Source: Gekko japonicus (taxonomy: Eukaryota). From it: a stretch of DNA of 64,000 nucleotides. Position numbers and translations under genes: made by a program. The stretch lies in contig NW_015172564.1 of the NCBI RefSeq assembly GCF_001447785.1, forward strand, positions 920,736 through 984,735, read 5' to 3'. The notes under the pieces are model-generated. The model saw only the letters and a program-made list of their open reading frames with translations. It had not been told where the DNA came from and made no database searches. Below, piece by piece: positions 1 through 64,000 of this stretch (position 1 is its first letter; the number at the start of each line of letters is the position of its first letter).

Positions 1-174
1 TGGTTTCCCCCCTGTGGGATTTAGTTCTGATGTTATTTATTGAAAGGCTGGGTGAGGGGTGCTTTCGGGGGGGGGGAGAGCTGATTCTTGGATGGGGGAA
101 TGACCTGCAGAATGTACAGACCACTATTCCCCACCCCCCAACTTCTTCTGATTTGTCTATTAAAGTACCAAAGA

Positions 175-536
175 GAAAAAGGAGGTCTTGTGTGGCTAGC
201 AGCTATGATGACTAAATGGAACCTCCGTGCTCAGCGGCAGTCAGCCTCTGAATCTCAGTGCCAGGAGGCAACATCATCAGGGGAAGGCCTTGGCCTCAAT
301 GCCCTGTTGTTGGCCGTCCAGAGGAACTGGTTGGCCACAGGGTGAGACAGGAGGCTGGGCTACACAGGCCTTCACTGGTCTGATCCAGCACGGCTCCTCT
401 GGTGTTCTAATGAAGGCCTCAGCCTCCCTGCCCTGTTGGTTGGCCCTCCAGAGGAACTGGTTGGCTCCTGTGTGAGACAGGATGCTGGACTACATAGACC
501 ACTGGTTAGATCCAGCAGGGCTTTTCTTATGTTCTA
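175..536 (+). mobile_element. CR1 LINE 3' end with one internal duplication of the terminal unit
   Basis: Ends ...gatccagcagggcttttcttatgttct (CR1-type tail); two copies of the gaaggcct...gttct unit. Confidence 0.7.
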
Positions 537-775
537 AATCAATAGGGAGAAGCACCGGTGGATGTTGTATGAGCTTTTCCAAACCCTCAGGGCCACCACA
601 GGAAAGGCCCTGCTCCTCCTAGCGGTGGTTTAACCCACTTCCAAATGCTGGCATTCACAGCAGTACCAAACGCCCAGCATCCTGAAGATCTAGAAGGGGT
701 ATGTGTGCTGTCCCATCAGACCATCAACCTTAGAGGCCTCAGTTTCAGTTGCTGTTTTCTTTCATCTCTCTTTTT

Positions 776-1030
776 TGGTGTTGTGGTTAAGTGTGCGGAC
801 TCTAATCTGGGAGAACCGGGTTTGATTCCCTCTCCTCCTCCACTTGCACCTGCTAGATGACCTTGGGCAAGCCATAGTTTTCTCAGAGCTGTTCTCTCAA
901 AGGGCAGTTCTCGAAAGAACTCTCTCAGCCCCACCTGGTGTGGGGAGAGGAAGGGAAAGGAGCTTGTAAGCCGCTCTGAGACTCCGAGTGAAGGGAGAGA
1001 TATAAATCCAATCTCTTCTCTTCTTCTTTT
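776..1030 (+). mobile_element. tRNA-derived SINE (Squam3-like)
   Basis: A-box-like tggtgttgtggttaag, B-box-like gggtttgattccc, (ttc)n tail. Confidence 0.8.
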
Positions 1031-1539
1031 TTGTCCAGAGGTAAACAGCCGTCCACTTTTCTGTCCGGGGGAGGGAACTTGAGAACATAAGGGAAGCCAA
1101 TGTTGGATCAGGCCAATGGCCCACTGTTAGCCAAATTGCCTTAATTAATTAATAAGCTTGGGGAATTATGAATATTAAATGGAAATAGGCATAAAATATG
1201 GGACCATAACCCATTCCCAGAGCCCATGAATAGACGAGGAAGCTATGTTATTAGAATAACTCATTTCTTTACTAAATGTTCTTCAAGCATACAAATAACA
1301 ATCAAGCATTCACACACACAATACAGAGCTAAGAATACAGAGCTGAAAGGACAGCAACGTTTGCATGAACAGGAATATCATTGGTGGGTAATACGTTTTT
1401 TTTTAATGTTTTTTTATTGAGGTGGGTAATACGTTACCTGCCCGATGAGACGATCATGCAGCGAAATATGAAACACACTAAAGGGGAAGGGATCATGAGT
1501 TGACCAGCAACACACGTGGACTGATTTCAAACCAGCCAA

Positions 1540-2163
1540 GAACATAGAATCATAGAATGTTAGAATTGGAAGGGACCTTGCAGGTCATCTAGTCCAACCC
1601 CCTGCACTCTGCAGGAGCATAGCCAAAAGATAGCCCTACATACCTACAACATACCCGAAAGATGGCCGTCCAGCCTCCGCTTGAAAACATCCAGCGAAGG
1701 AGCATCCACCACCTCCCGAGGCAGACTGTTCCACTGCTCAGCCACTCTTACAGTTAGGAAGTTTCTCCTGATATTTACCCGGTAATGACTCCCTTGTCAT
1801 TTCCACCCATTAGACCTAGTCTTGCAATCCGGAGCAAGAGAGAAGAGATCCGCTCCATCTTCTACATCACAGCCCTTCAGATACTTGAAGACTGCAATCA
1901 TGTCCCCTCTAAGCCTTCTCTTTCCCAGGCGAAACAGACCCAACTCTTTCAGCCTTTCCTCCTAAGACTTGGATTCCAACCCTCTCGCCATCCTGGTTGC
2001 CCTCTTCTGGACACGCTTGAGCTTGTCAACATCCTTCCTAAAATGTGGTGCCCAAAACTGGACATGGGACTCCAGGTGAGGCTTGACCATAGCAGAATAG
2101 AGTGGAACTACCGCCTCCCTTGATCTGGACACAATGCTTCTCTTAATGCATCCTAAAATTGCA
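1540..2163 (-). mobile_element. CR1 LINE 3' fragment
   Basis: (atagaatc)n tail and ggtcatctagtccaacccc; same family at 25159, 27696 and 49156. Confidence 0.85.
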
Positions 2164-2200
2164 GATTAACAGAACCAACAAGGTAGGATGGGGTTAGGAG

Positions 2201-2410
2201 CAGTGTTCCCTCTAAGCTGAGCTAGTGTGAGCCAGCTCACAGTTTGTTAGCCTCCGGCTCACACATTTTTGCCTTAGCTCAGGAAGGAGGCCTCCAAAAG
2301 AGCAAACTAATTTCTGCAGCAGCCAAATCGCTCGCTCACAGCTTTAATGCCAGGAGCTCACAAAGTAGAATTTTTTGCTCACCAGTCTCCACAGCTTAGA
2401 GGGAGCACTG
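2201..2410 (+). mobile_element. ~205-bp hAT MITE (CAGTGTTCCCTCTAAGCT family)
   Basis: TIRs; TSD gttaggag/gtgaggag. Confidence 0.85.
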
Positions 2411-3394
2411 GTGAGGAGAGGAAGAAGCAAGAGACTGAGCTCAGGGAGAGCCCACCTTAAATAGCCAAGTTGTGACCTGAGGCCATGGCTCATGTGGCCC
2501 CTGGTTCCCAAGAAGTCCTAAGCTCTGGATGGGGGCATAACGGGATTAATAGCTGGGCAATTGGAAATGGATGGTCGGCAGGGAGGGACACCTCTGAGCG
2601 AAGGAGCTGAGACAAAGGAGAGAGTGGAGAGAACCAGTCAGTAGCAGGTCTGGTGCTCCGCGTTAATGATCAGATGCTTGACAGCGGCTCTTATCTGGAT
2701 GGGTAGCAGGAAGGCTTAATCGCTCCTATGGTCTTTAGCTGGGCACAGTCTTTTGTTTAGGCTGTCTTAGGAGGAAGAGGAACGTGATGCTTTCCAGGTG
2801 AAGCTAACACACAAGGAGAAGGGGGGGGGAATGCTGCATGATGGAGAAGAGATTCCCTCATGGCTCTCTCTGTCCTCTGCCAGAGCACGGCTTCTTCTCT
2901 GATCCGCTGCTGTCTCTGCGTGCACAGAGGCCAGGGCTGCTGGTCTGCATCCCAGTGCTTGGGGTGGGTGCAGAGGTGCAAAGGGGCAGGAGGTTTCTGT
3001 AGTCCCGGGTCCACATCTGGCTCGGCATACGTCTTAGCCACAAGGCTCCCCCTGGCCCCAGTGTACACTCCACGGTCCATAACGGGGGACTTATCTTAGG
3101 AACACAGCTCTGTCCATTGCCCTGGCACACCCTCCTCGCAGTCCAGCAAGGCAGTCGTATCTGAAGTGGCTGCAGGCCAACACCATCCAGTCGAACATAC
3201 TACTCGGACTACTCATAAAACAGAGCACAATTGTGGGCAAATTTAGTCCTTGGGATGCTGTAAGCACAGGCTCCTCCCCCCCACCACCAAAAAACAACAC
3301 CACCCTTGATTTTGACTGAGTCTTCCAGCACGGGTGCCTCTGAGCAGGTAGAGGATGTCTCTCTTTCCCCAGCGAGTCTCATCACAATGTGTTT

Positions 3395-5092
3395 CATGAC
3401 AGTTCATGGAGGAGAGGTCTATCAGTAGCTGCTAGCCTTGGTGTTCAGAGGCAGTCAATCTGAATCCCGGAGCCATGAGGCAGCCTCAGAGGAAGGCCCC
3501 GGCCTCTCTGCCCTGTTACTGGTCGTCCAGAGGAACTGGCTGGCCCCTGTGTGAGACGGGAGGCTGGACTAGAGGGACCCTCCCTGGTCTGACCCAGCAG
3601 GGCTCTTCTGGTGTTCTAATGAAGGCCTCGGCCTCTCTGCCCTGTTCTTGGCCCTCCAGAGGGACTGGCTGGCCCCTGTGTGGGACGGGAGGCTGGACTG
3701 GAGGGACCCTCCCTGGTCTGACCCAGCAGGGCTCTTCTGGTGTTCTAATGAAGGCCTCGGCCTCTCTGCCCTGTTCTTGGCCCTCCAGAGGGACTGGCTG
3801 GCCCCTGTGTGGGACGGGAGGCTGGACTGGAGGGACCCTCCCTGGTCTGACCCAGCAGGGCTCTTCTGGTGTTCTAATGAAGGCCTCGGCCTCTCTGCCC
3901 TGTGCTTGGCCCTCCAGAGGGACTGGCTGGCCCCTGTGTGGGACGGGAGGCTGGACTGGAGGGACCCTCCCTGGTCTGACCCAGCAGGGCTCTTCTGGTA
4001 TTCTTCTCAGGGGAAGGCCTCGGCCTCTCTGCCCTGTGCTTGGCCCTCCAGAGGGACTGGCTGGCCCCTGTGTGGGACGGGAGGCTGGACTGGAGGGACC
4101 CTCCCTGGTCTGACCCAGCAGGGCTCTTCTGGTATTCTTCTCAGGGGAAGGCCTCGGCCTCTCTGCCCTGTTGCTGGCCCTCCAGAGGAACTGGCTGGCC
4201 CCTGTGTGAGAGATGATGCCGGACTGGATGGACCCTCCCTGGTCTGACCCAGCAGGGCTCTTCTGGTATTCTTCTCAGGGGAAGGCCTCGGCCTCTCTGC
4301 CCTGTTGCTGGCCCTCCAGAGGAACTGGCTGGCCCCTGTGTGAGACGGGAGGCTGGACTGGATGGACCCTCCCTGGTCTNNNNNNNNNNNNNNNNNNNNN
4401 NNNNNNNNNNNNNNNNNNNNNNNNNNNNNNNNNNNNNNNNNNNNNNNNNNNNNNNNNNNNNNNNNNNNNNNNNNNNNNNNNNNNNNNNNNNNNNNNNNNN
4501 NNNNNNNNNNNNNNNNNNNNNNNNNNNNNNNNNNNNNNNNNNNNNNNNNNNNNNNNNNNNNNNNNNNNNNNNNNNNNNNNNNNNNNNNNNNNNNNNNNNN
4601 NNNNNNNNNNNNNNNNNNNNNNNNNNNNNNNNNNNNNNNNNNNNNNNNNNNNNNNNNNNNNNNNNNNNNNNNNNNNNNNNNNNNNNNNNNNNNNNNNNNN
4701 NNNNNNNNNNNNNNNNNNNNNNNNNNNNNNNNNNNNNNNNNNNNNNNNNNNNNNNNNNNNNNNNNNNNNNNNNNNNNNNNNNNNNNNNNNNNNNNNNNNN
4801 NNNNNNNNNNNNNNNNNNNNNNNNNNNNNNNNNNNNNNNNNNNNTGGATGGACCCTCCCTGGTCTGACCCAGCAGGGCTCTTCTGGTGTTCTTCTCAGGG
4901 GAAGGCCTCGGCCTCTCTGCCCTGTTGTTGGCCCTCCAGAGGAACTGGCTGGCCACTGAGTGAAACAGGAGGCTGGACTAGATGGACCCTCCCTGGTCTG
5001 ACCCAGCAGGGCTCTTCTGAGATTCCTATTAGGGGAAGGCCTCGGCCTCTATGCCCTGTTTTTGGCCCTCCAGAAGAACGGGTTGGCCACTT
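3395..5092 (+). repeat. Tandem array of 129/134-bp CR1-3'-derived units (array 1; contains gap 4380-4844)
   Basis: Unit starts at 3492, 3621, 3750, 3879, 4013, 4147, 4281, 4901, ~5035; preceded by upstream CR1 sequence 3395-3490. Confidence 0.9.
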
Positions 5093-5214
5093 GTTGGGAT
5101 TCTTAATTCAAGGTCGATGGTTGTATTACAAACACAAGAGCCACACTTAGTAAAATAAAAATATCTTTACTATAAAAACAAAATAAAACATGGGTATGGT
5201 ACTTTGGATAAAAG

Positions 5215-5608
5215 CAGGGCTTTTTTTGTAGAAAAAGCCCAGCAGGAACTCTTTAGCATAATAGGCCACACCCAACAACAGAAACTCATTAGCATATCCA
5301 GCCACACCCATGAGAGCATAGCTCATTAGCATATTAGGCCGCACCCCCATGTTACCAGAAGTATAGTCATCCAGCCACACCCACCTTTTGCTTCTTATTC
5401 TGTTTACCTTGTTTATTGTCAAAACCTAGGGCTTTTTTTGTAGCAGGAACTCCTTTGCATGTTAGGACACACCCCTAATGTAGCCAATTCTAATGAGTTT
5501 CTGCTATTGGGTGTGGCCTATTATGCTAATGAGTTCCTGCTGGGCGTGGTCAACTTGGGAGCCAGCCGGAACTCTGTTCCTGTGTGTTCCTGCCCCAAAA
5601 TAGCCCTG
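5215..5608. mobile_element. hAT-like MITE fragments (cagggctttttttgtag...agccctg)
   Basis: Terminal inverted motif and repeated gcatattaggccacaccc units. Confidence 0.55.
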
Positions 5609-5943
5609 GATAAAAGAAATAAAAGTTACATACCTGCAGTTACTCTCAGTAATATATGCTAACAGCTACATCTTTCCATCTGTCTTGACTTCTAAAAGAG
5701 AACTACCGCTTTGGTTCACACAAAGGGCCATAAACTTGTGAATACATTAATGCTAGATCAAAGCATTTCTACAAACAAGATGTTAGTTTACCAATACAAA
5801 GGTTACAGGTCACTTCATTAGGATAAAATACTCCCACAAACTTTCCCGCCATTGAATGCATTATGTAACATAACATCTTGTTTGCTAACAAACAACATTT
5901 AACTCTGTAATGGCTGAAGTGTAAGCAACTTGCAATTCCCACA

Positions 5944-8520
5944 CCACTGTGTGAGACAAAATGCTGGACTAGAAGGACCCGCACTGGTCTGATCCAGCAG
6001 GGCTCTTCTAATCTTCATATGAAGGCCCCAGCCTCTCTGGCCTGTTGTTGGCCCTCAAGAGGAACTGGTTGGCTGCTGTGTAACACAGTATACTGGACTA
6101 GATGGAACCTCACCAACCTAATCCAGCAGGGCTCTTCTGATCATCTTATCAAGGGAAGGCCTTGGCCTCTATGCCTTGTTGTTGGCCCTCCAGAAGAACT
6201 GGTTGGCCAGTGTGTGAGACAGGGTGCTGGAGTAGACGGACCCTCACTGGTCTGATCCAGCAGGGTTCTTCTAATGTTCTTACAAAGGCCTCAGCCTCTC
6301 TGCCATGTTTTTGGTTGTCCAGATGAATTGGCTGGCCACTGTGAGAGACAGAATACTGGACTAGATGGACCCTCACTGGCCTGATCCAATAGAGCTCTCC
6401 TGATGTTCTCATGAAGGCCTAGTACTCTATGCCCCATTGTTGGCCCTCCAGAAGAACTGGTTGGCCAGTGTGTGAGACAGGGTGCTGGAGTAGACGGACC
6501 CTCACTGGTCTGATCCAGCAGGGCTCCTGATGATCTTATCAAGGGAAGGCCTCGGCCTCAGCCTCTCTGCCCTGTTGTTGGCCCTGGCCTCGGCCTCTAT
6601 GCCCTGTTGTTGGCCCTGCAGAGGAACTGGCTGGTTGCTGTGTGAGACAGGGTGCTGGAGTAGACGGACCCTCCCTGGTCTCACCCAGCAGGGCTCTTCT
6701 GAGGTTCTTCTCAGGGGAAGGCCTCGGCCTCTCTGCCCTGTTGTTGGCCCTGCAGAGGAACTGGCTGGCCCCTGTGTGAGACGGGGTGCTGGAGTAGACG
6801 GACCCTCCCTGGTCTGACCCATCAGGGCTCTTCTGAGGTTCTTCTCAGGGGAAGGCCTCGGCCTCTCTGCCCTGTTGTTGGCCCTCCAGAGGGACTGGCT
6901 GGTTGCTGTGTGAGACAGGGTGCTGGAGTAGACGTTCTCAGGGGAAGTCCTCGGCCTCTCTGCCCTGTTGTTGGCCCTCCAGAGGGACTGGCTGGTTGCT
7001 GTGTGAGACAGGGTGCTGGAGTAGACGGACCCTCCCTGGTCTCACCCAGCAGGGCTCTTCTGAGGTTCTTCTCAGGGGAAGGCCTCGGCCTCTATGCCCT
7101 GTTGTTGGCCCTGCAGAGGAACTGGCTGGTTGCTGTGTGTGACAGGGTGCTGGAGTAGACGGACCCTCCCTGGTCTCACCCAGCAGGGCTCTTCTGAGGT
7201 TCTTCTCAGGGGAAGGCCTCGGCCTCTCTGCCCTGTTGTTGGCCCTGCAGAGGAACTGGCTGGCCCCTGTGTGAGACGGGAGGCTGGACTGGAAGGACCC
7301 TCCCTGGTGTGGCCCAGCAGGGCTCNNNNNNNNNNNNNNNNNNNNNNNNNNNNNNNNNNNNNNNNNNNNNNNNNNNNNNNNNNNNNNNNNNNNNNNNNNN
7401 NNNNNNNNNNNNNNNNNNNNNNNNNNNNNNNNNNNNNNNNNNNNNNNNNNNNNNNNNNNNNNNNNNNNNNNNNNNNNNNNNNNNNNNNNNNNNNNNNNNN
7501 NNNNNNNNNNNNNNNNNNNNNNNNNNNNNNNNNNNNNNNNNNNNNNNNNNNNNNNNNNNNNNNNNNNNNNNNNNNNNNNNNNNNNNNNNNNNNNNNNNNN
7601 NNNNNNNNNNNNNNNNNNNNNNNNNNNNNNNNNNNNNNNNNNNNNNNNNNNNNNNNNNNNNNNNNNNNNNNNNNNNNNNNNNNNNNNNNNNNNNNNNNNN
7701 NNNNNNNNNNNNNNNNNNNNNNNNNNNNNNNNNNNNNNNNNNNNNNNNNNNNNNNNNNNNNNNNNNNNNNNNNNNNNNNNNNNNNNNNNNNNNNNNNNNN
7801 NNNNNNNNNNNNNNNNNNNNNNNNNNNNNNNNNNNNNNNNNNNNNNNNNNNNNNNNNNNNNNNNNNNNNNNNNNNNNNNNNNNNNNNNNNNNNNNNNNNN
7901 NNNNNNNNNNNNNNNNNNNNNNNNNNNNNNNNNNNNNNNNNNNNNNNNNNNNNNNNNNNNNNNNNNNNNNNNNNNNNNNNNNNNNNNNNNNNNNNNNNNN
8001 NNNNNNNNNNNNNNNNNNNNNNNNNNNNNNNNNNNNNNNNNNNNNNNNNNNNNNNNNNNNNNNNNNNNNNNNNNNNNNNNNNNNNNNNNNNNNNACCCAT
8101 CAGGGCTCTTCTGAGGTTCTTCTCAGGGGAAGGCCTCGGCGTCTCTGCCCTGTTGTTGGCCCTCCAGAGGGACTGGCTGGTTGCTGTGTGAGACAGGATG
8201 CTGGAGTAGACGGACCCTCCCTGGTCTGACCCATCAGGGCTCTTCTGAGGTTCTTCTCAGGGGAAGGCCTCGGCCTCTCTGCCCTGTTGCTGGCCCTCCA
8301 GAGGGACTGGCTGGCCCCTGTGTGAGACGGGAGGCTGGACTGGAGGGACCCTCCCTGGTCTGACCCAGCAGGGCTCTTCTGAGGTTCTTATCAGGGGAAG
8401 GCCTTGGCCTCTCTGCCCTGTTGCTGGCCCTCCAGAGGGACTGGCTGGTTGCTGTCTGTGTGAGGCGGGATGCCGGACTGGATGGACCCTCACTGGGCTG
8501 ATCCTGCAGGGCTGTTCTAA
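5944..8520 (+). repeat. Tandem array of the same CR1-3'-derived unit (array 2; contains gap 7326-8094)
   Basis: About 14 visible units; divergent on the left, near-identical around the gap. Confidence 0.9.
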
Positions 8521-9236
8521 CATTCTGCTCTCTCTGTCAGTTGGAACCCAACATGAGTGGTCCGGGCTGTCAGTCATACTTTTCGCCTCCTTTTTGGGAA
8601 AAAGACACCGGCTTCTGAGCCAAATCCACCATCCATTCTGTGCTTCTGCCCATGAAGGGGCTCGGCCCTTGCCGTCCCCAGAGCAGCCTCGTCTGCAGCC
8701 TGGAAGTCTCTGTGGGTGGCAGCAGGTACCAATCATGCCAGCTCCTGCATGTCTGTGGGCAGCCCCCCCCCCAGCCACCGCAGGCAGCCAGGCCTTGGGG
8801 GGTAAAAATTCAAACCAAACCCAGATTTCCTGTGATCCCTCTTCCAATAGAAACGGCTGCTGAGCCTGGACTGACTCTCCAAGGCAGCCTCTGGCTTTCC
8901 CGCTTGCTCCCGCGGGGCTTCGTAGACTTGGCAGCCGGTTTTGGTGCCCAGCGCCAAAAGGAGAGACACCCACTGGCAGTAGCCCCCCCCCCGCAGAGCC
9001 CTGGGGGCTGGAGGCGGAGAAGCCGTGGCAGGGCCAAGTGGCAGAGCCGGCCTGTCCGGGAAGCTCGGGGGAGCCAGCCTGGCACGGGAGAGCCGCCTCT
9101 GCAGGTGGTTCCCGAAACCTGGGGTGCCGCCGGTTCCCAGCAGGCTGCTCCACACCCCTGCGCGGAACAGCTGCCAGCGACGCAGCCGGGAACGGCCCCG
9201 GGAGGGGGGTGGTGGCCTTGGAGACTCCGGCCACAG

Positions 9237-9406
9237 CAAGGCCCCCTCTAAGTTGTGGAGTCTACTTGGTGATCTCCGGTCATTAAAGCTGTGAGGAAGC
9301 GATCTGGCTCCTGCATAAATGCGTTTGCTCTGGAGCCCTCCTTCCTGAGCCGGAGGCTAAGCAATGGTGAGCCAGCTCACACTAACTCAGCTTGGAGGGA
9401 ATACTG
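9237..9406 (-). mobile_element. Same MITE family, decayed copy
   Basis: Reverse-complement similarity to 2201-2410. Confidence 0.7.
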
Positions 9407-9608
9407 GCCGCCTCCGCCCTCCGCCTGGGCCCCCTGTCACTACCGGGGAGGGGCAGCTGTCGGCCGGGGGTCGCAAAGGCAGGCAGGCAGGCAGGGAGGT
9501 GGGTGGGGGTGGCCGNNNNNNNNNNNNNNNNNNNNNNNNNNNNNNNNNNNNNNNNNNNNNNNNNNNNNNNNNNNNNNNNNNNNNNNNNNNNNNNNNNNNN
9601 NNNNNNNN

Positions 9609-9927
9609 CGAGGAGGAGGGGCGGGTGTGCGGCGCGTGTGCGGCGCGGGGCGGCGGCGGCGGCGGCGACCTCTCCTCCTCCTCCTCCTCCTCCTCGGTCG
9701 GCGTCGTCGGGGGCCCGGGCGCGGGTCCTTCCGGGGGCCGGCCGCGTCCTTCTCCCTCCGCCTCCCGTGCGCGTGACGTGGAGGCGCCGCCAGCAGAGGG
9801 CCCCGCAGCAGTAGCGGCAGCAGCGGCAGCAGCACCACCAGGCAGCAGCACCACCGGCGGGCCGAGACGCCGCTCCGGGCTCGGCGGGAGGGGAAGGGGG
9901 GCGCGCGCCCTGCCGGGCCGAGAGGCG
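9609..9927 (+). promoter_or_regulatory. TPST2: CpG island and probable non-coding exon 1 of TPST2 (start hidden by N-gap)
   Basis: Very CpG-dense, with GGC/CTC/GCA runs and GC boxes. Ends at donor GCG|gtgag (9928), just before a gap. Confidence 0.65.
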
Positions 9928-12484
9928 GTGAGNNNNNNNNNNNNNNNNNNNNNNNNNNNNNNNNNNNNNNNNNNNNNNNNNNNNNNNNNNNNNNNNNNNN
10001 NNNNNNNNNNNNNNNNNNNNNNNNNNNNNNNNNNNNNNNNNNNNNNNNNNNNNNNNNNNNNNNNNNNNNNNNNNNNNNNNNNNNNNNNNNNNNNNNNNNN
10101 NNNNNNNNNNNNNNNNNNNNNNNNNNNNNNNNNNNNNNNNNNNNNNNNNNNNNNNNNNNNNNNNNNNNNNNNNNNNNNNNNNNNNNNNNNNNNNNNNNNN
10201 NNNNNNNNNNNNNNNNNNNNNNNNNNNNNNNNNNNNNNNNNNNNNNNNNNNNNNNNNNNNNNNNNNNNNNNNNNNNNNNNNNNNNNNNNNNNNNNNNNNN
10301 NNNNNNNNNNNNNNNNNNNNNNNNNNNNNNNNNNNNNNNNNNNNNNNNNNNNNNNNNNNNNNNNNNNNNNNNNNNNNNNNNNNNNNNNNNNNNNNNNNNN
10401 NNNNNNNNNNNNNNNNNNNNNNNNNNNNNNNNNNNNNNNNNNNNNGGTGGAGAGCATCGTCTAGGCAGGGCCACCCCGGGTGCTCTGAAGGCGCCGCGGC
10501 CTGGGCCGCTTTCTTCCTCGCGAGGAGGAGTGCAGCAGGAGAGACCTGGGTGGCTGTCAGCAGACCTGCCCCGAGTCGGGTCGAGGGGGAAGGAGGCCGG
10601 CTGGCCTCCCGTGCCAGGAGCCTCTCTCGGAGGAGTCCTCTTGTAGGGGGGGGGGACTGAGGCCGGGGGCCGGAGCCACACAGCACAGGGCTGGGATCGG
10701 GGCCCGGCAGCTCCCTCTTCTTGGCCTGTGCGTGCGGGGCCAGCGGAAGGCCACCTGCCCGTTTTCTGCAAGGATGCCCACTTATGGCGCCCACAGGAAG
10801 CCGCCGCCTTCTGAATCAGATGGTGGGTCCGTGGAGGTCAGGCCGGCAGCTGCTCTCCGGCAGAGACCAATCTCGCACAGCACCGGCTCCCAGGGCCTTG
10901 TCACTGAGGAGGCTGCCGGAGATTGAACCTGGGACCTTCCGCAGCCCAAGCAGAGGCTCAGCCACCGAGCCACAGCTTTGCTGGATGAGGCCCCTGGTCC
11001 ATCTCGTCCAGCATCCGGTTTCACACCGCAGCCAGGCAGCTGCCCTGGAGGACCCACAGACGGGGCATAGAGGGCGAGGCCTCCCCCTGTGCCGCTTCCC
11101 AGGACTGGGGCTCATGACTACTGGCCACTCCGGGGCCTCTCCTCAAACCCCCTCTGACAGCCCTCTGGACTTGTGGCCAGCACGGTCTCCACTGGCAGGG
11201 AATGCCACCGGCCGAGTTGGGCTGAGGTGCCAGGGCAAGGAGGCCTCGGTGAGCACTCTGCTCAAGAGCTGCCCTGGTGTGCCCGAAGCAGGCAAAACTC
11301 TCTTTGGGGGAGCGCAGGGGCCTGAGCAGAGGCCTCCAGGACTCAGGAAGCAGATGGGAGCTGAGGGCTCTGAGACTGAGGCTGCTAAATGCACCCCGCC
11401 TCCCACACTTGCCTTCCTGTTGCAGTCAGAGGCAGACCGAGAGACCGGAAACATCGTTCAGGCAATTCTCATTTTGCATTATCATTAAAGTGTGAAACTG
11501 CCCAGAAGCATTTTTCAGGCAAGTCTCATTTCGCACTATCGTTAAAGCGTGAAACTGTCAGGGTTGTGCAAATGGTATTTGTGGGTTTGGGTTTCTTTTT
11601 TTTAAAGCATGCTTCATCTGAGAGGAGAAGTTCTAGAGAATTCTAACTTGGATCCCCCCCTCCCCCAACTGAAATCGATGTTCTGATGCAATTTTTAAAA
11701 ACACTATTTCCAAAGGCTGGTGTGGCTGAACTGTGGAGGTGCCCCCCCCAAAGCAGTCCAGAAGAGTGTTTCCCACTTGGCAAGGCAGAGTGGGAGAGGA
11801 CTGCCATTCAGCATGCCCGCCTTGGCCTCCAGAAGCAAAGGTTGCAGGGTTGTTCTTGGTGTGAAGCGCTGTTCTGTCTGAAGCCCCGCGTGCGTGTGTT
11901 GCGCGTGTTTTGTGTTCCATGGCAGGCAGGTGAGTTTTCAGCATAGCTCTTTCCTGTTCCTTTCCTTGAATGTGTGAAATAGCCGCTTGGAGCTCTTGAG
12001 CACCTTGTTCCCAGAAATGCAAAGATCCAGCCAATGAGAAGGATTTCCCTGCTTGTTCGGTGCCAGCAGGCAGGGAGGGCAGAGAAGGGTGAACTGGCTT
12101 TGGCGGAGGCCCAGCCCAACAAGGGGCTGTTCCCCGGGCGGAGGAGCGCTGGAGGCCCCAGGAGGGGACTGCTTAATCCTTGGACTGACTCCTTTGTGCC
12201 CTCCCCCCCCCCTTGTGCAAACGGGAGGCAGTTCCTGGAGCCACAGTGGTCTTCTCTCTAGCAGCAGCAGCTGAAAGAAAGCCCTCGAGGTGACTGACTG
12301 GAACCGAAGATGCCTGGTGCATCTTGAAACCTTTCCAGCCGTGCTGGTATAGAGCGCTGCTGGCATTTCCTCATTTGCCAGTGGCACTTTCCCTGTCCCC
12401 TTGCTTTGGGGGGTGGTGGGGGGGGGAAGACTCGTTTTTTCATTAAAGAAATGCTGCTCCAGTTCGTGATCCCCAAAGTTTTAG

Positions 12485-12730
12485 CAGCGAGTCTTAGCAG
12501 GATAAAACAAAGCTTGAGTCCAGTCTGGCACCTTGAAGACCAACCAAGCTTTATTCTGGGTCTAAGCTTTGGTGTGCAGGCACCCTTCTTCAGATACATT
12601 GAAATGGAAGTTGCCAGTCCATCCGTAAAGGGAGAGGGTCTGAGGAAGTGTGCCTGCACACAGAGGCTTAGACCCAGAATAAAACTTGGTTGGTCTTCAA
12701 GATACCCGACTCAAACTTTGTTCTGTTGCT
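12485..12730. mobile_element. Penelope-like inverted-repeat remnant
   Basis: Arms ~12503-12594 and 12639-12725, each with a decayed CTGARGA-A-GTGTGC..GCACAC hammerhead-like core. Confidence 0.7.
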
Positions 12731-12732
12731 TC

Positions 12733-13433
12733 ATTTATTTATTTATTATATTTATACCCCAGCCCATCCTGCGAACAGGCTCAGGGCGGCTAACAAAGCG
12801 GTACAATGTACCTAATTGGCATAACCATAAAAATATTAAAACTACATAAAACACTTATTCATGACAGAAATTAACAAATAGCAGTAAAGTGCTTGCAGTA
12901 CTGAAGACTAGATGGCGTGCTTCCAGATCTAAATCCGCATTGTTCATCTAATCATCATCCCTCGTGCCGATGGGCCTAGCGATACAACTGGGCCAGACCT
13001 AGGATCCAGACGTTCAATAGGATCATTGATGGTAACAGTAGTGGCGGCTCCTATTTAAAGGCCTGGTAGAAGAGCGCCGTCTTACAGGCCCTGCGGAACT
13101 GTAAAAGGTCCCGCAGGGCCCTGATCTCCTTCGGGAACTCGTTCCACCAGTAGGGAGCCGCCACCGAAAATGCTCTGGCCCTGGTCCTGGTAAGCCTTGC
13201 ATCCTTGGGGCCCGGAATAGTCCATCGATGTTTGGCCCCTGACCGTAGTGCTCTCTGGGAAAAGGCGGTCCCTCAGGTAGGTAGGTCCCTGGTCATGTAG
13301 GGCTTTAAAGGTAAGCACCAGCACCTTGAAACGAATCCGGTATGCTATTGGTAGCCAGTGCAGTGACCTAAGCCCTGGCTGGATGTGCTCCCGACGCGGG
13401 AGGTCCATCAGCAGCCTGGCTGCGGCGTTCTTC
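12733..13433 (-). mobile_element. L2-like LINE 3' fragment
   Basis: NAAARLL...LRSLHWLPIAYRIRFKVLVLTFKAL..GPTYLRDRL; (taaa)n tail. Confidence 0.85.
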
Positions 13434-14605
13434 AGATCAACACGGCTGCCCCCACCTGGATCTATCGGCAGGATAAAGGAACTCATTTCTGACCACAGAA
13501 GCCAGCCCCCCCCCCACCGCCTGTCAGCTGCTGAAAAGTGTCTTGTGCTCCCTGCAGCACCTGCTGGACCCACTCCGCGTGTCTTGAAGGCTTGTCGAAG
13601 GAGCCCGTCTCTGCTCAGGCACGGCCGGCCGGGCAGTGGAGAGGGCCCTTGGCAGCGCTCTGCCAGCGCCTCTCAAAACTCCTTAGCAACCAGCTCAACT
13701 GACTGTTCTGGAATCCTGACGCTGCCTGCGGTGGAACTGGCTTTGCAAGAGGCATCGTCTGGAGCTTGCCCGTCATAGCAGTGGCAGGGGCAGCGGCGGT
13801 GGGGAATTCTGGCCTCTGGCTACTTTGTGAGTTCAGCACTCTGCTCCAAGGGGGGAGGGTTTCAGGGTGCCCTCCGGGTTGGGGTGGGTGGGATGGAGGT
13901 TTCCTTCCAGGGGGTCTGGAATGCAGGGCAGAGTGGGTCCTCGTGCAGGGGAGGGGGGATCCTTGTTCCTGCTGCTGCTCCCCAGCGGTGCCTCACCCCT
14001 GGTTTCCCTTTTTCCTCCCCTGAGACAGAAGCCACCTGGGGAGTTGGAGGGGGGAGGAAGAACTGGCGGGTGGGAGAAGGGCACGGAAGCCTTTCCTTGA
14101 CAGTAAGAGCACCCCTTTCTTCTCTGGAGTGCTTTTCCTCCCTTGCTCTGCGCGTTGTGCTTCTTGCTGCCTTTGTGGAACGCTTGTCAACGTCTCGTGT
14201 GAAAGGAGCCCGTAGCTAGACTCCCTGTGCAAATGGGTGTCTTGCAAAGGGAAGCCGTGCTGTGGTTGCGGAACAGCATCCCATGCAGACCAGGGGAGGG
14301 GGGCTTCCCGAGGTCTTGAAACTGCTGTCTTAATGCACATGATGCCAGCAATGTTCTGAGCATCTTACAGAGAGCAGGGTCCCTTCCTGTTTTTATGGGG
14401 CCAACTACTTGCCTCAGGGTCCTTTTGTGGCTGCTGGCCTTTCTGATTTTACTCCTCTTGAGAAATGGATCATGCCCTAGCAAGGGGCTGACCTGCACCA
14501 GTTCTTGTTGTTTTTTTACATTATGAAAAAGTATTTAAATTGCTCCATGGACTGGAATAGAGAATCCTTTTTGAATTTGTTCACAGTAGTGGATGGCACC
14601 CAGCA

Positions 14606-14840
14606 GTTTGGTGTCGTGGTGTTGTGGTTAAGTGCGCGGACTCTAGTGTGGGAGAACCAGGTTTGATTCCCCACTCCTCCACTTGCAGCTGTTGGGGGAC
14701 CTTGGGCAAGCCACTGTTCTGATAAGAGCTGTTCTTGCAAAAGAGCAGGGTGTCTGGTGGGGAAGGGAAGGGAAAGGAGTTTGTAAGCCGCTCTGAGACT
14801 CTTCTGGGTAGTGAAGGGTGGGGTATAAATTCAATCTCTT
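14606..14840 (+). mobile_element. tRNA-derived SINE (Squam3-like)
   Basis: Same family as 776-1030. Confidence 0.8.
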
Positions 14841-15877
14841 TTTTTGTGGGCAAGTGGGAAAGGAGGCTGGTTTGTGGTGGTGGTTGTTTTTAGAGTGATA
14901 TAAATATTAGCAACATAACTGTATTCATGTATGTTTCAAGCAAAAAAAAATTAATCTCTCGTTCCAGGAGATTAAAAATTGTATTCCCCCCCCTCTCTTT
15001 TGCTCATAGTTTGCAATTTAAAAGGTGATTTTTAAAATTATGAACATGGTTAAATTAACACTAATTCCAGACTTTCCTCACTGGTTCTTCTTTGTGGCAG
15101 TTATGTGTATTTTCTGTTGTTTAGCCAGCGCTAATGTGGTTGCTGCTTATGTGCTATTTAACTTCATGCGGTATTTATGAAAAGCAGGAGAGGGGAAGTT
15201 TCATCAGGACGGGTTGTATGAGAAGTTCCCCTTTCCTTTTCCTTTCCCCCCCCCCTTTTGCAGTGTACCAGGGAGTTTTGCTTTGCCTTTGACACACACT
15301 CTCTCTCTTGCACAAGGGGGTGGGGTGACCCCCTGCTGCCTCGAGAGCCCTCCCGGCACACACTTCTGGGCCTAGCACAACATGGCTGCCTATCTGTTGT
15401 CACGGCAACAGGTTTCGCAGGAGACCCCTTCTGTGCCTGCGTGGCTGGTGGAATAAAGGCCCCAGCGAGAGAGAGCCTCCCCTCCGGGTCTCTCCCCTTC
15501 CCTCCCACGCGGGCCAGAGGGCTTGCGGGTACCAGCAGGCAGTTGTGTCGTTGTTTCTCTGAACAGTCCGGGGCGTCAGAAGGGCAGCTGGGAGCCTCTT
15601 GCAGCGCCTGATGGACCGGCCCTTGCTTGAACCACTGCAGGGGCCAGGGGCACAGCCAGGACTGGCTTTCGGGCCAGTGCAGGGCCACGTTGTGTCTCTG
15701 CTTAGCTGCTCAGGCGCCCGTGAGCCGAGGTTAAAGATCTGTCTGGAGAAACATTAATATGGAGGGAGGGAGGGGACTTTACCTGAAGAACAAGAGGAGG
15801 CCGTTCTCAGGTGGATCAGCCAGACAGCTGAGCAAGCGCCTGACCTTGTGGCTTTCTCCGTTCTGTTCCCTCCTCAG

Positions 15878-15949
15878 GATTTCTCTCCCGTCTGCTTTTG
15901 AGCCGAGCAAGTGGTGAGCTGAGCGGCACCATGAACTTCCCAGGGCAAG
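15878..15949 (+). other. TPST2: Probable 72-nt 5'UTR exon of TPST2 (contains a uATG)
   Basis: Strong acceptor tttctccgttctgttccctcctcag| and donor CAAG|gtgagc, lying between the CpG-island exon and the first coding exon. Confidence 0.6.
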
Positions 15950-16851
15950 GTGAGCATCACCCTAATGACTTCTTCTGACATATATTGGCAGTAGTGGGTT
16001 CATGAATACTTGATGCTCTTGCATTTCTGCTCGNNNNNNNNNNNNNNNNNNNNNNNNNNNNNNNNNNNNNNNNNNNNNNNNNNNNNNNNNNNNNNNNNNN
16101 NNNGGCGAACGGCCCGGTGGTGTGAACTGGGGGGGGGGGGGCGGGGGGGCTTGCTGGTGGTGTCCTTGACCCCAAGGATGGGATTTGCAGTGGCTCGAAT
16201 TGGTCTGGATTCCCACCTGCGGCTGCCCTGCACACTGTGTGCTGGACTCGCCTTTGGCAATGCCTTCATGTGTCCCGTCCCCCCCACACACTCTAAAAGC
16301 TTTTTTAATGGGCCGTGTGCCCTCCCCATGCAGTTGAAGTGATCCGCATAGTGCGGCCATTTCACATTAAAGCAGCAGTCCCCAGTTTGAGTCAGTCCTC
16401 AGTCTGATGGACTTTTTGATTCTCTGGGCCATCCGTGGGCAGGTCCCAATCCTGAAGGCTTTCTTACCTCCGGGTAGGGTGCTATCCCTGTGAGCTGCAA
16501 AGCACGCAGCAAACCTCTCTGAAGGGCTGCTTTTAACGTCTTTAGCTTTCCGCTTGCATCTTGCTTGACTCAGGGAAGCAAACTGCTCTTGGGTGTGAAG
16601 GCAGCATTTTTTTAAAAAGCCAGAATATCCTGTGAAGTGAGATGGAGTTCCTAGAGAACCAGTGCGTGTGTTTGGATCAAGTGGTTGAGAATCCTGGCTC
16701 TGTACCTGTGTGCTGGATGCAGACAACAGTTAGCTCTGTATATTCTGAGGACCTGTTCTGCACAAGTACAGAAAACTGCACAGTTTTGCATGGGACATTA
16801 AAAACAGCTTTATGCTTGAAAAACTGGCCATTCAGGCCCATCTTTGCAGCC

Positions 16852-17150
16852 CAGTTTGGTGTCGTGGTTAAGTGCGCGGACTTTAATCTGGGAGAACCGG
16901 GTTTGATTCCTCACTCCTCCACTCGCACCTGGCTGGATGACCTTGGGCAAGCCGTAGTTCTGATAAGAGCGGCTCTTCAAGCGGTTCTTGGAAAAAGAGC
17001 AGTTTCTGCCAGAGCTCTCTCAGCCCCACCCACCTCACAGGGTGTCTCTTGTGGGAGGGGAAGGGAAAGGGGATTGTAAACCGCTCTGAGACACCTTTGG
17101 GTAGTGAAGGGCGGGGTTTAAGTCCAATCTCTTCTCTTCTTCTTCTCTTC
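16852..17150 (+). mobile_element. tRNA-derived SINE (Squam3-like)
   Basis: Full-length copy with tail. Confidence 0.85.
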
Positions 17151-17523
17151 TAAGGTGCAGGAATCGTGCTTCCGCTGGGGCGTGCAGTAGGATTTTCAAG
17201 GACATGAGCTCCAAAGTGCAATCCTAAACAGAGTTGCCTAACCCTGTAGACTGCAATGAGCTCGGAAGGGCCTGATTTTGCTTTGAATTGACTCCTTGCA
17301 CCACCATGTCTAAGGCAGCGGAAGTACCTTCTTGCAGGCTCTGGAGAGGAGCAGATTAAAAATGGGTGCATCATGTCACTGCTGCAGGCTGCATACTTTC
17401 TGACTCTGCCTTGAGTTGTTGGCTTTGTCTTGGCAGATCGTCTCTGGCTCGGCCTCTTCTTGTCCGGAAGCTGAAAGCGGAGCAGACGCCACGTGTTCCT
17501 GGGCCCATGTGGATGGGGAGAGG

Positions 17524-18365
17524 ATGCGGGTGACCATGAAGCGGGTGCTGCTGGGGGTGGGCTTTGCCATCGCCCTGATGGTGTCCGCACACCTGGGCCA
17601 GCAGATGCTCCAGTGCCAGCAGATCCTGGGCCAGGGCTCCGGCCAGCGGGGCCTGATGCGGCCGGAGAACGAGGAGCTGGTGATGTTGGACGCCAACCGA
17701 GTCGAGTACCGGTACAGCAAAGAGATGCCCCTGATTTTCATCGGCGGGGTCCCTCGGAGCGGGACCACGCTGATGCGGGCCATGCTGGACGCTCACCCGG
17801 AGGTGCGCTGCGGGGAGGAGACCCGCATCATCCCGCGCGTGCTGGCCATGCGGCAGGCCTGGTCCAAATCCGGGCGGGAGAAGATGCGCTTGGACGAAGC
17901 TGGGGTGACGGACCAAGTCTTGGACGCTGCCATGCAGGCCTTCATCCTGGAGGTGATCGCCAAGCACGGGGAGCCGGCCAGGTACCTCTGCAACAAGGAT
18001 CCCTTCACGCTCAAGTCCTCCGTCTACCTGTCTCGCCTGTTCCCCAACTCCAAATTCCTCCTGATGGTGCGTGACGGCCGGGCCTCCGTCCATTCCATGA
18101 TCACCAGGAAGGTCACCATTGCCGGCTTTGACCTCAGCAGTTACCGGGACTGCTTAATGAAGTGGAACAAGGCCATCGAAGTGATGTACAACCAGTGCTT
18201 GGAGATTGGCCGCGCACGCTGCCTCCCCGTCTACTATGAGCAGCTGGTGCTGCATCCCCAGAAGTCCATGCGGGACATCATGGAGTTCCTGGACATCGCC
18301 TGGAGCGATGCCGTCCTGCACCACGAAGAGCTGATTGGGAAGCCCGGAGGCGTCTCCCTTTCCAA
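17524..18365 (+). CDS. TPST2: TPST2 coding exon 1 (exon acceptor at 17437)
   Basis: [10 protein letters not shown]...GGVSLSK; donor AA|gtgagt. Confidence 0.96.
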
Positions 18366-21260
18366 GTGAGTGCCTGTGCGCACGCGCTCTTTCGGCTCCT
18401 CCCTCTGTGCACGGTGGTGGGGTGGAGACTAGCTCAGGGTAGTGGAGGCAAGGACACCTGCAGGGGGGCTACCAACAGGGTTGTGAGGGTAGGGGTGGGG
18501 GTCCCGTTAGTTCTGGCAGTCCACAAGGAAAGCAGACCGAGGACTAAGAACTTCCCAGAGTAGCCGCTAGCAGCACAGGCATCTAAAGACGACACCAGGC
18601 TGCACCTTGGACAGGGCTGCCCTCTCCGCATCACAGGCTGGAGCAACGAAGGTGCCACGGATACACCTGCACGTCACACGTACCTCCTCGCCGGGCAGTG
18701 CTCCCCAAAGGGAGGCTGCAGTGGAGAAGCAGAGCGTTGCCAGCAACTAGGAACCATGGCTGGCTGCCGTGGCCAGCTCGCATTTGAATCTGAGGGAGGC
18801 ATGCCGTCGTCTCCGGCAAGCAGGGTTGGCGAAGCTTTGGGGGAGAGCTTCGGCAGTGTGCCACAGCCAGTGGGAACAGAGGTCACAGTGGAGCCCGAGG
18901 CATGAATCCGTCTAATGAGTGGCCTTAAACTGTTGTCGGTACCCAGACTTGGATGGTTTTGAAAAACAGGCTCAAATGTGTGGCAGAGAGGCCCAGAGGC
19001 GACGTCAGCCTTGGCCATCCGATGGAGCCTCCGTGTCCAGCAGCAGCAGTGGCCCTCTAAAGGGGCCAACAACAGGAGGAGTCCGTTACCCGCACGCCCT
19101 GCTCGGAGGCTCCTGGGTGGCCAGTCTTGGGAGGGGGAGGGGCTGGGTTGTCCCACTCTGTCAGGTGGATTTAGTGGCATGGTGGGGGTGGGACCCGTGT
19201 AAGAATGAACTGCCTATCTTGAAAAACAACTCCATGCTCCTGCCCCCTCCATAGTGTAAGCCACAACTGTTTCCCATCAGTTAACACCAAGGAAATCTGT
19301 AAGGTCCCCCCCCCCCCTTTAGCATTCAGAAAGATAGAGCAGGACTGAACAGCAGGCTGTCCTTCAAGGCTGTTTGGATCCTCCTGCCTCCCAGCCTCCC
19401 AGAACTTCTCCTCCCAGCTCAGCCTGTTCCTCCCCCACCCCCCACCCGAGTCAGGGCCTTCAGCTGGAGAAAGACGGACAGGTTTTGATATATGCTATAA
19501 AGACCAGCAGGGGCCAAGGGGAGGCGAGAGGGAGATGTGGTGATGATGGCTCGTGTGTCTGCCCTTGGGGGGGTGGGGGAGCGTGGGAAAGGGGCCTCTG
19601 GTGGGAACCTGACTCTCCCCCCCCCCCAAATCTCTGTGCAGGATTGAGCGATCCACAGACCAGGTGATCAAGCCCGTGAACACAGAGGCCTTGACCCGTT
19701 GGCTGGGGCACATTCCGGGGGACGTGCTGCAGGACATGGCCCACATCGCCCCGATGCTGACCAGGCTGGGCTACGACCCCTATGCCAACCCCCCCAGCTA
19801 TGGGCAGCCAGACCCCCTGGTGATCAACAACACCCACAGGGTGAGTGCCGCGGCAGATGGCGGCTCTGACGGGGACAGGCTCCAAGGCCTGGTCTTGGAA
19901 TCACGTTAACTCTCTGGTTGGAACAGATGACATTTCTTGCCACAGTCCAGTGCCTCCTTGAGTCCTCTTTTTATTGACAACAGACTACAGCAAATAGAGC
20001 TTATTGTTCAGAGGAGGAAGTCATCTTGCTGGGCCTTAGCCAGCAGGAAAAGTTCTTGGCAATGTGTACTTTTCAGGTGGCCACGTCTGGTGGAAGTGAA
20101 GCTGGCGGCACAGAGGGGCTCTTCTTCATCAGCCAGGCCTTAGACGCCTGCCGGCTTGTTTGCTCGAGAGGTGCTCCAGTCCCGCTGGCACACACCCCTG
20201 GGGAGGCAGGGGGACGAGGGTGCCCGTCTCCCTCAGAGCGCTGCCATCCTTTGTGCCAGCGTGGGGGACACTCTTCCACAGCGTGGCAACATCTCCCCAT
20301 TTAAGCAGGATAATTCTGTGTTTAATTGCGATCAAACCGTAATCGGTTAGTTGCAGTACTTTGGTGAATTAAATGTTGGTTAGGATCCCACTTCCGTTCA
20401 GAAGGTCCATTTATGAGCATTGCTGGTAAGTCAGGATAGCGAGCTGTCTAATTGCAAAGACCTTTCCCTTCTGATGGTCACATCTGGAAAGGAAGCGTCC
20501 TTTGGGCTGCAGAGGTTGGGAGGCGGCAGATCAGCAGAGCAAAGGGGTCTCTCTTGTGTGTGGTGGTGGGGGGGGGCGCTTGGCCTTCTTGACCCTCCTT
20601 TTTCGTTCCTCACACAGGTTCTAAAAGGGGACTTTAAAACACCTGCCAATCTGAAAGGACAATTTCAGGTGAGGTTTCTTGCGTTTCCCTGTTTGCTGCC
20701 TCCTTCTTTGAGCTTTTTCTCTCCCTCCCCCCTCCCGGTGAGGATGCCTCCTCAGGGTGAATTTTGCTCCCACTCTTCTTTGGTGAGCTTTCTGGTCAAG
20801 GTGTGGCCCAGGGGTTATATCTAAATCCCACATACACATTTTGTAGGTGCCAGTGACTTCTAGGAAAGCATGTGTGAGGCCAAGGATACCGAAGGGCCCC
20901 CTAGCAGGACTTGTAAAGCAAATTGTGCCACACTTCCAGGGATGAAGAGGGGCTGTGGCTGGGAGCGGGGTGTGTGCATTGCCTGCATGGCCCCAGCTGA
21001 AGGCTCCCAGGCAGCCAGGGTGGGAATGGCTTGTCTCCGCCGAATGTCAGTCAGAGGAGAGAGACCTGAGCCAGGGGAGCCGGTGGGTGGGCAGGAGGGC
21101 GATAAGGCGGCTTCCAAGGTTTGTGTCTTCCGGTTTCCTTTTCTGGCCCAGTTCAGAAGGGCAGAATGCCAAACCTAAGAGGACTACTGATAATTATTTT
21201 GTTTTGGGGTTTTTTTTTGGGCTTTTCCAGGGGACTCAGAATACTACTGCTTTTCACTGA
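17524..21260 (+). CDS. TPST2: Protein-tyrosine sulfotransferase 2, spliced CDS join(17524..18365,19642..19840,20618..20668,21231..21260), 373 aa
   Basis: N-terminal type II TM segment ([18 protein letters not shown]), 5'-PSB motif [12 protein letters not shown], 3'-PB region [22 protein letters not shown]. All introns GT-AG and in phase. Neighbour of TFIP11 as in other amniotes. Confidence 0.96.
19642..19840 (+). CDS. TPST2: TPST2 coding exon 2
   Basis: tgcag|G ATT GAG CGA ([10 protein letters not shown]...NNTHR)|gtgagt. Confidence 0.95.
20618..20668 (+). CDS. TPST2: TPST2 coding exon 3
   Basis: acag|[17 protein letters not shown]|gtgagg. Confidence 0.93.
21231..21260 (+). CDS. TPST2: TPST2 coding exon 4 (exon continues to 21279)
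   Basis: ttccag|GTQNTTAFH*; donor CAG|gtaggt 19 nt after the stop. Confidence 0.85.
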   Translation, partial: GTQNTTAFH

Positions 21261-21610
21261 TGAAGCCGGGGACTTCCAGGTAGGTACCTGAGCCGCTGGC
21301 AAACCCTGCCCCTTCCTTCTCCTGCCACGGTGGCTGCCTGGTGTCTGGCTGATAAGCTGGGTCACCTCCTGCATCATGTAGGCGGGGTCTGGGGTGACTG
21401 CCTCTTAGGCACCTGATAACACAGCAGCGGCCTTGCTCTGCCGTATCTGGGCCTGTGGTGCTTCAAGGCGGAGTGGCTGATGTTTCCCAGGAAGGATTTC
21501 TTGCCTCCCTGAGCTCTTCAGCTGCTAAATTCTTTCTTGTGCTCCTCCGTGCCCACTTTTATGTCTGAAAGCCTGTCCTCTAACCTGAGCAGAGACCGGT
21601 GTGTGTGGGG

Positions 21611-21611
<1 letters not shown>

Positions 21612-21641
<30 letters not shown>
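21612..21641 (+). repeat. (CA)n microsatellite
   Basis: About 14-15 CA units. Confidence 0.9.
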
Positions 21642-21643
<2 letters not shown>

Positions 21644-21711
21644 TAATTAAATGCTTAATTAAATGAATGCACCTTCTTTGCAGAAGTAACTTTGACTTTC
21701 TCCCCACTCAG

Positions 21712-22140
21712 GTGCCAGTTACTTGTGGTTGTGCTGAAGATACGGAAATTTGCAAATAGCAAACGTGGAACTCTGTTATCCAAGCATATTGCTTGCTACT
21801 GACATTGCCAAATGGAGCGTTTTCTGTCAGGCATTTTTGCATTTATTTGCAAACTTTGGACATTTTGGACTCCCAAGTCTGTCTATGTTGTTTGGATGCT
21901 CTGTGGTCAAAGGCGAAATCTGTGGAAACAAGAGAGCTTGAGGCCTGCTGGGGAACATTTTATACTTGTGGGCTGGAGACCTTTTCTCAGGCTCCATCTA
22001 AGTGTCTTGCAACTTTGGTTCATCTCAGATAACTGTTATTTTAACCCTGTTAGAGTGCTCGTCTTACAGGTGACAATCTGAAACTTGCTGCCCGTCACTT
22101 TTATTTGTAATTTACAAAAAAATTAAAAATTAATATATGA
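21712..22140 (+). other. TPST2: TPST2 terminal non-coding 3'UTR exon
   Basis: Acceptor ctttctccccactcag| at 21711; U-rich sequence; ATTAAA at 22122-22127. Confidence 0.6.
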
Positions 22141-22192
22141 GGCTCTCTTCCTTCACATCTTGCCTAGTTTTATTAGACGTAAATGGTTACTA

Positions 22193-22360
22193 ATGGTCCC
22201 AGGTTCAATCCCCCGTATCTCCAGTTAAAAGAACTGGCAGTAGACCTTGTGAAGGACCTCTGCCTGTGACCCTGGAAAGCTGCCTCCAGTCCGAGTAGAC
22301 AACCCTGACTTTGACGGTCCAAGGGTCTGATTCAGTAGAAGGCAGCTTCATCTGTTCATG
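22193..22360 (+). mobile_element. Second tRNA-derived SINE family (related reverse copies at ~10795-10977 and 55975-56048)
   Basis: B-box ggtcccaggttcaatcccc; 3' end ggtctgattcagtagaaggcagcttc. Confidence 0.6.
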
Positions 22361-22472
22361 GGTTTCGATACACCCCACCCCCAATCCCTTTGGCAGGTGT
22401 AACTATAGCTATATCCTCACAGGGGTGGGGAAAATGCTCTCTACTGTGAAAATGTTCTCTGCATATTCTACA

Positions 22473-23280
22473 GAGAATCATAGAGTTGGAAGGGACCTCC
22501 AGGGTCATCTAGTCCCAACTCCCTGCGCAATGCAGGAAATTCACAAATACCTCTCTCTCCACTAGGGTTACCAAGTACCTACCTACGAATCGGCGGGGGA
22601 CACATGCTTCCCCGCCGGAACATTCTTGCATGTAACATGGCCGCATCGCACTATCCTGTCGCCCAGACGTGACGTAAGCACGCTGGGCATGTAGCTGGGC
22701 GACACTCTGGCAATGGGGCTGGAAACTCGATGGTACCATCGAGTTTTCAGCCCCATTGCCAGAGCATCGCCTGGCTACATGCCCACGTCATGTCTGGGTG
22801 ACAGGATAGTGCAGCGCCTGTGTTTTCCCCGGGGGAATGTTCCCGGCAAGAACTATAAGTCCCCCGTCGATTTGCGGTAAGTACTTGGTAGCCCTACTCT
22901 CCACACCCACAGTGACTGCTGTTCCACGCCCAGAAGATGACAACAAACCTCCAGGATTGCTTCCTGACCCCAAAGTGGCAATCAGCATTTCCCTGGGCAT
23001 GTAAGAAAGGGCCACAAGAACTAAGCACTGATGCAGCCCTTCCTGCCCTCCCTCTCATGATCTGCCTAAGTTCATACAATAAGCATTGCTGTCAGATGGC
23101 TGTCTAGCCTCTGTTTGAAAACCTCCAAAGAAGGAGAGCCCACCACCTCCCGAGGAAGCCTGTTCCACAGAGGGACCGCTCTGTCTGGAAGTTCTTCCTA
23201 ATGTGTAGCCGAAAACTCTTCTGATTTAATTCCAACCCGTTGGTTCAGGTCTGACCTTCTGGGGCAACAGAAAACAACTC
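22473..23280 (-). mobile_element. CR1 LINE 3' fragment interrupted by a palindromic MITE
   Basis: agaatcatagagttggaagggacctccagggtcatctagt...aaaacctccaaagaaggagagcccaccacctcccg. Confidence 0.75.
22563..22896. mobile_element. Palindromic non-autonomous hAT-type MITE
   Basis: TIR tagggttaccaagtac / gtacttggtagcccta; perfect 8-bp TSD ctctccac; dyad centre ggtacc at 22732-22737. Confidence 0.88.
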
Positions 23281-23569
23281 CACATGTACATGTGCATCCT
23301 CATCCAGCTGTATGGAGTTTCTGGCTGGGTGTCTCCAGTATGCAGATGACACCCAGCTGTATCTGTTGAGGTGCGGCTAGCCGAATACTGCCCCAGATAT
23401 CTTGGCCTAGGGTTTGGAGGCTGTGGTTGGTTGGTTGAAACAGAGCATCCATCTAAGGCAGAGGTTCTGTGGCTGGGCCAGGGAGATTTGGGGTTGGGGT
23501 GTCCACTCCCGGCTCTTGAGTACGTGCCCTTAAAACCAGTGCCAACTCTGCGTGTGGTGGTGGTGGGGG

Positions 23570-24185
23570 ATTGGATTTATACCCCGCCCTTCACTACCCA
23601 AAGAAGTCTCAGAGTGGCTTACATAAGAGAAGAAGAAGAGAAGAGATACCCTGCCCTTCACTCAGAGTCTCAGAGTGTCTTACAATCTCCTTTCCCTTCC
23701 CCTTCCCACAACAGACACCCTGTGAGGTAGGTGGGGCTGAGAGAGCTCTTTCCAGAACTGTCCTTGAGAGAACTATGGCTTGCCCAAGGGCATCCAGCAG
23801 CTGTGGGAGAATCAAACCCGGTTCTCCAGATTAGAGTCAAGAGAAGCCAATGTTGGATCAGGCCAATGGCCCATTCAGTCCAACACTCTGTCACACAGTG
23901 GCCAAAAATACCAGATGCCATCAGGAGGTCCAGCAGTGGGGCCAGGACACTAGGAGCCCTCCCACTGTTGCCCCACAAACACCAATCTCCTTTCCCTTCC
24001 GCTCCCCACAACAGACACCCTGTGAGGTAGGTGGGGCTGAGAGAGAACTGCCTTTGAGAGAAATCTCTGAAATAACTTGTGACTCACCCAAGGTCACACC
24101 AGCAGCTGCATGTGGAGGAGTGGGGAAATCAAACCTGGTTCTCCCAGATTAGAGTCTGTGCTCCTAACCACTACACCAAACTGGC
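23570..24185 (-). mobile_element. Cluster of Squam3-like SINE copies with an intervening CR1 tail (23840-23975)
   Basis: Repeated cccacaacagacaccctgtgaggtaggtggggctgagaga. Confidence 0.75.
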
Positions 24186-24189
24186 CAGA

Positions 24190-25000
24190 CTGCTGTTTTT
24201 TCCATCTGCACCAGGTTAGGTAATTGGCCCCCTTCCTGTCTTGCTTCAGCTAATGGTCACCTCCTGATTAGACTACTGCAACTCGCTCTATGCAGGGCTA
24301 CCCTTGAGACTGACCTGGAAACTGCAACTGGTCCAGAATGCCATGGAGCCTAGTCTCACAGGAACCTCTTTCAGAGCCCACCATTCAATGGGCGCTCCGC
24401 CAGCTGCACTGGCTCTAGATTGAATACTGGATCAGGTTCAAGGTTTTGGTACTAACCTTTAAAGCCCTAAATACCTTTGGTACCGCCTCTCCTGGTAAAA
24501 CCCCCAAAGAGCTCAACACTCAATGGGTAGCAGCCTACTGGTGATCCCTGGCCAGAAAGGTATCCAGCTGTCCTTGACCAGAACCAGGGACTTGCTCAGC
24601 CCTGGCCCCGATCTGGCGGAACGCTCAGCGGAGTGAGATCCGCAGGCCCTGCGGGATTTGACGCGGTTCCACAGGACCTGCAAGGCAGAAATGCTCCGTC
24701 AGTTTAGGGTCGAGGGAGGGACGGTTTCATTCTGGACTGGCATCCTTCCTTTCCCTCCCCCCTCCTGTTCTGTGTCTTTCCCCCTCTTCTGATTCATTGT
24801 AGGATATTTATCCCCCCCCCCATAAGGAGCACCAGGGTGGGCTTCCTGTTTTCATGTGCCATCTTTTAGTTGTGAGTATTATTGCAAGTATTATTTTAAT
24901 AGTTTAATTTTATAGACATTGTTTTACGATTGCTATTGTTACCCACTCTGAACCCTGCTGTACAGGGAAGGGAGGGCTGTAAATCCAATATTTAAGACAA
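24190..25000 (+). mobile_element. L2-like LINE 3' fragment
   Basis: gattagactactgcaactcgctcta (RLDYCNSL-type), ctgcactggct, ttcaaggttttggtactaacctttaaagcc. Confidence 0.8.
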
Positions 25001-25158
25001 TAAGCCTGCAGCACCCATAGCTGGCATCCATGCACGGCACGCTGCCCCTCCCTGCTCATCGTGTTGGTGCAGAATGATCCATTTACTTCATACCAATGCT
25101 CCAAGCCCTGGAGTCTTGTGTGCCAAAATTCTACTTTGTGAGCTCCTGGCACTAAAGT

Positions 25159-25613
25159 TAGAATCATAGAATGTTAGACCTGGAATGGACCTTGCAGGTC
25201 ATCTAGTCCAACCCCCTGCACTCTGCAGGAGCACGGCCGAAAGATAGCCCTGCAACATACCCGAAAGAGGGTCATCCAGCCCCCGTTTGAAAACGTCCAG
25301 CAAAGGAGCCTCCATCACCTCCCGAGGCAGTCCGTCCCACTGCTCAACCACTCTTCCAGTCAGGAGGTTTCTCCTGATATTTAGCCGGTAACAACTCCCT
25401 TGTAATTTCCACCCATTAGATCTAGTCTTGCAATCTGGAGCAAGAGAAAATAGATCCGCTCCCTCTTCTACATGACAGCCCTTCAGATACTTGAAGACTG
25501 CAATCGTGTCCCCTCTAGGCCTTCTCTTTCCCAGGCTAAACAGACCCGACTCTTTCAGCCTTTCCTCATAAGACTTGGATTCCAACCCTCTCACCATCCT
25601 GGTTGCCCTCTTC
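25159..25613 (-). mobile_element. CR1 LINE 3' fragment (ORF2 C-terminus)
   Basis: [46 protein letters not shown]. Confidence 0.9.
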
Positions 25614-26360
25614 TGTTGCAAGCAAGCGATTTGGCTACTGCATAAACTAGTTTGCTCTGGAGCCATCCTTCCTGAGCTTAGAGGGAACACTGCTTCATAC
25701 CCCACCTTTCTACCAGGCCTGGGAAGGGGAGGATCCAGAGCAGCTTTCATCGTTCTTCTCCATTTGGGGGTAGGTAAGGCGGCAAGCCTGTGACTGTCCA
25801 AAATTGGCCCAGCAAGCTGAGCTGAAGATCCCGATCTGAGCTTCATAGTCTTGCACCCCAACCCACACCAAATCGTTCTGGGCCTTCCCCGCAACCGGCA
25901 AGCAGTGCCTCTGTTCTCAGGCAGCCCGGCTCTCCGTGAATCGGCTCCTGGCAGGGTTCTCGCACGGGGACTCTTCTGGCAGCTCCCCTGCCACCCCCCA
26001 CCCAAGTCGGACAAACAAAGGGGGGGTTGGCTTTGCTCTGGCCTGACGGGGCCAGCCCCAGCAGGCCCACAAGTGGGGCTCGGAAGGAGCGGGCCTTTTG
26101 GCGGGGGGTCCTCTGAAGGGCAAGGAAAGATCCCCCTCTGGAGCCAGCCCGTGAGGGGGGGGCAACTGGCCAGGCTTTTGAGGGTGCCCTTTCTGCCCCA
26201 CATTTTCAAGCTGGGGGGCGCCTGGGCCACTCTTTCAGGCGGCTGTGTGTCCTGTCCACGCTGGAGGTCAAAGCCGGCTGGCCAGCAGTGGGAGCAGACC
26301 CACTCAAGAGAAAGGGAGGCACCTGCCTCGGACCAGCCCCCTTTGCAGGCCGGCCACAAG

Positions 26361-26566
26361 CAGTGCTCCCTCTAAGCTGAGTTAGCGAGAGCTAGCTCAC
26401 AGTTTTTTAGCCTCCGGCTGACACATTCTTGTATTAGCTCAGGAAGGAGGGCTCCCGAGCAAACTGATTTATGCAGCAGCCAGATCGCTCGCTCACAACT
26501 TTAAGGCCGGTAGCTCACAAAGCAGAATTTTTGCTCACAAGGCTCCACAGCTGAGAGGGAGCACTG
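26361..26566 (+). mobile_element. Same MITE family
   Basis: Perfect TSD gccacaag. Confidence 0.9.
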
Positions 26567-27159
26567 GCCACAAGGGAACCAGAGAGCCCTGGGACACAGC
26601 AGCCAGGGGAGGGATGGGGGGGGGGGGGTTGGGGTTTTCCCTCTTCCAGTCTGGCCTCAGTCTGGCCTGCCCGTCCCCCCCCACCAGCGCCCTCCCACCA
26701 GCGCCCTCCCACCAGTTGCACCCCCTCCCCAGGCAGGGACGGATTAACCATGAAGCAGACTAAGCACAGTGCTTAGGGCACCAGGGCCAAAGGGGGCACC
26801 ACAAAGTTGGAAAAAGGGTGAAAAGGGAAAAAAAGAATGAAGATTTGTAAAAAAAAAAAAGATTGATAAAACTAGTGCAAATGGATCCTGGTGCACCTTA
26901 GGGCTATCTTCTATTTTTTTGTTGGGGAGGAGGTGCCGTGTGTCAGAGGATGTGTTCAAAAGTAAAAGGATGGAGCCAAATGCAGTTGTCACGACAGTCA
27001 TCTCAATGACCCTCTCTGCCCCTTTTTAATTCCAGCCCCATGTAAACGTCAAAAATGAAGCCTGTTCAGTTGAGTGGTGCGCAGAAGGGGGGGGGGCAGT
27101 GCTTAGGCAACCACCAGTGAGCCCCTCCCCACAGCCCTCCTGCCAGGTAGGCCGGCCCC

Positions 27160-27362
27160 AGCGTCTCGCCCGGCCTTTGGGGGGGAGGGGGCGGGGCGGA
27201 GCCGGAATGACCTCCCCCTCCCTCCCCCCTCCCTCCCGGCCACAGACACACACATACACACACAAAGAGAGAGTTCATTATAAGAAGGTTCTTGCAGTTT
27301 TGCAGAGCAGTCTCATGCAGATTTCCACAATTACCTCTCCTCCCTCCCACCCCCCCGGCGCC
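27160..27362 (+). promoter_or_regulatory. TFIP11: TFIP11 promoter / CpG-rich 5' region
   Basis: Tandem GC boxes ggggcggggcgg and ETS-like CCGGAA at ~27188-27208, upstream of the CpG-rich first coding exon. Confidence 0.5.
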
Positions 27363-27586
27363 ATGTCGCTCTCCCACCTGTACGGCGGCGACGCGGCGTC
27401 GGCTGCTGCAGCGGGCGCGGACGACGACGACGTGGAGATGGAGCGCTTCGAGATCACGGACTGGGACCTGGAGAACGAGTTCAACCCCAACCGGCAGCGC
27501 CACTGGCAGACCAAGGAGGAGGCCGTCTACGGCGTCTGGGCCGAGCGGGACTCCGACGACGAGCGGCCCAGCTTCGGCGGGAAACG
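27363..27586 (+). CDS. TFIP11: TFIP11 coding exon 1
   Basis: gccATG TCG...FGGKR; donor CG|gtgcgg. Confidence 0.94.
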
Positions 27587-30500
27587 GTGCGGGGGCCGGG
27601 CCGGCCGGCGGGCGGGGGGATGCGGAAAGCAAAACCGGGACCCCGTCCGAGGGAGCGGGACCCAGACCCTCCGCCTGCACGAGGGAGCCACTCTTAGAAT
27701 CACAGAAGGTTAAGAGCTGGAAGGGACCGCGGAGGTCATCTAGTCCAGCCCCCTGCACGCTGCACGAGCATGGCCGAAAGAGAGCCCTGCATTAGCTGAA
27801 AGATGGTCCTCCAGCCTCCGCTTGGAAACATCCAGCGAAGGAGCATCCACCACCTCCCGAGGCAGACTGTTCCACCGCTCAGCCACTCTTAGAATCACAG
27901 AATGTTAGAGCTGGAAAGGATCTTGCAGGTCATCTAGTCCAGCCCCCTGCACTCTGCAGGAGCATAGCTGAAGGATAGCCCTACAACATTAGCTGAATGG
28001 TCCTCTAGCCTCCATTTGGAAACGTCCAGCGAAGGAGCACCCACCACCTCCCGAGGCAGTCTGTTCCACCACTCAACCTCTCTTAGAATCACAGAATGTT
28101 AGAGCTGAAAGGTACCTTGCAGGTCATCTAGTCCAGCCCCCTGCACTCTGCAGATGCACAGCCAAAAGATAGCCCTACAACATTAGCTGAATGGTCCTCC
28201 AGCCTCCATTTGGAAATGTCCAGCGAAGGAGCACCCACCACCTCCCAAGGCAGTCTGTTCCACCACTCAACCACTGTTAGAATCATAGAAAGTGTTGGAA
28301 GGGATCTTGCAGGTAATCTAGACCAACCCCCTGCACTCTGCAGGCGCATAGCCGAAAGAGGGCCCTACAATATTAGCCAAAAGATGGTCGTCCAGCCTCC
28401 ACTTGAAAACGTCCAGCGAAGGAGCCTCCACCACCTCCCGAGGCAGTCTGTCCCACTGGTCAACCACCCTTCCAGTTAGGAAGTTTCTCCTGATATTTAG
28501 CCGGTATCGGCTCACTTGTCATTTTCCACCCATTAGATCTAGCAGCTGCCCCTCCGAGCTTGGAAGTCAAGTGGGGTTGGGCCCGGTTAGTACTTAGGAG
28601 GGGGAGGGGGACAGACCCCCAAGGAAATCTGGGGTTGCCACACGGAGGCAGGCAGTGGAAAGCACCTCGGAACCTCCCTTGCCTTGTAAACCCCACGCAC
28701 GGGTTAGCAGAAGCCAGCTGCGGGTGGGAGACATGCTTGAGGTCTAGGAAGATGTGCCTGGTGTGGAGAGAGTTGACTAGAACCCCTCGAAGTCATTCAC
28801 TGAAGCTGAAGGGTGGGAGATTCAGGACAGACAGAAGGTGTGGAGAGAGTTGACCCCAAACCCCAAAGAGTTTGTTGATTTATGGTTAACTTGTGGAACT
28901 CGCTGCCACAGGATGTGGTCAAGGCTGCCAATCTGGAAGGCTTTAAAAAGGGAGTGGACAAATTCACAGAGGACGGGGTTATCAGTGGCTGCTAGTCCTG
29001 ATGGACATCTACTCCCTCCGGTACCAGAGGTGGTCTGCCTCTTTGTATCAGTTGCTGGGGAGCACGGGCAGGATGAGGCTGTTGCAGTTGTGCTTTTTAT
29101 GTGTCACCTAGAGGTAGCTGGTTGAGACAGAATGCTGGACCTGATGGACCTTTGGTCTGATCCAGCAGGCTGTTCTTATGCTCTCTGAACTTGGAATGCT
29201 GATGCAGCAGCTGGCCTGGACACCTGCCGGCCAGGTTTAGTTCAGGAAGCAGATTTCACCGGTCGGCTGCTTCTGAAGGATGTCTTTTTTAAAATGGCTC
29301 TAGGTCTAAAGATTATTCAGCCCCCGTGAACTTCATCAGTGCTGGGCTGAAGAAAACGGCAGCGGATGAGGTGGTCGATGAGGATTCTGACGAGGATGAG
29401 AAGCCTCCGAAGCCAGAGGAAGCCCCCAAAGAGTTTGTGCCAAAGAAGTTAAAAACAGTGAGTCACTCTCACCACACATTATTTGTACGTTCTCAGGGTC
29501 CCTGGAACCTGCTTAAGGACATTGCAGAGCACTAATGATAACTGGCAAAACAAAGCAGCCCTGCTGTGTCAGGTCAGGGCTTCGTCTGGTCCTCCCGTCT
29601 CCCCCCAGTAGATAGCGAGAGGCTGCTGGAGAGGCCACAGCAGAGGCTGAAAGAGGAACCATGTTGTCTCCCCCGGTCCCGGACGACTGACATTCAGAGG
29701 GACTCTCTTTTAAGTCACCCACAAATGTGGGCACTACCCTGCTCACCCCCAGATCCAAATCATTTATAAACAAATTAAAGAACACTTGTCCTAATGCTGA
29801 TCTTTGTGGGACCCCACTGCTTACTTCCCCTTCATTGTGAGAACTGTCCACTTATTCCTATTCTCTGCTTCCCTGTCATTTAACCAGTTTTTAAACTTGT
29901 ATGAGGACCGTCCTCTTCTCCCGTCACTTCTAAGCTCTCTTGGGACGCTTTGTATGAATGCAGTATGCATCTTATTCCACATGGTACCAAACCATAAACT
30001 TATACAAGGGTGTTATAGTACTGGCCGTCTCATTTCAGTCCTGTAAGTCTTGCTTAATTTTCATTGCTGGCACACACTGAGTCACCATTTTCTTGAAATT
30101 GCACCCCAAGGATCTCTTTTCTGGTCCATCTGTTAGTCTAGGTGTGCGTGTGAAGAAGGGGTCAGGTTGTTCTAAAATGCATCAGTTTAGCCTTGCTAAC
30201 ACTGGCTCTTCTTTGCCATTTTTATTTTTAACAGGGTGGCAATTTCAAGCCCAGCCAGAAAAGTTTTGTAGGGGGAACCAAGTCCTTCATGGACTTTGGC
30301 AGCTGGGAGAGGCACACCAAGGGGATTGGGCAGAAGCTTCTTCAGAAGATGGGCTACGTGCCTGGCAGAGGTCTCGGCAAGAATGCTCAAGGTATGGCAG
30401 AAATCTCCCTTCCTGGCTGTGTGGGTTTTCTGGAGAGGACCGATGGAGCAGAGAAAGCTGGTCTGTGCCTTCAGGCAGCATTGCACAGCCTTTCAGATGG

Positions 30501-33500
30501 GCACCAAGTCACAGAGCTGGCATTTGTAAAGGTTCTCACTTTCTTGGGGAGAAGCTGCATCTGTCCTGAGAGACCGTCTGTGATTCACCCGGGATGAACA
30601 GCATTTGTCTGTGGGTGAGCAAGCAGGAAGCGTCACTTCCCGAGTCTTCCTGGGCTTAGCTGCTTGGTCAGCTCGGGGAGATGCCGCTCTTTTTGGAGGG
30701 AGTGGGACCCTGCACTGGAGCTCCTCCACCCCGTCTGGGGCCTTTGGAGACTGGAGAGGGGTACTTCATCGGTGCTGCTGTGGGGCTTTCTTCCCCCTTT
30801 CTCCAGGCAGCTTATGTCACCCCAGTGTTTGCATAGAACATTCCTCAGTTGACGGCTCTGCCCTTCCCCAGGTATCATCGCCCCTATTGAGGCCAAGCAG
30901 AGGAAAGGCAAAGGGGCCGTGGGGGCCTACGGCTCGGAGCGGACGTCCCAGTCCTTGCAAGACTTCCCTGCGGTGGACTCGGAGGAAGAAGCGGAAGAGG
31001 TAGGGCGTCTCTCCCCGCCCCCGCTTTCGCCTGTATTCGGTTGGGGCAGTTCGTGGCTACTTTCCCTTTCAAGTTGCCATTCGTGAAAGTGGTTCTCAGC
31101 GGCTGCATCAGAGACTTCCTCTCAGGCCGCGTGTCAGAGAGGCGGGTGTGTTTGGGTGCCTTTGCAAAGGCAGTCAGAGACATCCCCAGAATCCGAACCC
31201 GTGAGCTGGACACTAACCCAGTTGTAGCAGGGAAGGTGGGAGTCCAGCAGGAGTGAGACTGTTGCCTTTTACTTTCCGATACCCTGCCCGGAACACACAG
31301 TAATGCGGTCCATAGTAAGAAGAAATTAAGAGATCTTGTGAAAAATGGCAAGGAAGTTACCAGTGTGGTGTCGTGGTTAAGTGCCCGGACTCTAATCTGG
31401 GAGAACCAGGTTTGATTCTCCACTTGCACCTGCTGGATGACCTTGGGCAAGCCGTAGTTCTGTCAGAGTTGTCCTTGAAAAAGAGCCGTTTCTGTCAAGA
31501 GCTCTCTAAGCCCCACCTGCCTCACAGGGTGTCTGTTGTGGGGAGGAGAGGGGAAAGGAGTTTGTAAGCCGCTCTAAGACTCCTCTGGGTAGTGGGTATA
31601 AATCCAATCTCCTCCTCCTCCTCATAAAGGAAAAACGAACTGCCACCAAGAAGAGCACATTCTTGCAGTGGGGGTTAATTAGGGATGAGTTGTCCGTACC
31701 CACCGGGAATGGCGGCTAGACATCAGAGGAATGGTCTGTAAGAGCCCGTTCTGTCTGGTGCGTGACTGGAGCCAGGAGGGTCTCACCCACAGCCCTCGGG
31801 CGCCCCGTGGGCACCACCACCTGGGACTGGTGCTGTCGATCGCCAGTGAGATACTTCTGCTGCGGCCTGGCCCATTCCTGACTTTATGGACTAGATGCTT
31901 TTGATCTGTTGAGGTGGGGGCTGAGTGATTAGCAATCAACTGGATCTGACGAAATCAGCTTTTCCAGCAGCATCCTCTGGCACCTGCTGCTTTGGAGGAC
32001 CGTACCGCATCACTCTCACTGAACTCTACAAAAATAACAAAACAGCCCTCTTGGAAAGCAGTCCGCAATGAGCTCCGTGGAACGGAATGGGCCGTACTCC
32101 AGCTCCCAGCAAATTGCAGCCTGTCTGTGGAAGACCTGCCTCCATCTTGGGCTTTGCTTCCCTCCTAGGAGTTCCAGAAGGACCTCAGCCAGTGGCGGAA
32201 GGACCCAAGCGGGGGCAAGAAAAAACCAAAGTATGCCTACAAGACAGTGGAGGAGCTAAAGGCCAAGGGCCGGGCGGGTAAGCAGCTCTCGGCCCCTCAG
32301 AAGGAGCTGGCACAAGTCAAGGTGAGGCCAGGACAGGGCTCTTCAGGCGTATTCCCAGAGTCCTTCCTCCTGGAGTCGGGGGGGGGGGCGGGCTAGCACG
32401 GGCCGCTCAGTTCTCGTTCCTCTGCTGTGCCCGACCAGAGACGGCTCTGTGTCCTGGGAGAAAAGGGGTTGGTTTTCTTGTGTGGGACCGTGAAACTTCC
32501 CTGTGGCCAGATACGTCGTGCAAGAGGCCTACGGGTGGAAGAGAGCCCTCAGTGCGGGGTCCCGGGACTGAAAGAAGAGAAGCTGCGGCAGTGCTTGCCT
32601 CTGGGCGGGTGCAGTGGCTGGGAGGCAAAGCAATTTCAGTCGAGAGAGGAGAGATAAAGTCTCACCAGCCTCCACGCAGCCTTCTCTCTTGCAGCACACA
32701 CACAAAACAAACTTCTGGTCCGCTGTCAGATTTTGTCTCAGCAGAACAAACAGAACTTTTGTAGCAGTTGATAATCCAGTTTGAATCCTGCCAGTGACAC
32801 CTTTAACCGGCCCGTTTTGCACCTGGGATCCGCACGCCTTGAGCGACTGACCCTTGGCTTTGTCTTGGCAGGTGATCGACATGACCGGCCGGGAGCAGAA
32901 GGTCTATTACAGCTACAGCCAGATCAGCCAGAAGCACAACATCCCGGACGACACCCCCCAGCAGCCCCTGCCCCTGGGCAAGGACGCCAAGCCCCAGGCC
33001 TTCGCCCTGCCCGAGCTGGAGCACAACCTGCAGCTCCTGATCGACCTCACGGAGCAGGAGATCATCCAGAACGACCGGCAGCTGCAGTATGAGCGGGACA
33101 TGGTGGTCAACCTGACCCACGAGATCGAGAAGATGGACGAGGTCCTCGCCCACGAGGAGGTGGAGGTCCGCAACCTCAGCAAGGTCCTGGAGATGGTGGA
33201 GGAGTGCGAGAGGCGGATGCAGCCCGGCTGCGACAACCCCCTGACCCTCGCCGAGTGCGCCAAGGTCTTCGAGACTCTCCAGGATAAGTATTACGAGGAG
33301 TACCGGATGTCCGACCGCGTGGATCTGGCGGCAGCCATCGTCTTCCCGCTGGTGAAAGACTACTTCAAGAGCTGGGACCCCCTGAAGGTGGGTGGCTGGC
33401 AGGCTCGGCCTCCTGGGAAAACAGGTGGTGGGTTGGGAGAAGAGTCGGGTGGGGCGGAGTCAAAAAGAGGCTGGCGGGAGGGTGGCAGCGGCACAGACCC

Positions 33501-36500
33501 CCCCCCCCCCCCCCCGGGCGGGGGGGGAATTCTGCCTCCCGACCCCAGATGTGGGGAATGCACGGAGTGTTTTTCTGTCTGAGAGGCACCCAAGGCCCTG
33601 TCCCCACATGGAAAGTGTTAAAGGAAGCTTTAAAATAAGCGCAGCAGGGCAGTAAAAATACACAGTTGGTCTGAGTGTTGGGGAGTGGGCCTCCCTCCCG
33701 CTCCCTCCTCCTTTACTCTCTGTGCCCTCGTGGGCCTCTTTCCTCTCCAGGACTGCATGTACGGCACAGACATCCTGGGCCAGTGGAAGAGCTTGCTGGA
33801 AAATGACCACTTGTTGTCCCATGGCGGGCAGGACCTGTCCTCGGATGCTTTTCACCGGTAGGTGGGCTGCCCGTGCTTGAGCAAGTCTGAGCGTTTCCCC
33901 CGCCCCCAAGCTGTGGGAGCCCCCTTGGCTGCTCTGGCTGTCACCTCCCCGAGTCTGGCTGCCAGACCCCCCAACCCAAACAACAAAGCAGAAAGCTGTA
34001 AAGAAGCGCTACACATTCCAAGTGAAACAACGTAATTGTAACAATAGTTATAGCATTCATAGAGTTACAAATAAAGTGCAAAAGGGGTCTATGGTACAAT
34101 CGTGATGGTTGTTGACGAAGTTTTCCAGAATAGTTATTTGTTTCGTGAAGAGGTCGTCCGAACGAGGACCATAAATTACAAAAGTGTGTCTTCTAACTTT
34201 TATCCATCATTGAATACAAGTGTAAGAAATCACATTTTCATCAGGAATTATTCTATACGCAGCAAGTTACACTTGCATTCAATGATGGAGAAAAGATAGA
34301 AGACACACTTTTGTAATTTATGTTCCTCGTTCGGATGACGTCTTCACGAAACAAATAAATATTCTGGAAAACTTTGTCAACAACCATCACGATTATACTA
34401 CGGACCCCTTTTGCACTTTATTTGTAACTCTATGAATGCTATAACTATTGTTACAATTACATTGCTTCACTTGGAATGTGTAGCGCTTCTTTACAGCTTT
34501 CTGCTTTGTTGTTTGGGTTATTCGGAGCTGAGACACCCAACCCAGCATGGCCCCTGGGGCAGGGTACACCGTCACCTCCCCTGCCTGACAGGGTCAGAAT
34601 CTGGCCCTCTGACCTGGCGAGGAGATGGGGAAAGGGGGTCTTGGTGAAGAGCCAAGAAGAAAGCAGTTGCGAAAGCCCCTGCTTGGTTAGAGTTCTCTTG
34701 CGTGGCCCTGGCCCCACGCTGCAGCACTCACTGTGAGGTTTCCTTTTGCTCAGGCTGATGTGGGAGACGTGGATGCCGTATGTCCGGAACATCGTAGGAC
34801 AGTGGCAGCCCCGGAACTGCGTCCCGATGGTGGACTTCCTGGACAGCTGGGGGCACATCATCCCCCTCTGGATCCTGGACAACATCCTCGACCAGCTGAT
34901 TTTCCCCAAGTTGCAGAAGGAGGTAGAAAGGGGCCTCAGTTCACGCTGCGCCAGGTTGCTCTCTGCTGGGGAAGGCTCATGGGGTGCCGGGGGGGGGGGG
35001 GGGGGGGTGAATCTGGCCTGTTACTCTCCGCGATGCCTGACCCGCTGCTCAGTGTAGACGAAAGGGTTGTGGCCACGCTTCTGGAAGCTCCCCCCCCCCC
35101 CCAAGTTCTTCAGGACTTCCGCAAGGTGGAGAACTGGAACCCTCTCACGGACACGGTTCCCATCCACTCGTGGATCCACCCCTGGCTGCCCCTCATGCAT
35201 GCCCGCCTCGAGCCGCTCTACTCGCCCATCCGCAACAAGCTGGCCAGCGCCCTCCAGAAGTGGCACCCCAGCGACTCCTCCGCCAAGCTGATCCTCCAGC
35301 CCTGGAAGGAGGTCTTCACCCCGGGGTCCTGGGAGGCTTTCATGATCAAGAACATCGTGCCGAAGCTGGGTAAGGGGGCGGGCCTCTGGCCTGCGTCTGG
35401 AGCGGGGGGGGGGGATTTGTGTGTGTGCCCTCGTGCCCCCCCGGGGGGGGGAGCCTGAAAGACTAGAAAGGCCTTAGGGAATGCCTCCTGCCTGCCCACT
35501 ACGGGAGTCCAGCTGGGGGCTTGCAATAAGTGAGCCACTCCCCATTTGCCGATCTACTCATTTGGAAGGAAGGGAGGCCTCCGTGCCTGGGAGCCGTTGC
35601 TGAGCTGTCGTCCCCGCCCTCTTGGCAACTTGCCTGGGACCGGTCTGACCCGGGCTGGGCCACCTCTGGCACTTCTGCCTCCTTTCTCTCTCTCCGTCTC
35701 AGTTGCTGGCGGGGGAGGGGGGAGGGCAGCACGGAAAGACTTGGGTTGCTGCCTTGGGATCGGCGCTTGGTTCCTTAGGAGGAAACGCTTGCCCAGAACA
35801 CTGGGTCGGAAGGGGGTGGGGGAACTGTGTCCATGAGGAGGAGGTGGGAACTAAAGATTCACTTGGTGTTGTGGTTAAGTGCGCGGACTCTAATCTGGGA
35901 GGACCAGCCTTGATTCCCCCACTCCTCCTCCCCTTGCACCTGCGGGATGACCTTGGGCAAGGCGTAGTTCTGATAAGAGCTGTCCTTGAAAAAGAGCAGT
36001 TTCTGTCATAGCTCTCTCAGCCCCACCTGCCTCACAGGGTGCCTGTTGTGGGGAGGGGAAGGGAAAGGGGACGGTAAGCCGCTCTGAGACTTCGAGTGAA
36101 GGGCGGTCAGCGTAAATCCAATCTCTTCTTCTTCTCCTTGCCTGCCTCTGCTGTGCTTTCTGAGTCCTTGGCAGAGAGAGCCAGCAGTCCTGTGAAAAGG
36201 AGGCTGGGAAAACCAGCAGAGCCTTCCCATGATGCCTAGCACCATGCGCTCTCTCCCACACTCGCCTGCAGGAAATTCTTGGAGGCACAGAACATAGGGG
36301 GGGGGGGGCTTGGTGCTTTGCTGTGGAGGCGGCTTCAGGTGTCTTCCTTCCTTCCTCCCGCAGGTCTGTGCCTGAACGAGCTGCTCATCAACCCTCACCA
36401 GCAGCACATGGATGCCTTTTTCTGGGTGCTGGACTGGGAAGGCATGATCTCTGCCTCCAGCCTGGTGGGGCTGCTGGAGAAGCACTTCTTTCCCAAGTGG

Positions 36501-39084
36501 CTGCAGGTGTGTGACTCCCTCCCTCCCTGAGCCCCTGAGGCTGCTGGGAGGAGATGCAGGGATGGGGGTTGGCTCAGCGCGTGTCCAGAAGGACCCTCGG
36601 CTCCCCCCATCAGGTGGCCGGCTTGGCTCACGTCTCACGTGCGCGGCTCCTCTGGCCTGCTGCGCTGCCCCGCAGAATTCTCCTCCCTGCCTTGTGAGGA
36701 GTCGGCCACTCGACCACTGTCGGCCACTCCTGGAGCTGGCAGGTGTCAGTCGGGCAGGTGGCGCCTCCCGAGCTCTGCTTCGGGCTCTCTTGCTCAGCAC
36801 AGGCATGGTGGGTTTGCACTTTCGGTCTCCTCCTGCCACCAAGCCTTTCCCTCTTCCAGGTTCTGTGCTCCTGGCTAAGTAACAACCCTAATTACGAAGA
36901 GATCACCAAGTGGTACCTGGGGTGGAAGTCTATGTTCTCGGACCAGGTGTTGGCCCACCCCTCCGTCAAGGAGAAATTCAACGAAGCCCTGGACGTCATG
37001 AACAGAGCCGTCTCTTCCAGTGTGGGTGCGTGAGTTGGTTATTAGCTCTTGCCCAAATGCCTCCACTGTAGGATTCTGTTTTTGTACATTGCAGTTGTCT
37101 TCATTTCTCATAATTATATGCTCACCGGGAAGTCATCTGCTTACGTAGCCACAAGGCTTATGCAGTTGATACAAGAAGAACAGTCCTAACTTCACAGATC
37201 TATTATGCAGTCCAAGAATCAAAACGATAAGATTATTCTTTAATACAGTCCAAATCCACTGAAGAGACAAAACACTCTTGATAACAACCTGATTTCCGGA
37301 GTGTAGTTCATATTTTCGTTTTTCTGCATCAGGTAATCCTCCTCCTCCTCAGAGCACAAGAGCCTGCCGCTGTCTCATGTCAACTAAAACCGCTTGACTT
37401 ATCAAATTTTTGTTCAAGGCACCAATCATGTAGTTTTAATATGGGACAATTAGGCTCCATACTTCTGATGCCGGTAAACCTTTTTCAGTGGATCTGGACT
37501 GTATTCAAGAATAATATTATCATTTTGATTCTTGGACTGCATAATAGATCTGTGAAGTTAGGACTGTTCTTCTTGTATTGATTGTATATGCCTTGTGGCT
37601 ATGTAAGCAGATAACGTCCTGGTGAGCGTGTAATTATGAGAAATGAAGACAGATGCAATGTATAAAAATTTAATAAGTCTCTATTGAATACAAACAACTT
37701 TCAGACTTTTACAGAGGATTTGTGTAACTCTTGAGGTGCCTGCTTCACAGTATTATTTCCTGTTCATCATCATCGTATTACTATGGGTTTCCTCACTTAC
37801 TGCTCCACTGTGGAATCTAGCTGGCTCTGAGTCCTGAGCTAAGGGGTGGCTGAATGTCGTTTGTAAGTGTCTAAAGCGGCAATGGAGGAAAGAGAGGCTT
37901 TCTTCTTCACCTGAATCTCATCCATCTGAGTTGTCGACAGATGCTTTTCCCCAGCAGCTAGTCCTGGTTATATTTGTGTGTGAGGTTCTCTTATTTTCTT
38001 GCTCAAAAGCTGAAGGGAAGAGAGAGGCTGCTCCCAAAGAGCCCTCCCAGAAGCCAGTCCAGTTGCAAGTAGGGGTGTGCACATAAGACGAATACAGATC
38101 ATAGTTCTGTATTTGGCTACCTGTATAGCTGAGAAAAAGCCGTAATTATCTGGCTTTTTTCGGGTTCATTTTAGTATACAAGAGGTTCTCATTAAACCTA
38201 ACAGCCAGCTCAGCCGCCAGTCAGCTGTTGGGTTTAAATGCCTCTCTTTCACTCCCCTATGTTGGGGAGGGAAAGAAAGGCATTGTAAACATGCCTGCTT
38301 CCCTTCCCAATCTTCTCCAGGTGCCCCGTAGCCTGACTGGCGGGGAGTGAAATTGACAGGGAAATCTGTAGGGTCTACCAGAGGGAAAGAAGTCATTTCC
38401 CTCGGGTGGTGTGAATCAGACCCGAATATATTCGGGAATACCGAATATAGCCCCAATCCGAATACCTTACTATTATTTTACTGTGAAAATCAGCATTTAC
38501 CGATATTTTTCGGGTCTGATTTACCCAAACCTGAAAAAAACCGGGTTTTTTTTTTTTTTTTTGCACATCCCTAGTTGCAAGAGGTGGCTTGCTCCCCACC
38601 CCACCTCACCCCTGAGCTTCAGGGTCCCGCTGTCTCCCGCCCACAGAGGAGAGGCTGAGCAGTGTCGCCGTCCCCCATCCACCATGGTATGCTGGCCTTT
38701 TCACTGCTTTCTCTCTTTCCTTGCCTAGGGGGCTACATGCAGCCTGGTGCGCGAGAGAACATTGCTTACCTGACCCACACGGAGCGCCGGAAGGACTTCC
38801 AGTACGAGGCCATGCAGGAGCGCCGGGAAGCCGAGAACATGGCCCAGCGGGGGATCGGCATGGCTGCCGGCTCTGTGCCCATGAACTTCAAGGACCTGAT
38901 CCAGACCAAGGCCGAGGAGCACAACATCGTCTTCATGCCAGTCATTGGGAAGCGGCACGAAGGGAAGCAGCTGTACACCTTTGGGCGCACCGTCATCTAC
39001 ATCGACCGGGGGGTGGTCTTTGTGCAGGGGGAGAAGACCTGGGTCCCCACCTCCCTCCAGAGCCTCATTGACATGACGAAGTGA
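27363..39084 (+). CDS. TFIP11: Tuftelin-interacting protein 11 (spliceosome disassembly factor, Ntr1/Spp382 orthologue), 12 coding exons, 838 aa
   Basis: MSLSHLY...[11 protein letters not shown]-terminus, G-patch ([27 protein letters not shown]), GCFC domain, C-terminus [14 protein letters not shown]. Exon lengths sum to 2517 nt (839 codons), all in phase. Confidence 0.97.
27696..28542 (-). repeat. Four tandem ~194-bp copies of a CR1 3' end in TFIP11 intron 1
   Basis: agaatcacag starts at 27696, 27891, 28085; agaatcatag at 28279. Confidence 0.9.
28790..29182 (+). mobile_element. CR1 LINE 3' fragment
   Basis: tgtggaactcgctgccacagga...ggtctgatccagcaggctgttcttatg. Confidence 0.72.
29304..29457 (+). 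CDS. TFIP11: TFIP11 coding exon 2
   Basis: ctag|[17 protein letters not shown]...KKLKT|gtgagt. Confidence 0.94.
29705..30125 (-). mobile_element. Decayed CR1 reverse-transcriptase fragment
   Basis: [24 protein letters not shown] (GVPQGSVLGP-like motif). Confidence 0.7.
30235..30391 (+). CDS. TFIP11: TFIP11 coding exon 3 (G-patch)
   Basis: acag|GGNFKPSQK...GKNAQ G|gtatgg. Confidence 0.95.
30872..30999 (+). CDS. TFIP11: TFIP11 coding exon 4
   Basis: ccag|[20 protein letters not shown]...EEEAEE|gtaggg. Confidence 0.95.
31361..31623 (+). mobile_element. tRNA-derived SINE (Squam3-like)
   Basis: Same family. Confidence 0.82.
32169..32321 (+). CDS. TFIP11: TFIP11 coding exon 5
   Basis: ctag|[12 protein letters not shown]...LAQVK|gtgagg. 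Confidence 0.95.
32872..33387 (+). CDS. TFIP11: TFIP11 coding exon 6
   Basis: gcag|[15 protein letters not shown]...WDPLK|gtgggt. Confidence 0.96.
33751..33857 (+). CDS. TFIP11: TFIP11 coding exon 7
   Basis: ccag|[16 protein letters not shown]...DAFHR|gtaggt. Confidence 0.94.
33973..34535. repeat. Long inverted repeat, AT-rich Penelope-like insertion in TFIP11 intron 7
   Basis: Arms 33973-34225 and 34267-34519, ~41-nt spacer. Confidence 0.9.
34754..34922 (+). CDS. TFIP11: TFIP11 coding exon 8
   Basis: tcag|[11 protein letters not shown]...FPKLQKE|gtagaa. Confidence 0.95.
35126..35369 (+). CDS. TFIP11: TFIP11 coding exon 9 (alternative in-frame acceptor at 35114)
   Basis: [22 protein letters not shown]...IVPKL G|gtaagg. 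Confidence 0.92.
35862..36135 (+). mobile_element. tRNA-derived SINE (Squam3-like)
   Basis: Same family. Confidence 0.82.
36364..36506 (+). CDS. TFIP11: TFIP11 coding exon 10
   Basis: gcag|[14 protein letters not shown]...FFPKWLQ|gtgtgt. Confidence 0.95.
36860..37025 (+). CDS. TFIP11: TFIP11 coding exon 11
   Basis: ccag|[19 protein letters not shown]...AVSSSV G|gtgcgt. Confidence 0.95.
37071..37802. repeat. Long inverted repeat, AT-rich insertion in TFIP11 intron 11
   Basis: Arms ~37079-37263 and 37484-37667; flanking direct repeat ctccactgt. Confidence 0.85.
38070..38573. mobile_element. Non-autonomous hAT-type DNA transposon
   Basis: TIR taggggtgtgca / tgcacatcccta; perfect 8-bp TSD gttgcaag; ccgaata subterminal repeats. 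Confidence 0.88.
38729..39084 (+). CDS. TFIP11: TFIP11 coding exon 12 (last)
   Basis: ctag|[14 protein letters not shown]...IDMTK*. Confidence 0.96.
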
Positions 39085-40078
39085 GAGTGAGGGGCCGGGC
39101 CCACTCTGCCAGTGGGGAGGACTGGTCCGGGACGCCTCGAGGGGGCTGTGCTGCCATCCTGGTTTGCCAGAAACGTTCTGCGCTGCAGCGGCCCCGAAGG
39201 GCTTCAGACAAGCACAGCTAGGCCCTTGAAGGGGCTTCGCTGTGTCCATAAAAATTTATCTTATTTTGTGTTAGTGGGTGTCCAGTCCACTCATTCACGG
39301 GCCTGAAGTAGAAGTCAGCTCTTCTGCTGGAAGAAGCTGCCTTCCGCCCTTCAGAAGCCATTCTTCCTGGAAGAAACGGGGATGCATTTGGTGAGCCCCC
39401 AGCAGAACAGGGCGAGGGGCAGGAGGCTGGGCCTGTGAGGCTGTGCTTGTAGGAGTTCTGGCAGGGGTCTCAGGGCCCACGGGCAGGGAGCAGATGCTCC
39501 CGTGGCGAGGCCCAGTGCACTTATGGAGCCTGAGGTGTGGGCACCCCGTAACGTGTGTGGTTTGTTTTTGGTATCGCACACAAGTGAAAACGTTACAGGA
39601 GAATCTTGCCTCCGGTTTATCAAAACAGTTTTCTACACTTTTAACACTGGCAGGCTTTAAAGAACATGACAGACTCATCCACTGATTCTTTTATCATCTA
39701 AGAGTGATTATTTGAGGCTGTGCATTATTTCTTGCCGAATGCAAACCGGTTCCCCGTGGCCAGGAGCTGCTTCAATGAAGATGCTCTGTGTCAGTTCAGA
39801 CTTCCGGATTTACAGGTGTTCAAAATCATCTTCTAGCTGCCCCACTTAACTAGTTAGGGAAGTGCGCGTACTCTCCTTATCTTACATTAGCCACTGTACC
39901 ATTATCTGCATTCATGTATTTTTCCAGAAACATCTCAGTGCTGTGTTCATACAGTTTTAGTACTTTGAGTCTTATCTGAGAACACCAAAATAAGTGACTG
40001 CTATTTTCTCATCCAGGACACTGTTGGATCTGAGCCACTTTACACCACAGGAAAAGGCTCGATATAAATGTTTTTGTA

Positions 40079-40084
40079 AATAAA
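40079..40084 (+). terminator. TFIP11: Candidate TFIP11 polyadenylation signal
   Basis: First AATAAA seen after the stop; further AATAAA at 41264 and 41306. Confidence 0.45.
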
Positions 40085-40414
40085 CCAACATACCCCATAT
40101 TTGAACGGTATCCTTGTTTGGGTTCAGACATTCCTGCCATTCTCAAATGCTTACTTGCACCTGGGCCCAGACAGGAGTCTGTGGCTGTTATGCTGCTTCT
40201 GATCTGGTAGAGGCCACATCACGTCAGTGACGCCTTTGTCCCTTCCCCTGCACCAAGGCAGTTCTGCTCTGGACCCCGGGGCTTCCTCTGTCTGGGTGTC
40301 AGTGGAGAGCCTGGTCCCGATTCTGGCCCGCGGAAACATCTGTTCGGCACTGCAGCTGCTCCCCTGTACTTCTGGCCAGGTGCACGGCAGCGGTATATGA
40401 GCCAGACGACGGAA

Positions 40415-41215
40415 ATATTTATCTATTTAATTCCATTTACATCCCGCCCTCAGAGTGGGTTACAGGTCACATAAGACGTGACAATGAAACAACAGAATAT
40501 TACAAAGTTAAGAGGACAATAAGACCAGCATAAGACATTGCCTTGGCAGCAGCACTGTGATGTACTTCTGAGCAGTGCCAATGATGCTGGCCGCTGGACA
40601 GAAAGCCAGGGCTACCGGTAGGGGAGGCTGAGAGATGGAAGAATTTGGACGCCCACCGCCTCAACGAAAAGCCCGGCGGAATTGCAGTAGATCCTGCAGG
40701 GCCCTGATCTCAATTGGTAGGTAGTTCCACCAGGCTGAGGCTAGTCGGACATCCTTTGGGCCAGGGACAAGCAGAAGTTGCTGGTCGACTGAGCGCAAGG
40801 CTCTACAGGGCACATATGGGGAGAGACGGTCCCGGAGATACGCAGGTCCCTGGCCGCAGAGGGCTTTGAAAGTCCGCATTGACACCTTGAACTGGATCCG
40901 GTACTCTGTAGGCAGCCTGTGCGGCTGGCAGAGCACCATCAGCACCCATGCCATCGTGTTCTGCACCAGCTGCAGCTTCCAGGTCAAGTTCAAGGGCAGC
41001 CCCACACAGAGCAAGTTAACAGTAATCCAGTCTGGAAGTGACCATTGCCTGGGTCACTGTAGCCAGGTCCTGGGAAGTGCGATAGGGAACTAGTTGCTTG
41101 ACCAGCCAAAGATGATAAAAGGCTGACTGAGCAACTGTGGCAACCTGGACCTCCATAGGAAGGGAGGAAGTCCCAGATTAACCCCCCCCCCCGGCTCTTC
41201 ACCCTTGGCACCGGC
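40415..41215 (-). mobile_element. L2-like LINE 3' fragment between the TFIP11 and SRRD stop codons
   Basis: GLPLNLTWKLQLVQN...[27 protein letters not shown]. Confidence 0.85.
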
Positions 41216-41697
41216 ACCAAAGGTGTCCCAGCAAATACAAAATCTCATTCCCCATCTGGAAAGAATAAAATGACACAAAAGGTCATAGTTTAAAACCATT
41301 TTAAAAATAAACATACACAATTTGTGCTGAGGTTTCGTATCCCAGAACAGCTGCCTCTTTCTCTGGCTGATGCAGCAGCCTTTAAGCCAAACCAGACCGC
41401 AAGCAGCACGTGAGCCGGAGAGGAGACGAGATCCCAGCTGGGCCGGGTCCCTCGCAGGACTCAAGGCGATCCCAGAGACGTCAAACCCTCCTGTCCCCCT
41501 CCTCCTCCTCCCTGGTTTGGTTCTGCTGCTTGCTGATGCGTCCGCCTGATGCCCCGGGCCTCTACTGAGCTCTGCCCGAGGATCCCATGGCACGGTTGGC
41601 CCTCTGCTTCCGGAGCTGGTAGATTCAGCTTGGTACAAAGCCAGAAGCTAAGTACAGCCTTTCAGTCAACTCTGCCTCCTGTCCAATTTCTCCGAAG

Positions 41698-41892
41698 CTA
41701 AGTCACGTCACTGTTTCTGATGATCTCTAGCTGGTCCTCCGAACGGTACACAGGCTCCTCCCGGAAGTCCCAAGTCTCTTGGGGCACCTCCCTCAGTTTG
41801 TGCCAAGGGAAGCGGTGGACCGCCGTGTCGTTGAACACATCCAGATACCGGGTGTGGGGAGGGAGGGCTTCTTCCTTAGAGGCTGTTAGAAT
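41698..41892 (-). CDS. SRRD: SRRD coding exon 7 (last)
   Basis: gtag|[11 protein letters not shown]...[11 protein letters not shown]...[10 protein letters not shown]. Confidence 0.9.
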   Translation of the reverse strand: MLTASKEEALPPHTRYLDVFNDTAVHRFPWHKLREVPQETWDFREEPVYRSEDQLEIIRNSDVT

Positions 41893-44800
41893 CTACCCGT
41901 GGGTGGCACAGGGAGAGAGTCCGCGTGAGAATCGTGGGGGGGGGGGGGGGTTGCAGCTACCAGCAAGAAGTCCGAATAACTAGGCTGTTCTTGCAGAGGT
42001 CAACATTTGGAAGCTCCCAAACACATTTTAACACCCCCCCCCTTTCCTGACCCATCTTAACCCCTTCTTGTTCCATCTGCGTCCTCAGAATTCATCAGAT
42101 ATTACTCAAGAAAATCCTTATTCCTGAGAAAGATTCATCCTGAGAGGCTGCAGCAGTTCTGGGACTGCCTCTGTGGCAGAGGGCTGCACAACTTGACCCC
42201 TGACTGGCCACTGAGCTGCACGAGTGCCCATCGTTTCCCCTCCACTAGACTGGCTGTGAGCAAATCGGCACAGAAAGGGGACGCCGGCTCACTGGCCGGG
42301 TGTCCTGCTTTGGTCTGCTACGCCCAGCAGCTGCTCAGAACACAGTCGAATGTATTGGGGTGCCCCCCCCCCCGCAAACTGGCAGCTGGAGACTCCACGG
42401 CTCCTCCTGAAGAGCAGTCACCTCCCACCTCCAATATGCATGCACCCTACCTTGGCGATGTAAGCGTAATCCGTTTGGAATATCCTGGTCGGGACCCTGG
42501 AAGCCAAAGGGGCAGGAGGCGTGAGGGGCTAGCCAGAGAGGCTCCTCCCATCCCATCAGCTCAAGCCCCTCTGCCCCCCCTCCCCACAACCAATGCTCCT
42601 TCTAAGCGGTGGAGTCTTGTGAGCAAACATTCTAGTACTTTGTGAGCTGCTGGCATTGAAGTTGTGAGCAAGCGATTTGGCTACTGCATAAATTAGTTTG
42701 CTCTAGAGCCCTCCTTCCTGAGCTGAGACAAAAACGCTTGAGCCAGAGGCTAAAAAACTGAGCCGGCTCACGCTAACTCAGCTGAGAGGGAACACTGACC
42801 ACAACCCCCAAGTTCTCTGGACACGAGGGAAGAATGAGCAGGGTTTGTGTGTGTATGTGTGGGGGAGTGTTACCTTTCTTCAATCCCCTTGAAACTGTTG
42901 CCCACGACGACCATTTGGGACAAGGCCTCCGCTGACCAGTTGCTCCACAGGAGGTTGTTGTAGAGGGCTTTCCCACAGTGGACCATGTAGAAGAGGGTGG
43001 GCTCCTCGGCGGGGCGCTTCCCCTCCTGCAAGCAAGGTCTCACCAGGCCAGGGGCTCCAGCCAGCCCCTCCCGGCCAGCCAGCCCCCTTGCACCCAGCAG
43101 CACCTCTCCCTTCGCGGGCCCTGGCCCCACTGAGGGCCGCTGGGTGTCCCGGGCACCTTCCCCGGGCAGAGATGGCACTCACCTCATTCCGCGAGAGGAC
43201 AGAGAAACCGAGGCCGCTGAGGACCTCCCTTTCCAACGTGGAGAAAGCAGGATCAAAGATGCAACACAGCTCCTCAGGAATCTGCCAGGGAGGGAGGCAG
43301 AGGCAGCTGTTGGGGGGGGCTCCGGGTTGGCTGGCTGAGCCCTACTAAGCGGGGGGGGGGGGGGCGGGGACGCCACCCATCCTTCAGCAGCAGCAGCAAG
43401 AAGGCCAGCTGGAAGCGGGCCTTAGAGCAAGAAGAGAAGTTGCCCAGGCCGTAACACACACACCGCAGGTGCGCTCGTCCGGGCGGAAGGGCGGGGGGGC
43501 ACAGCTGCAGCTCCTCCAAGGCCAAGAGGGCATCTTCCCCGGTGGGCACGGGCACCTCTCTCCCGCGGGCCAGGACTTCTCGCACGGACCTTAAGAGGAT
43601 TTCTAGAGCAGGGGGACAAGCAGGCCTGACAACACTTCATCCAAGCTGGGCAGCTGCCTGCCCCCTCCTTTTAGCCATGCAGAAAGCCTCAAGAATTTCT
43701 CAAGAGGGTGAAAATAGACTTTGAGAGGCGGCCAGGACTTACTCAGACTTGAATTCCAGAACTCGGAGTCCAGCAGGTCGGCCCTGCGAGAAAGAGAGGG
43801 AGGGAGGGGAGAAAAAGTAACTCTAGTGGGGGACTCTTTGTGGGGGGTGGGGGAAGAATCAAGAACCGAAAAGGTAAGAAAGAAACCTAGTAGAGGGCCA
43901 ATATATTCTCTTACTAGACATTATTTCCTTACATATTTTTAAGATACACGACACTAACATTTTTACCAACTGTGCATATGCACTGGACACATGACTTATT
44001 CCTAAGAGGCCTCATAGACATTCTGGTCATATTAGCTGTTGTAGATTTTCTGGGTTGTATGGCCATGGTCTTGGCACTGTACAATGCCACGACCACAACC
44101 ATACAACCCGGAAAATCTACAACAGCGAATGAACTCCAGCTGTGAATGCCTTCGACAACATTCTGGTCATGTGTCTATTAATCTCGCTCTGGAAGTAGGT
44201 AATATATGGGTTTTGAACCATATTATCAGTATAATTCATGACATTACATTTTAGGAATTCTTAAACTCACTATTCTCTTCTTTCCCCAACAGCATTCCTT
44301 CTTTGGTCCAGTACTGACATATTCTTTGCGGGTTCTTTGTAACATGAGCCTGTTTGTGTCTCAGATTGGCTGACATCTGAAGAAGGCCTGATTGGGCTGA
44401 AATGTGTTAGGTCACAATAATTGGTCCTCGTGTGCATGTCACTTGTACTTTTTAACGAGGCTTTCATTGGGCCCTTATATGATTTTTAACTCTGCACAAA
44501 ATAAATATATGTATTTTTACTTATGGTAAGTATATATGAGGTTTTAACTATTAGCGCTCTACTAGGTTTCTTTCTTCTCGGTTCTTGATTCAGTTTTATT
44601 GGGTTACGGGTTTTTTGCCCTCCCTGTGCCTCTGGATGGGGGATATGAACCAGGGCTGAGGTCCCCCCACATTACAGAGGCCAGTGTTCAACCAAGGCAT
44701 AAGAGAAGATCACCCTGAGCTCCATCCCCATGCCATGAGGCCATCGAGTGGGCTGGAGCCCCAGCACCTCTCGTTCTAGCTATAAGCGCTGTTCTAGCAA

Positions 44801-46218
44801 TGGGGCCTCCCCTGGCCTGCATTTAGCTCACAGGCAAGGCTCACAAAATCCAGCAGGGTGGTTAAAAGAGCAAGCATGAAAAAGCAGCCAAGGGACTGAG
44901 CTGGGATTCAGGCGGCCCTCTCTGTTCCACGCTTGCCTTTGCCACAGACACATGAAGTGACCGTTCCACAGCTTCTAGTTTGCGATATCAAGTTATTATT
45001 ACTGGTGGTCTACTTTGCAGGGTTGCTGCATGGATTGCTGGTAATGTGAAGAAGAAGAGGAGATTGGATTTATATCCCGCCCTTCACTCGGAGTCTCAGA
45101 GTGGCTTACAAACTCCTTTCCCTTCCCCTCCCCACAACAGACACCCTGTGAGGTGGGTGGGGCTGAGAGAGCTCTGACAGAAACTGCTCTTTTTCAAGGA
45201 CAGCTGTGCCAGAGCTTGTGACTGACCCAAGGTCACATCAGCAGGTGCAAGTGGAGGAGTGGGGAATCAAACCCGGTTCTCCCAGATTAGAGTCTACGCA
45301 CTTAACCCCTACACCAGACTGGCTCTGTTTGAGACACAAACAGGCTCACGTTACAAAGATGAAAAACGTAAGCCCTTGCTAGCACTGGGGATTGCCCATG
45401 GCTCAATCCAGCTTAATCTCATCAGATCTGGGAAGCCAAGCAGAGTCGGCTCTGGTTAGTCCTTGGATGGGAGACCACTGAGGAAGTCCAGGGTCATCAT
45501 GACGCAGAGGCAGGCAATGGTAAACCACCTCTGAACGTCTCTGGCCTTGAAAACCCCTTGAGGGGGGTCGCTATTAAGTCAGCTGCAATCTGATGATGCT
45601 TGGGGGGATGGGTGGGACCTGCTCGAATTTCCTATCAGCAGCTTGTACCCGCCAAAAGTCTTCAGTTCCAACACAGTGACTTTCTGGATCTTGCATACAA
45701 CTCAATAAACTTTCACTGCCTAAAGAGTGTAACTGGACTGGGGGGGTCTGACCCGCAGGAAAAAGGCCTCTGGTCTCCAGGCAGATATCTGGCTGACCTC
45801 TGCTGACAGCAGGCTGCCCGCTGCCCCCGGTCCCCATCCAGCAGAGCTCTTTTCCTGGGGGCGATGTGAAACCTGCATGTCCAGGGTCGGTCTACCTGTA
45901 AGAGCCAGCAGGGCTCTTCTCAAGGCAGCTGAGCCGTCTCACCGCACACACCCTGCCTCGGGGGCTCGACCCAGCAGAGCCAGACCGGCGCCCCTCGGTC
46001 TTCCTTCCCGGCCTCCTTTAAACCTCTAAAAGGGAGGACTGCTCCTGGCCAAGGAAGCTCCACCGGGCCCCTCACCGGGCCTCCTGCAGGCGCCGCCTCT
46101 GCCGCTCCTCCTCCTCCTGCTCCTCCGAGGCCCCGTCCCGGCCCTTCCTCCTCCGCTCCCGCCGCTTCCTTCTCCCCCGAGGCGCGCTCCAGGCCCCGTC
46201 TCCTCCGCAGCGCTCCAT
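41698..46218 (-). CDS. SRRD: SRR1 domain-containing protein, 7 coding exons; exon 3 donor anomalous
   Basis: SRR1 motifs [66 protein letters not shown]. Located between TFIP11 and HPS4 as in human. Confidence 0.92.
42451..42496 (-). CDS. SRRD: SRRD coding exon 6
   Basis: ccag|[15 protein letters not shown]|gtaggg. Confidence 0.88.
42591..42797 (-). mobile_element. Same MITE family
   Basis: TSD cccacaac/accacaac. Confidence 0.85.
42874..43025 (-). CDS. SRRD: SRRD coding exon 5
   Basis: gcag|[18 protein letters not shown]...FKGIEER|gtaac. Confidence 0.93.
43183..43281 (-). CDS. SRRD: SRRD coding exon 4
   Basis: gcag|[33 protein letters not shown]|gtgagt. Confidence 0.9.
43382..43602 (-). 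CDS. SRRD: SRRD coding exon 3 (3' boundary uncertain)
   Basis: ctag|ILLRSVREV...CVCYGLGNF...FLLLLLK; no phase-0 GT at the expected site. Confidence 0.75.
43743..43783 (-). CDS. SRRD: SRRD coding exon 2
   Basis: gcag|[13 protein letters not shown]|gtaagt; phases match neighbours. Confidence 0.88.
43856..44591. mobile_element. Penelope-like insertion with inverted ends and a nested Penelope hairpin (44031-44157) in SRRD intron 1
   Basis: Outer inverted repeat 43856-43903 / 44549-44591; inner hairpin ending gccttcgaca with 13-bp direct repeat acattctggtcat. Confidence 0.7.
45048..45322 (-). mobile_element. tRNA-derived SINE (Squam3-like)
   Basis: Same family, reverse. Confidence 0.82.
45405..45598 (+). 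mobile_element. 5S-rRNA-derived SINE (decayed second copy at ~28551-28725)
   Basis: atctcatcagatctgggaagccaagcagagtcggctctggttagtccttggatgggagacc resembles the 5S internal promoter; followed by a non-5S body. Confidence 0.75.
46076..46218 (-). CDS. SRRD: SRRD coding exon 1
   Basis: [20 protein letters not shown]...LQEAR; donor CG|gtgagg. Confidence 0.85.
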
Positions 46219-47820
46219 GCCGGGCGACGAGTGGGCTGCGGAGCGGGACGCTGCCTGGAATGTCCCTCCGCGGCACCCGTTTAGTAGGCGGGGACACAAC
46301 GCCTCCGGTCCTAGAGTTACGAAAACGCCAGCGGTGACCGAAGGGATCACTTCCGGCTCCGCCTCGACTCTCCTAAGAGGAAAGGGCGGGGCTGCTTTTG
46401 CTGAATAAAAGTCCCGAAGGACATCGAAGGGAAGAAGGAGTGCAAAGAGACTGTCCCCCTCCCCCCCCCGCAGTGTTCCGTCTGAGCTAGTTTTTTAGCC
46501 TCCGGCTCACACCTCTTTGTCTTCGCTCAGGAAGGGAGGGCTCCAGAGAGCAAACTAATGCATGCAGCAGCCAAATTGCTCGCTCGCAACTTTAAAGCCA
46601 GTAGCTCACAAAGCAGAGTTTTTGCTCACAAGACTCCACAGCTTCGAGGGAGGCATTGCTCGAGACTAGAGATGTGAAGGCCCGGAAAAAATTCGGGGGA
46701 AAACCGTTTCNNNNNNNNNNNNNNNNNNNNNNNNNNNNNNNNNNNNNNNNNNNNNNNNNNNNNNNNNNNNNNNNNNNNNNNNNNNNNNNNNNNNNNNNNN
46801 NNNNNNNNNNNNNNNNNNNNNNNNNNNNNNNNNNNNNNNNNNNNNNNNNNNNNNNNNNNNNNNNNNNNNNNNNNNNNNNNNNNNNNNNNNNNNNNNNNNN
46901 NNNNNNNNNNNNNNNNNNNNNNNNNNNNNNNNNNNNNNNNNNNNNNNNNNNNNNNNNNNNNNNNNNNNNNNNNNNNNNNNNNNNNNNNNNNNNNNNNNNN
47001 NNNNNNNNNNNNNNNNNNNNNNNNNNNNNNNNNNNNNNNNNNNNNNNNNNNNNNNNNNNNNNNNNNNNNNNNNNNNNNNNNNNNNNNNNNNNNNNNNNNN
47101 NNNNNNNNNNNNNNNNNNNNNNNNNNNNNNNNNNNNNNNNNNNNNNNNNNNNNNNNNNNNNNNNNNNNNNNNNNNNNNNNNNNNNNNNNNNNNNNNNNNN
47201 NNNNNNNNNNNNNNNNNNNNNNNNNNNNNNNNNNNNNNNNNNNNNNNNNNNNNNNNNNNNNNNNNNNNNNNNNNNNNNNNNNNNNNNNNNNNNNNNNNNN
47301 NNNNNNNNNNNNNNNNNNNNNNNNNNNNNNNNNNNNNNNNNNNNNNNNNNNNNNNNNNNNNNNNNNNNNNNNNNNNNNNNNNNNNNNNNNNNNNNNNNNN
47401 NNNNNNNNNNNNNNNNNNNNNNNNNNNNNNNNNNNNNNNNNNNNNNNNNNNNNNNNNNNNNNNNNNNNNNNNNNNNNNNNNNNNNNNNNNNNNNNNNNNN
47501 NNNNNNNNNNNNNNNNNNNNNNNNNNNNNNNNNNNNNNNNNNNNNNNNNNNNNNNNNNNNNNNNNNNNNNNNNNNNNNNNNNNNNNNNNNNNNNNNNNNN
47601 NNNNNNNNNNNNNNNNNNNNNNNNNNNNNNNNNNNNNNNNNNNNNNNNNNNNNNNNNNNNNNNNNNNNNNNNNNNNNNNNNNNNCCCCCGCCCCGTCTCT
47701 GGGCAGGGGAGGAGGAGGAGGAGGAGGCGCCCCCTCGGTCTTCCTCTCCTCCTTCCTCCTCGGCGGGGCTCCGGGGATGATGCGCTGAGGAGGAGTCGGA
47801 AGGGCCGCCAGAGGGAGCAG
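46219..47820. promoter_or_regulatory. Bidirectional SRRD/HPS4 promoter region (CpG-rich at both ends, mostly N-gap)
   Basis: Divergent start codons at 46218(-) and 47821(+); ETS motif cacttccgg ~46348; GC box gggcgggg ~46384. Confidence 0.7.
46471..46658 (+). mobile_element. Same MITE family, in the SRRD/HPS4 intergenic promoter
   Basis: Similarity to 26361-26566. Confidence 0.82.
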
Positions 47821-47870
47821 ATGGCCGCCGCCCAGGCCGAGCCTCCCGCCGCCGCCGCCGCCGCCGCCTG
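47821..47870 (+). CDS. HPS4: HPS4 coding exon 1
   Basis: [17 protein letters not shown] split as TG|gtaagg, giving the conserved WW with exon 2. Confidence 0.85.
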
Positions 47871-50800
47871 GTAAGGCCCCTGCCCAGCAGTGCCCCCTCT
47901 CAGCTGGGTTAGCGCGAGCCAGCTCACCGTCTCTTTAGCCTCCGGCTCACACGCGTTTGCCTCGGCTCAGGCAGGATGTGGCTCCCCAGAGCCAACTGAT
48001 GTATGCGGCAGCCCGATGGCTGGCTGGCTCGCTCGCAGCGTTCATGCCAGGAGGAGCTCGCCCAGCAGCAGAAGCTTTGCTCCCAATAAGACTCCGTGGC
48101 TGGCTGAGAGGCAGCCTTGCCCCTGCCGACGTTGCGGTCGCCGCCCCTTCGGGCCCGGCTGGGTGGCCCAGAGGGCTCCTCCTCACTCTCTCTCCCGGGT
48201 GCCTGCCGGTCCTCGCCCTCGACGGCTGCCCCTTGATGCCTCTGCGGAGGACGGAGGACGGGGATCTCTTTCACTCCCTGTGCAACGTAGCAGATGTGTG
48301 TGTGTGTGGGGGGGGTTGGTTGGTTGGTTGGTTGTCACGCGCAGGGCTCTTCTTCGAGAATGTGTCAGAAGCCTGCAGCAGCGTGAGCAGAAAGTAGCAC
48401 CTGGCCTGCGCATCTTGCATCCAGCCCTGCGCCCCCCCCCCCACTCCTGAGCTCTGGGTGGTCAGAAATTGGTAGCTGGGGATGTGCCTGTTCTGTGCCC
48501 CTAGTAGGTCACATGTGGAAACTCTTCTTGTCTCATCGCTTGTTCCCTGATGCTGTGCAGGTGGAATTGCTTTTTCCTTTTCGATGGCTCCAAGGTGAAG
48601 GAAGAAGGGGACCCCACGCAAGCCGGGATTTGCTATTTCAGCCCACGCCAGGTACGCCGGTGTCGCTTGGGCCCAGCAGCAGCCGCCGCTTTGGACGAGT
48701 GGGTGGGTAGGGTCAGCAGGCAACGGCTTGGCCTACTTAGGTCAGTGAGCAAAGGTGCCCAGGTTGAGACGGGCTGGATCCCCAGGCAACCCTGCCTTGT
48801 CACCACTGGAGGGCGTCTACCGCCCCTTTCCTGGGAGGCTGGGAGCTGCTTGGGGCAGAGGTTCTGTGTGGTCAGGAAGAACAGCTAAGCAGGGCCAACC
48901 CTGACAAGTGTTTGGATGGGAGACTTCCAAAGAATATCAGGGCCAGGAGGCAGAGGCAGGCTATCAAGCCACTTCTCTGAATGCCTTCCCTGCCTTAGTA
49001 GGAGTCGCCATGACTTCCAGGCACACGTGCACACGCACACACACACATGCAGAAATAACAAAAGAAAGAACACTACTCTGGCAGTGGCCCCCGGGGCACC
49101 CACCGGGAATGCCAGGGCTTCAGTCTCTCTGCTGTTTCTGACGTGGGCTCTCCATAGAATCAGAGGATGTTAGAGCTGGAAGGGACCTTGGAGGTCATCT
49201 AGTCCAACCCCCTGCACTCTGCAGGAGAACAGCCGAGAGAGAGCCCTACATACCTACAACATACCCGAAAGATGGTTGTCCAGCCTCTGCTTGAAAACGT
49301 CCAGCGAAGGAGCATCCGCCACCTCCCGAGGCAGACTGTTCCACTGCTCAACCACTCTCACAGTCAGGAAGTTTATCCTGATATTTAGCCAGTAACGACT
49401 CCCTTGTAATTCCCACCCATTAGATCTAGTCTTGCAATCCGGAGCAAGAGAGAATAGATCTGCTCCATCGTCTACATGACAGCCCTTCAGATACTTGAAG
49501 ACTGCAATCATGTTCCCCTCTAAGCCTTCTCTTTCCCAGGACTTTCCCAGCAGCTGTTGTTGTCCAAAACAATAGCTGCTGAGGGTGCCAGGCTGTGACT
49601 CGGGGGTGGGGGGTGGGGGCACAGTGCCCTTTCTGACTGTACTGTGGCCTGACACTAAATACAACGGGACCACGGAGACACGAAGTATAATAACAAAAAC
49701 AATCATGGAGAGAATGAATTGCTCAAGGTCAAATACCACTGAAAGTGTGACTTAAAGGCATTAAGTCTCAAACATAATAAATGAGAAAGTCATTCATAGA
49801 GATTAAACTATAAATCTTTTGGTATGATCCACATGTACAAACCGGGTTTGATTCCCCACTCCTCCTCCACTTGCACCTGGCTGGATGACCTTGGGCAAGC
49901 CATAGTTCTGATAAGAGCTGTCCTTGAAAAAGAGCCGTTTCTGTCAAGAGCTCTCTCAGCCCCACCCACCTCCCAGGGTGTCTGTTGTGGGGAGGGGAAG
50001 GGAAAGGAGTTTGTAAACCGCTCTGTGGTTCCCTTGGGTAGTGAAGGGCAGGGTATAAATTCAATCTCTTCTTCTCTCTTCTACTTATTGCTATTTAAAC
50101 AAAAGCTATGAAACAAATACACAAGTATAAAGAAGCCTTCCCAAAGCAAGACCAGTAAATGGACTGTATGCAGTCCTTGAAAACACTGTAATCTTCTTTG
50201 CTGTTTCAAACTTTCTTAGTTTCAAACCTTCAGGTCTGCAGGGAGGCTGAGAAACCAGGCTGACGTCTCCTGTCGGCCGAGAGAGTTTCGATTCTGCTTC
50301 TTCAGAGCCAATATATTCTTATGGAACCACACAGTTTACATGTTTTGCATGCCTTATCATACTCCCACAAGGACTCGTTATACTCCTTATGGCAAAAACC
50401 TTGAGCAATTCGTTCCCGCCATGGTGTATTCTGTACTGTTGCCTGAAGCGGTGGAAGCCGTCTTGCCATTCTCATTCCTGTGTCTTAGCTTTAGCGATTC
50501 CCCCCCCCCCCGGCCCACGCACTGACCCCTTCCATAGTTGGGGGGGGGGTTTGCAAAGATTCGGGGAGGGACGCCTCTCTCGCTGCTGGGTCCTGAGATG
50601 TGGCTTTCAGCCACGGCGGCGCCTGGGGTCCCGGCAGGCTCCTGTCTGTAGCGTCTCTTCCCTCCTTCCCTGGCAGACGCCTCTGGGGCAGCAGGAGCTG
50701 CTGTGCAGCCAGGTGGCAGGCGTGGTCCGCTGGATGGCCGAGATCTCGGGCTCTCCGCCGCAGCTCATTCGTCTGAGGAAGCTCAAGTTTGCCGTGCGTG

Positions 50801-53800
50801 TGGAGGGCAGCTACCTGTGGGTGAGTCCCTGTGGGGTGGGGGCTCCCGAGGGGGGGAAGGCTTGGGGAAGCGGCACGGGCTGGGGAGGAGGGGGCTCAGT
50901 CTCACGCGCTCGCGTGCCACAGGTGCTGGGCTGTGCTGCCGACCTGCCGGATACCAGCTGCCAGTCCTTCCTGGATCTCTTGATTGGGCTCTTCTGCTTT
51001 TACAACGGCTCCCTTCCTCAAGCTTACAAGGTGAGTGGGGGCAGGACTTCTGCCCGTGAGCTGGCCTGGACCACTCTCTTCTGAGAGTTTCCTTCCTCCC
51101 CCCCTCCTCCTGCACGTCCAGCCTTCCGCTGCTTCCATGTGGCTGGAGGCAGGCCCCATCCTGACTGACCGCTTGGACCTTGCTGCTTTGGAACCCCACT
51201 TTCCCTGCAGAGCAGTGTTCCCCCTGAACTGAGTTAGTGTGAGCTAGTGCACAGTTCTTTAGCCTCCAGCTCACACATTTTTGTCTCGGCTCGGGAAGGA
51301 TGGCTCCAGAGCAAACTGATTTATACAGCAGCCAACTCGTTTTCTCACAACTTTAAAGCCAGCAGCTCACAAAGTAGAATTTTTGCTCACAAGACTCCAC
51401 AGCTGAGAGGGAGCCTTGCTGCAGAGTTGTCTCTCTCGCCTGGTGCCCTGTGGGAGCTGGCGGCCTGGGCTCGGGAACAGCAGACCTTCTGGGTCTTCCT
51501 GCGGCTTGTGTCTGCCTCATTCTCCCAGCGCAGAGCAGGCACCTGGGCACTGCAGTGGGCTCTCTCGACCCTGCTGTAAATTGGATCGCCACTCCCCCCC
51601 CCCCTTTTTTGGTCTGAATGGTTATTTGCTTCTCGGCTCAAGCCAGGCTCTCTAGAGTGTTTTTGTGGGGTGGACTGCAGAGGTTCACGAGTGTGTATGC
51701 CCAAAGTTATCCAGGCCCTCTGTGGGGACAAGGGGTGGGTCTGTCTTCGGTCTCCGCCTGGCTCATGGCCTTGCCTTTGCTCACTGCTTAATTCTCTCAC
51801 GTGTCCCTGGAAGTGGCTGGCAGGAGGTGGTGCAGAGAGCCAGAAGCTCCCTGGGTGCTCAGGGACACTCGCTCCTTGGTGGTGGACGTCTGGAGATCCA
51901 GAGCCACTCTCTCCCGGCATGAAGATCAGCTCCCCCAGGGCTGAACTCGGGGTCCCTCTGGATTCCCGCGGAGTGTCCCCTCCCGAGTGTTGGACAGGAG
52001 CCTGCCGCCGAGGGCAAGGCAGCAAAAGGGGCTGCGGTTCCCACCGCCAGGAGAGGAAGCTCTCGCCCCAGGGCCTTCCCCTTTCCCTCCTCCTGGTTTC
52101 TTTTCACATAAAGGTGGTTCAGGGTAGAAAGTTGCTGCTGTCAGAAGTCTGGCGTTTTGCATGTGAATGTGCAGTTTGGACGAAGAGTGGTGTTCAGGGG
52201 GAGCGTAGATCAGCAGCGTTCTCCGGTGGTCCTTGGAGAGGCTGATGGGGTCTCCGTGTCCTCCTCAGGAGCGGCTGCGGGAAGAGCTGGACCGGGAGTG
52301 GGAGAGGTACGTGAGGCACGTGCAGCACAACACCAGCGACCTGCACCGGATCTTCAACTCCCTTTGGGCCATGGACAAAACCAAAGTAACGCCTGGCGGG
52401 ACGGGCTCCCCTCCCCTGGCTCTTCTCTGCCGTGGCGCTGCCCGTGCCCTGACTCCCCCCCCCCTCTTCCTGTCCAGGTTTCTGAAAGCGGCCCTGATCC
52501 TCCAGACGTGCCAGCGTGCCCTCCACGTGCTGGCTGGATGCATCAGCTACAAGGGGCTGTGAGTATTGGGGTGGAAGGCCTTGAAATGGGGGCTGTATCC
52601 TGTGGGAGGGACAGGCCTCATTCTCCTTACCCGGCCTGCCTACCTGCCTGCCTGCCTCTCCTCTGGGTTTGGGGGGCTGCCTTCTGTGGAGTCGGGTCCC
52701 GGCCCCTGCAGCTGGGTGTTGTCTGGCCAGGGGTCCCTTCTGCCCACCCACACTTGTGCTCTGGCCTCCAGCAGAGACCACTGAGGAGGAGCAAGACATA
52801 TGCCCCCTCCCGCCCAAGGAGGTCTTGTCCATTCAACCATCCTCTCTCCCCAGGGTTGTCAGCACACAGCTGCCACCCGGCCTCACGGCCAAGGTCCTGT
52901 TGCAAGAGGCAGAGGCCAACCCTGAGGTAGGTTCCAGCTTGGAAGCTGCTGCCGCCGCCTTCGTGTCTGAAGAGAGCGCGGGCAGAATCTGACCACGTCC
53001 CAGATGGGTCTCCTGGCCTTGTGGCTGGCGCAGGAGTCGTGGGGGACTGAGGAGCAAGAGGGCAGCTCCGTCCTTGCCTGACTTCTCTTCCTCCAGGGCT
53101 GCTTCTGCCGGGGGCTTTGGTCCACGAAAACACCCACTCCTTTAGAAGCCCGCTTCTTTTTTCAATGCAGAAATGTGTGAATGTCTGACTAGCACAGTTC
53201 TGAGTACTTCCTTTCTTTAGAGAACTTCCTGCTTTTCTTCCTCTTCCCTCCTGGTCCGGGGGCAGCTCTTAGCATCTGTTGGTAGAAATTAGGGAAGTGG
53301 ATGCACCTTTGGGGGTTTTGGGGGGGGGGCAGTCAAAGCTTTAGAGCCAAAGCGCAGCTGAGGGAAAGGCGTGCTGGAAAGAGCAGAGCGCTGGCCACTT
53401 AGGGAGCAGGCCCGTGTCATTCATTAAAGCACTCGAGCACCACGTTACGTGGTTTGGCAGCAGAGCCCCAAAGAGGCCAGGGGGGGGGGCAACTCTCCAG
53501 ACTGCTCAGCAGGTCCCGGTGACTGGGGGCTCTTTTCTGTTTCAGGGTCTGCCAGCGAACGGAGGAGGCCAGCTGCAGGATCAGGGTAAGTGGAGGAGGA
53601 GTTCTGTGCTGAGTGCGGGGGGGGCATCACCGGGCAAGGCAGATTCCTCCAGCCGTGCGCCAGCAGCCATGCCTCCTGCTGGACGTTGTGCCTGTGGCCG
53701 TCTACACCAGGGGCCCTACCAGCAATGTTCCATGAGAACCAGTTTGGTGTTGTGGTTAAGTGCGCAGACTCTAATCTGGGAGAACTGGGTTTGATTCCCC

Positions 53801-56800
53801 ACTCCTCCACTTGCACCTGCTGGATGACCTTGGGCAAGCCACAGTTCTGTCAGAGCTCTCTCAACCCCACCCACCTCACGGGGTGACTGTTGTGGGGAGG
53901 GGAAGGGAAAGGAGTTTGTCAGCCGCTCTGAGACTCTGAGTGAAGGGCGGGGTATACATCCAGTCTCCTCTTCTTCAGTTGGGGGGGGTCACGGTCTCCC
54001 CCCTCCAGTTGATGGAGTCAGGTGCCCAGTCTTGCTTCAGGTCTGTGCAGTGACTGGAGGAAGTTTGGACAGCGCTCTTATGATCTCTCTGGCTTTTCTG
54101 ATCCTTCCCTGGGCCCTTTGCTTTGCAGCCAGCTGCACAGGGATCTGAGGGTTTACTCGTGAGTTGCACACCCTCTGCTACGCCCTGGGTAGGTCCACTG
54201 GGCTTGTCAGCTGAGACCACATTCAGAGGCGTTTGATGCAGAGAGCTCTGCTTGTGGGTGAGAATTCGTGTTAACACAAGAAAAGTTTTTCCATCTGTTT
54301 CCAAGTTTCCCGCCCCTCGTGGTGACTGACCGCCTGGGGTGTTTGGCTGCAGAACATCCCCCAGCAATGAGGAAGCTCTGCTGTTCTGCACAGATCAGCT
54401 CATAAGAATGTAAGAGAAGCCAATGTTGGATCAGGCCAATGGCCCATCCAGTCCAACACTCTGTCACACAGTGGCCAGAAATACCAGGTGCCCTCAGGAG
54501 GTCCAGCAGTGGGGCTCCTTTAGGTAAAGGTAAAGGTTCCCTTGCTCGAAAGCCAGTCGAATCCGACTTTAGGGTTGCGGTGCTCATCTCCGTTTCAAAG
54601 CCGAAGAGCCAGCGCTGTCCAAAGACATTTCCGTGGTCATGTGGCCGGCATGACTAAATGCCGAGGTGCACGGAATGCTGTCCCCTTCCCACCAAAGTGG
54701 TACCCATTTAGCTACTTGCAATTTCTTGCTTTCGAACGGCTAGGTTGGGAGGAGCTGGGACCAGAGATGGGAGCTCACTCCGTCATGCGGCACACTCGGG
54801 TCTTGAACTGCTGAACTACCGACCTTCCACAGCCTGCGGTTATTAACCACTTGAGCCACCGCAGCTCCTCTAGGGCTCCTTTAGGAAAGTACAAGAAGTG
54901 GTGCAAATAACTGCCAGGGTCGTGTCCGGCTATGGCCTCCTGGAGGCTTTACGCTGATATTATCTGGCAGCAGGCAAACCCCCCCCCCCTCTGTGTTCTT
55001 CCATTCCCCAGAGCGCATTCAGCTGCCCCTCGAAGGTTCCTGTCTACCTCAGGGGGTCCACATCACCCCTGTTTACCTCTTAGAAAATGAAGCCGCCGCA
55101 TTGCGGGACTTCCCCCTGGAGTGGATGGCCCGGTAAGGTGGGAACTGGGGACGGGCAAAGGGGCTTCTCCCCGGCAGAGGTTCCCTGCTCTGGGCGTCTG
55201 CTGCTCCCTTCAGGCGTGAGATCCGTGCTCTGTGCCACCTCTCACCCCCCAGGTTCAGCTCAGAGATTATGAACTTGATTTGGGGAGGGGGGTGTTGGTC
55301 CCAAGGCTCCCTCTGAGCTGTGAGTAAAACATTCTACTTGGTGAGCTCCTGGCATTGAGGTTGTGAGCGAGCGATTGGGCACCCTCATAAATCAGTTTGC
55401 TCTGGAGCCATCCCTTCCTGAGCCGAGACAAAAATGTGTGAGCCGGAGGCCAAAAAACTGAGCTGGCTCACACTCACTCAGCTGAGAGGGAACACGGGTT
55501 GGCACCCCCTGGAGCGAGCTGTCGTGGTGTGGTGGACGGCGTGTGTGGCTGGGATATCCTGGGGGCCCCCGGGTTCAAAGCCCCACTGGTCAGAATGGAG
55601 TGGAGTGAAGGAGAATGACCTTTTTGAGTCCCAGCCGTGGAGAAGAGCAGGACCCAGACAAAGGCCCTGCCCCCCTCCCCCGGGCATCAGTCGGGTCCCC
55701 CCGAGGCCAGCTGCTTTCGTCCAGGGCTGGACCTGAGCTCCGCCCCCCTGGGCTGCAGAAGCTTTCCCCCTGGATGTCCTGGCTGGGTGGGGGCCCTCCA
55801 CTCGAGCGGTCTCTCCGAGGACCCTGTGAAGCCAGCAGAGGCCCTTGGTGTCCCCCGTGTCTCCCCCTCGGTGCTGACCCTTCTGGTGGGCAGCAGCTCT
55901 CCCGAGTCGCGGGCCAAGAAAGGCCTTCCTTCCCCAGCACTGGGGGGGGGGGGGCTCCCCAGTCCTTTTCCTGGAGGTGCTGTGTCGGGGATGGAACTCG
56001 GCACCTTCTGCATACCAGGCTGGTGCTCTGCAGCCGAACCTCGGCCCCGCCCCAAGAGGGCCAGCCCCCAGGGAAGCCACAGGACGGGGTGCCCGTGCCC
56101 CGTGCTCTGCAGACCAAGCGCCCGTTCTCACTGCAGGAGTCCGGGGGGACCGGGCGCAGCGTCAGCAGCCATCAGCAACGGGCCCGGCGGGGCAGCTTTG
56201 GTGAGGATGGCCTTGTACGTCCACCGCGTCCGAGGCCTGGTGCTGGCTCTCCTGGCGGAAGAGCCGTTTGCGGAGAGCGAGGGCTCCATCGAGGACGTGG
56301 TAAGAGACGGCGGCCGTTTTTGCTTAGCACCCCTCCTCCCCCCACGGTTAGAGCCCCATACCCCCCCACACCAGAACTCCCTGCAGTGCTGTCAGAGTCT
56401 TGCCTTCTGCCCCCAGGAGCCCCCCCCTTGAGAAGGGTCCTCCTGAGACCATCCAGCAGATTCCTCAATGGGGGGGGTTATGCACAAAGAATCTGGGGGC
56501 GACATGGGTGGTGGCAACTGAGCTGCCCGTGGGTGATGCTCCCCCAGTCAAGGGCGCACTGCTGCCCTTTGCTCTGCCGTGACCTTCCCTGCCGCAGGGG
56601 CCCTGCAAGTGCCGGGCGGGTCCCATGGCCAGACACCATGGCAAGCAGGCAGGCAAGGCAGGCGGTCAGACTCCCTGGTCAAGTCACTCTCAAGCACACA
56701 CGGTCTTTGGCAGTGAAAAGCTTTATTACGTTAAACAAGTTCCAGGCATGATCAATACTGTGTTCGTTCTAAAGCATTTTGGCGGGTTCAGGCACAGATA

Positions 56801-59800
56801 TAGACTGTTCAAACTGTAGCCCCTCCTAAGGCCCACACACACACACACATCACGCCCTGCAGCCAGGCTCCTGCGTCTCCTGCCCCCCTTCCCATGGGAA
56901 TACACGATCCCACGATCTGCTACACAAGCTGGCACGGAGAGCTTCAAGGACCGCTCCCTGTGAACCAGAGAGAGGCACATCTTGAGGAAGAGGCTCTGCC
57001 GTCTAAGACAGAGGCACTCCCACGCACGCCGCACTCACTCCCCCCAGCGTCAGTGGCAAACCGTGTGAAGCAAAGTGAAGCATGGCTTGACACAGGTAGA
57101 GGTGGGGGGGGGGCCCCACCGGACTGAGTCCAAGGAGCGCCACCTCAGGAATGGACCCATGCTGCTGGCAGCCGGACTGTGTGGGCTGGAGCGGCGCCCC
57201 AAGCGGCACGCGGAATGCCAGAGCTCCTCCAGTCCTGCCCTGTGTGGGTGTGTTGACCCAGAGGGGGCCTTGCCTTGGGCTTGATGCGTCTCTCCCTCTC
57301 AGTATCACAGCAGCCTGGCCTCGCTGAACGGCTTGGAGGTCCACCTCAAGGAAACCCTTCCGAAGGACGGCCCCTCCTCGGTCAAGAGCTCCTATGGCTT
57401 TGCGCACTACGACTCGATCCAGAATGTTCTCACCGGTGAGGGCTGGATGGGGCACGGCGAGCTGGGAGGGGGCTGGCCCCTGTGACCCTGCAGGAGGGGC
57501 TCGTTCCTGGAAGAGGACTGCTCCCACTGCCCTTGGGGGGGGGGCGTGACTTGCTGTCATGAAGCCCGTCTGGTGTCATGGTTAAGTGTGCGCGGACTCT
57601 GATCTGGGAGAACCGGGTTTGATTCCCCACTCCTCCACTTGCACCTGCTGGATGACCTTGGGCAAGCCACAGTTCTGACAAGAGCTGTCCTTGAAAAAGA
57701 GCAGTTCCTGTCAGAGCTCACTCAGCCCCACCTACCTCACAGGGTGTCTGTTGTGGGGAGGGGAAGGGAAAGGCGTTTGTAAGCTGCTCTGAGACTCCGA
57801 GTGAAGGGCAAGGGGAATAAATCCAATCTCCTCCTCCTCCTCTTCATCTTCTTCGTCATCATCATCTCAGGCCCAATCAAGCTAGAACTGGGTCGGGGGG
57901 GATGCGGTGTGGGCTGCAGGCTGCCAGAGATTCAAGAAGAGAAAGGGGGGGGCTGGGTGATTCAAGAAGAGAAAGGGAGGGTTCCGGGAACAGCCAAGCC
58001 AGGAGAACATGCCGCTTTAATTCCTTTGGGGCAGGTCTGGAGGTGGAGAGGGAGCCCTCCTGGCTTTTGGGATTTTTTTTTTGGGGGGGGGGCATGTAAA
58101 GGAGAGCGGCACAAGCTGGTTGGGGTCATACAGCCCTCGGTTCGAATGCTGCCACTGCTACTTTGGCCGGCCGGCCTCTTTCAGCAAAAGAGCGAAAATA
58201 CTGGCTGGCCTTACCAGGATAGCATCAGGACTTTGGCATAAAAACCAACAGAAAATGCAGAGTAGAACCTCAGCCTTATTTTAGGTCCTGTGAAAGCCGC
58301 CTTCTGCACTGAGTGAGGGGTGCGCTTTCTGTCTTCTTCCCTTACCATCGTGCACAGGAATTAGCTTCGGAGCTGCTTAATTTTGCTCTGTGAAGACCTC
58401 GTGGTGGTGGTGGTGGTGGTGAGGCATGAATGGAGAAAATGAATGGATCCACACAAACCGCAAGCATTCCAAGGAAAAGAGAAGGCCTCGCCTGTCTGTG
58501 TGAACTTGACCCTATTCTCCAGTTGGGAACGGGAGCAGGGGCCTGGGCGGCCTCCCCCGCCCCTGGCAGTGGGGTGGGAGAGCCACCCAGCGGCCTCCCT
58601 CTCCCCTTCCCAGCTGCCTTTCTGCTTGACCCTTGCATTGCTCACCGACCCCAATCCTCTCCCTTTCCAGCGAACTTCCTGCCAGCCGCCGGCCCCCAGG
58701 ACCAACACTTCCTGCGAGCCGTGAGCTTGCTCCACACGGACTTTCACCAGCTGCCAACGGTGTCAGAAATCACTGTCCGGTAAGGGGGTCAAATGGGAGC
58801 GCTTTGGAGGCATTGGCGTGGCTGGGGGCTGTGTGCGGATCCTGGCTCTCAGCAAGATGCAGCTCTTGGGTCTTGAGGTTCACAGGCAGCACCAGCGCTT
58901 GCCGGCTCCAAGCCTTCAGGGACCATCAGTGTGTCTTGGCGGCTTCTTTGAGCAGAAGCGAAGCATGCCGGTTGCGTTCCAGCAGGCAGAGCGAGGCTTC
59001 GTCTGTCTTCCTTTTTTCAGGTTTCTGATTCCCACCCACCCCCTGCCTAAGGAAAGTAACGACACACATCAAGTCAGCCACTCAATCTTCCAGAAGGAGT
59101 ATGTCCCGTACCAGTAAAGCATCAAGCTTTAGTCAGCCCAGCTGGTCCATCAGTTGGCTAAACCTTTGAATGGCTGTTGGGCCTCCCCTCTCCCTTCCTG
59201 GGTCACATGTCCTTGTCATGCTTCAGGAAGTCATGGTTTTTTGAGGAAAACAGCATGCTGCGCTCCCTGAAAACCCTGGCTTGGGTCTGCTGGCCACATT
59301 AGGGCAGAAATGGGTGCTTCAGCCGCGGCTCTTCCCTGTCTAGGCTGTGCTGGCTGCGTGCTCTTCCAGGGTCGGCAAAGATCTGGGCTTCAAGTTGTGG
59401 GGGGTAGGAAAAACCCAGCTGATTGGGGAGGGGCAATCCGGTCCTGCCGTAATGTTTATGACTCTGAGTGTGGCATGGTGTGTGGGGGGGGCAGCAATGC
59501 TGGTTTCTGCTCACGTGGGCATGAGGGAGGGGTTTGGTGACTCACCGGGCCCGGACTGGCCCTTTCTTTCTCAGCTGCAACCATCAAGCCTTTATTATGA
59601 TAAAGGCACATGTTCCACCTGAGGGTCTGAGCCTGGCCCCCTCTGCTGCTTGGCTGTATAAAGATTCCATGCTGCAGTCACATCTTCCTCGCTTCTCTCT
59701 GTTTGCCGAGGGGACCGGCCCACCTGCTTGGACTCCAGGGGTAACTGCTACCCTCCGCCCTTTCTCTCGCACAGGAGGTTTAATGTGGCTCACAGAGACT

Positions 59801-62274
59801 GCCTTAAGAACGAAAGGGAGACTGTTCAGAATCTAAAAAGCACACACACCCTGGGCAAACATAACGGACTGAGCAAGGATCAGAGTGAAAGTGCTAAAAA
59901 TGCAGTCTTTGGTACTGAATCTTATTGCTGATGATGAAAACTAAGGACATGGGCTGTTTAATTCATGAAGCTGCCAGCACTCAGGAATCCCCCAGTACCT
60001 TGTTCAGCATTTTGGGTTTTCCTGCTCTAGTTTCAGCACCGTGTTGTCATGGGCAGTGTTCCCTCTAAGCTGCGGAGTCGTGTGAGCAAAAACTCTACTT
60101 TGTGAGCTACTGGCATTAAAGTTGTAAGCGAACGATTTGGCTGCTGCATAAATTAGTGTGCTCTGGAGCCATCCTTCCTGAGCTAAGACAACAATCTGTG
60201 AGCTGGAGGCTAAAAACCTGTGAGTTAGCTCACACTAACTCAGCTTAGAGGGAACACTACTCATGGCTGCCGTGGGGGAATCCGGCTGTAAGAATGGTTT
60301 GCAGTAAAATGGAGACTGTCATCTCTATGTTCCAGGGGTTTATAAGCTCTTTGCAGACCCTCTTTCTTTCCCTGTCCCGGACGGAAGGGCTGCCCTTGCC
60401 TTCTCCTCCTGAGCTCTATAGCTTTAGGTCTGAGTACGGAGGACTGTGCTGATGCATCCCCCTCACCGGCAGCCTTTAAGCAGCGGCTGGACAAACCCTT
60501 GTCAGGGATGCTGCAGGCTGGTCGTGCATTGGGCAGGGGGTGGGACTAGATGGCCTGTCGGGCCCCTTCCGACTCTGTGACTCTATGATTCTGTGCCTTT
60601 TCTCCTCCAGCTAGGATCATCTGTATTTCTATGGCACTGACTCCGCTTCAAATTTATTTATTTATTTATTCATTTTATTAGATTTATATACTGCCCTCCC
60701 CAAAATGGGCTCAGGGCGATGTACAACAATTAAATAATACAATTAAAACAGTATTAAAATAACAATTTACACATAAGATATCATAAAATACCGTGTAACT
60801 ATAGAGGTAGTCCAATGACCGGTCAGAGTCAGGCCACTGGTGGACAATTTGGCCAGAAAAAGCTGGGCCAAAAAAACCAGGACCAGAGAAGCTGGGGGGG
60901 GGACGTCCGCTGCCTCAACCAAATGCCCGGGGGAAGAGCTCCATCTCGCAGGCCTTGCGGAACTGCAATAGGTCCTGCAGGGCCCTGGTCTCACACGGGA
61001 GCTCATTCCACCAGGTGGGGGGCAGGGCTGAAAAAGCCCTGGCCGTGGTCGAGGCAAGCAGGACGTCCCTGGGGCCGGGGACCACTAGCAGATGTTGATT
61101 TGTGGACCTCAGTGCCCTCTGGGGCTGATATGGGGAGAGGCGGTCTCTTAGGTACGCTGGCCCCCTGGCTTCTTGCTTCTTTCTCTTCCTCTCTGGCAGA
61201 AACAAAAGCACTTTGTAAACTCTCAGCCTGTACAGATTGCAGACCCAGGTACCATTCCTTTGGGTTGTGACCTCGGGGGTCATTCCCAGGGTGTAGAAGG
61301 CCTCTCACCAGACCATAGAGTCTTGCCTCCTTCACAGATGTGACAGAAAGAATGAAGACGTTTTTCCTGCCTCTGGTAGAGGGTAGTGCAGAATGAGACA
61401 CGTGCAACAGTTGGCTTGTTGGCATACACAGCACTTAACAGTTGATTGGGTGGTCACCAAAGGCTTGGAGAACATTTAGCCCCTGAAAGGTTTTGCTTTC
61501 ATGTAAGGTCCTCCTAAAAGCGTCCCTTCTTCCTCAAGACCGTGGGTAGTGAAGGTGATCTTAGGAGGATCCTGCAGGTGGGGGGACAGGGGGGACTGCT
61601 CTGAGATGGGCTGGTCGGCCGAGATACCTTTATTCAGGACACGAATGTGAATTCTGTCGTGAGTGTTTCTAATGGTGCGGGTCCTGTGTGCCTGGAAACG
61701 CTAAGCAAGTCTCTGACAAAATGATTCTTCCTCCCCCAGCCTAGCCAGGGAGTTCTGAGAGGGCAGAAAAGCTGTGTGTGGGGGGGGGGGCTGTGGATTT
61801 TTTAGGGGGGAGGCAGGGCAGCCCTGTAGACTTTACCTTTACACTAGCCAACAAGAGGGAATTTGCTGGCACATGTTCAACCAGCCCCCCATGTTTGGCG
61901 CAGGTTGCTTTGCACCTTCTCTGTGCTTATTTTTTTTGGGGGGGATTCCATCTTCACAGCAGTCTAGTGGGGGGGGGGGTGTACAGCAGCAGCTTGTGAC
62001 CACAGCTGGGTCTCTGCTGCATCCTGGCCGAGCTCATCAATGGCGCTTCTCTTTCTCTCCCCCCCCCCCCCCCCCCGCCTGCCTCGTGGGCCGGTCCCTC
62101 AGGAACGCCTCCACCGCCGTGTACGCCTGCCGGAACGCTGTCCAAGAGACGTACTTCCAACAGCTGGGCTCCCCCCTCCGCAATTCAGGGGCACCCAATC
62201 CCCGGGACAGTGCCTTCACCCTGCCCTCCAGGGCCAAGCAGAAGCTGCTGAAGCACGGCGTGAACCTGCTCTGA
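47821..62274 (+). CDS. HPS4: BLOC-3 subunit HPS4 (Rab32/38 GEF component), 13 coding exons; exon 6 out of phase in this assembly
   Basis: [69 protein letters not shown]-terminus [13 protein letters not shown]. Confidence 0.94.
47888..48119 (+). mobile_element. Same MITE family, decayed CpG-rich copy in HPS4 intron 1
   Basis: cagtgccccctctcagctg...tttagcctccggctcacac. Confidence 0.7.
48561..48651 (+). CDS. HPS4: HPS4 coding exon 2
   Basis: gcag|[17 protein letters not shown]...SPRQ|gtacgc. Confidence 0.94.
49156..49540 (-). mobile_element. CR1 LINE 3' fragment
   Basis: [32 protein letters not shown]. Confidence 0.88.
49841..50080 (+). mobile_element. tRNA-derived SINE (Squam3-like), 5' truncated
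   Basis: Same family. Confidence 0.8.
50677..50820 (+). CDS. HPS4: HPS4 coding exon 3
   Basis: gcag|[10 protein letters not shown]...GSYLW|gtgagt. Confidence 0.94.
50923..51030 (+). CDS. HPS4: HPS4 coding exon 4
   Basis: acag|[10 protein letters not shown]...QAYK|gtgagt. Confidence 0.93.
51213..51418 (+). mobile_element. Same MITE family
   Basis: Perfect TSD ctgcagag. Confidence 0.88.
52269..52385 (+). CDS. HPS4: HPS4 coding exon 5
   Basis: tcag|[11 protein letters not shown]...MDKTK|gtaacg. Confidence 0.92.
52478..52558 (+). CDS. HPS4: HPS4 coding exon 6 (5' end apparently missing 14 nt)
   Basis: ccag|G TTT CTG AAA: [13 protein letters not shown]...YKGL|gtgagt; homologous frame starts 1 nt into the exon. 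Confidence 0.8.
52854..52926 (+). CDS. HPS4: HPS4 coding exon 7
   Basis: ccag|[16 protein letters not shown]...NPE|gtaggt. Confidence 0.92.
53546..53585 (+). CDS. HPS4: HPS4 coding exon 8
   Basis: tttcag|[14 protein letters not shown]|gtaagt; phases fit. Confidence 0.75.
53740..53975 (+). mobile_element. tRNA-derived SINE (Squam3-like)
   Basis: Same family. Confidence 0.82.
54525..54872 (-). mobile_element. Sauria SINE
   Basis: (ACCTTT)n tail on the minus strand, gtggtcatgtggccggcatgac body, 13-bp TSD gggctcctttagg (54512, 54873). Confidence 0.88.
55012..55132 (+). CDS. HPS4: HPS4 coding exon 9
   Basis: ccag|...[30 protein letters not shown]|gtaagg. Confidence 0.85.
55302..55497 (-). mobile_element. 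Same MITE family
   Basis: Reverse-complement similarity. Confidence 0.8.
56137..56299 (+). CDS. HPS4: HPS4 coding exon 10 (5' boundary inferred)
   Basis: ttctcactgcag|G AGT is in phase with exon 9; [22 protein letters not shown]...IEDV|gtaaga. Confidence 0.75.
57303..57435 (+). CDS. HPS4: HPS4 coding exon 11
   Basis: tcag|[20 protein letters not shown]...NVLT G|gtgagg. Confidence 0.94.
57568..57855 (+). mobile_element. tRNA-derived SINE (Squam3-like)
   Basis: Same family. Confidence 0.82.
58671..58779 (+). CDS. HPS4: HPS4 coding exon 12
   Basis: ccag|[21 protein letters not shown]...ITVR|gtaagg. Confidence 0.93.
60054..60259 (-). mobile_element. Same MITE family
   Basis: TIRs cagtgttccctctaagctg / cagcttagagggaacacta. 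Confidence 0.85.
60650..61168 (-). mobile_element. L2-like LINE 3' fragment
   Basis: [20 protein letters not shown]...WWNELP; (ttta)n tail. Confidence 0.83.
62103..62274 (+). CDS. HPS4: HPS4 coding exon 13 (last)
   Basis: tcag|[21 protein letters not shown]...KHGVNLL*. Confidence 0.95.
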
Positions 62275-62975
62275 GCTGGCCAGGTGGCCCCCAGCGCAAA
62301 GAAGCCAGCCTTTGAACCTGGGGCAAAAGTGCCTTTCTTTTTTGAAGCAGGTGTGGGGCGGTGGGGGGAGGTCATTCCACACTGGATGATACACCTCCTT
62401 ACAGTTGTGCTTTGTCCAAGAAGGCACAGCCTTCCTGGTGGGGGTTGGGTGGCCTCCCCCTCCCCCTCCCCAGCTTCGGCAGCTGCAGGCGGGAAGGGTG
62501 GAAGGCGTCTTCTCGGGAGTTGCGCCGTTCTTCCCAGCTGAGACTGAAGGCCGCAGCTTCCTGCCTCCCGGAGGGAGGAGACGAGTCCACACCCGCAAGA
62601 ACGCTACAGCCCGCTGTCTTGAAAGCTCTCTGAATCTGCAAAGAGTGGCCACCTGGGGGTGGAAGGTTTTCAGACATGCCCTTGCAGCCGCACGTGCAAG
62701 TGAGATGAGACCTTGCAGGATGAGACCTGGGTGCTCTTCTCCGTGGCTGTGGGGGAGAGTCTCTGCCTTCCCCTCTCACAGAAGGTTTAACTGCTGGCCA
62801 CGTCTGTCATTTATGCGTCCTGACTGCTGATACCAAATGTTTGGCATGGACCACGCTCACACACACACACACGCCCTTTCCCGGGTGGGGATGGGGGACT
62901 CTCAATGGGAGGGGAAAGGAAATATGTTTCATGGGGGGCAGACTTTTTGTACACATGCAGGGGGAGCACTGATGT

Positions 62976-62981
62976 AATAAA
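62976..62981 (+). terminator. HPS4: Candidate HPS4 polyadenylation signal
   Basis: AATAAA ~700 nt after the stop, with upstream TGTA elements. Confidence 0.55.
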
Positions 62982-63029
62982 AGCTTCCCGCTCCAGCCGT
63001 GAGGCCTGCCTTTGAGTTGTTCATCCACG

Positions 63030-63282
63030 TGAAGAAGAGGAGATTGGATTTATACCCTGTCCTCCACTCGGAGTCTCAGAGTGGCTTACAAACGCCTTCC
63101 CCTCCCCACAACAGACACCCTGGGAGGTGGGCGGGGCTGAGAGAGCTCTCGAGAACTCGAGAGAACAGCTCTGAGAGAACTGTGACTGACCCAAGGTCAC
63201 ACCAGCAGCTGCATGCGGAGGAGTGGGGAGTCAAACCCGGTTCTCCCAGATTACAGTCCGTGCTCTTAACAACTACACCAAA
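63030..63282 (-). mobile_element. tRNA-derived SINE (Squam3-like)
   Basis: Same family, reverse. Confidence 0.82.
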
Positions 63283-63772
63283 TCGACCTTTTCCTTGCAG
63301 AGATCAGTGGGCCGGAGGCTGCCTTCTGTCCCTTGTGGTGGGGGCGGCGGCACCACCCTCCCTCTCCCCCTCTGAATTGGAGCCGGGAAGGGGCGGTGGG
63401 TGGAGACTCTAGCCATGTGACCTCCCCCCACACGCACACACCGCAGCAGCCGGGCCGTGGGTGGCTCAGTTTCCAACCATGCAGTGCTGTTTGCGTAGCA
63501 ACAAAAGCAGGGAGCTCAAACACCCGCTGTGCCTGCAGCTGCCTCCCGAAAAACAAGGCTTGCCGCCGGCCGGCCATCTGTCCGCACCAGCCGCCCGGCC
63601 AGAGGGTGGACGGACCTCAGTGCGGCCCTTCGGCAAGAGAGGCTTTGCTTGAGCAGAAGGCCGCCTGTGCCCCCCACAAAAGGGCAAGTCTCCAGCTCTG
63701 GTTCTCAGTTATCCACTCGCGTTTTGGTGGCAAAAGCAGGCTACTAGCAGTGCTCCCTCTAAGCTGAGTTAG

Positions 63773-64000
63773 TGATAAGATAATGCATGGGATAGAGCAG
63801 GCTGAAAAAGAGGTACTTTTCTCCCTTTCTCACAATACAAGAACTCATGGGCACTCCATGAAATTGCTGAGCAGTTGGGTTAGAGCAGATAAAAGGAAGT
63901 CCTTCCTCACCCAAAGAGCGATGAACACATGGAATTCACTGCCACAGGAGGTGGTGGCGGCTACAAGCATGGACAGCTTCAAGAGGGAACTGGATCAACA
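63773..64000 (+). mobile_element. CR1 LINE ORF2 C-terminal fragment (runs off the window)
   Basis: atgcatgggatagag...ggaattcactgccacaggaggtggtgg. Confidence 0.78.

What the first reader, a model, noticed from the sequence alone, without database searches (positions are those of the whole stretch)
52386..52925. HPS4 frameshift at exon 6, with a stop-free intron that would rescue it
Seen: exon 5 ends in phase 0 (AAA|gtaacg), but exon 6 begins cag|G TTT CTG AAA GCG, so the homologous frame is offset by 1. The residues expected before LKAA (VEPLLL in human, from memory) are mostly missing, consistent with a 14-nt deletion. Normal splicing gives a premature TGA at 52923-52925. Retaining the 92-nt intron keeps one open frame (ORF 52233-52562), replacing ~5 residues by 31. 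Established: HPS4 with HPS1 forms BLOC-3, the Rab32/38 GEF; loss causes hypopigmentation (HPS type 4, mouse light ear). Inference: either a loss-of-function or hypomorphic pigmentation allele, compensatory intron exonisation, or an assembly error.
Basis: partly seen in the sequence, partly recalled or inferred. Interest (0 to 1): 0.7.

Follow-up and report, generated by a model that had tools for sequence, protein, structure and literature searches.

The report
Gecko HPS4 frameshift, likely assembly error
This gecko genome sequence lacks 14 bases at the start of one exon of the pigment-organelle gene HPS4, but every other sequenced sample of the species that covers the spot has the intact, normally spliced gene, so the break is likely an assembly error beside a run of Cs (less likely one animal's private mutation) and the "rescuing" intron is likely coincidence.

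Summary
The 14-nt shortfall at the start of HPS4 coding exon 6 is in the window as described (stop 52923-52925; retaining the 92-nt intron restores the frame). It is not the species' state. All 7 informative public runs of the same species label (4 studies; 2 DNA contig sets, 2 transcript contigs, 3 raw RNA runs) carry the missing bases and splice intron 5 out. In both DNA runs the intron is 91 nt, which would not rescue. A stop-free, frame-restoring intron this GC-rich arises by chance 16-28% of the time. The neighbouring gene SRRD has a second frame-breaking gap, also beside a long G/C run. These are the two closest of 61 exon borders to such runs (post hoc; SRRD not read-tested). A public RefSeq model patches the same gap with a non-canonical intron. 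Verdict: likely local assembly artefact (~0.8); private null allele ~0.17; compensatory exonisation ~0.02. The assembled animal's own reads were not available. Three look-ups of this scan's notes found no earlier HPS4 finding.

The parts
47821..62274 (+). HPS4 gene, 13 coding exons (47821-47870, 48561-48651, 50677-50820, 50923-51030, 52269-52385, 52478-52558, 52854-52926, 53546-53585, 55012-55132, 56137-56299, 57303-57435, 58671-58779, 62103-62274), all introns GT-AG; 471 aa with six X at the break
   Evidence: 80-91% identical to five gecko orthologues; exon 4/5, 6/7, 7/8 and 8/9 joins seen in RNA reads
52269..52385 (+). coding exon 5, ends in phase 0
   Evidence: covered by RNA reads
52386..52477 (+). 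intron 5, 92 nt and stop-free in frame in the window; 91 nt in both conspecific DNA runs; spliced out in RNA
52455..52464 (+). C10 run; in X1 and X2 it is one base shorter and interrupted by T (52463)
   Evidence: tables 3 and 4
52480..52481 (+). the lesion: TT where conspecific DNA and RNA have 16 letters (net -14 nt; loss of VDPLLL, human V168-L173, just before K175 of helix LD2-alpha1)
   Evidence: table 5c; tables 4, 5c
52478..52558 (+). coding exon 6 as assembled (81 nt, 14 short)
52923..52925 (+). premature TGA (codon 221) if the assembled sequence is spliced canonically
43377..43381 (-). second lesion of the same anatomy: SRRD coding exon 3 ends 4 nt short of the orthologous phase-0 donor, 13 nt from a G14 run (43351-43364); not tested with reads

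Best explanation
This is an ordinary, single-copy gecko HPS4 gene whose 14-base gap at the start of coding exon 6 is likely a local assembly error, not a feature of the species. Shown: other samples of the species have the 14 bases in DNA and splice exon 5 to exon 6 in frame, giving the invariant VDPLLL; intron 5 is removed; the other coding exons are intact. Inferred mechanism: read coverage or quality collapses at a GC-rich stretch with a long C run, the short-read contig breaks, and the gap is closed with too few and partly wrong letters (16 replaced by 2, the run lengthened by one and made pure). The same likely happened 9 kb away in SRRD. The frame 'rescue' by intron retention is likely chance: GC-rich short introns are usually stop-free, and the right length depends on the C-run base that conspecific DNA lacks.
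For: Raw RNA: the joint 52387>52482 with 16 letters between is seen in X21 (3 reads), X23 (9) and X24 (1, plus 8 loose ends with the same letters). No spliced joint with the window's allele reached the listing threshold of 3 reads. Depth in the intron-5 bin is 0, 0.69 and 0, against about 5.6, 18 and 10 in exon 5. DNA: X1 (contig 52349-53582, depth 46) and X2 (51917-53620, depth 63) both have 14 letters put in at 52479-52481 and one C left out at 52455. X3 and X4 contigs show the same intact joint. X21 shares the window's exon-7 letter at 52887 (0 of 16 reads differ), yet all 3 of its listed junction reads are intact. 115 of 120 listed homologues have exactly VDPLLL (109) or VEPLLL (6); 5 did not match the pattern. 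Second lesion in SRRD: 88 of 91 measurable orthologues (120 listed) share one spacing, and the window is 4 nt short. The two lesions are the two closest of 61 exon borders to a G/C run of 10 or more (13 and 14 nt; P about 0.002, or 0.03 taking HPS4 as given; post hoc). All 3 G/C runs of 10 in 51900-53620 have an indel at or beside them in X1 and X2. The assembly has 191,500 contigs and this window has 6 N gaps. False indels in GC-rich parts of short-read assemblies, and false introns annotated over them, are documented (PMC9516821, passages). RefSeq model XP_015276764.1 patches this gap with 14 intronic bases and a GC..GT 'intron'.
Against: No run from the assembled animal was available (best share of words 0.50), so the direct test is missing. 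RNA cannot exclude heterozygous carriers because the predicted transcript is an NMD target, and contigs drop rare variants. DNA evidence comes from one study only, with haplotypes about 2% away from the window (33 other letters in 1700 for X2). A 16-to-2 replacement without microhomology also fits an end-joining scar. PMC9516821 notes that Illumina-based assemblies have fewer frameshift errors. Nearby coding sequence is otherwise clean: TFIP11 has 12 exons and 838 aa intact. A TPST2 exon border 15 nt from a C11 run is intact. The SRRD lesion rests on orthology alone.
Confidence: 0.8

Rival explanations
1. A real, private (probably heterozygous) null allele of HPS4 in the assembled animal: an end-joining scar replaced 16 nt by 2. 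Normal splicing would give a stop at codon 221 and likely nonsense-mediated decay, or a 220-aa stump without LD2 and LD3. It would be recessive, with hypopigmentation only in homozygotes.
For: Deletion-with-insertion scars are typical of real mutations (established knowledge). The species is polymorphic in this region. The flanking exons match conspecific RNA almost letter for letter. A Xenopus hps4 allele truncating at 214 aa is viable and causes periodic albinism (PMC7839477, abstract and section 2.3).
Against: The allele is absent from 7 of 7 informative runs, and no second allele lies elsewhere in the assembly. It would need a second independent frameshift in adjacent SRRD, or a coincidence with an artefact of the same anatomy.
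Confidence: 0.17
2. Compensatory retention or exonisation of intron 5: a real deletion rescued by reading through the 92-nt intron, giving a 497-aa protein with 32 residues in place of VDPLLL.
For: The frame is open in the window.
Against: It needs the deletion to be real. The chance level is 0.16-0.28. The intron is 91 nt in both DNA runs. Donor and acceptor AG are unchanged and used efficiently in RNA. The top hit for the read-through ORF among proteins of 206-2000 aa was only 61% identical. The replaced residues are invariant in 115 homologues and lie just before K175 and R178, the residues predicted (and tested by mutation) to bind RAB9A on helix LD2-alpha1 (PMC11947305, passages; numbering).
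Confidence: 0.02
3. Species-level loss or relaxation of HPS4 (pigmentation change in this gecko lineage).
For: None beyond the single lesion.
Against: Conspecific DNA and RNA are intact in 4 studies. All other exons are in frame with canonical splice sites and 80-91% identical to gecko orthologues.
Confidence: 0.01

Closest known systems
False frameshift and false compensating intron in short-read vertebrate assemblies (e.g. zebra finch PCDH17; PMC9516821, passages read)
   Same: An indel in GC-rich coding sequence of an older draft, absent from other data, with the annotation bent to keep the frame (here XP_015276764.1).
   Different: Their frameshift class was defined as indels under 10 bp and was confirmed with reads. 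This one is 14 nt net with two foreign letters, and the source reads were not seen.
HPS4, BLOC-3 subunit (human, PDB 8ZWC chain B; PMC11947305)
   Same: Tri-longin protein, collinear over its whole length (P0003 vs 8zwc_B, E 1e-146); same neighbours SRRD, TFIP11, TPST2.
   Different: Gecko HPS4 naturally lacks most of the long disordered LD2 loop (471 aa here; the human construct deleted residues 289-518).
Xenopus laevis periodic albino hps4.L allele (PMC7839477, abstract and section 2.3)
   Same: What the rival 'real allele' would be: a frameshift truncating at about 214-220 aa, recessive hypopigmentation.
   Different: That allele is a 1,920-bp two-exon deletion confirmed in DNA and mRNA and by rescue; nothing here links the gap to an animal or a phenotype.

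Membership tests
HPS4 (BLOC-3 subunit, tri-longin domain family) | Intu_longin_1 (PF19031) at the N-terminus and Intu_longin_3 (PF19033) at the C-terminus | tested here: met
   Exon 3 hits PF19031 at E 0.0012, below the curated cut-off as a single exon; the last exon alone gave no hit. Orthologues 80-91% identical over the whole model carry both domains.
HPS4 (BLOC-3 subunit, tri-longin domain family) | Orthologous position beside SRRD, TFIP11 and TPST2, single copy | tested here: met
   the human gene order is recalled
HPS4 (BLOC-3 subunit, tri-longin domain family) | Binds HPS1 and acts as Rab32/38 GEF | not testable with these tools
   established for human (PMC11947305); not assayed for gecko
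HPS4 loss-of-function allele (HPS type 4, light ear, periodic albino) | Lesion present in the animal's own DNA | not testable with these tools
   source reads not among the 24 runs listed
HPS4 loss-of-function allele (HPS type 4, light ear, periodic albino) | Lesion segregates or is fixed in the species | tested here: not met
   0 of 7 informative runs show it; X22 was uninformative. A rare allele is not excluded.
Retained intron / exitron restoring a frame | Intron-spanning transcripts are a substantial share of mRNA | tested here: not met
   intron-5 bin depth 0, 0.69 and 0 in three raw RNA runs; no retaining contig listed in X3 or X4; non-carriers only
Retained intron / exitron restoring a frame | Frame-preserving length and stop-free state beyond chance or conserved | tested here: not met
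   chance 0.16-0.28; 91 nt in X1 and X2
False gene loss by assembly error (frameshift class) | Reads of the same individual contradict the assembly | not testable with these tools
   only other samples could be laid
False gene loss by assembly error (frameshift class) | Other individuals, transcripts and orthologues are intact; GC-rich or homopolymer context; recurrence nearby | tested here: met
   (one intact counter-example at 15 nt)

The most novel reading that the evidence does not exclude
The reference animal really carried a natural HPS4 null allele. My five literature searches turned up no squamate HPS4 allele. If it segregates in the wild, homozygotes would be a reptile model of Hermansky-Pudlak type 4 in all three pigment-cell types. 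The bolder sub-case, leak-through by retention of the 92-nt intron or by the in-frame cryptic AG 28 nt into exon 6, is about 0.02.
Probability: 0.17. Interest if true: 0.35.

Novelty: not a real feature. Interest (0 to 1): 0.1.

Why it matters
Mostly as a correction. The public RefSeq models of HPS4 (XP_015276764.1) and of the neighbouring SRRD for Gekko japonicus carry odd peptides exactly where this sequence has gaps. Anyone scanning gecko pigmentation genes for loss or positive selection would get a false hit at the RAB9A-binding helix of HPS4. It also gives a practical flag for this genome: small frame breaks within about 15 nt of a long G or C run should be checked with reads before being believed. 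If the allele were real it would be a new but unsurprising HPS4 null.

Tried and rejected
No listed holder was on record as RNA; this is no evidence either way, and raw RNA runs were laid instead. X22 (raw DNA, about 4% read, 18 reads laid) did not cover the lesion at the listing threshold. A second HPS4 copy or alternate haplotig was sought: one match for the DNA query and none for the intact junction motif. An apparent frameshift in a 'large exon' at 55600-56130 was rejected: that stretch is intron in geckos, and exon 10 starts at 56137. Other rescue routes: intronic GTs at 52432 and 52444 are out of frame; 52472 is in frame but leaves a 6-nt intron. In-frame AGs 28, 37 and 76 nt into exon 6 lack pyrimidine tracts and would delete 14-30 codons of LD2. 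Templated insertion: an 11-mer at 59018 matches the junction, but about 0.03 matches are expected per register and several registers were tried, so it was rejected. TTTC/GAAA forms a 4-bp inverted repeat, which is too short to count. G-quadruplex-type deletion was considered (recalled) and rejected because the run itself is kept. My first exon borders for HPS4 exons 10-13 and SRRD exon 5 were off by 1-2 nt and were corrected. dN/dS was not computed (no orthologous DNA). No folding job was sent. Papers: searches listed no gecko or squamate HPS4 allele (only top listings seen: 2 of 3, 15 of 3,901, 12 of 6,268; subscription journals are not searched); supplements were not read.

Full report
Observation. 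The window holds a complete HPS4 gene on the + strand, 13 coding exons from 47821 to 62274 with GT-AG introns. Exon 5 ends in phase 0 at 52385, intron 5 is 92 nt with a single AG, and exon 6 (52478-52558) starts 14 nt short. Canonical splicing gives a stop at 52923-52925 (codon 221), 567 nt before the last junction. Reading through intron 5 gives 497 aa. With six X at the break the model is 471 aa and 80-91% identical to five gecko orthologues. The gene is single-copy in the genome, which has 191,500 contigs; the window has six N gaps.

What should be there. Among the 120 listed homologues (of 244 found), 115 have exactly six residues between DxTK and LKAA (109 VDPLLL, 6 VEPLLL); five did not match the pattern and were not examined further. 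In human HPS4 these are V168-L173 (PDB 8zwc_B numbering minus 2; the offset was checked against H154 and R185 in PMC11947305 section 11). They lie just before K175 and R178 of helix LD2-alpha1, the predicted RAB9A contact that the authors tested by mutation (passages). A 26-residue net insertion there would likely be harmful (inference).

Reads. One run search listed 24 runs of one species label; I laid 8 of them. Raw RNA runs X21, X23 and X24 join exon 5 to exon 6 with 16 letters where the window has TT (3, 9 and 1 reads, plus 8 and 3 loose ends). This restores VDPLLL in frame. No spliced joint with the window's allele reached the 3-read listing threshold, and depth over the 3' part of intron 5 was 0, 0.69 and 0, against about 5.6, 18 and 10 in exon 5. 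X22 (raw DNA) was uninformative. Contigs of DNA runs X1 and X2 span the site with 14 letters put in, and transcript-like contigs of X3 and X4 show the same intact joint. That is 7 of 7 informative runs from 4 studies; the DNA evidence is from one study. In X1 and X2 the C run is one base shorter and interrupted, so intron 5 is 91 nt and would not rescue a 14-nt loss. Limits: none of these runs is the assembled animal. X1 and X2 are about 2% divergent from the window. Nonsense-mediated decay would hide a heterozygous allele in RNA, and contigs drop rare variants. X21 does share the window's exon-7 letter at 52887 (0 of 16 reads differ) and is intact in its 3 junction reads.

The 'rescue' is chance. 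The intron is 73% GC; 0.85 of 20,000 shuffles and 390 of 793 local GC-rich 96-mers are stop-free. With a one-in-three chance of the right length, 16-28% of such lesions would look rescued. The donor and the acceptor AG are the ones used in conspecific RNA, so nothing predicts retention. No protein with the read-through peptide was listed among 206-2000-aa candidates (best identity 61%; a weak test).

Artefact or private allele. The neighbouring head-to-head gene SRRD has a second break. 88 of 91 measurable orthologues (120 listed, 29 did not match the pattern) share one spacing across the exon 3/4 junction, and Gekko kuhli reads LLLLLKELQ|IPEE. The window's exon stops after KDG in phase 2, 4 nt short; four N restore a 301-aa frame. 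This break lies 13 nt from a G14 run and the HPS4 break 14 nt from a C10 run. They are the two closest of 61 exon borders examined (all internal borders of HPS4, TFIP11 and SRRD, and 3 of TPST2). The third closest, a TPST2 border at 15 nt, is intact (P about 0.002 for both among the closest three, 0.03 taking HPS4 as given; post hoc). All three G/C runs of 10 in the laid stretch have an indel at or beside them in X1 and X2, though three other indels lie away from runs. RefSeq models for Gekko japonicus show the same breaks, patched. HPS4 XP_015276764.1 equals my model at 465 of 471 positions and fills the gap with 10+4 intronic bases around a GC..GT 'intron'; the SRRD model uses a cryptic acceptor. 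Against an artefact: TFIP11 is intact over 12 exons, the SRRD break was not read-tested, the scar has no microhomology and could be an end-joining product, and PMC9516821 (passages) reports fewer frameshift errors in Illumina-based assemblies, even while documenting false indels in GC-rich regions and false introns annotated over them.

Mechanism. Shown: the species makes an intact, normally spliced HPS4. Inferred: the assembly lost 14 nt where coverage or quality failed beside a long C run in GC-rich DNA, and the gap was closed with too few and partly wrong letters (0.8). Rival: a private end-joining null allele, likely decayed, recessive, comparable to the 214-aa Xenopus periodic albino allele (PMC7839477, abstract and section 2.3) (0.17). 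Compensatory exonisation 0.02; species-level loss 0.01.

Literature and earlier notes. Five paper searches (only top listings seen) showed no gecko or squamate HPS4 allele; supplements were not read. Three look-ups in this scan's notes found no HPS4 finding. Several unreviewed notes suspect assembly errors elsewhere in this genome; they were not used as support.

Verdict. Interest 0.1.

Noticed in passing
window 43377-43381 (-), SRRD coding exon 3 end: Exon ends 4 nt short of the orthologous phase-0 donor, 13 nt from a G14 run; the RefSeq model (P0244) reads 38 residues where 88 of 91 orthologues have 31. Likely a second assembly lesion; no reads laid.
   Followed up: partly
window 52386-52481: RefSeq HPS4 model XP_015276764.1 (P0242) carries a non-homologous hexapeptide built from intron ends around a GC..GT false intron (52396-52473).
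   Followed up: yes
window 55133-56136: Gecko HPS4 lacks most of the long disordered LD2 loop of mammals and birds (471 aa here; 403-476 aa in listed geckos, about 460-475 in other squamates, vs about 630-770 in most listed birds), resembling the engineered delta-loop human construct used for cryo-EM.
   Followed up: partly
window 27363-39084 (+): TFIP11, 12 coding exons, 838 aa, intact.
   Followed up: yes
window 17404-20700 (+): TPST2 exons; the large exon and the next one join in frame although the acceptor lies 15 nt from a C11 run; later exons were not fully mapped.
   Followed up: partly
whole window: 38 G/C runs of 10 or more against 3 A/T runs; the three runs that could be compared are shorter, interrupted or flanked by an indel in conspecific DNA contigs, so run lengths in this assembly may be inflated.
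   Followed up: partly
window 51900-53620: Two haplotype groups under one species label: X1 and X2 differ from the window by about 2% plus several indels, whereas an X3 intron contig differs at 1 of 314 letters and X21 at almost none. This may reflect population structure or a cryptic lineage.
   Followed up: no
X1 loose ends at 52208, 52349, 53579: All three breaks fall at GATC with GATC-ending foreign sequence, as expected of proximity-ligation junctions; they explain the depth steps in X1 and are not structural variants.
   Followed up: partly
window about 4100-8500: Tandemly repeated units (translating to recurring GPSSPAS...EEP motifs in tblastn noise) interrupted by N gaps; not examined.
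   Followed up: no
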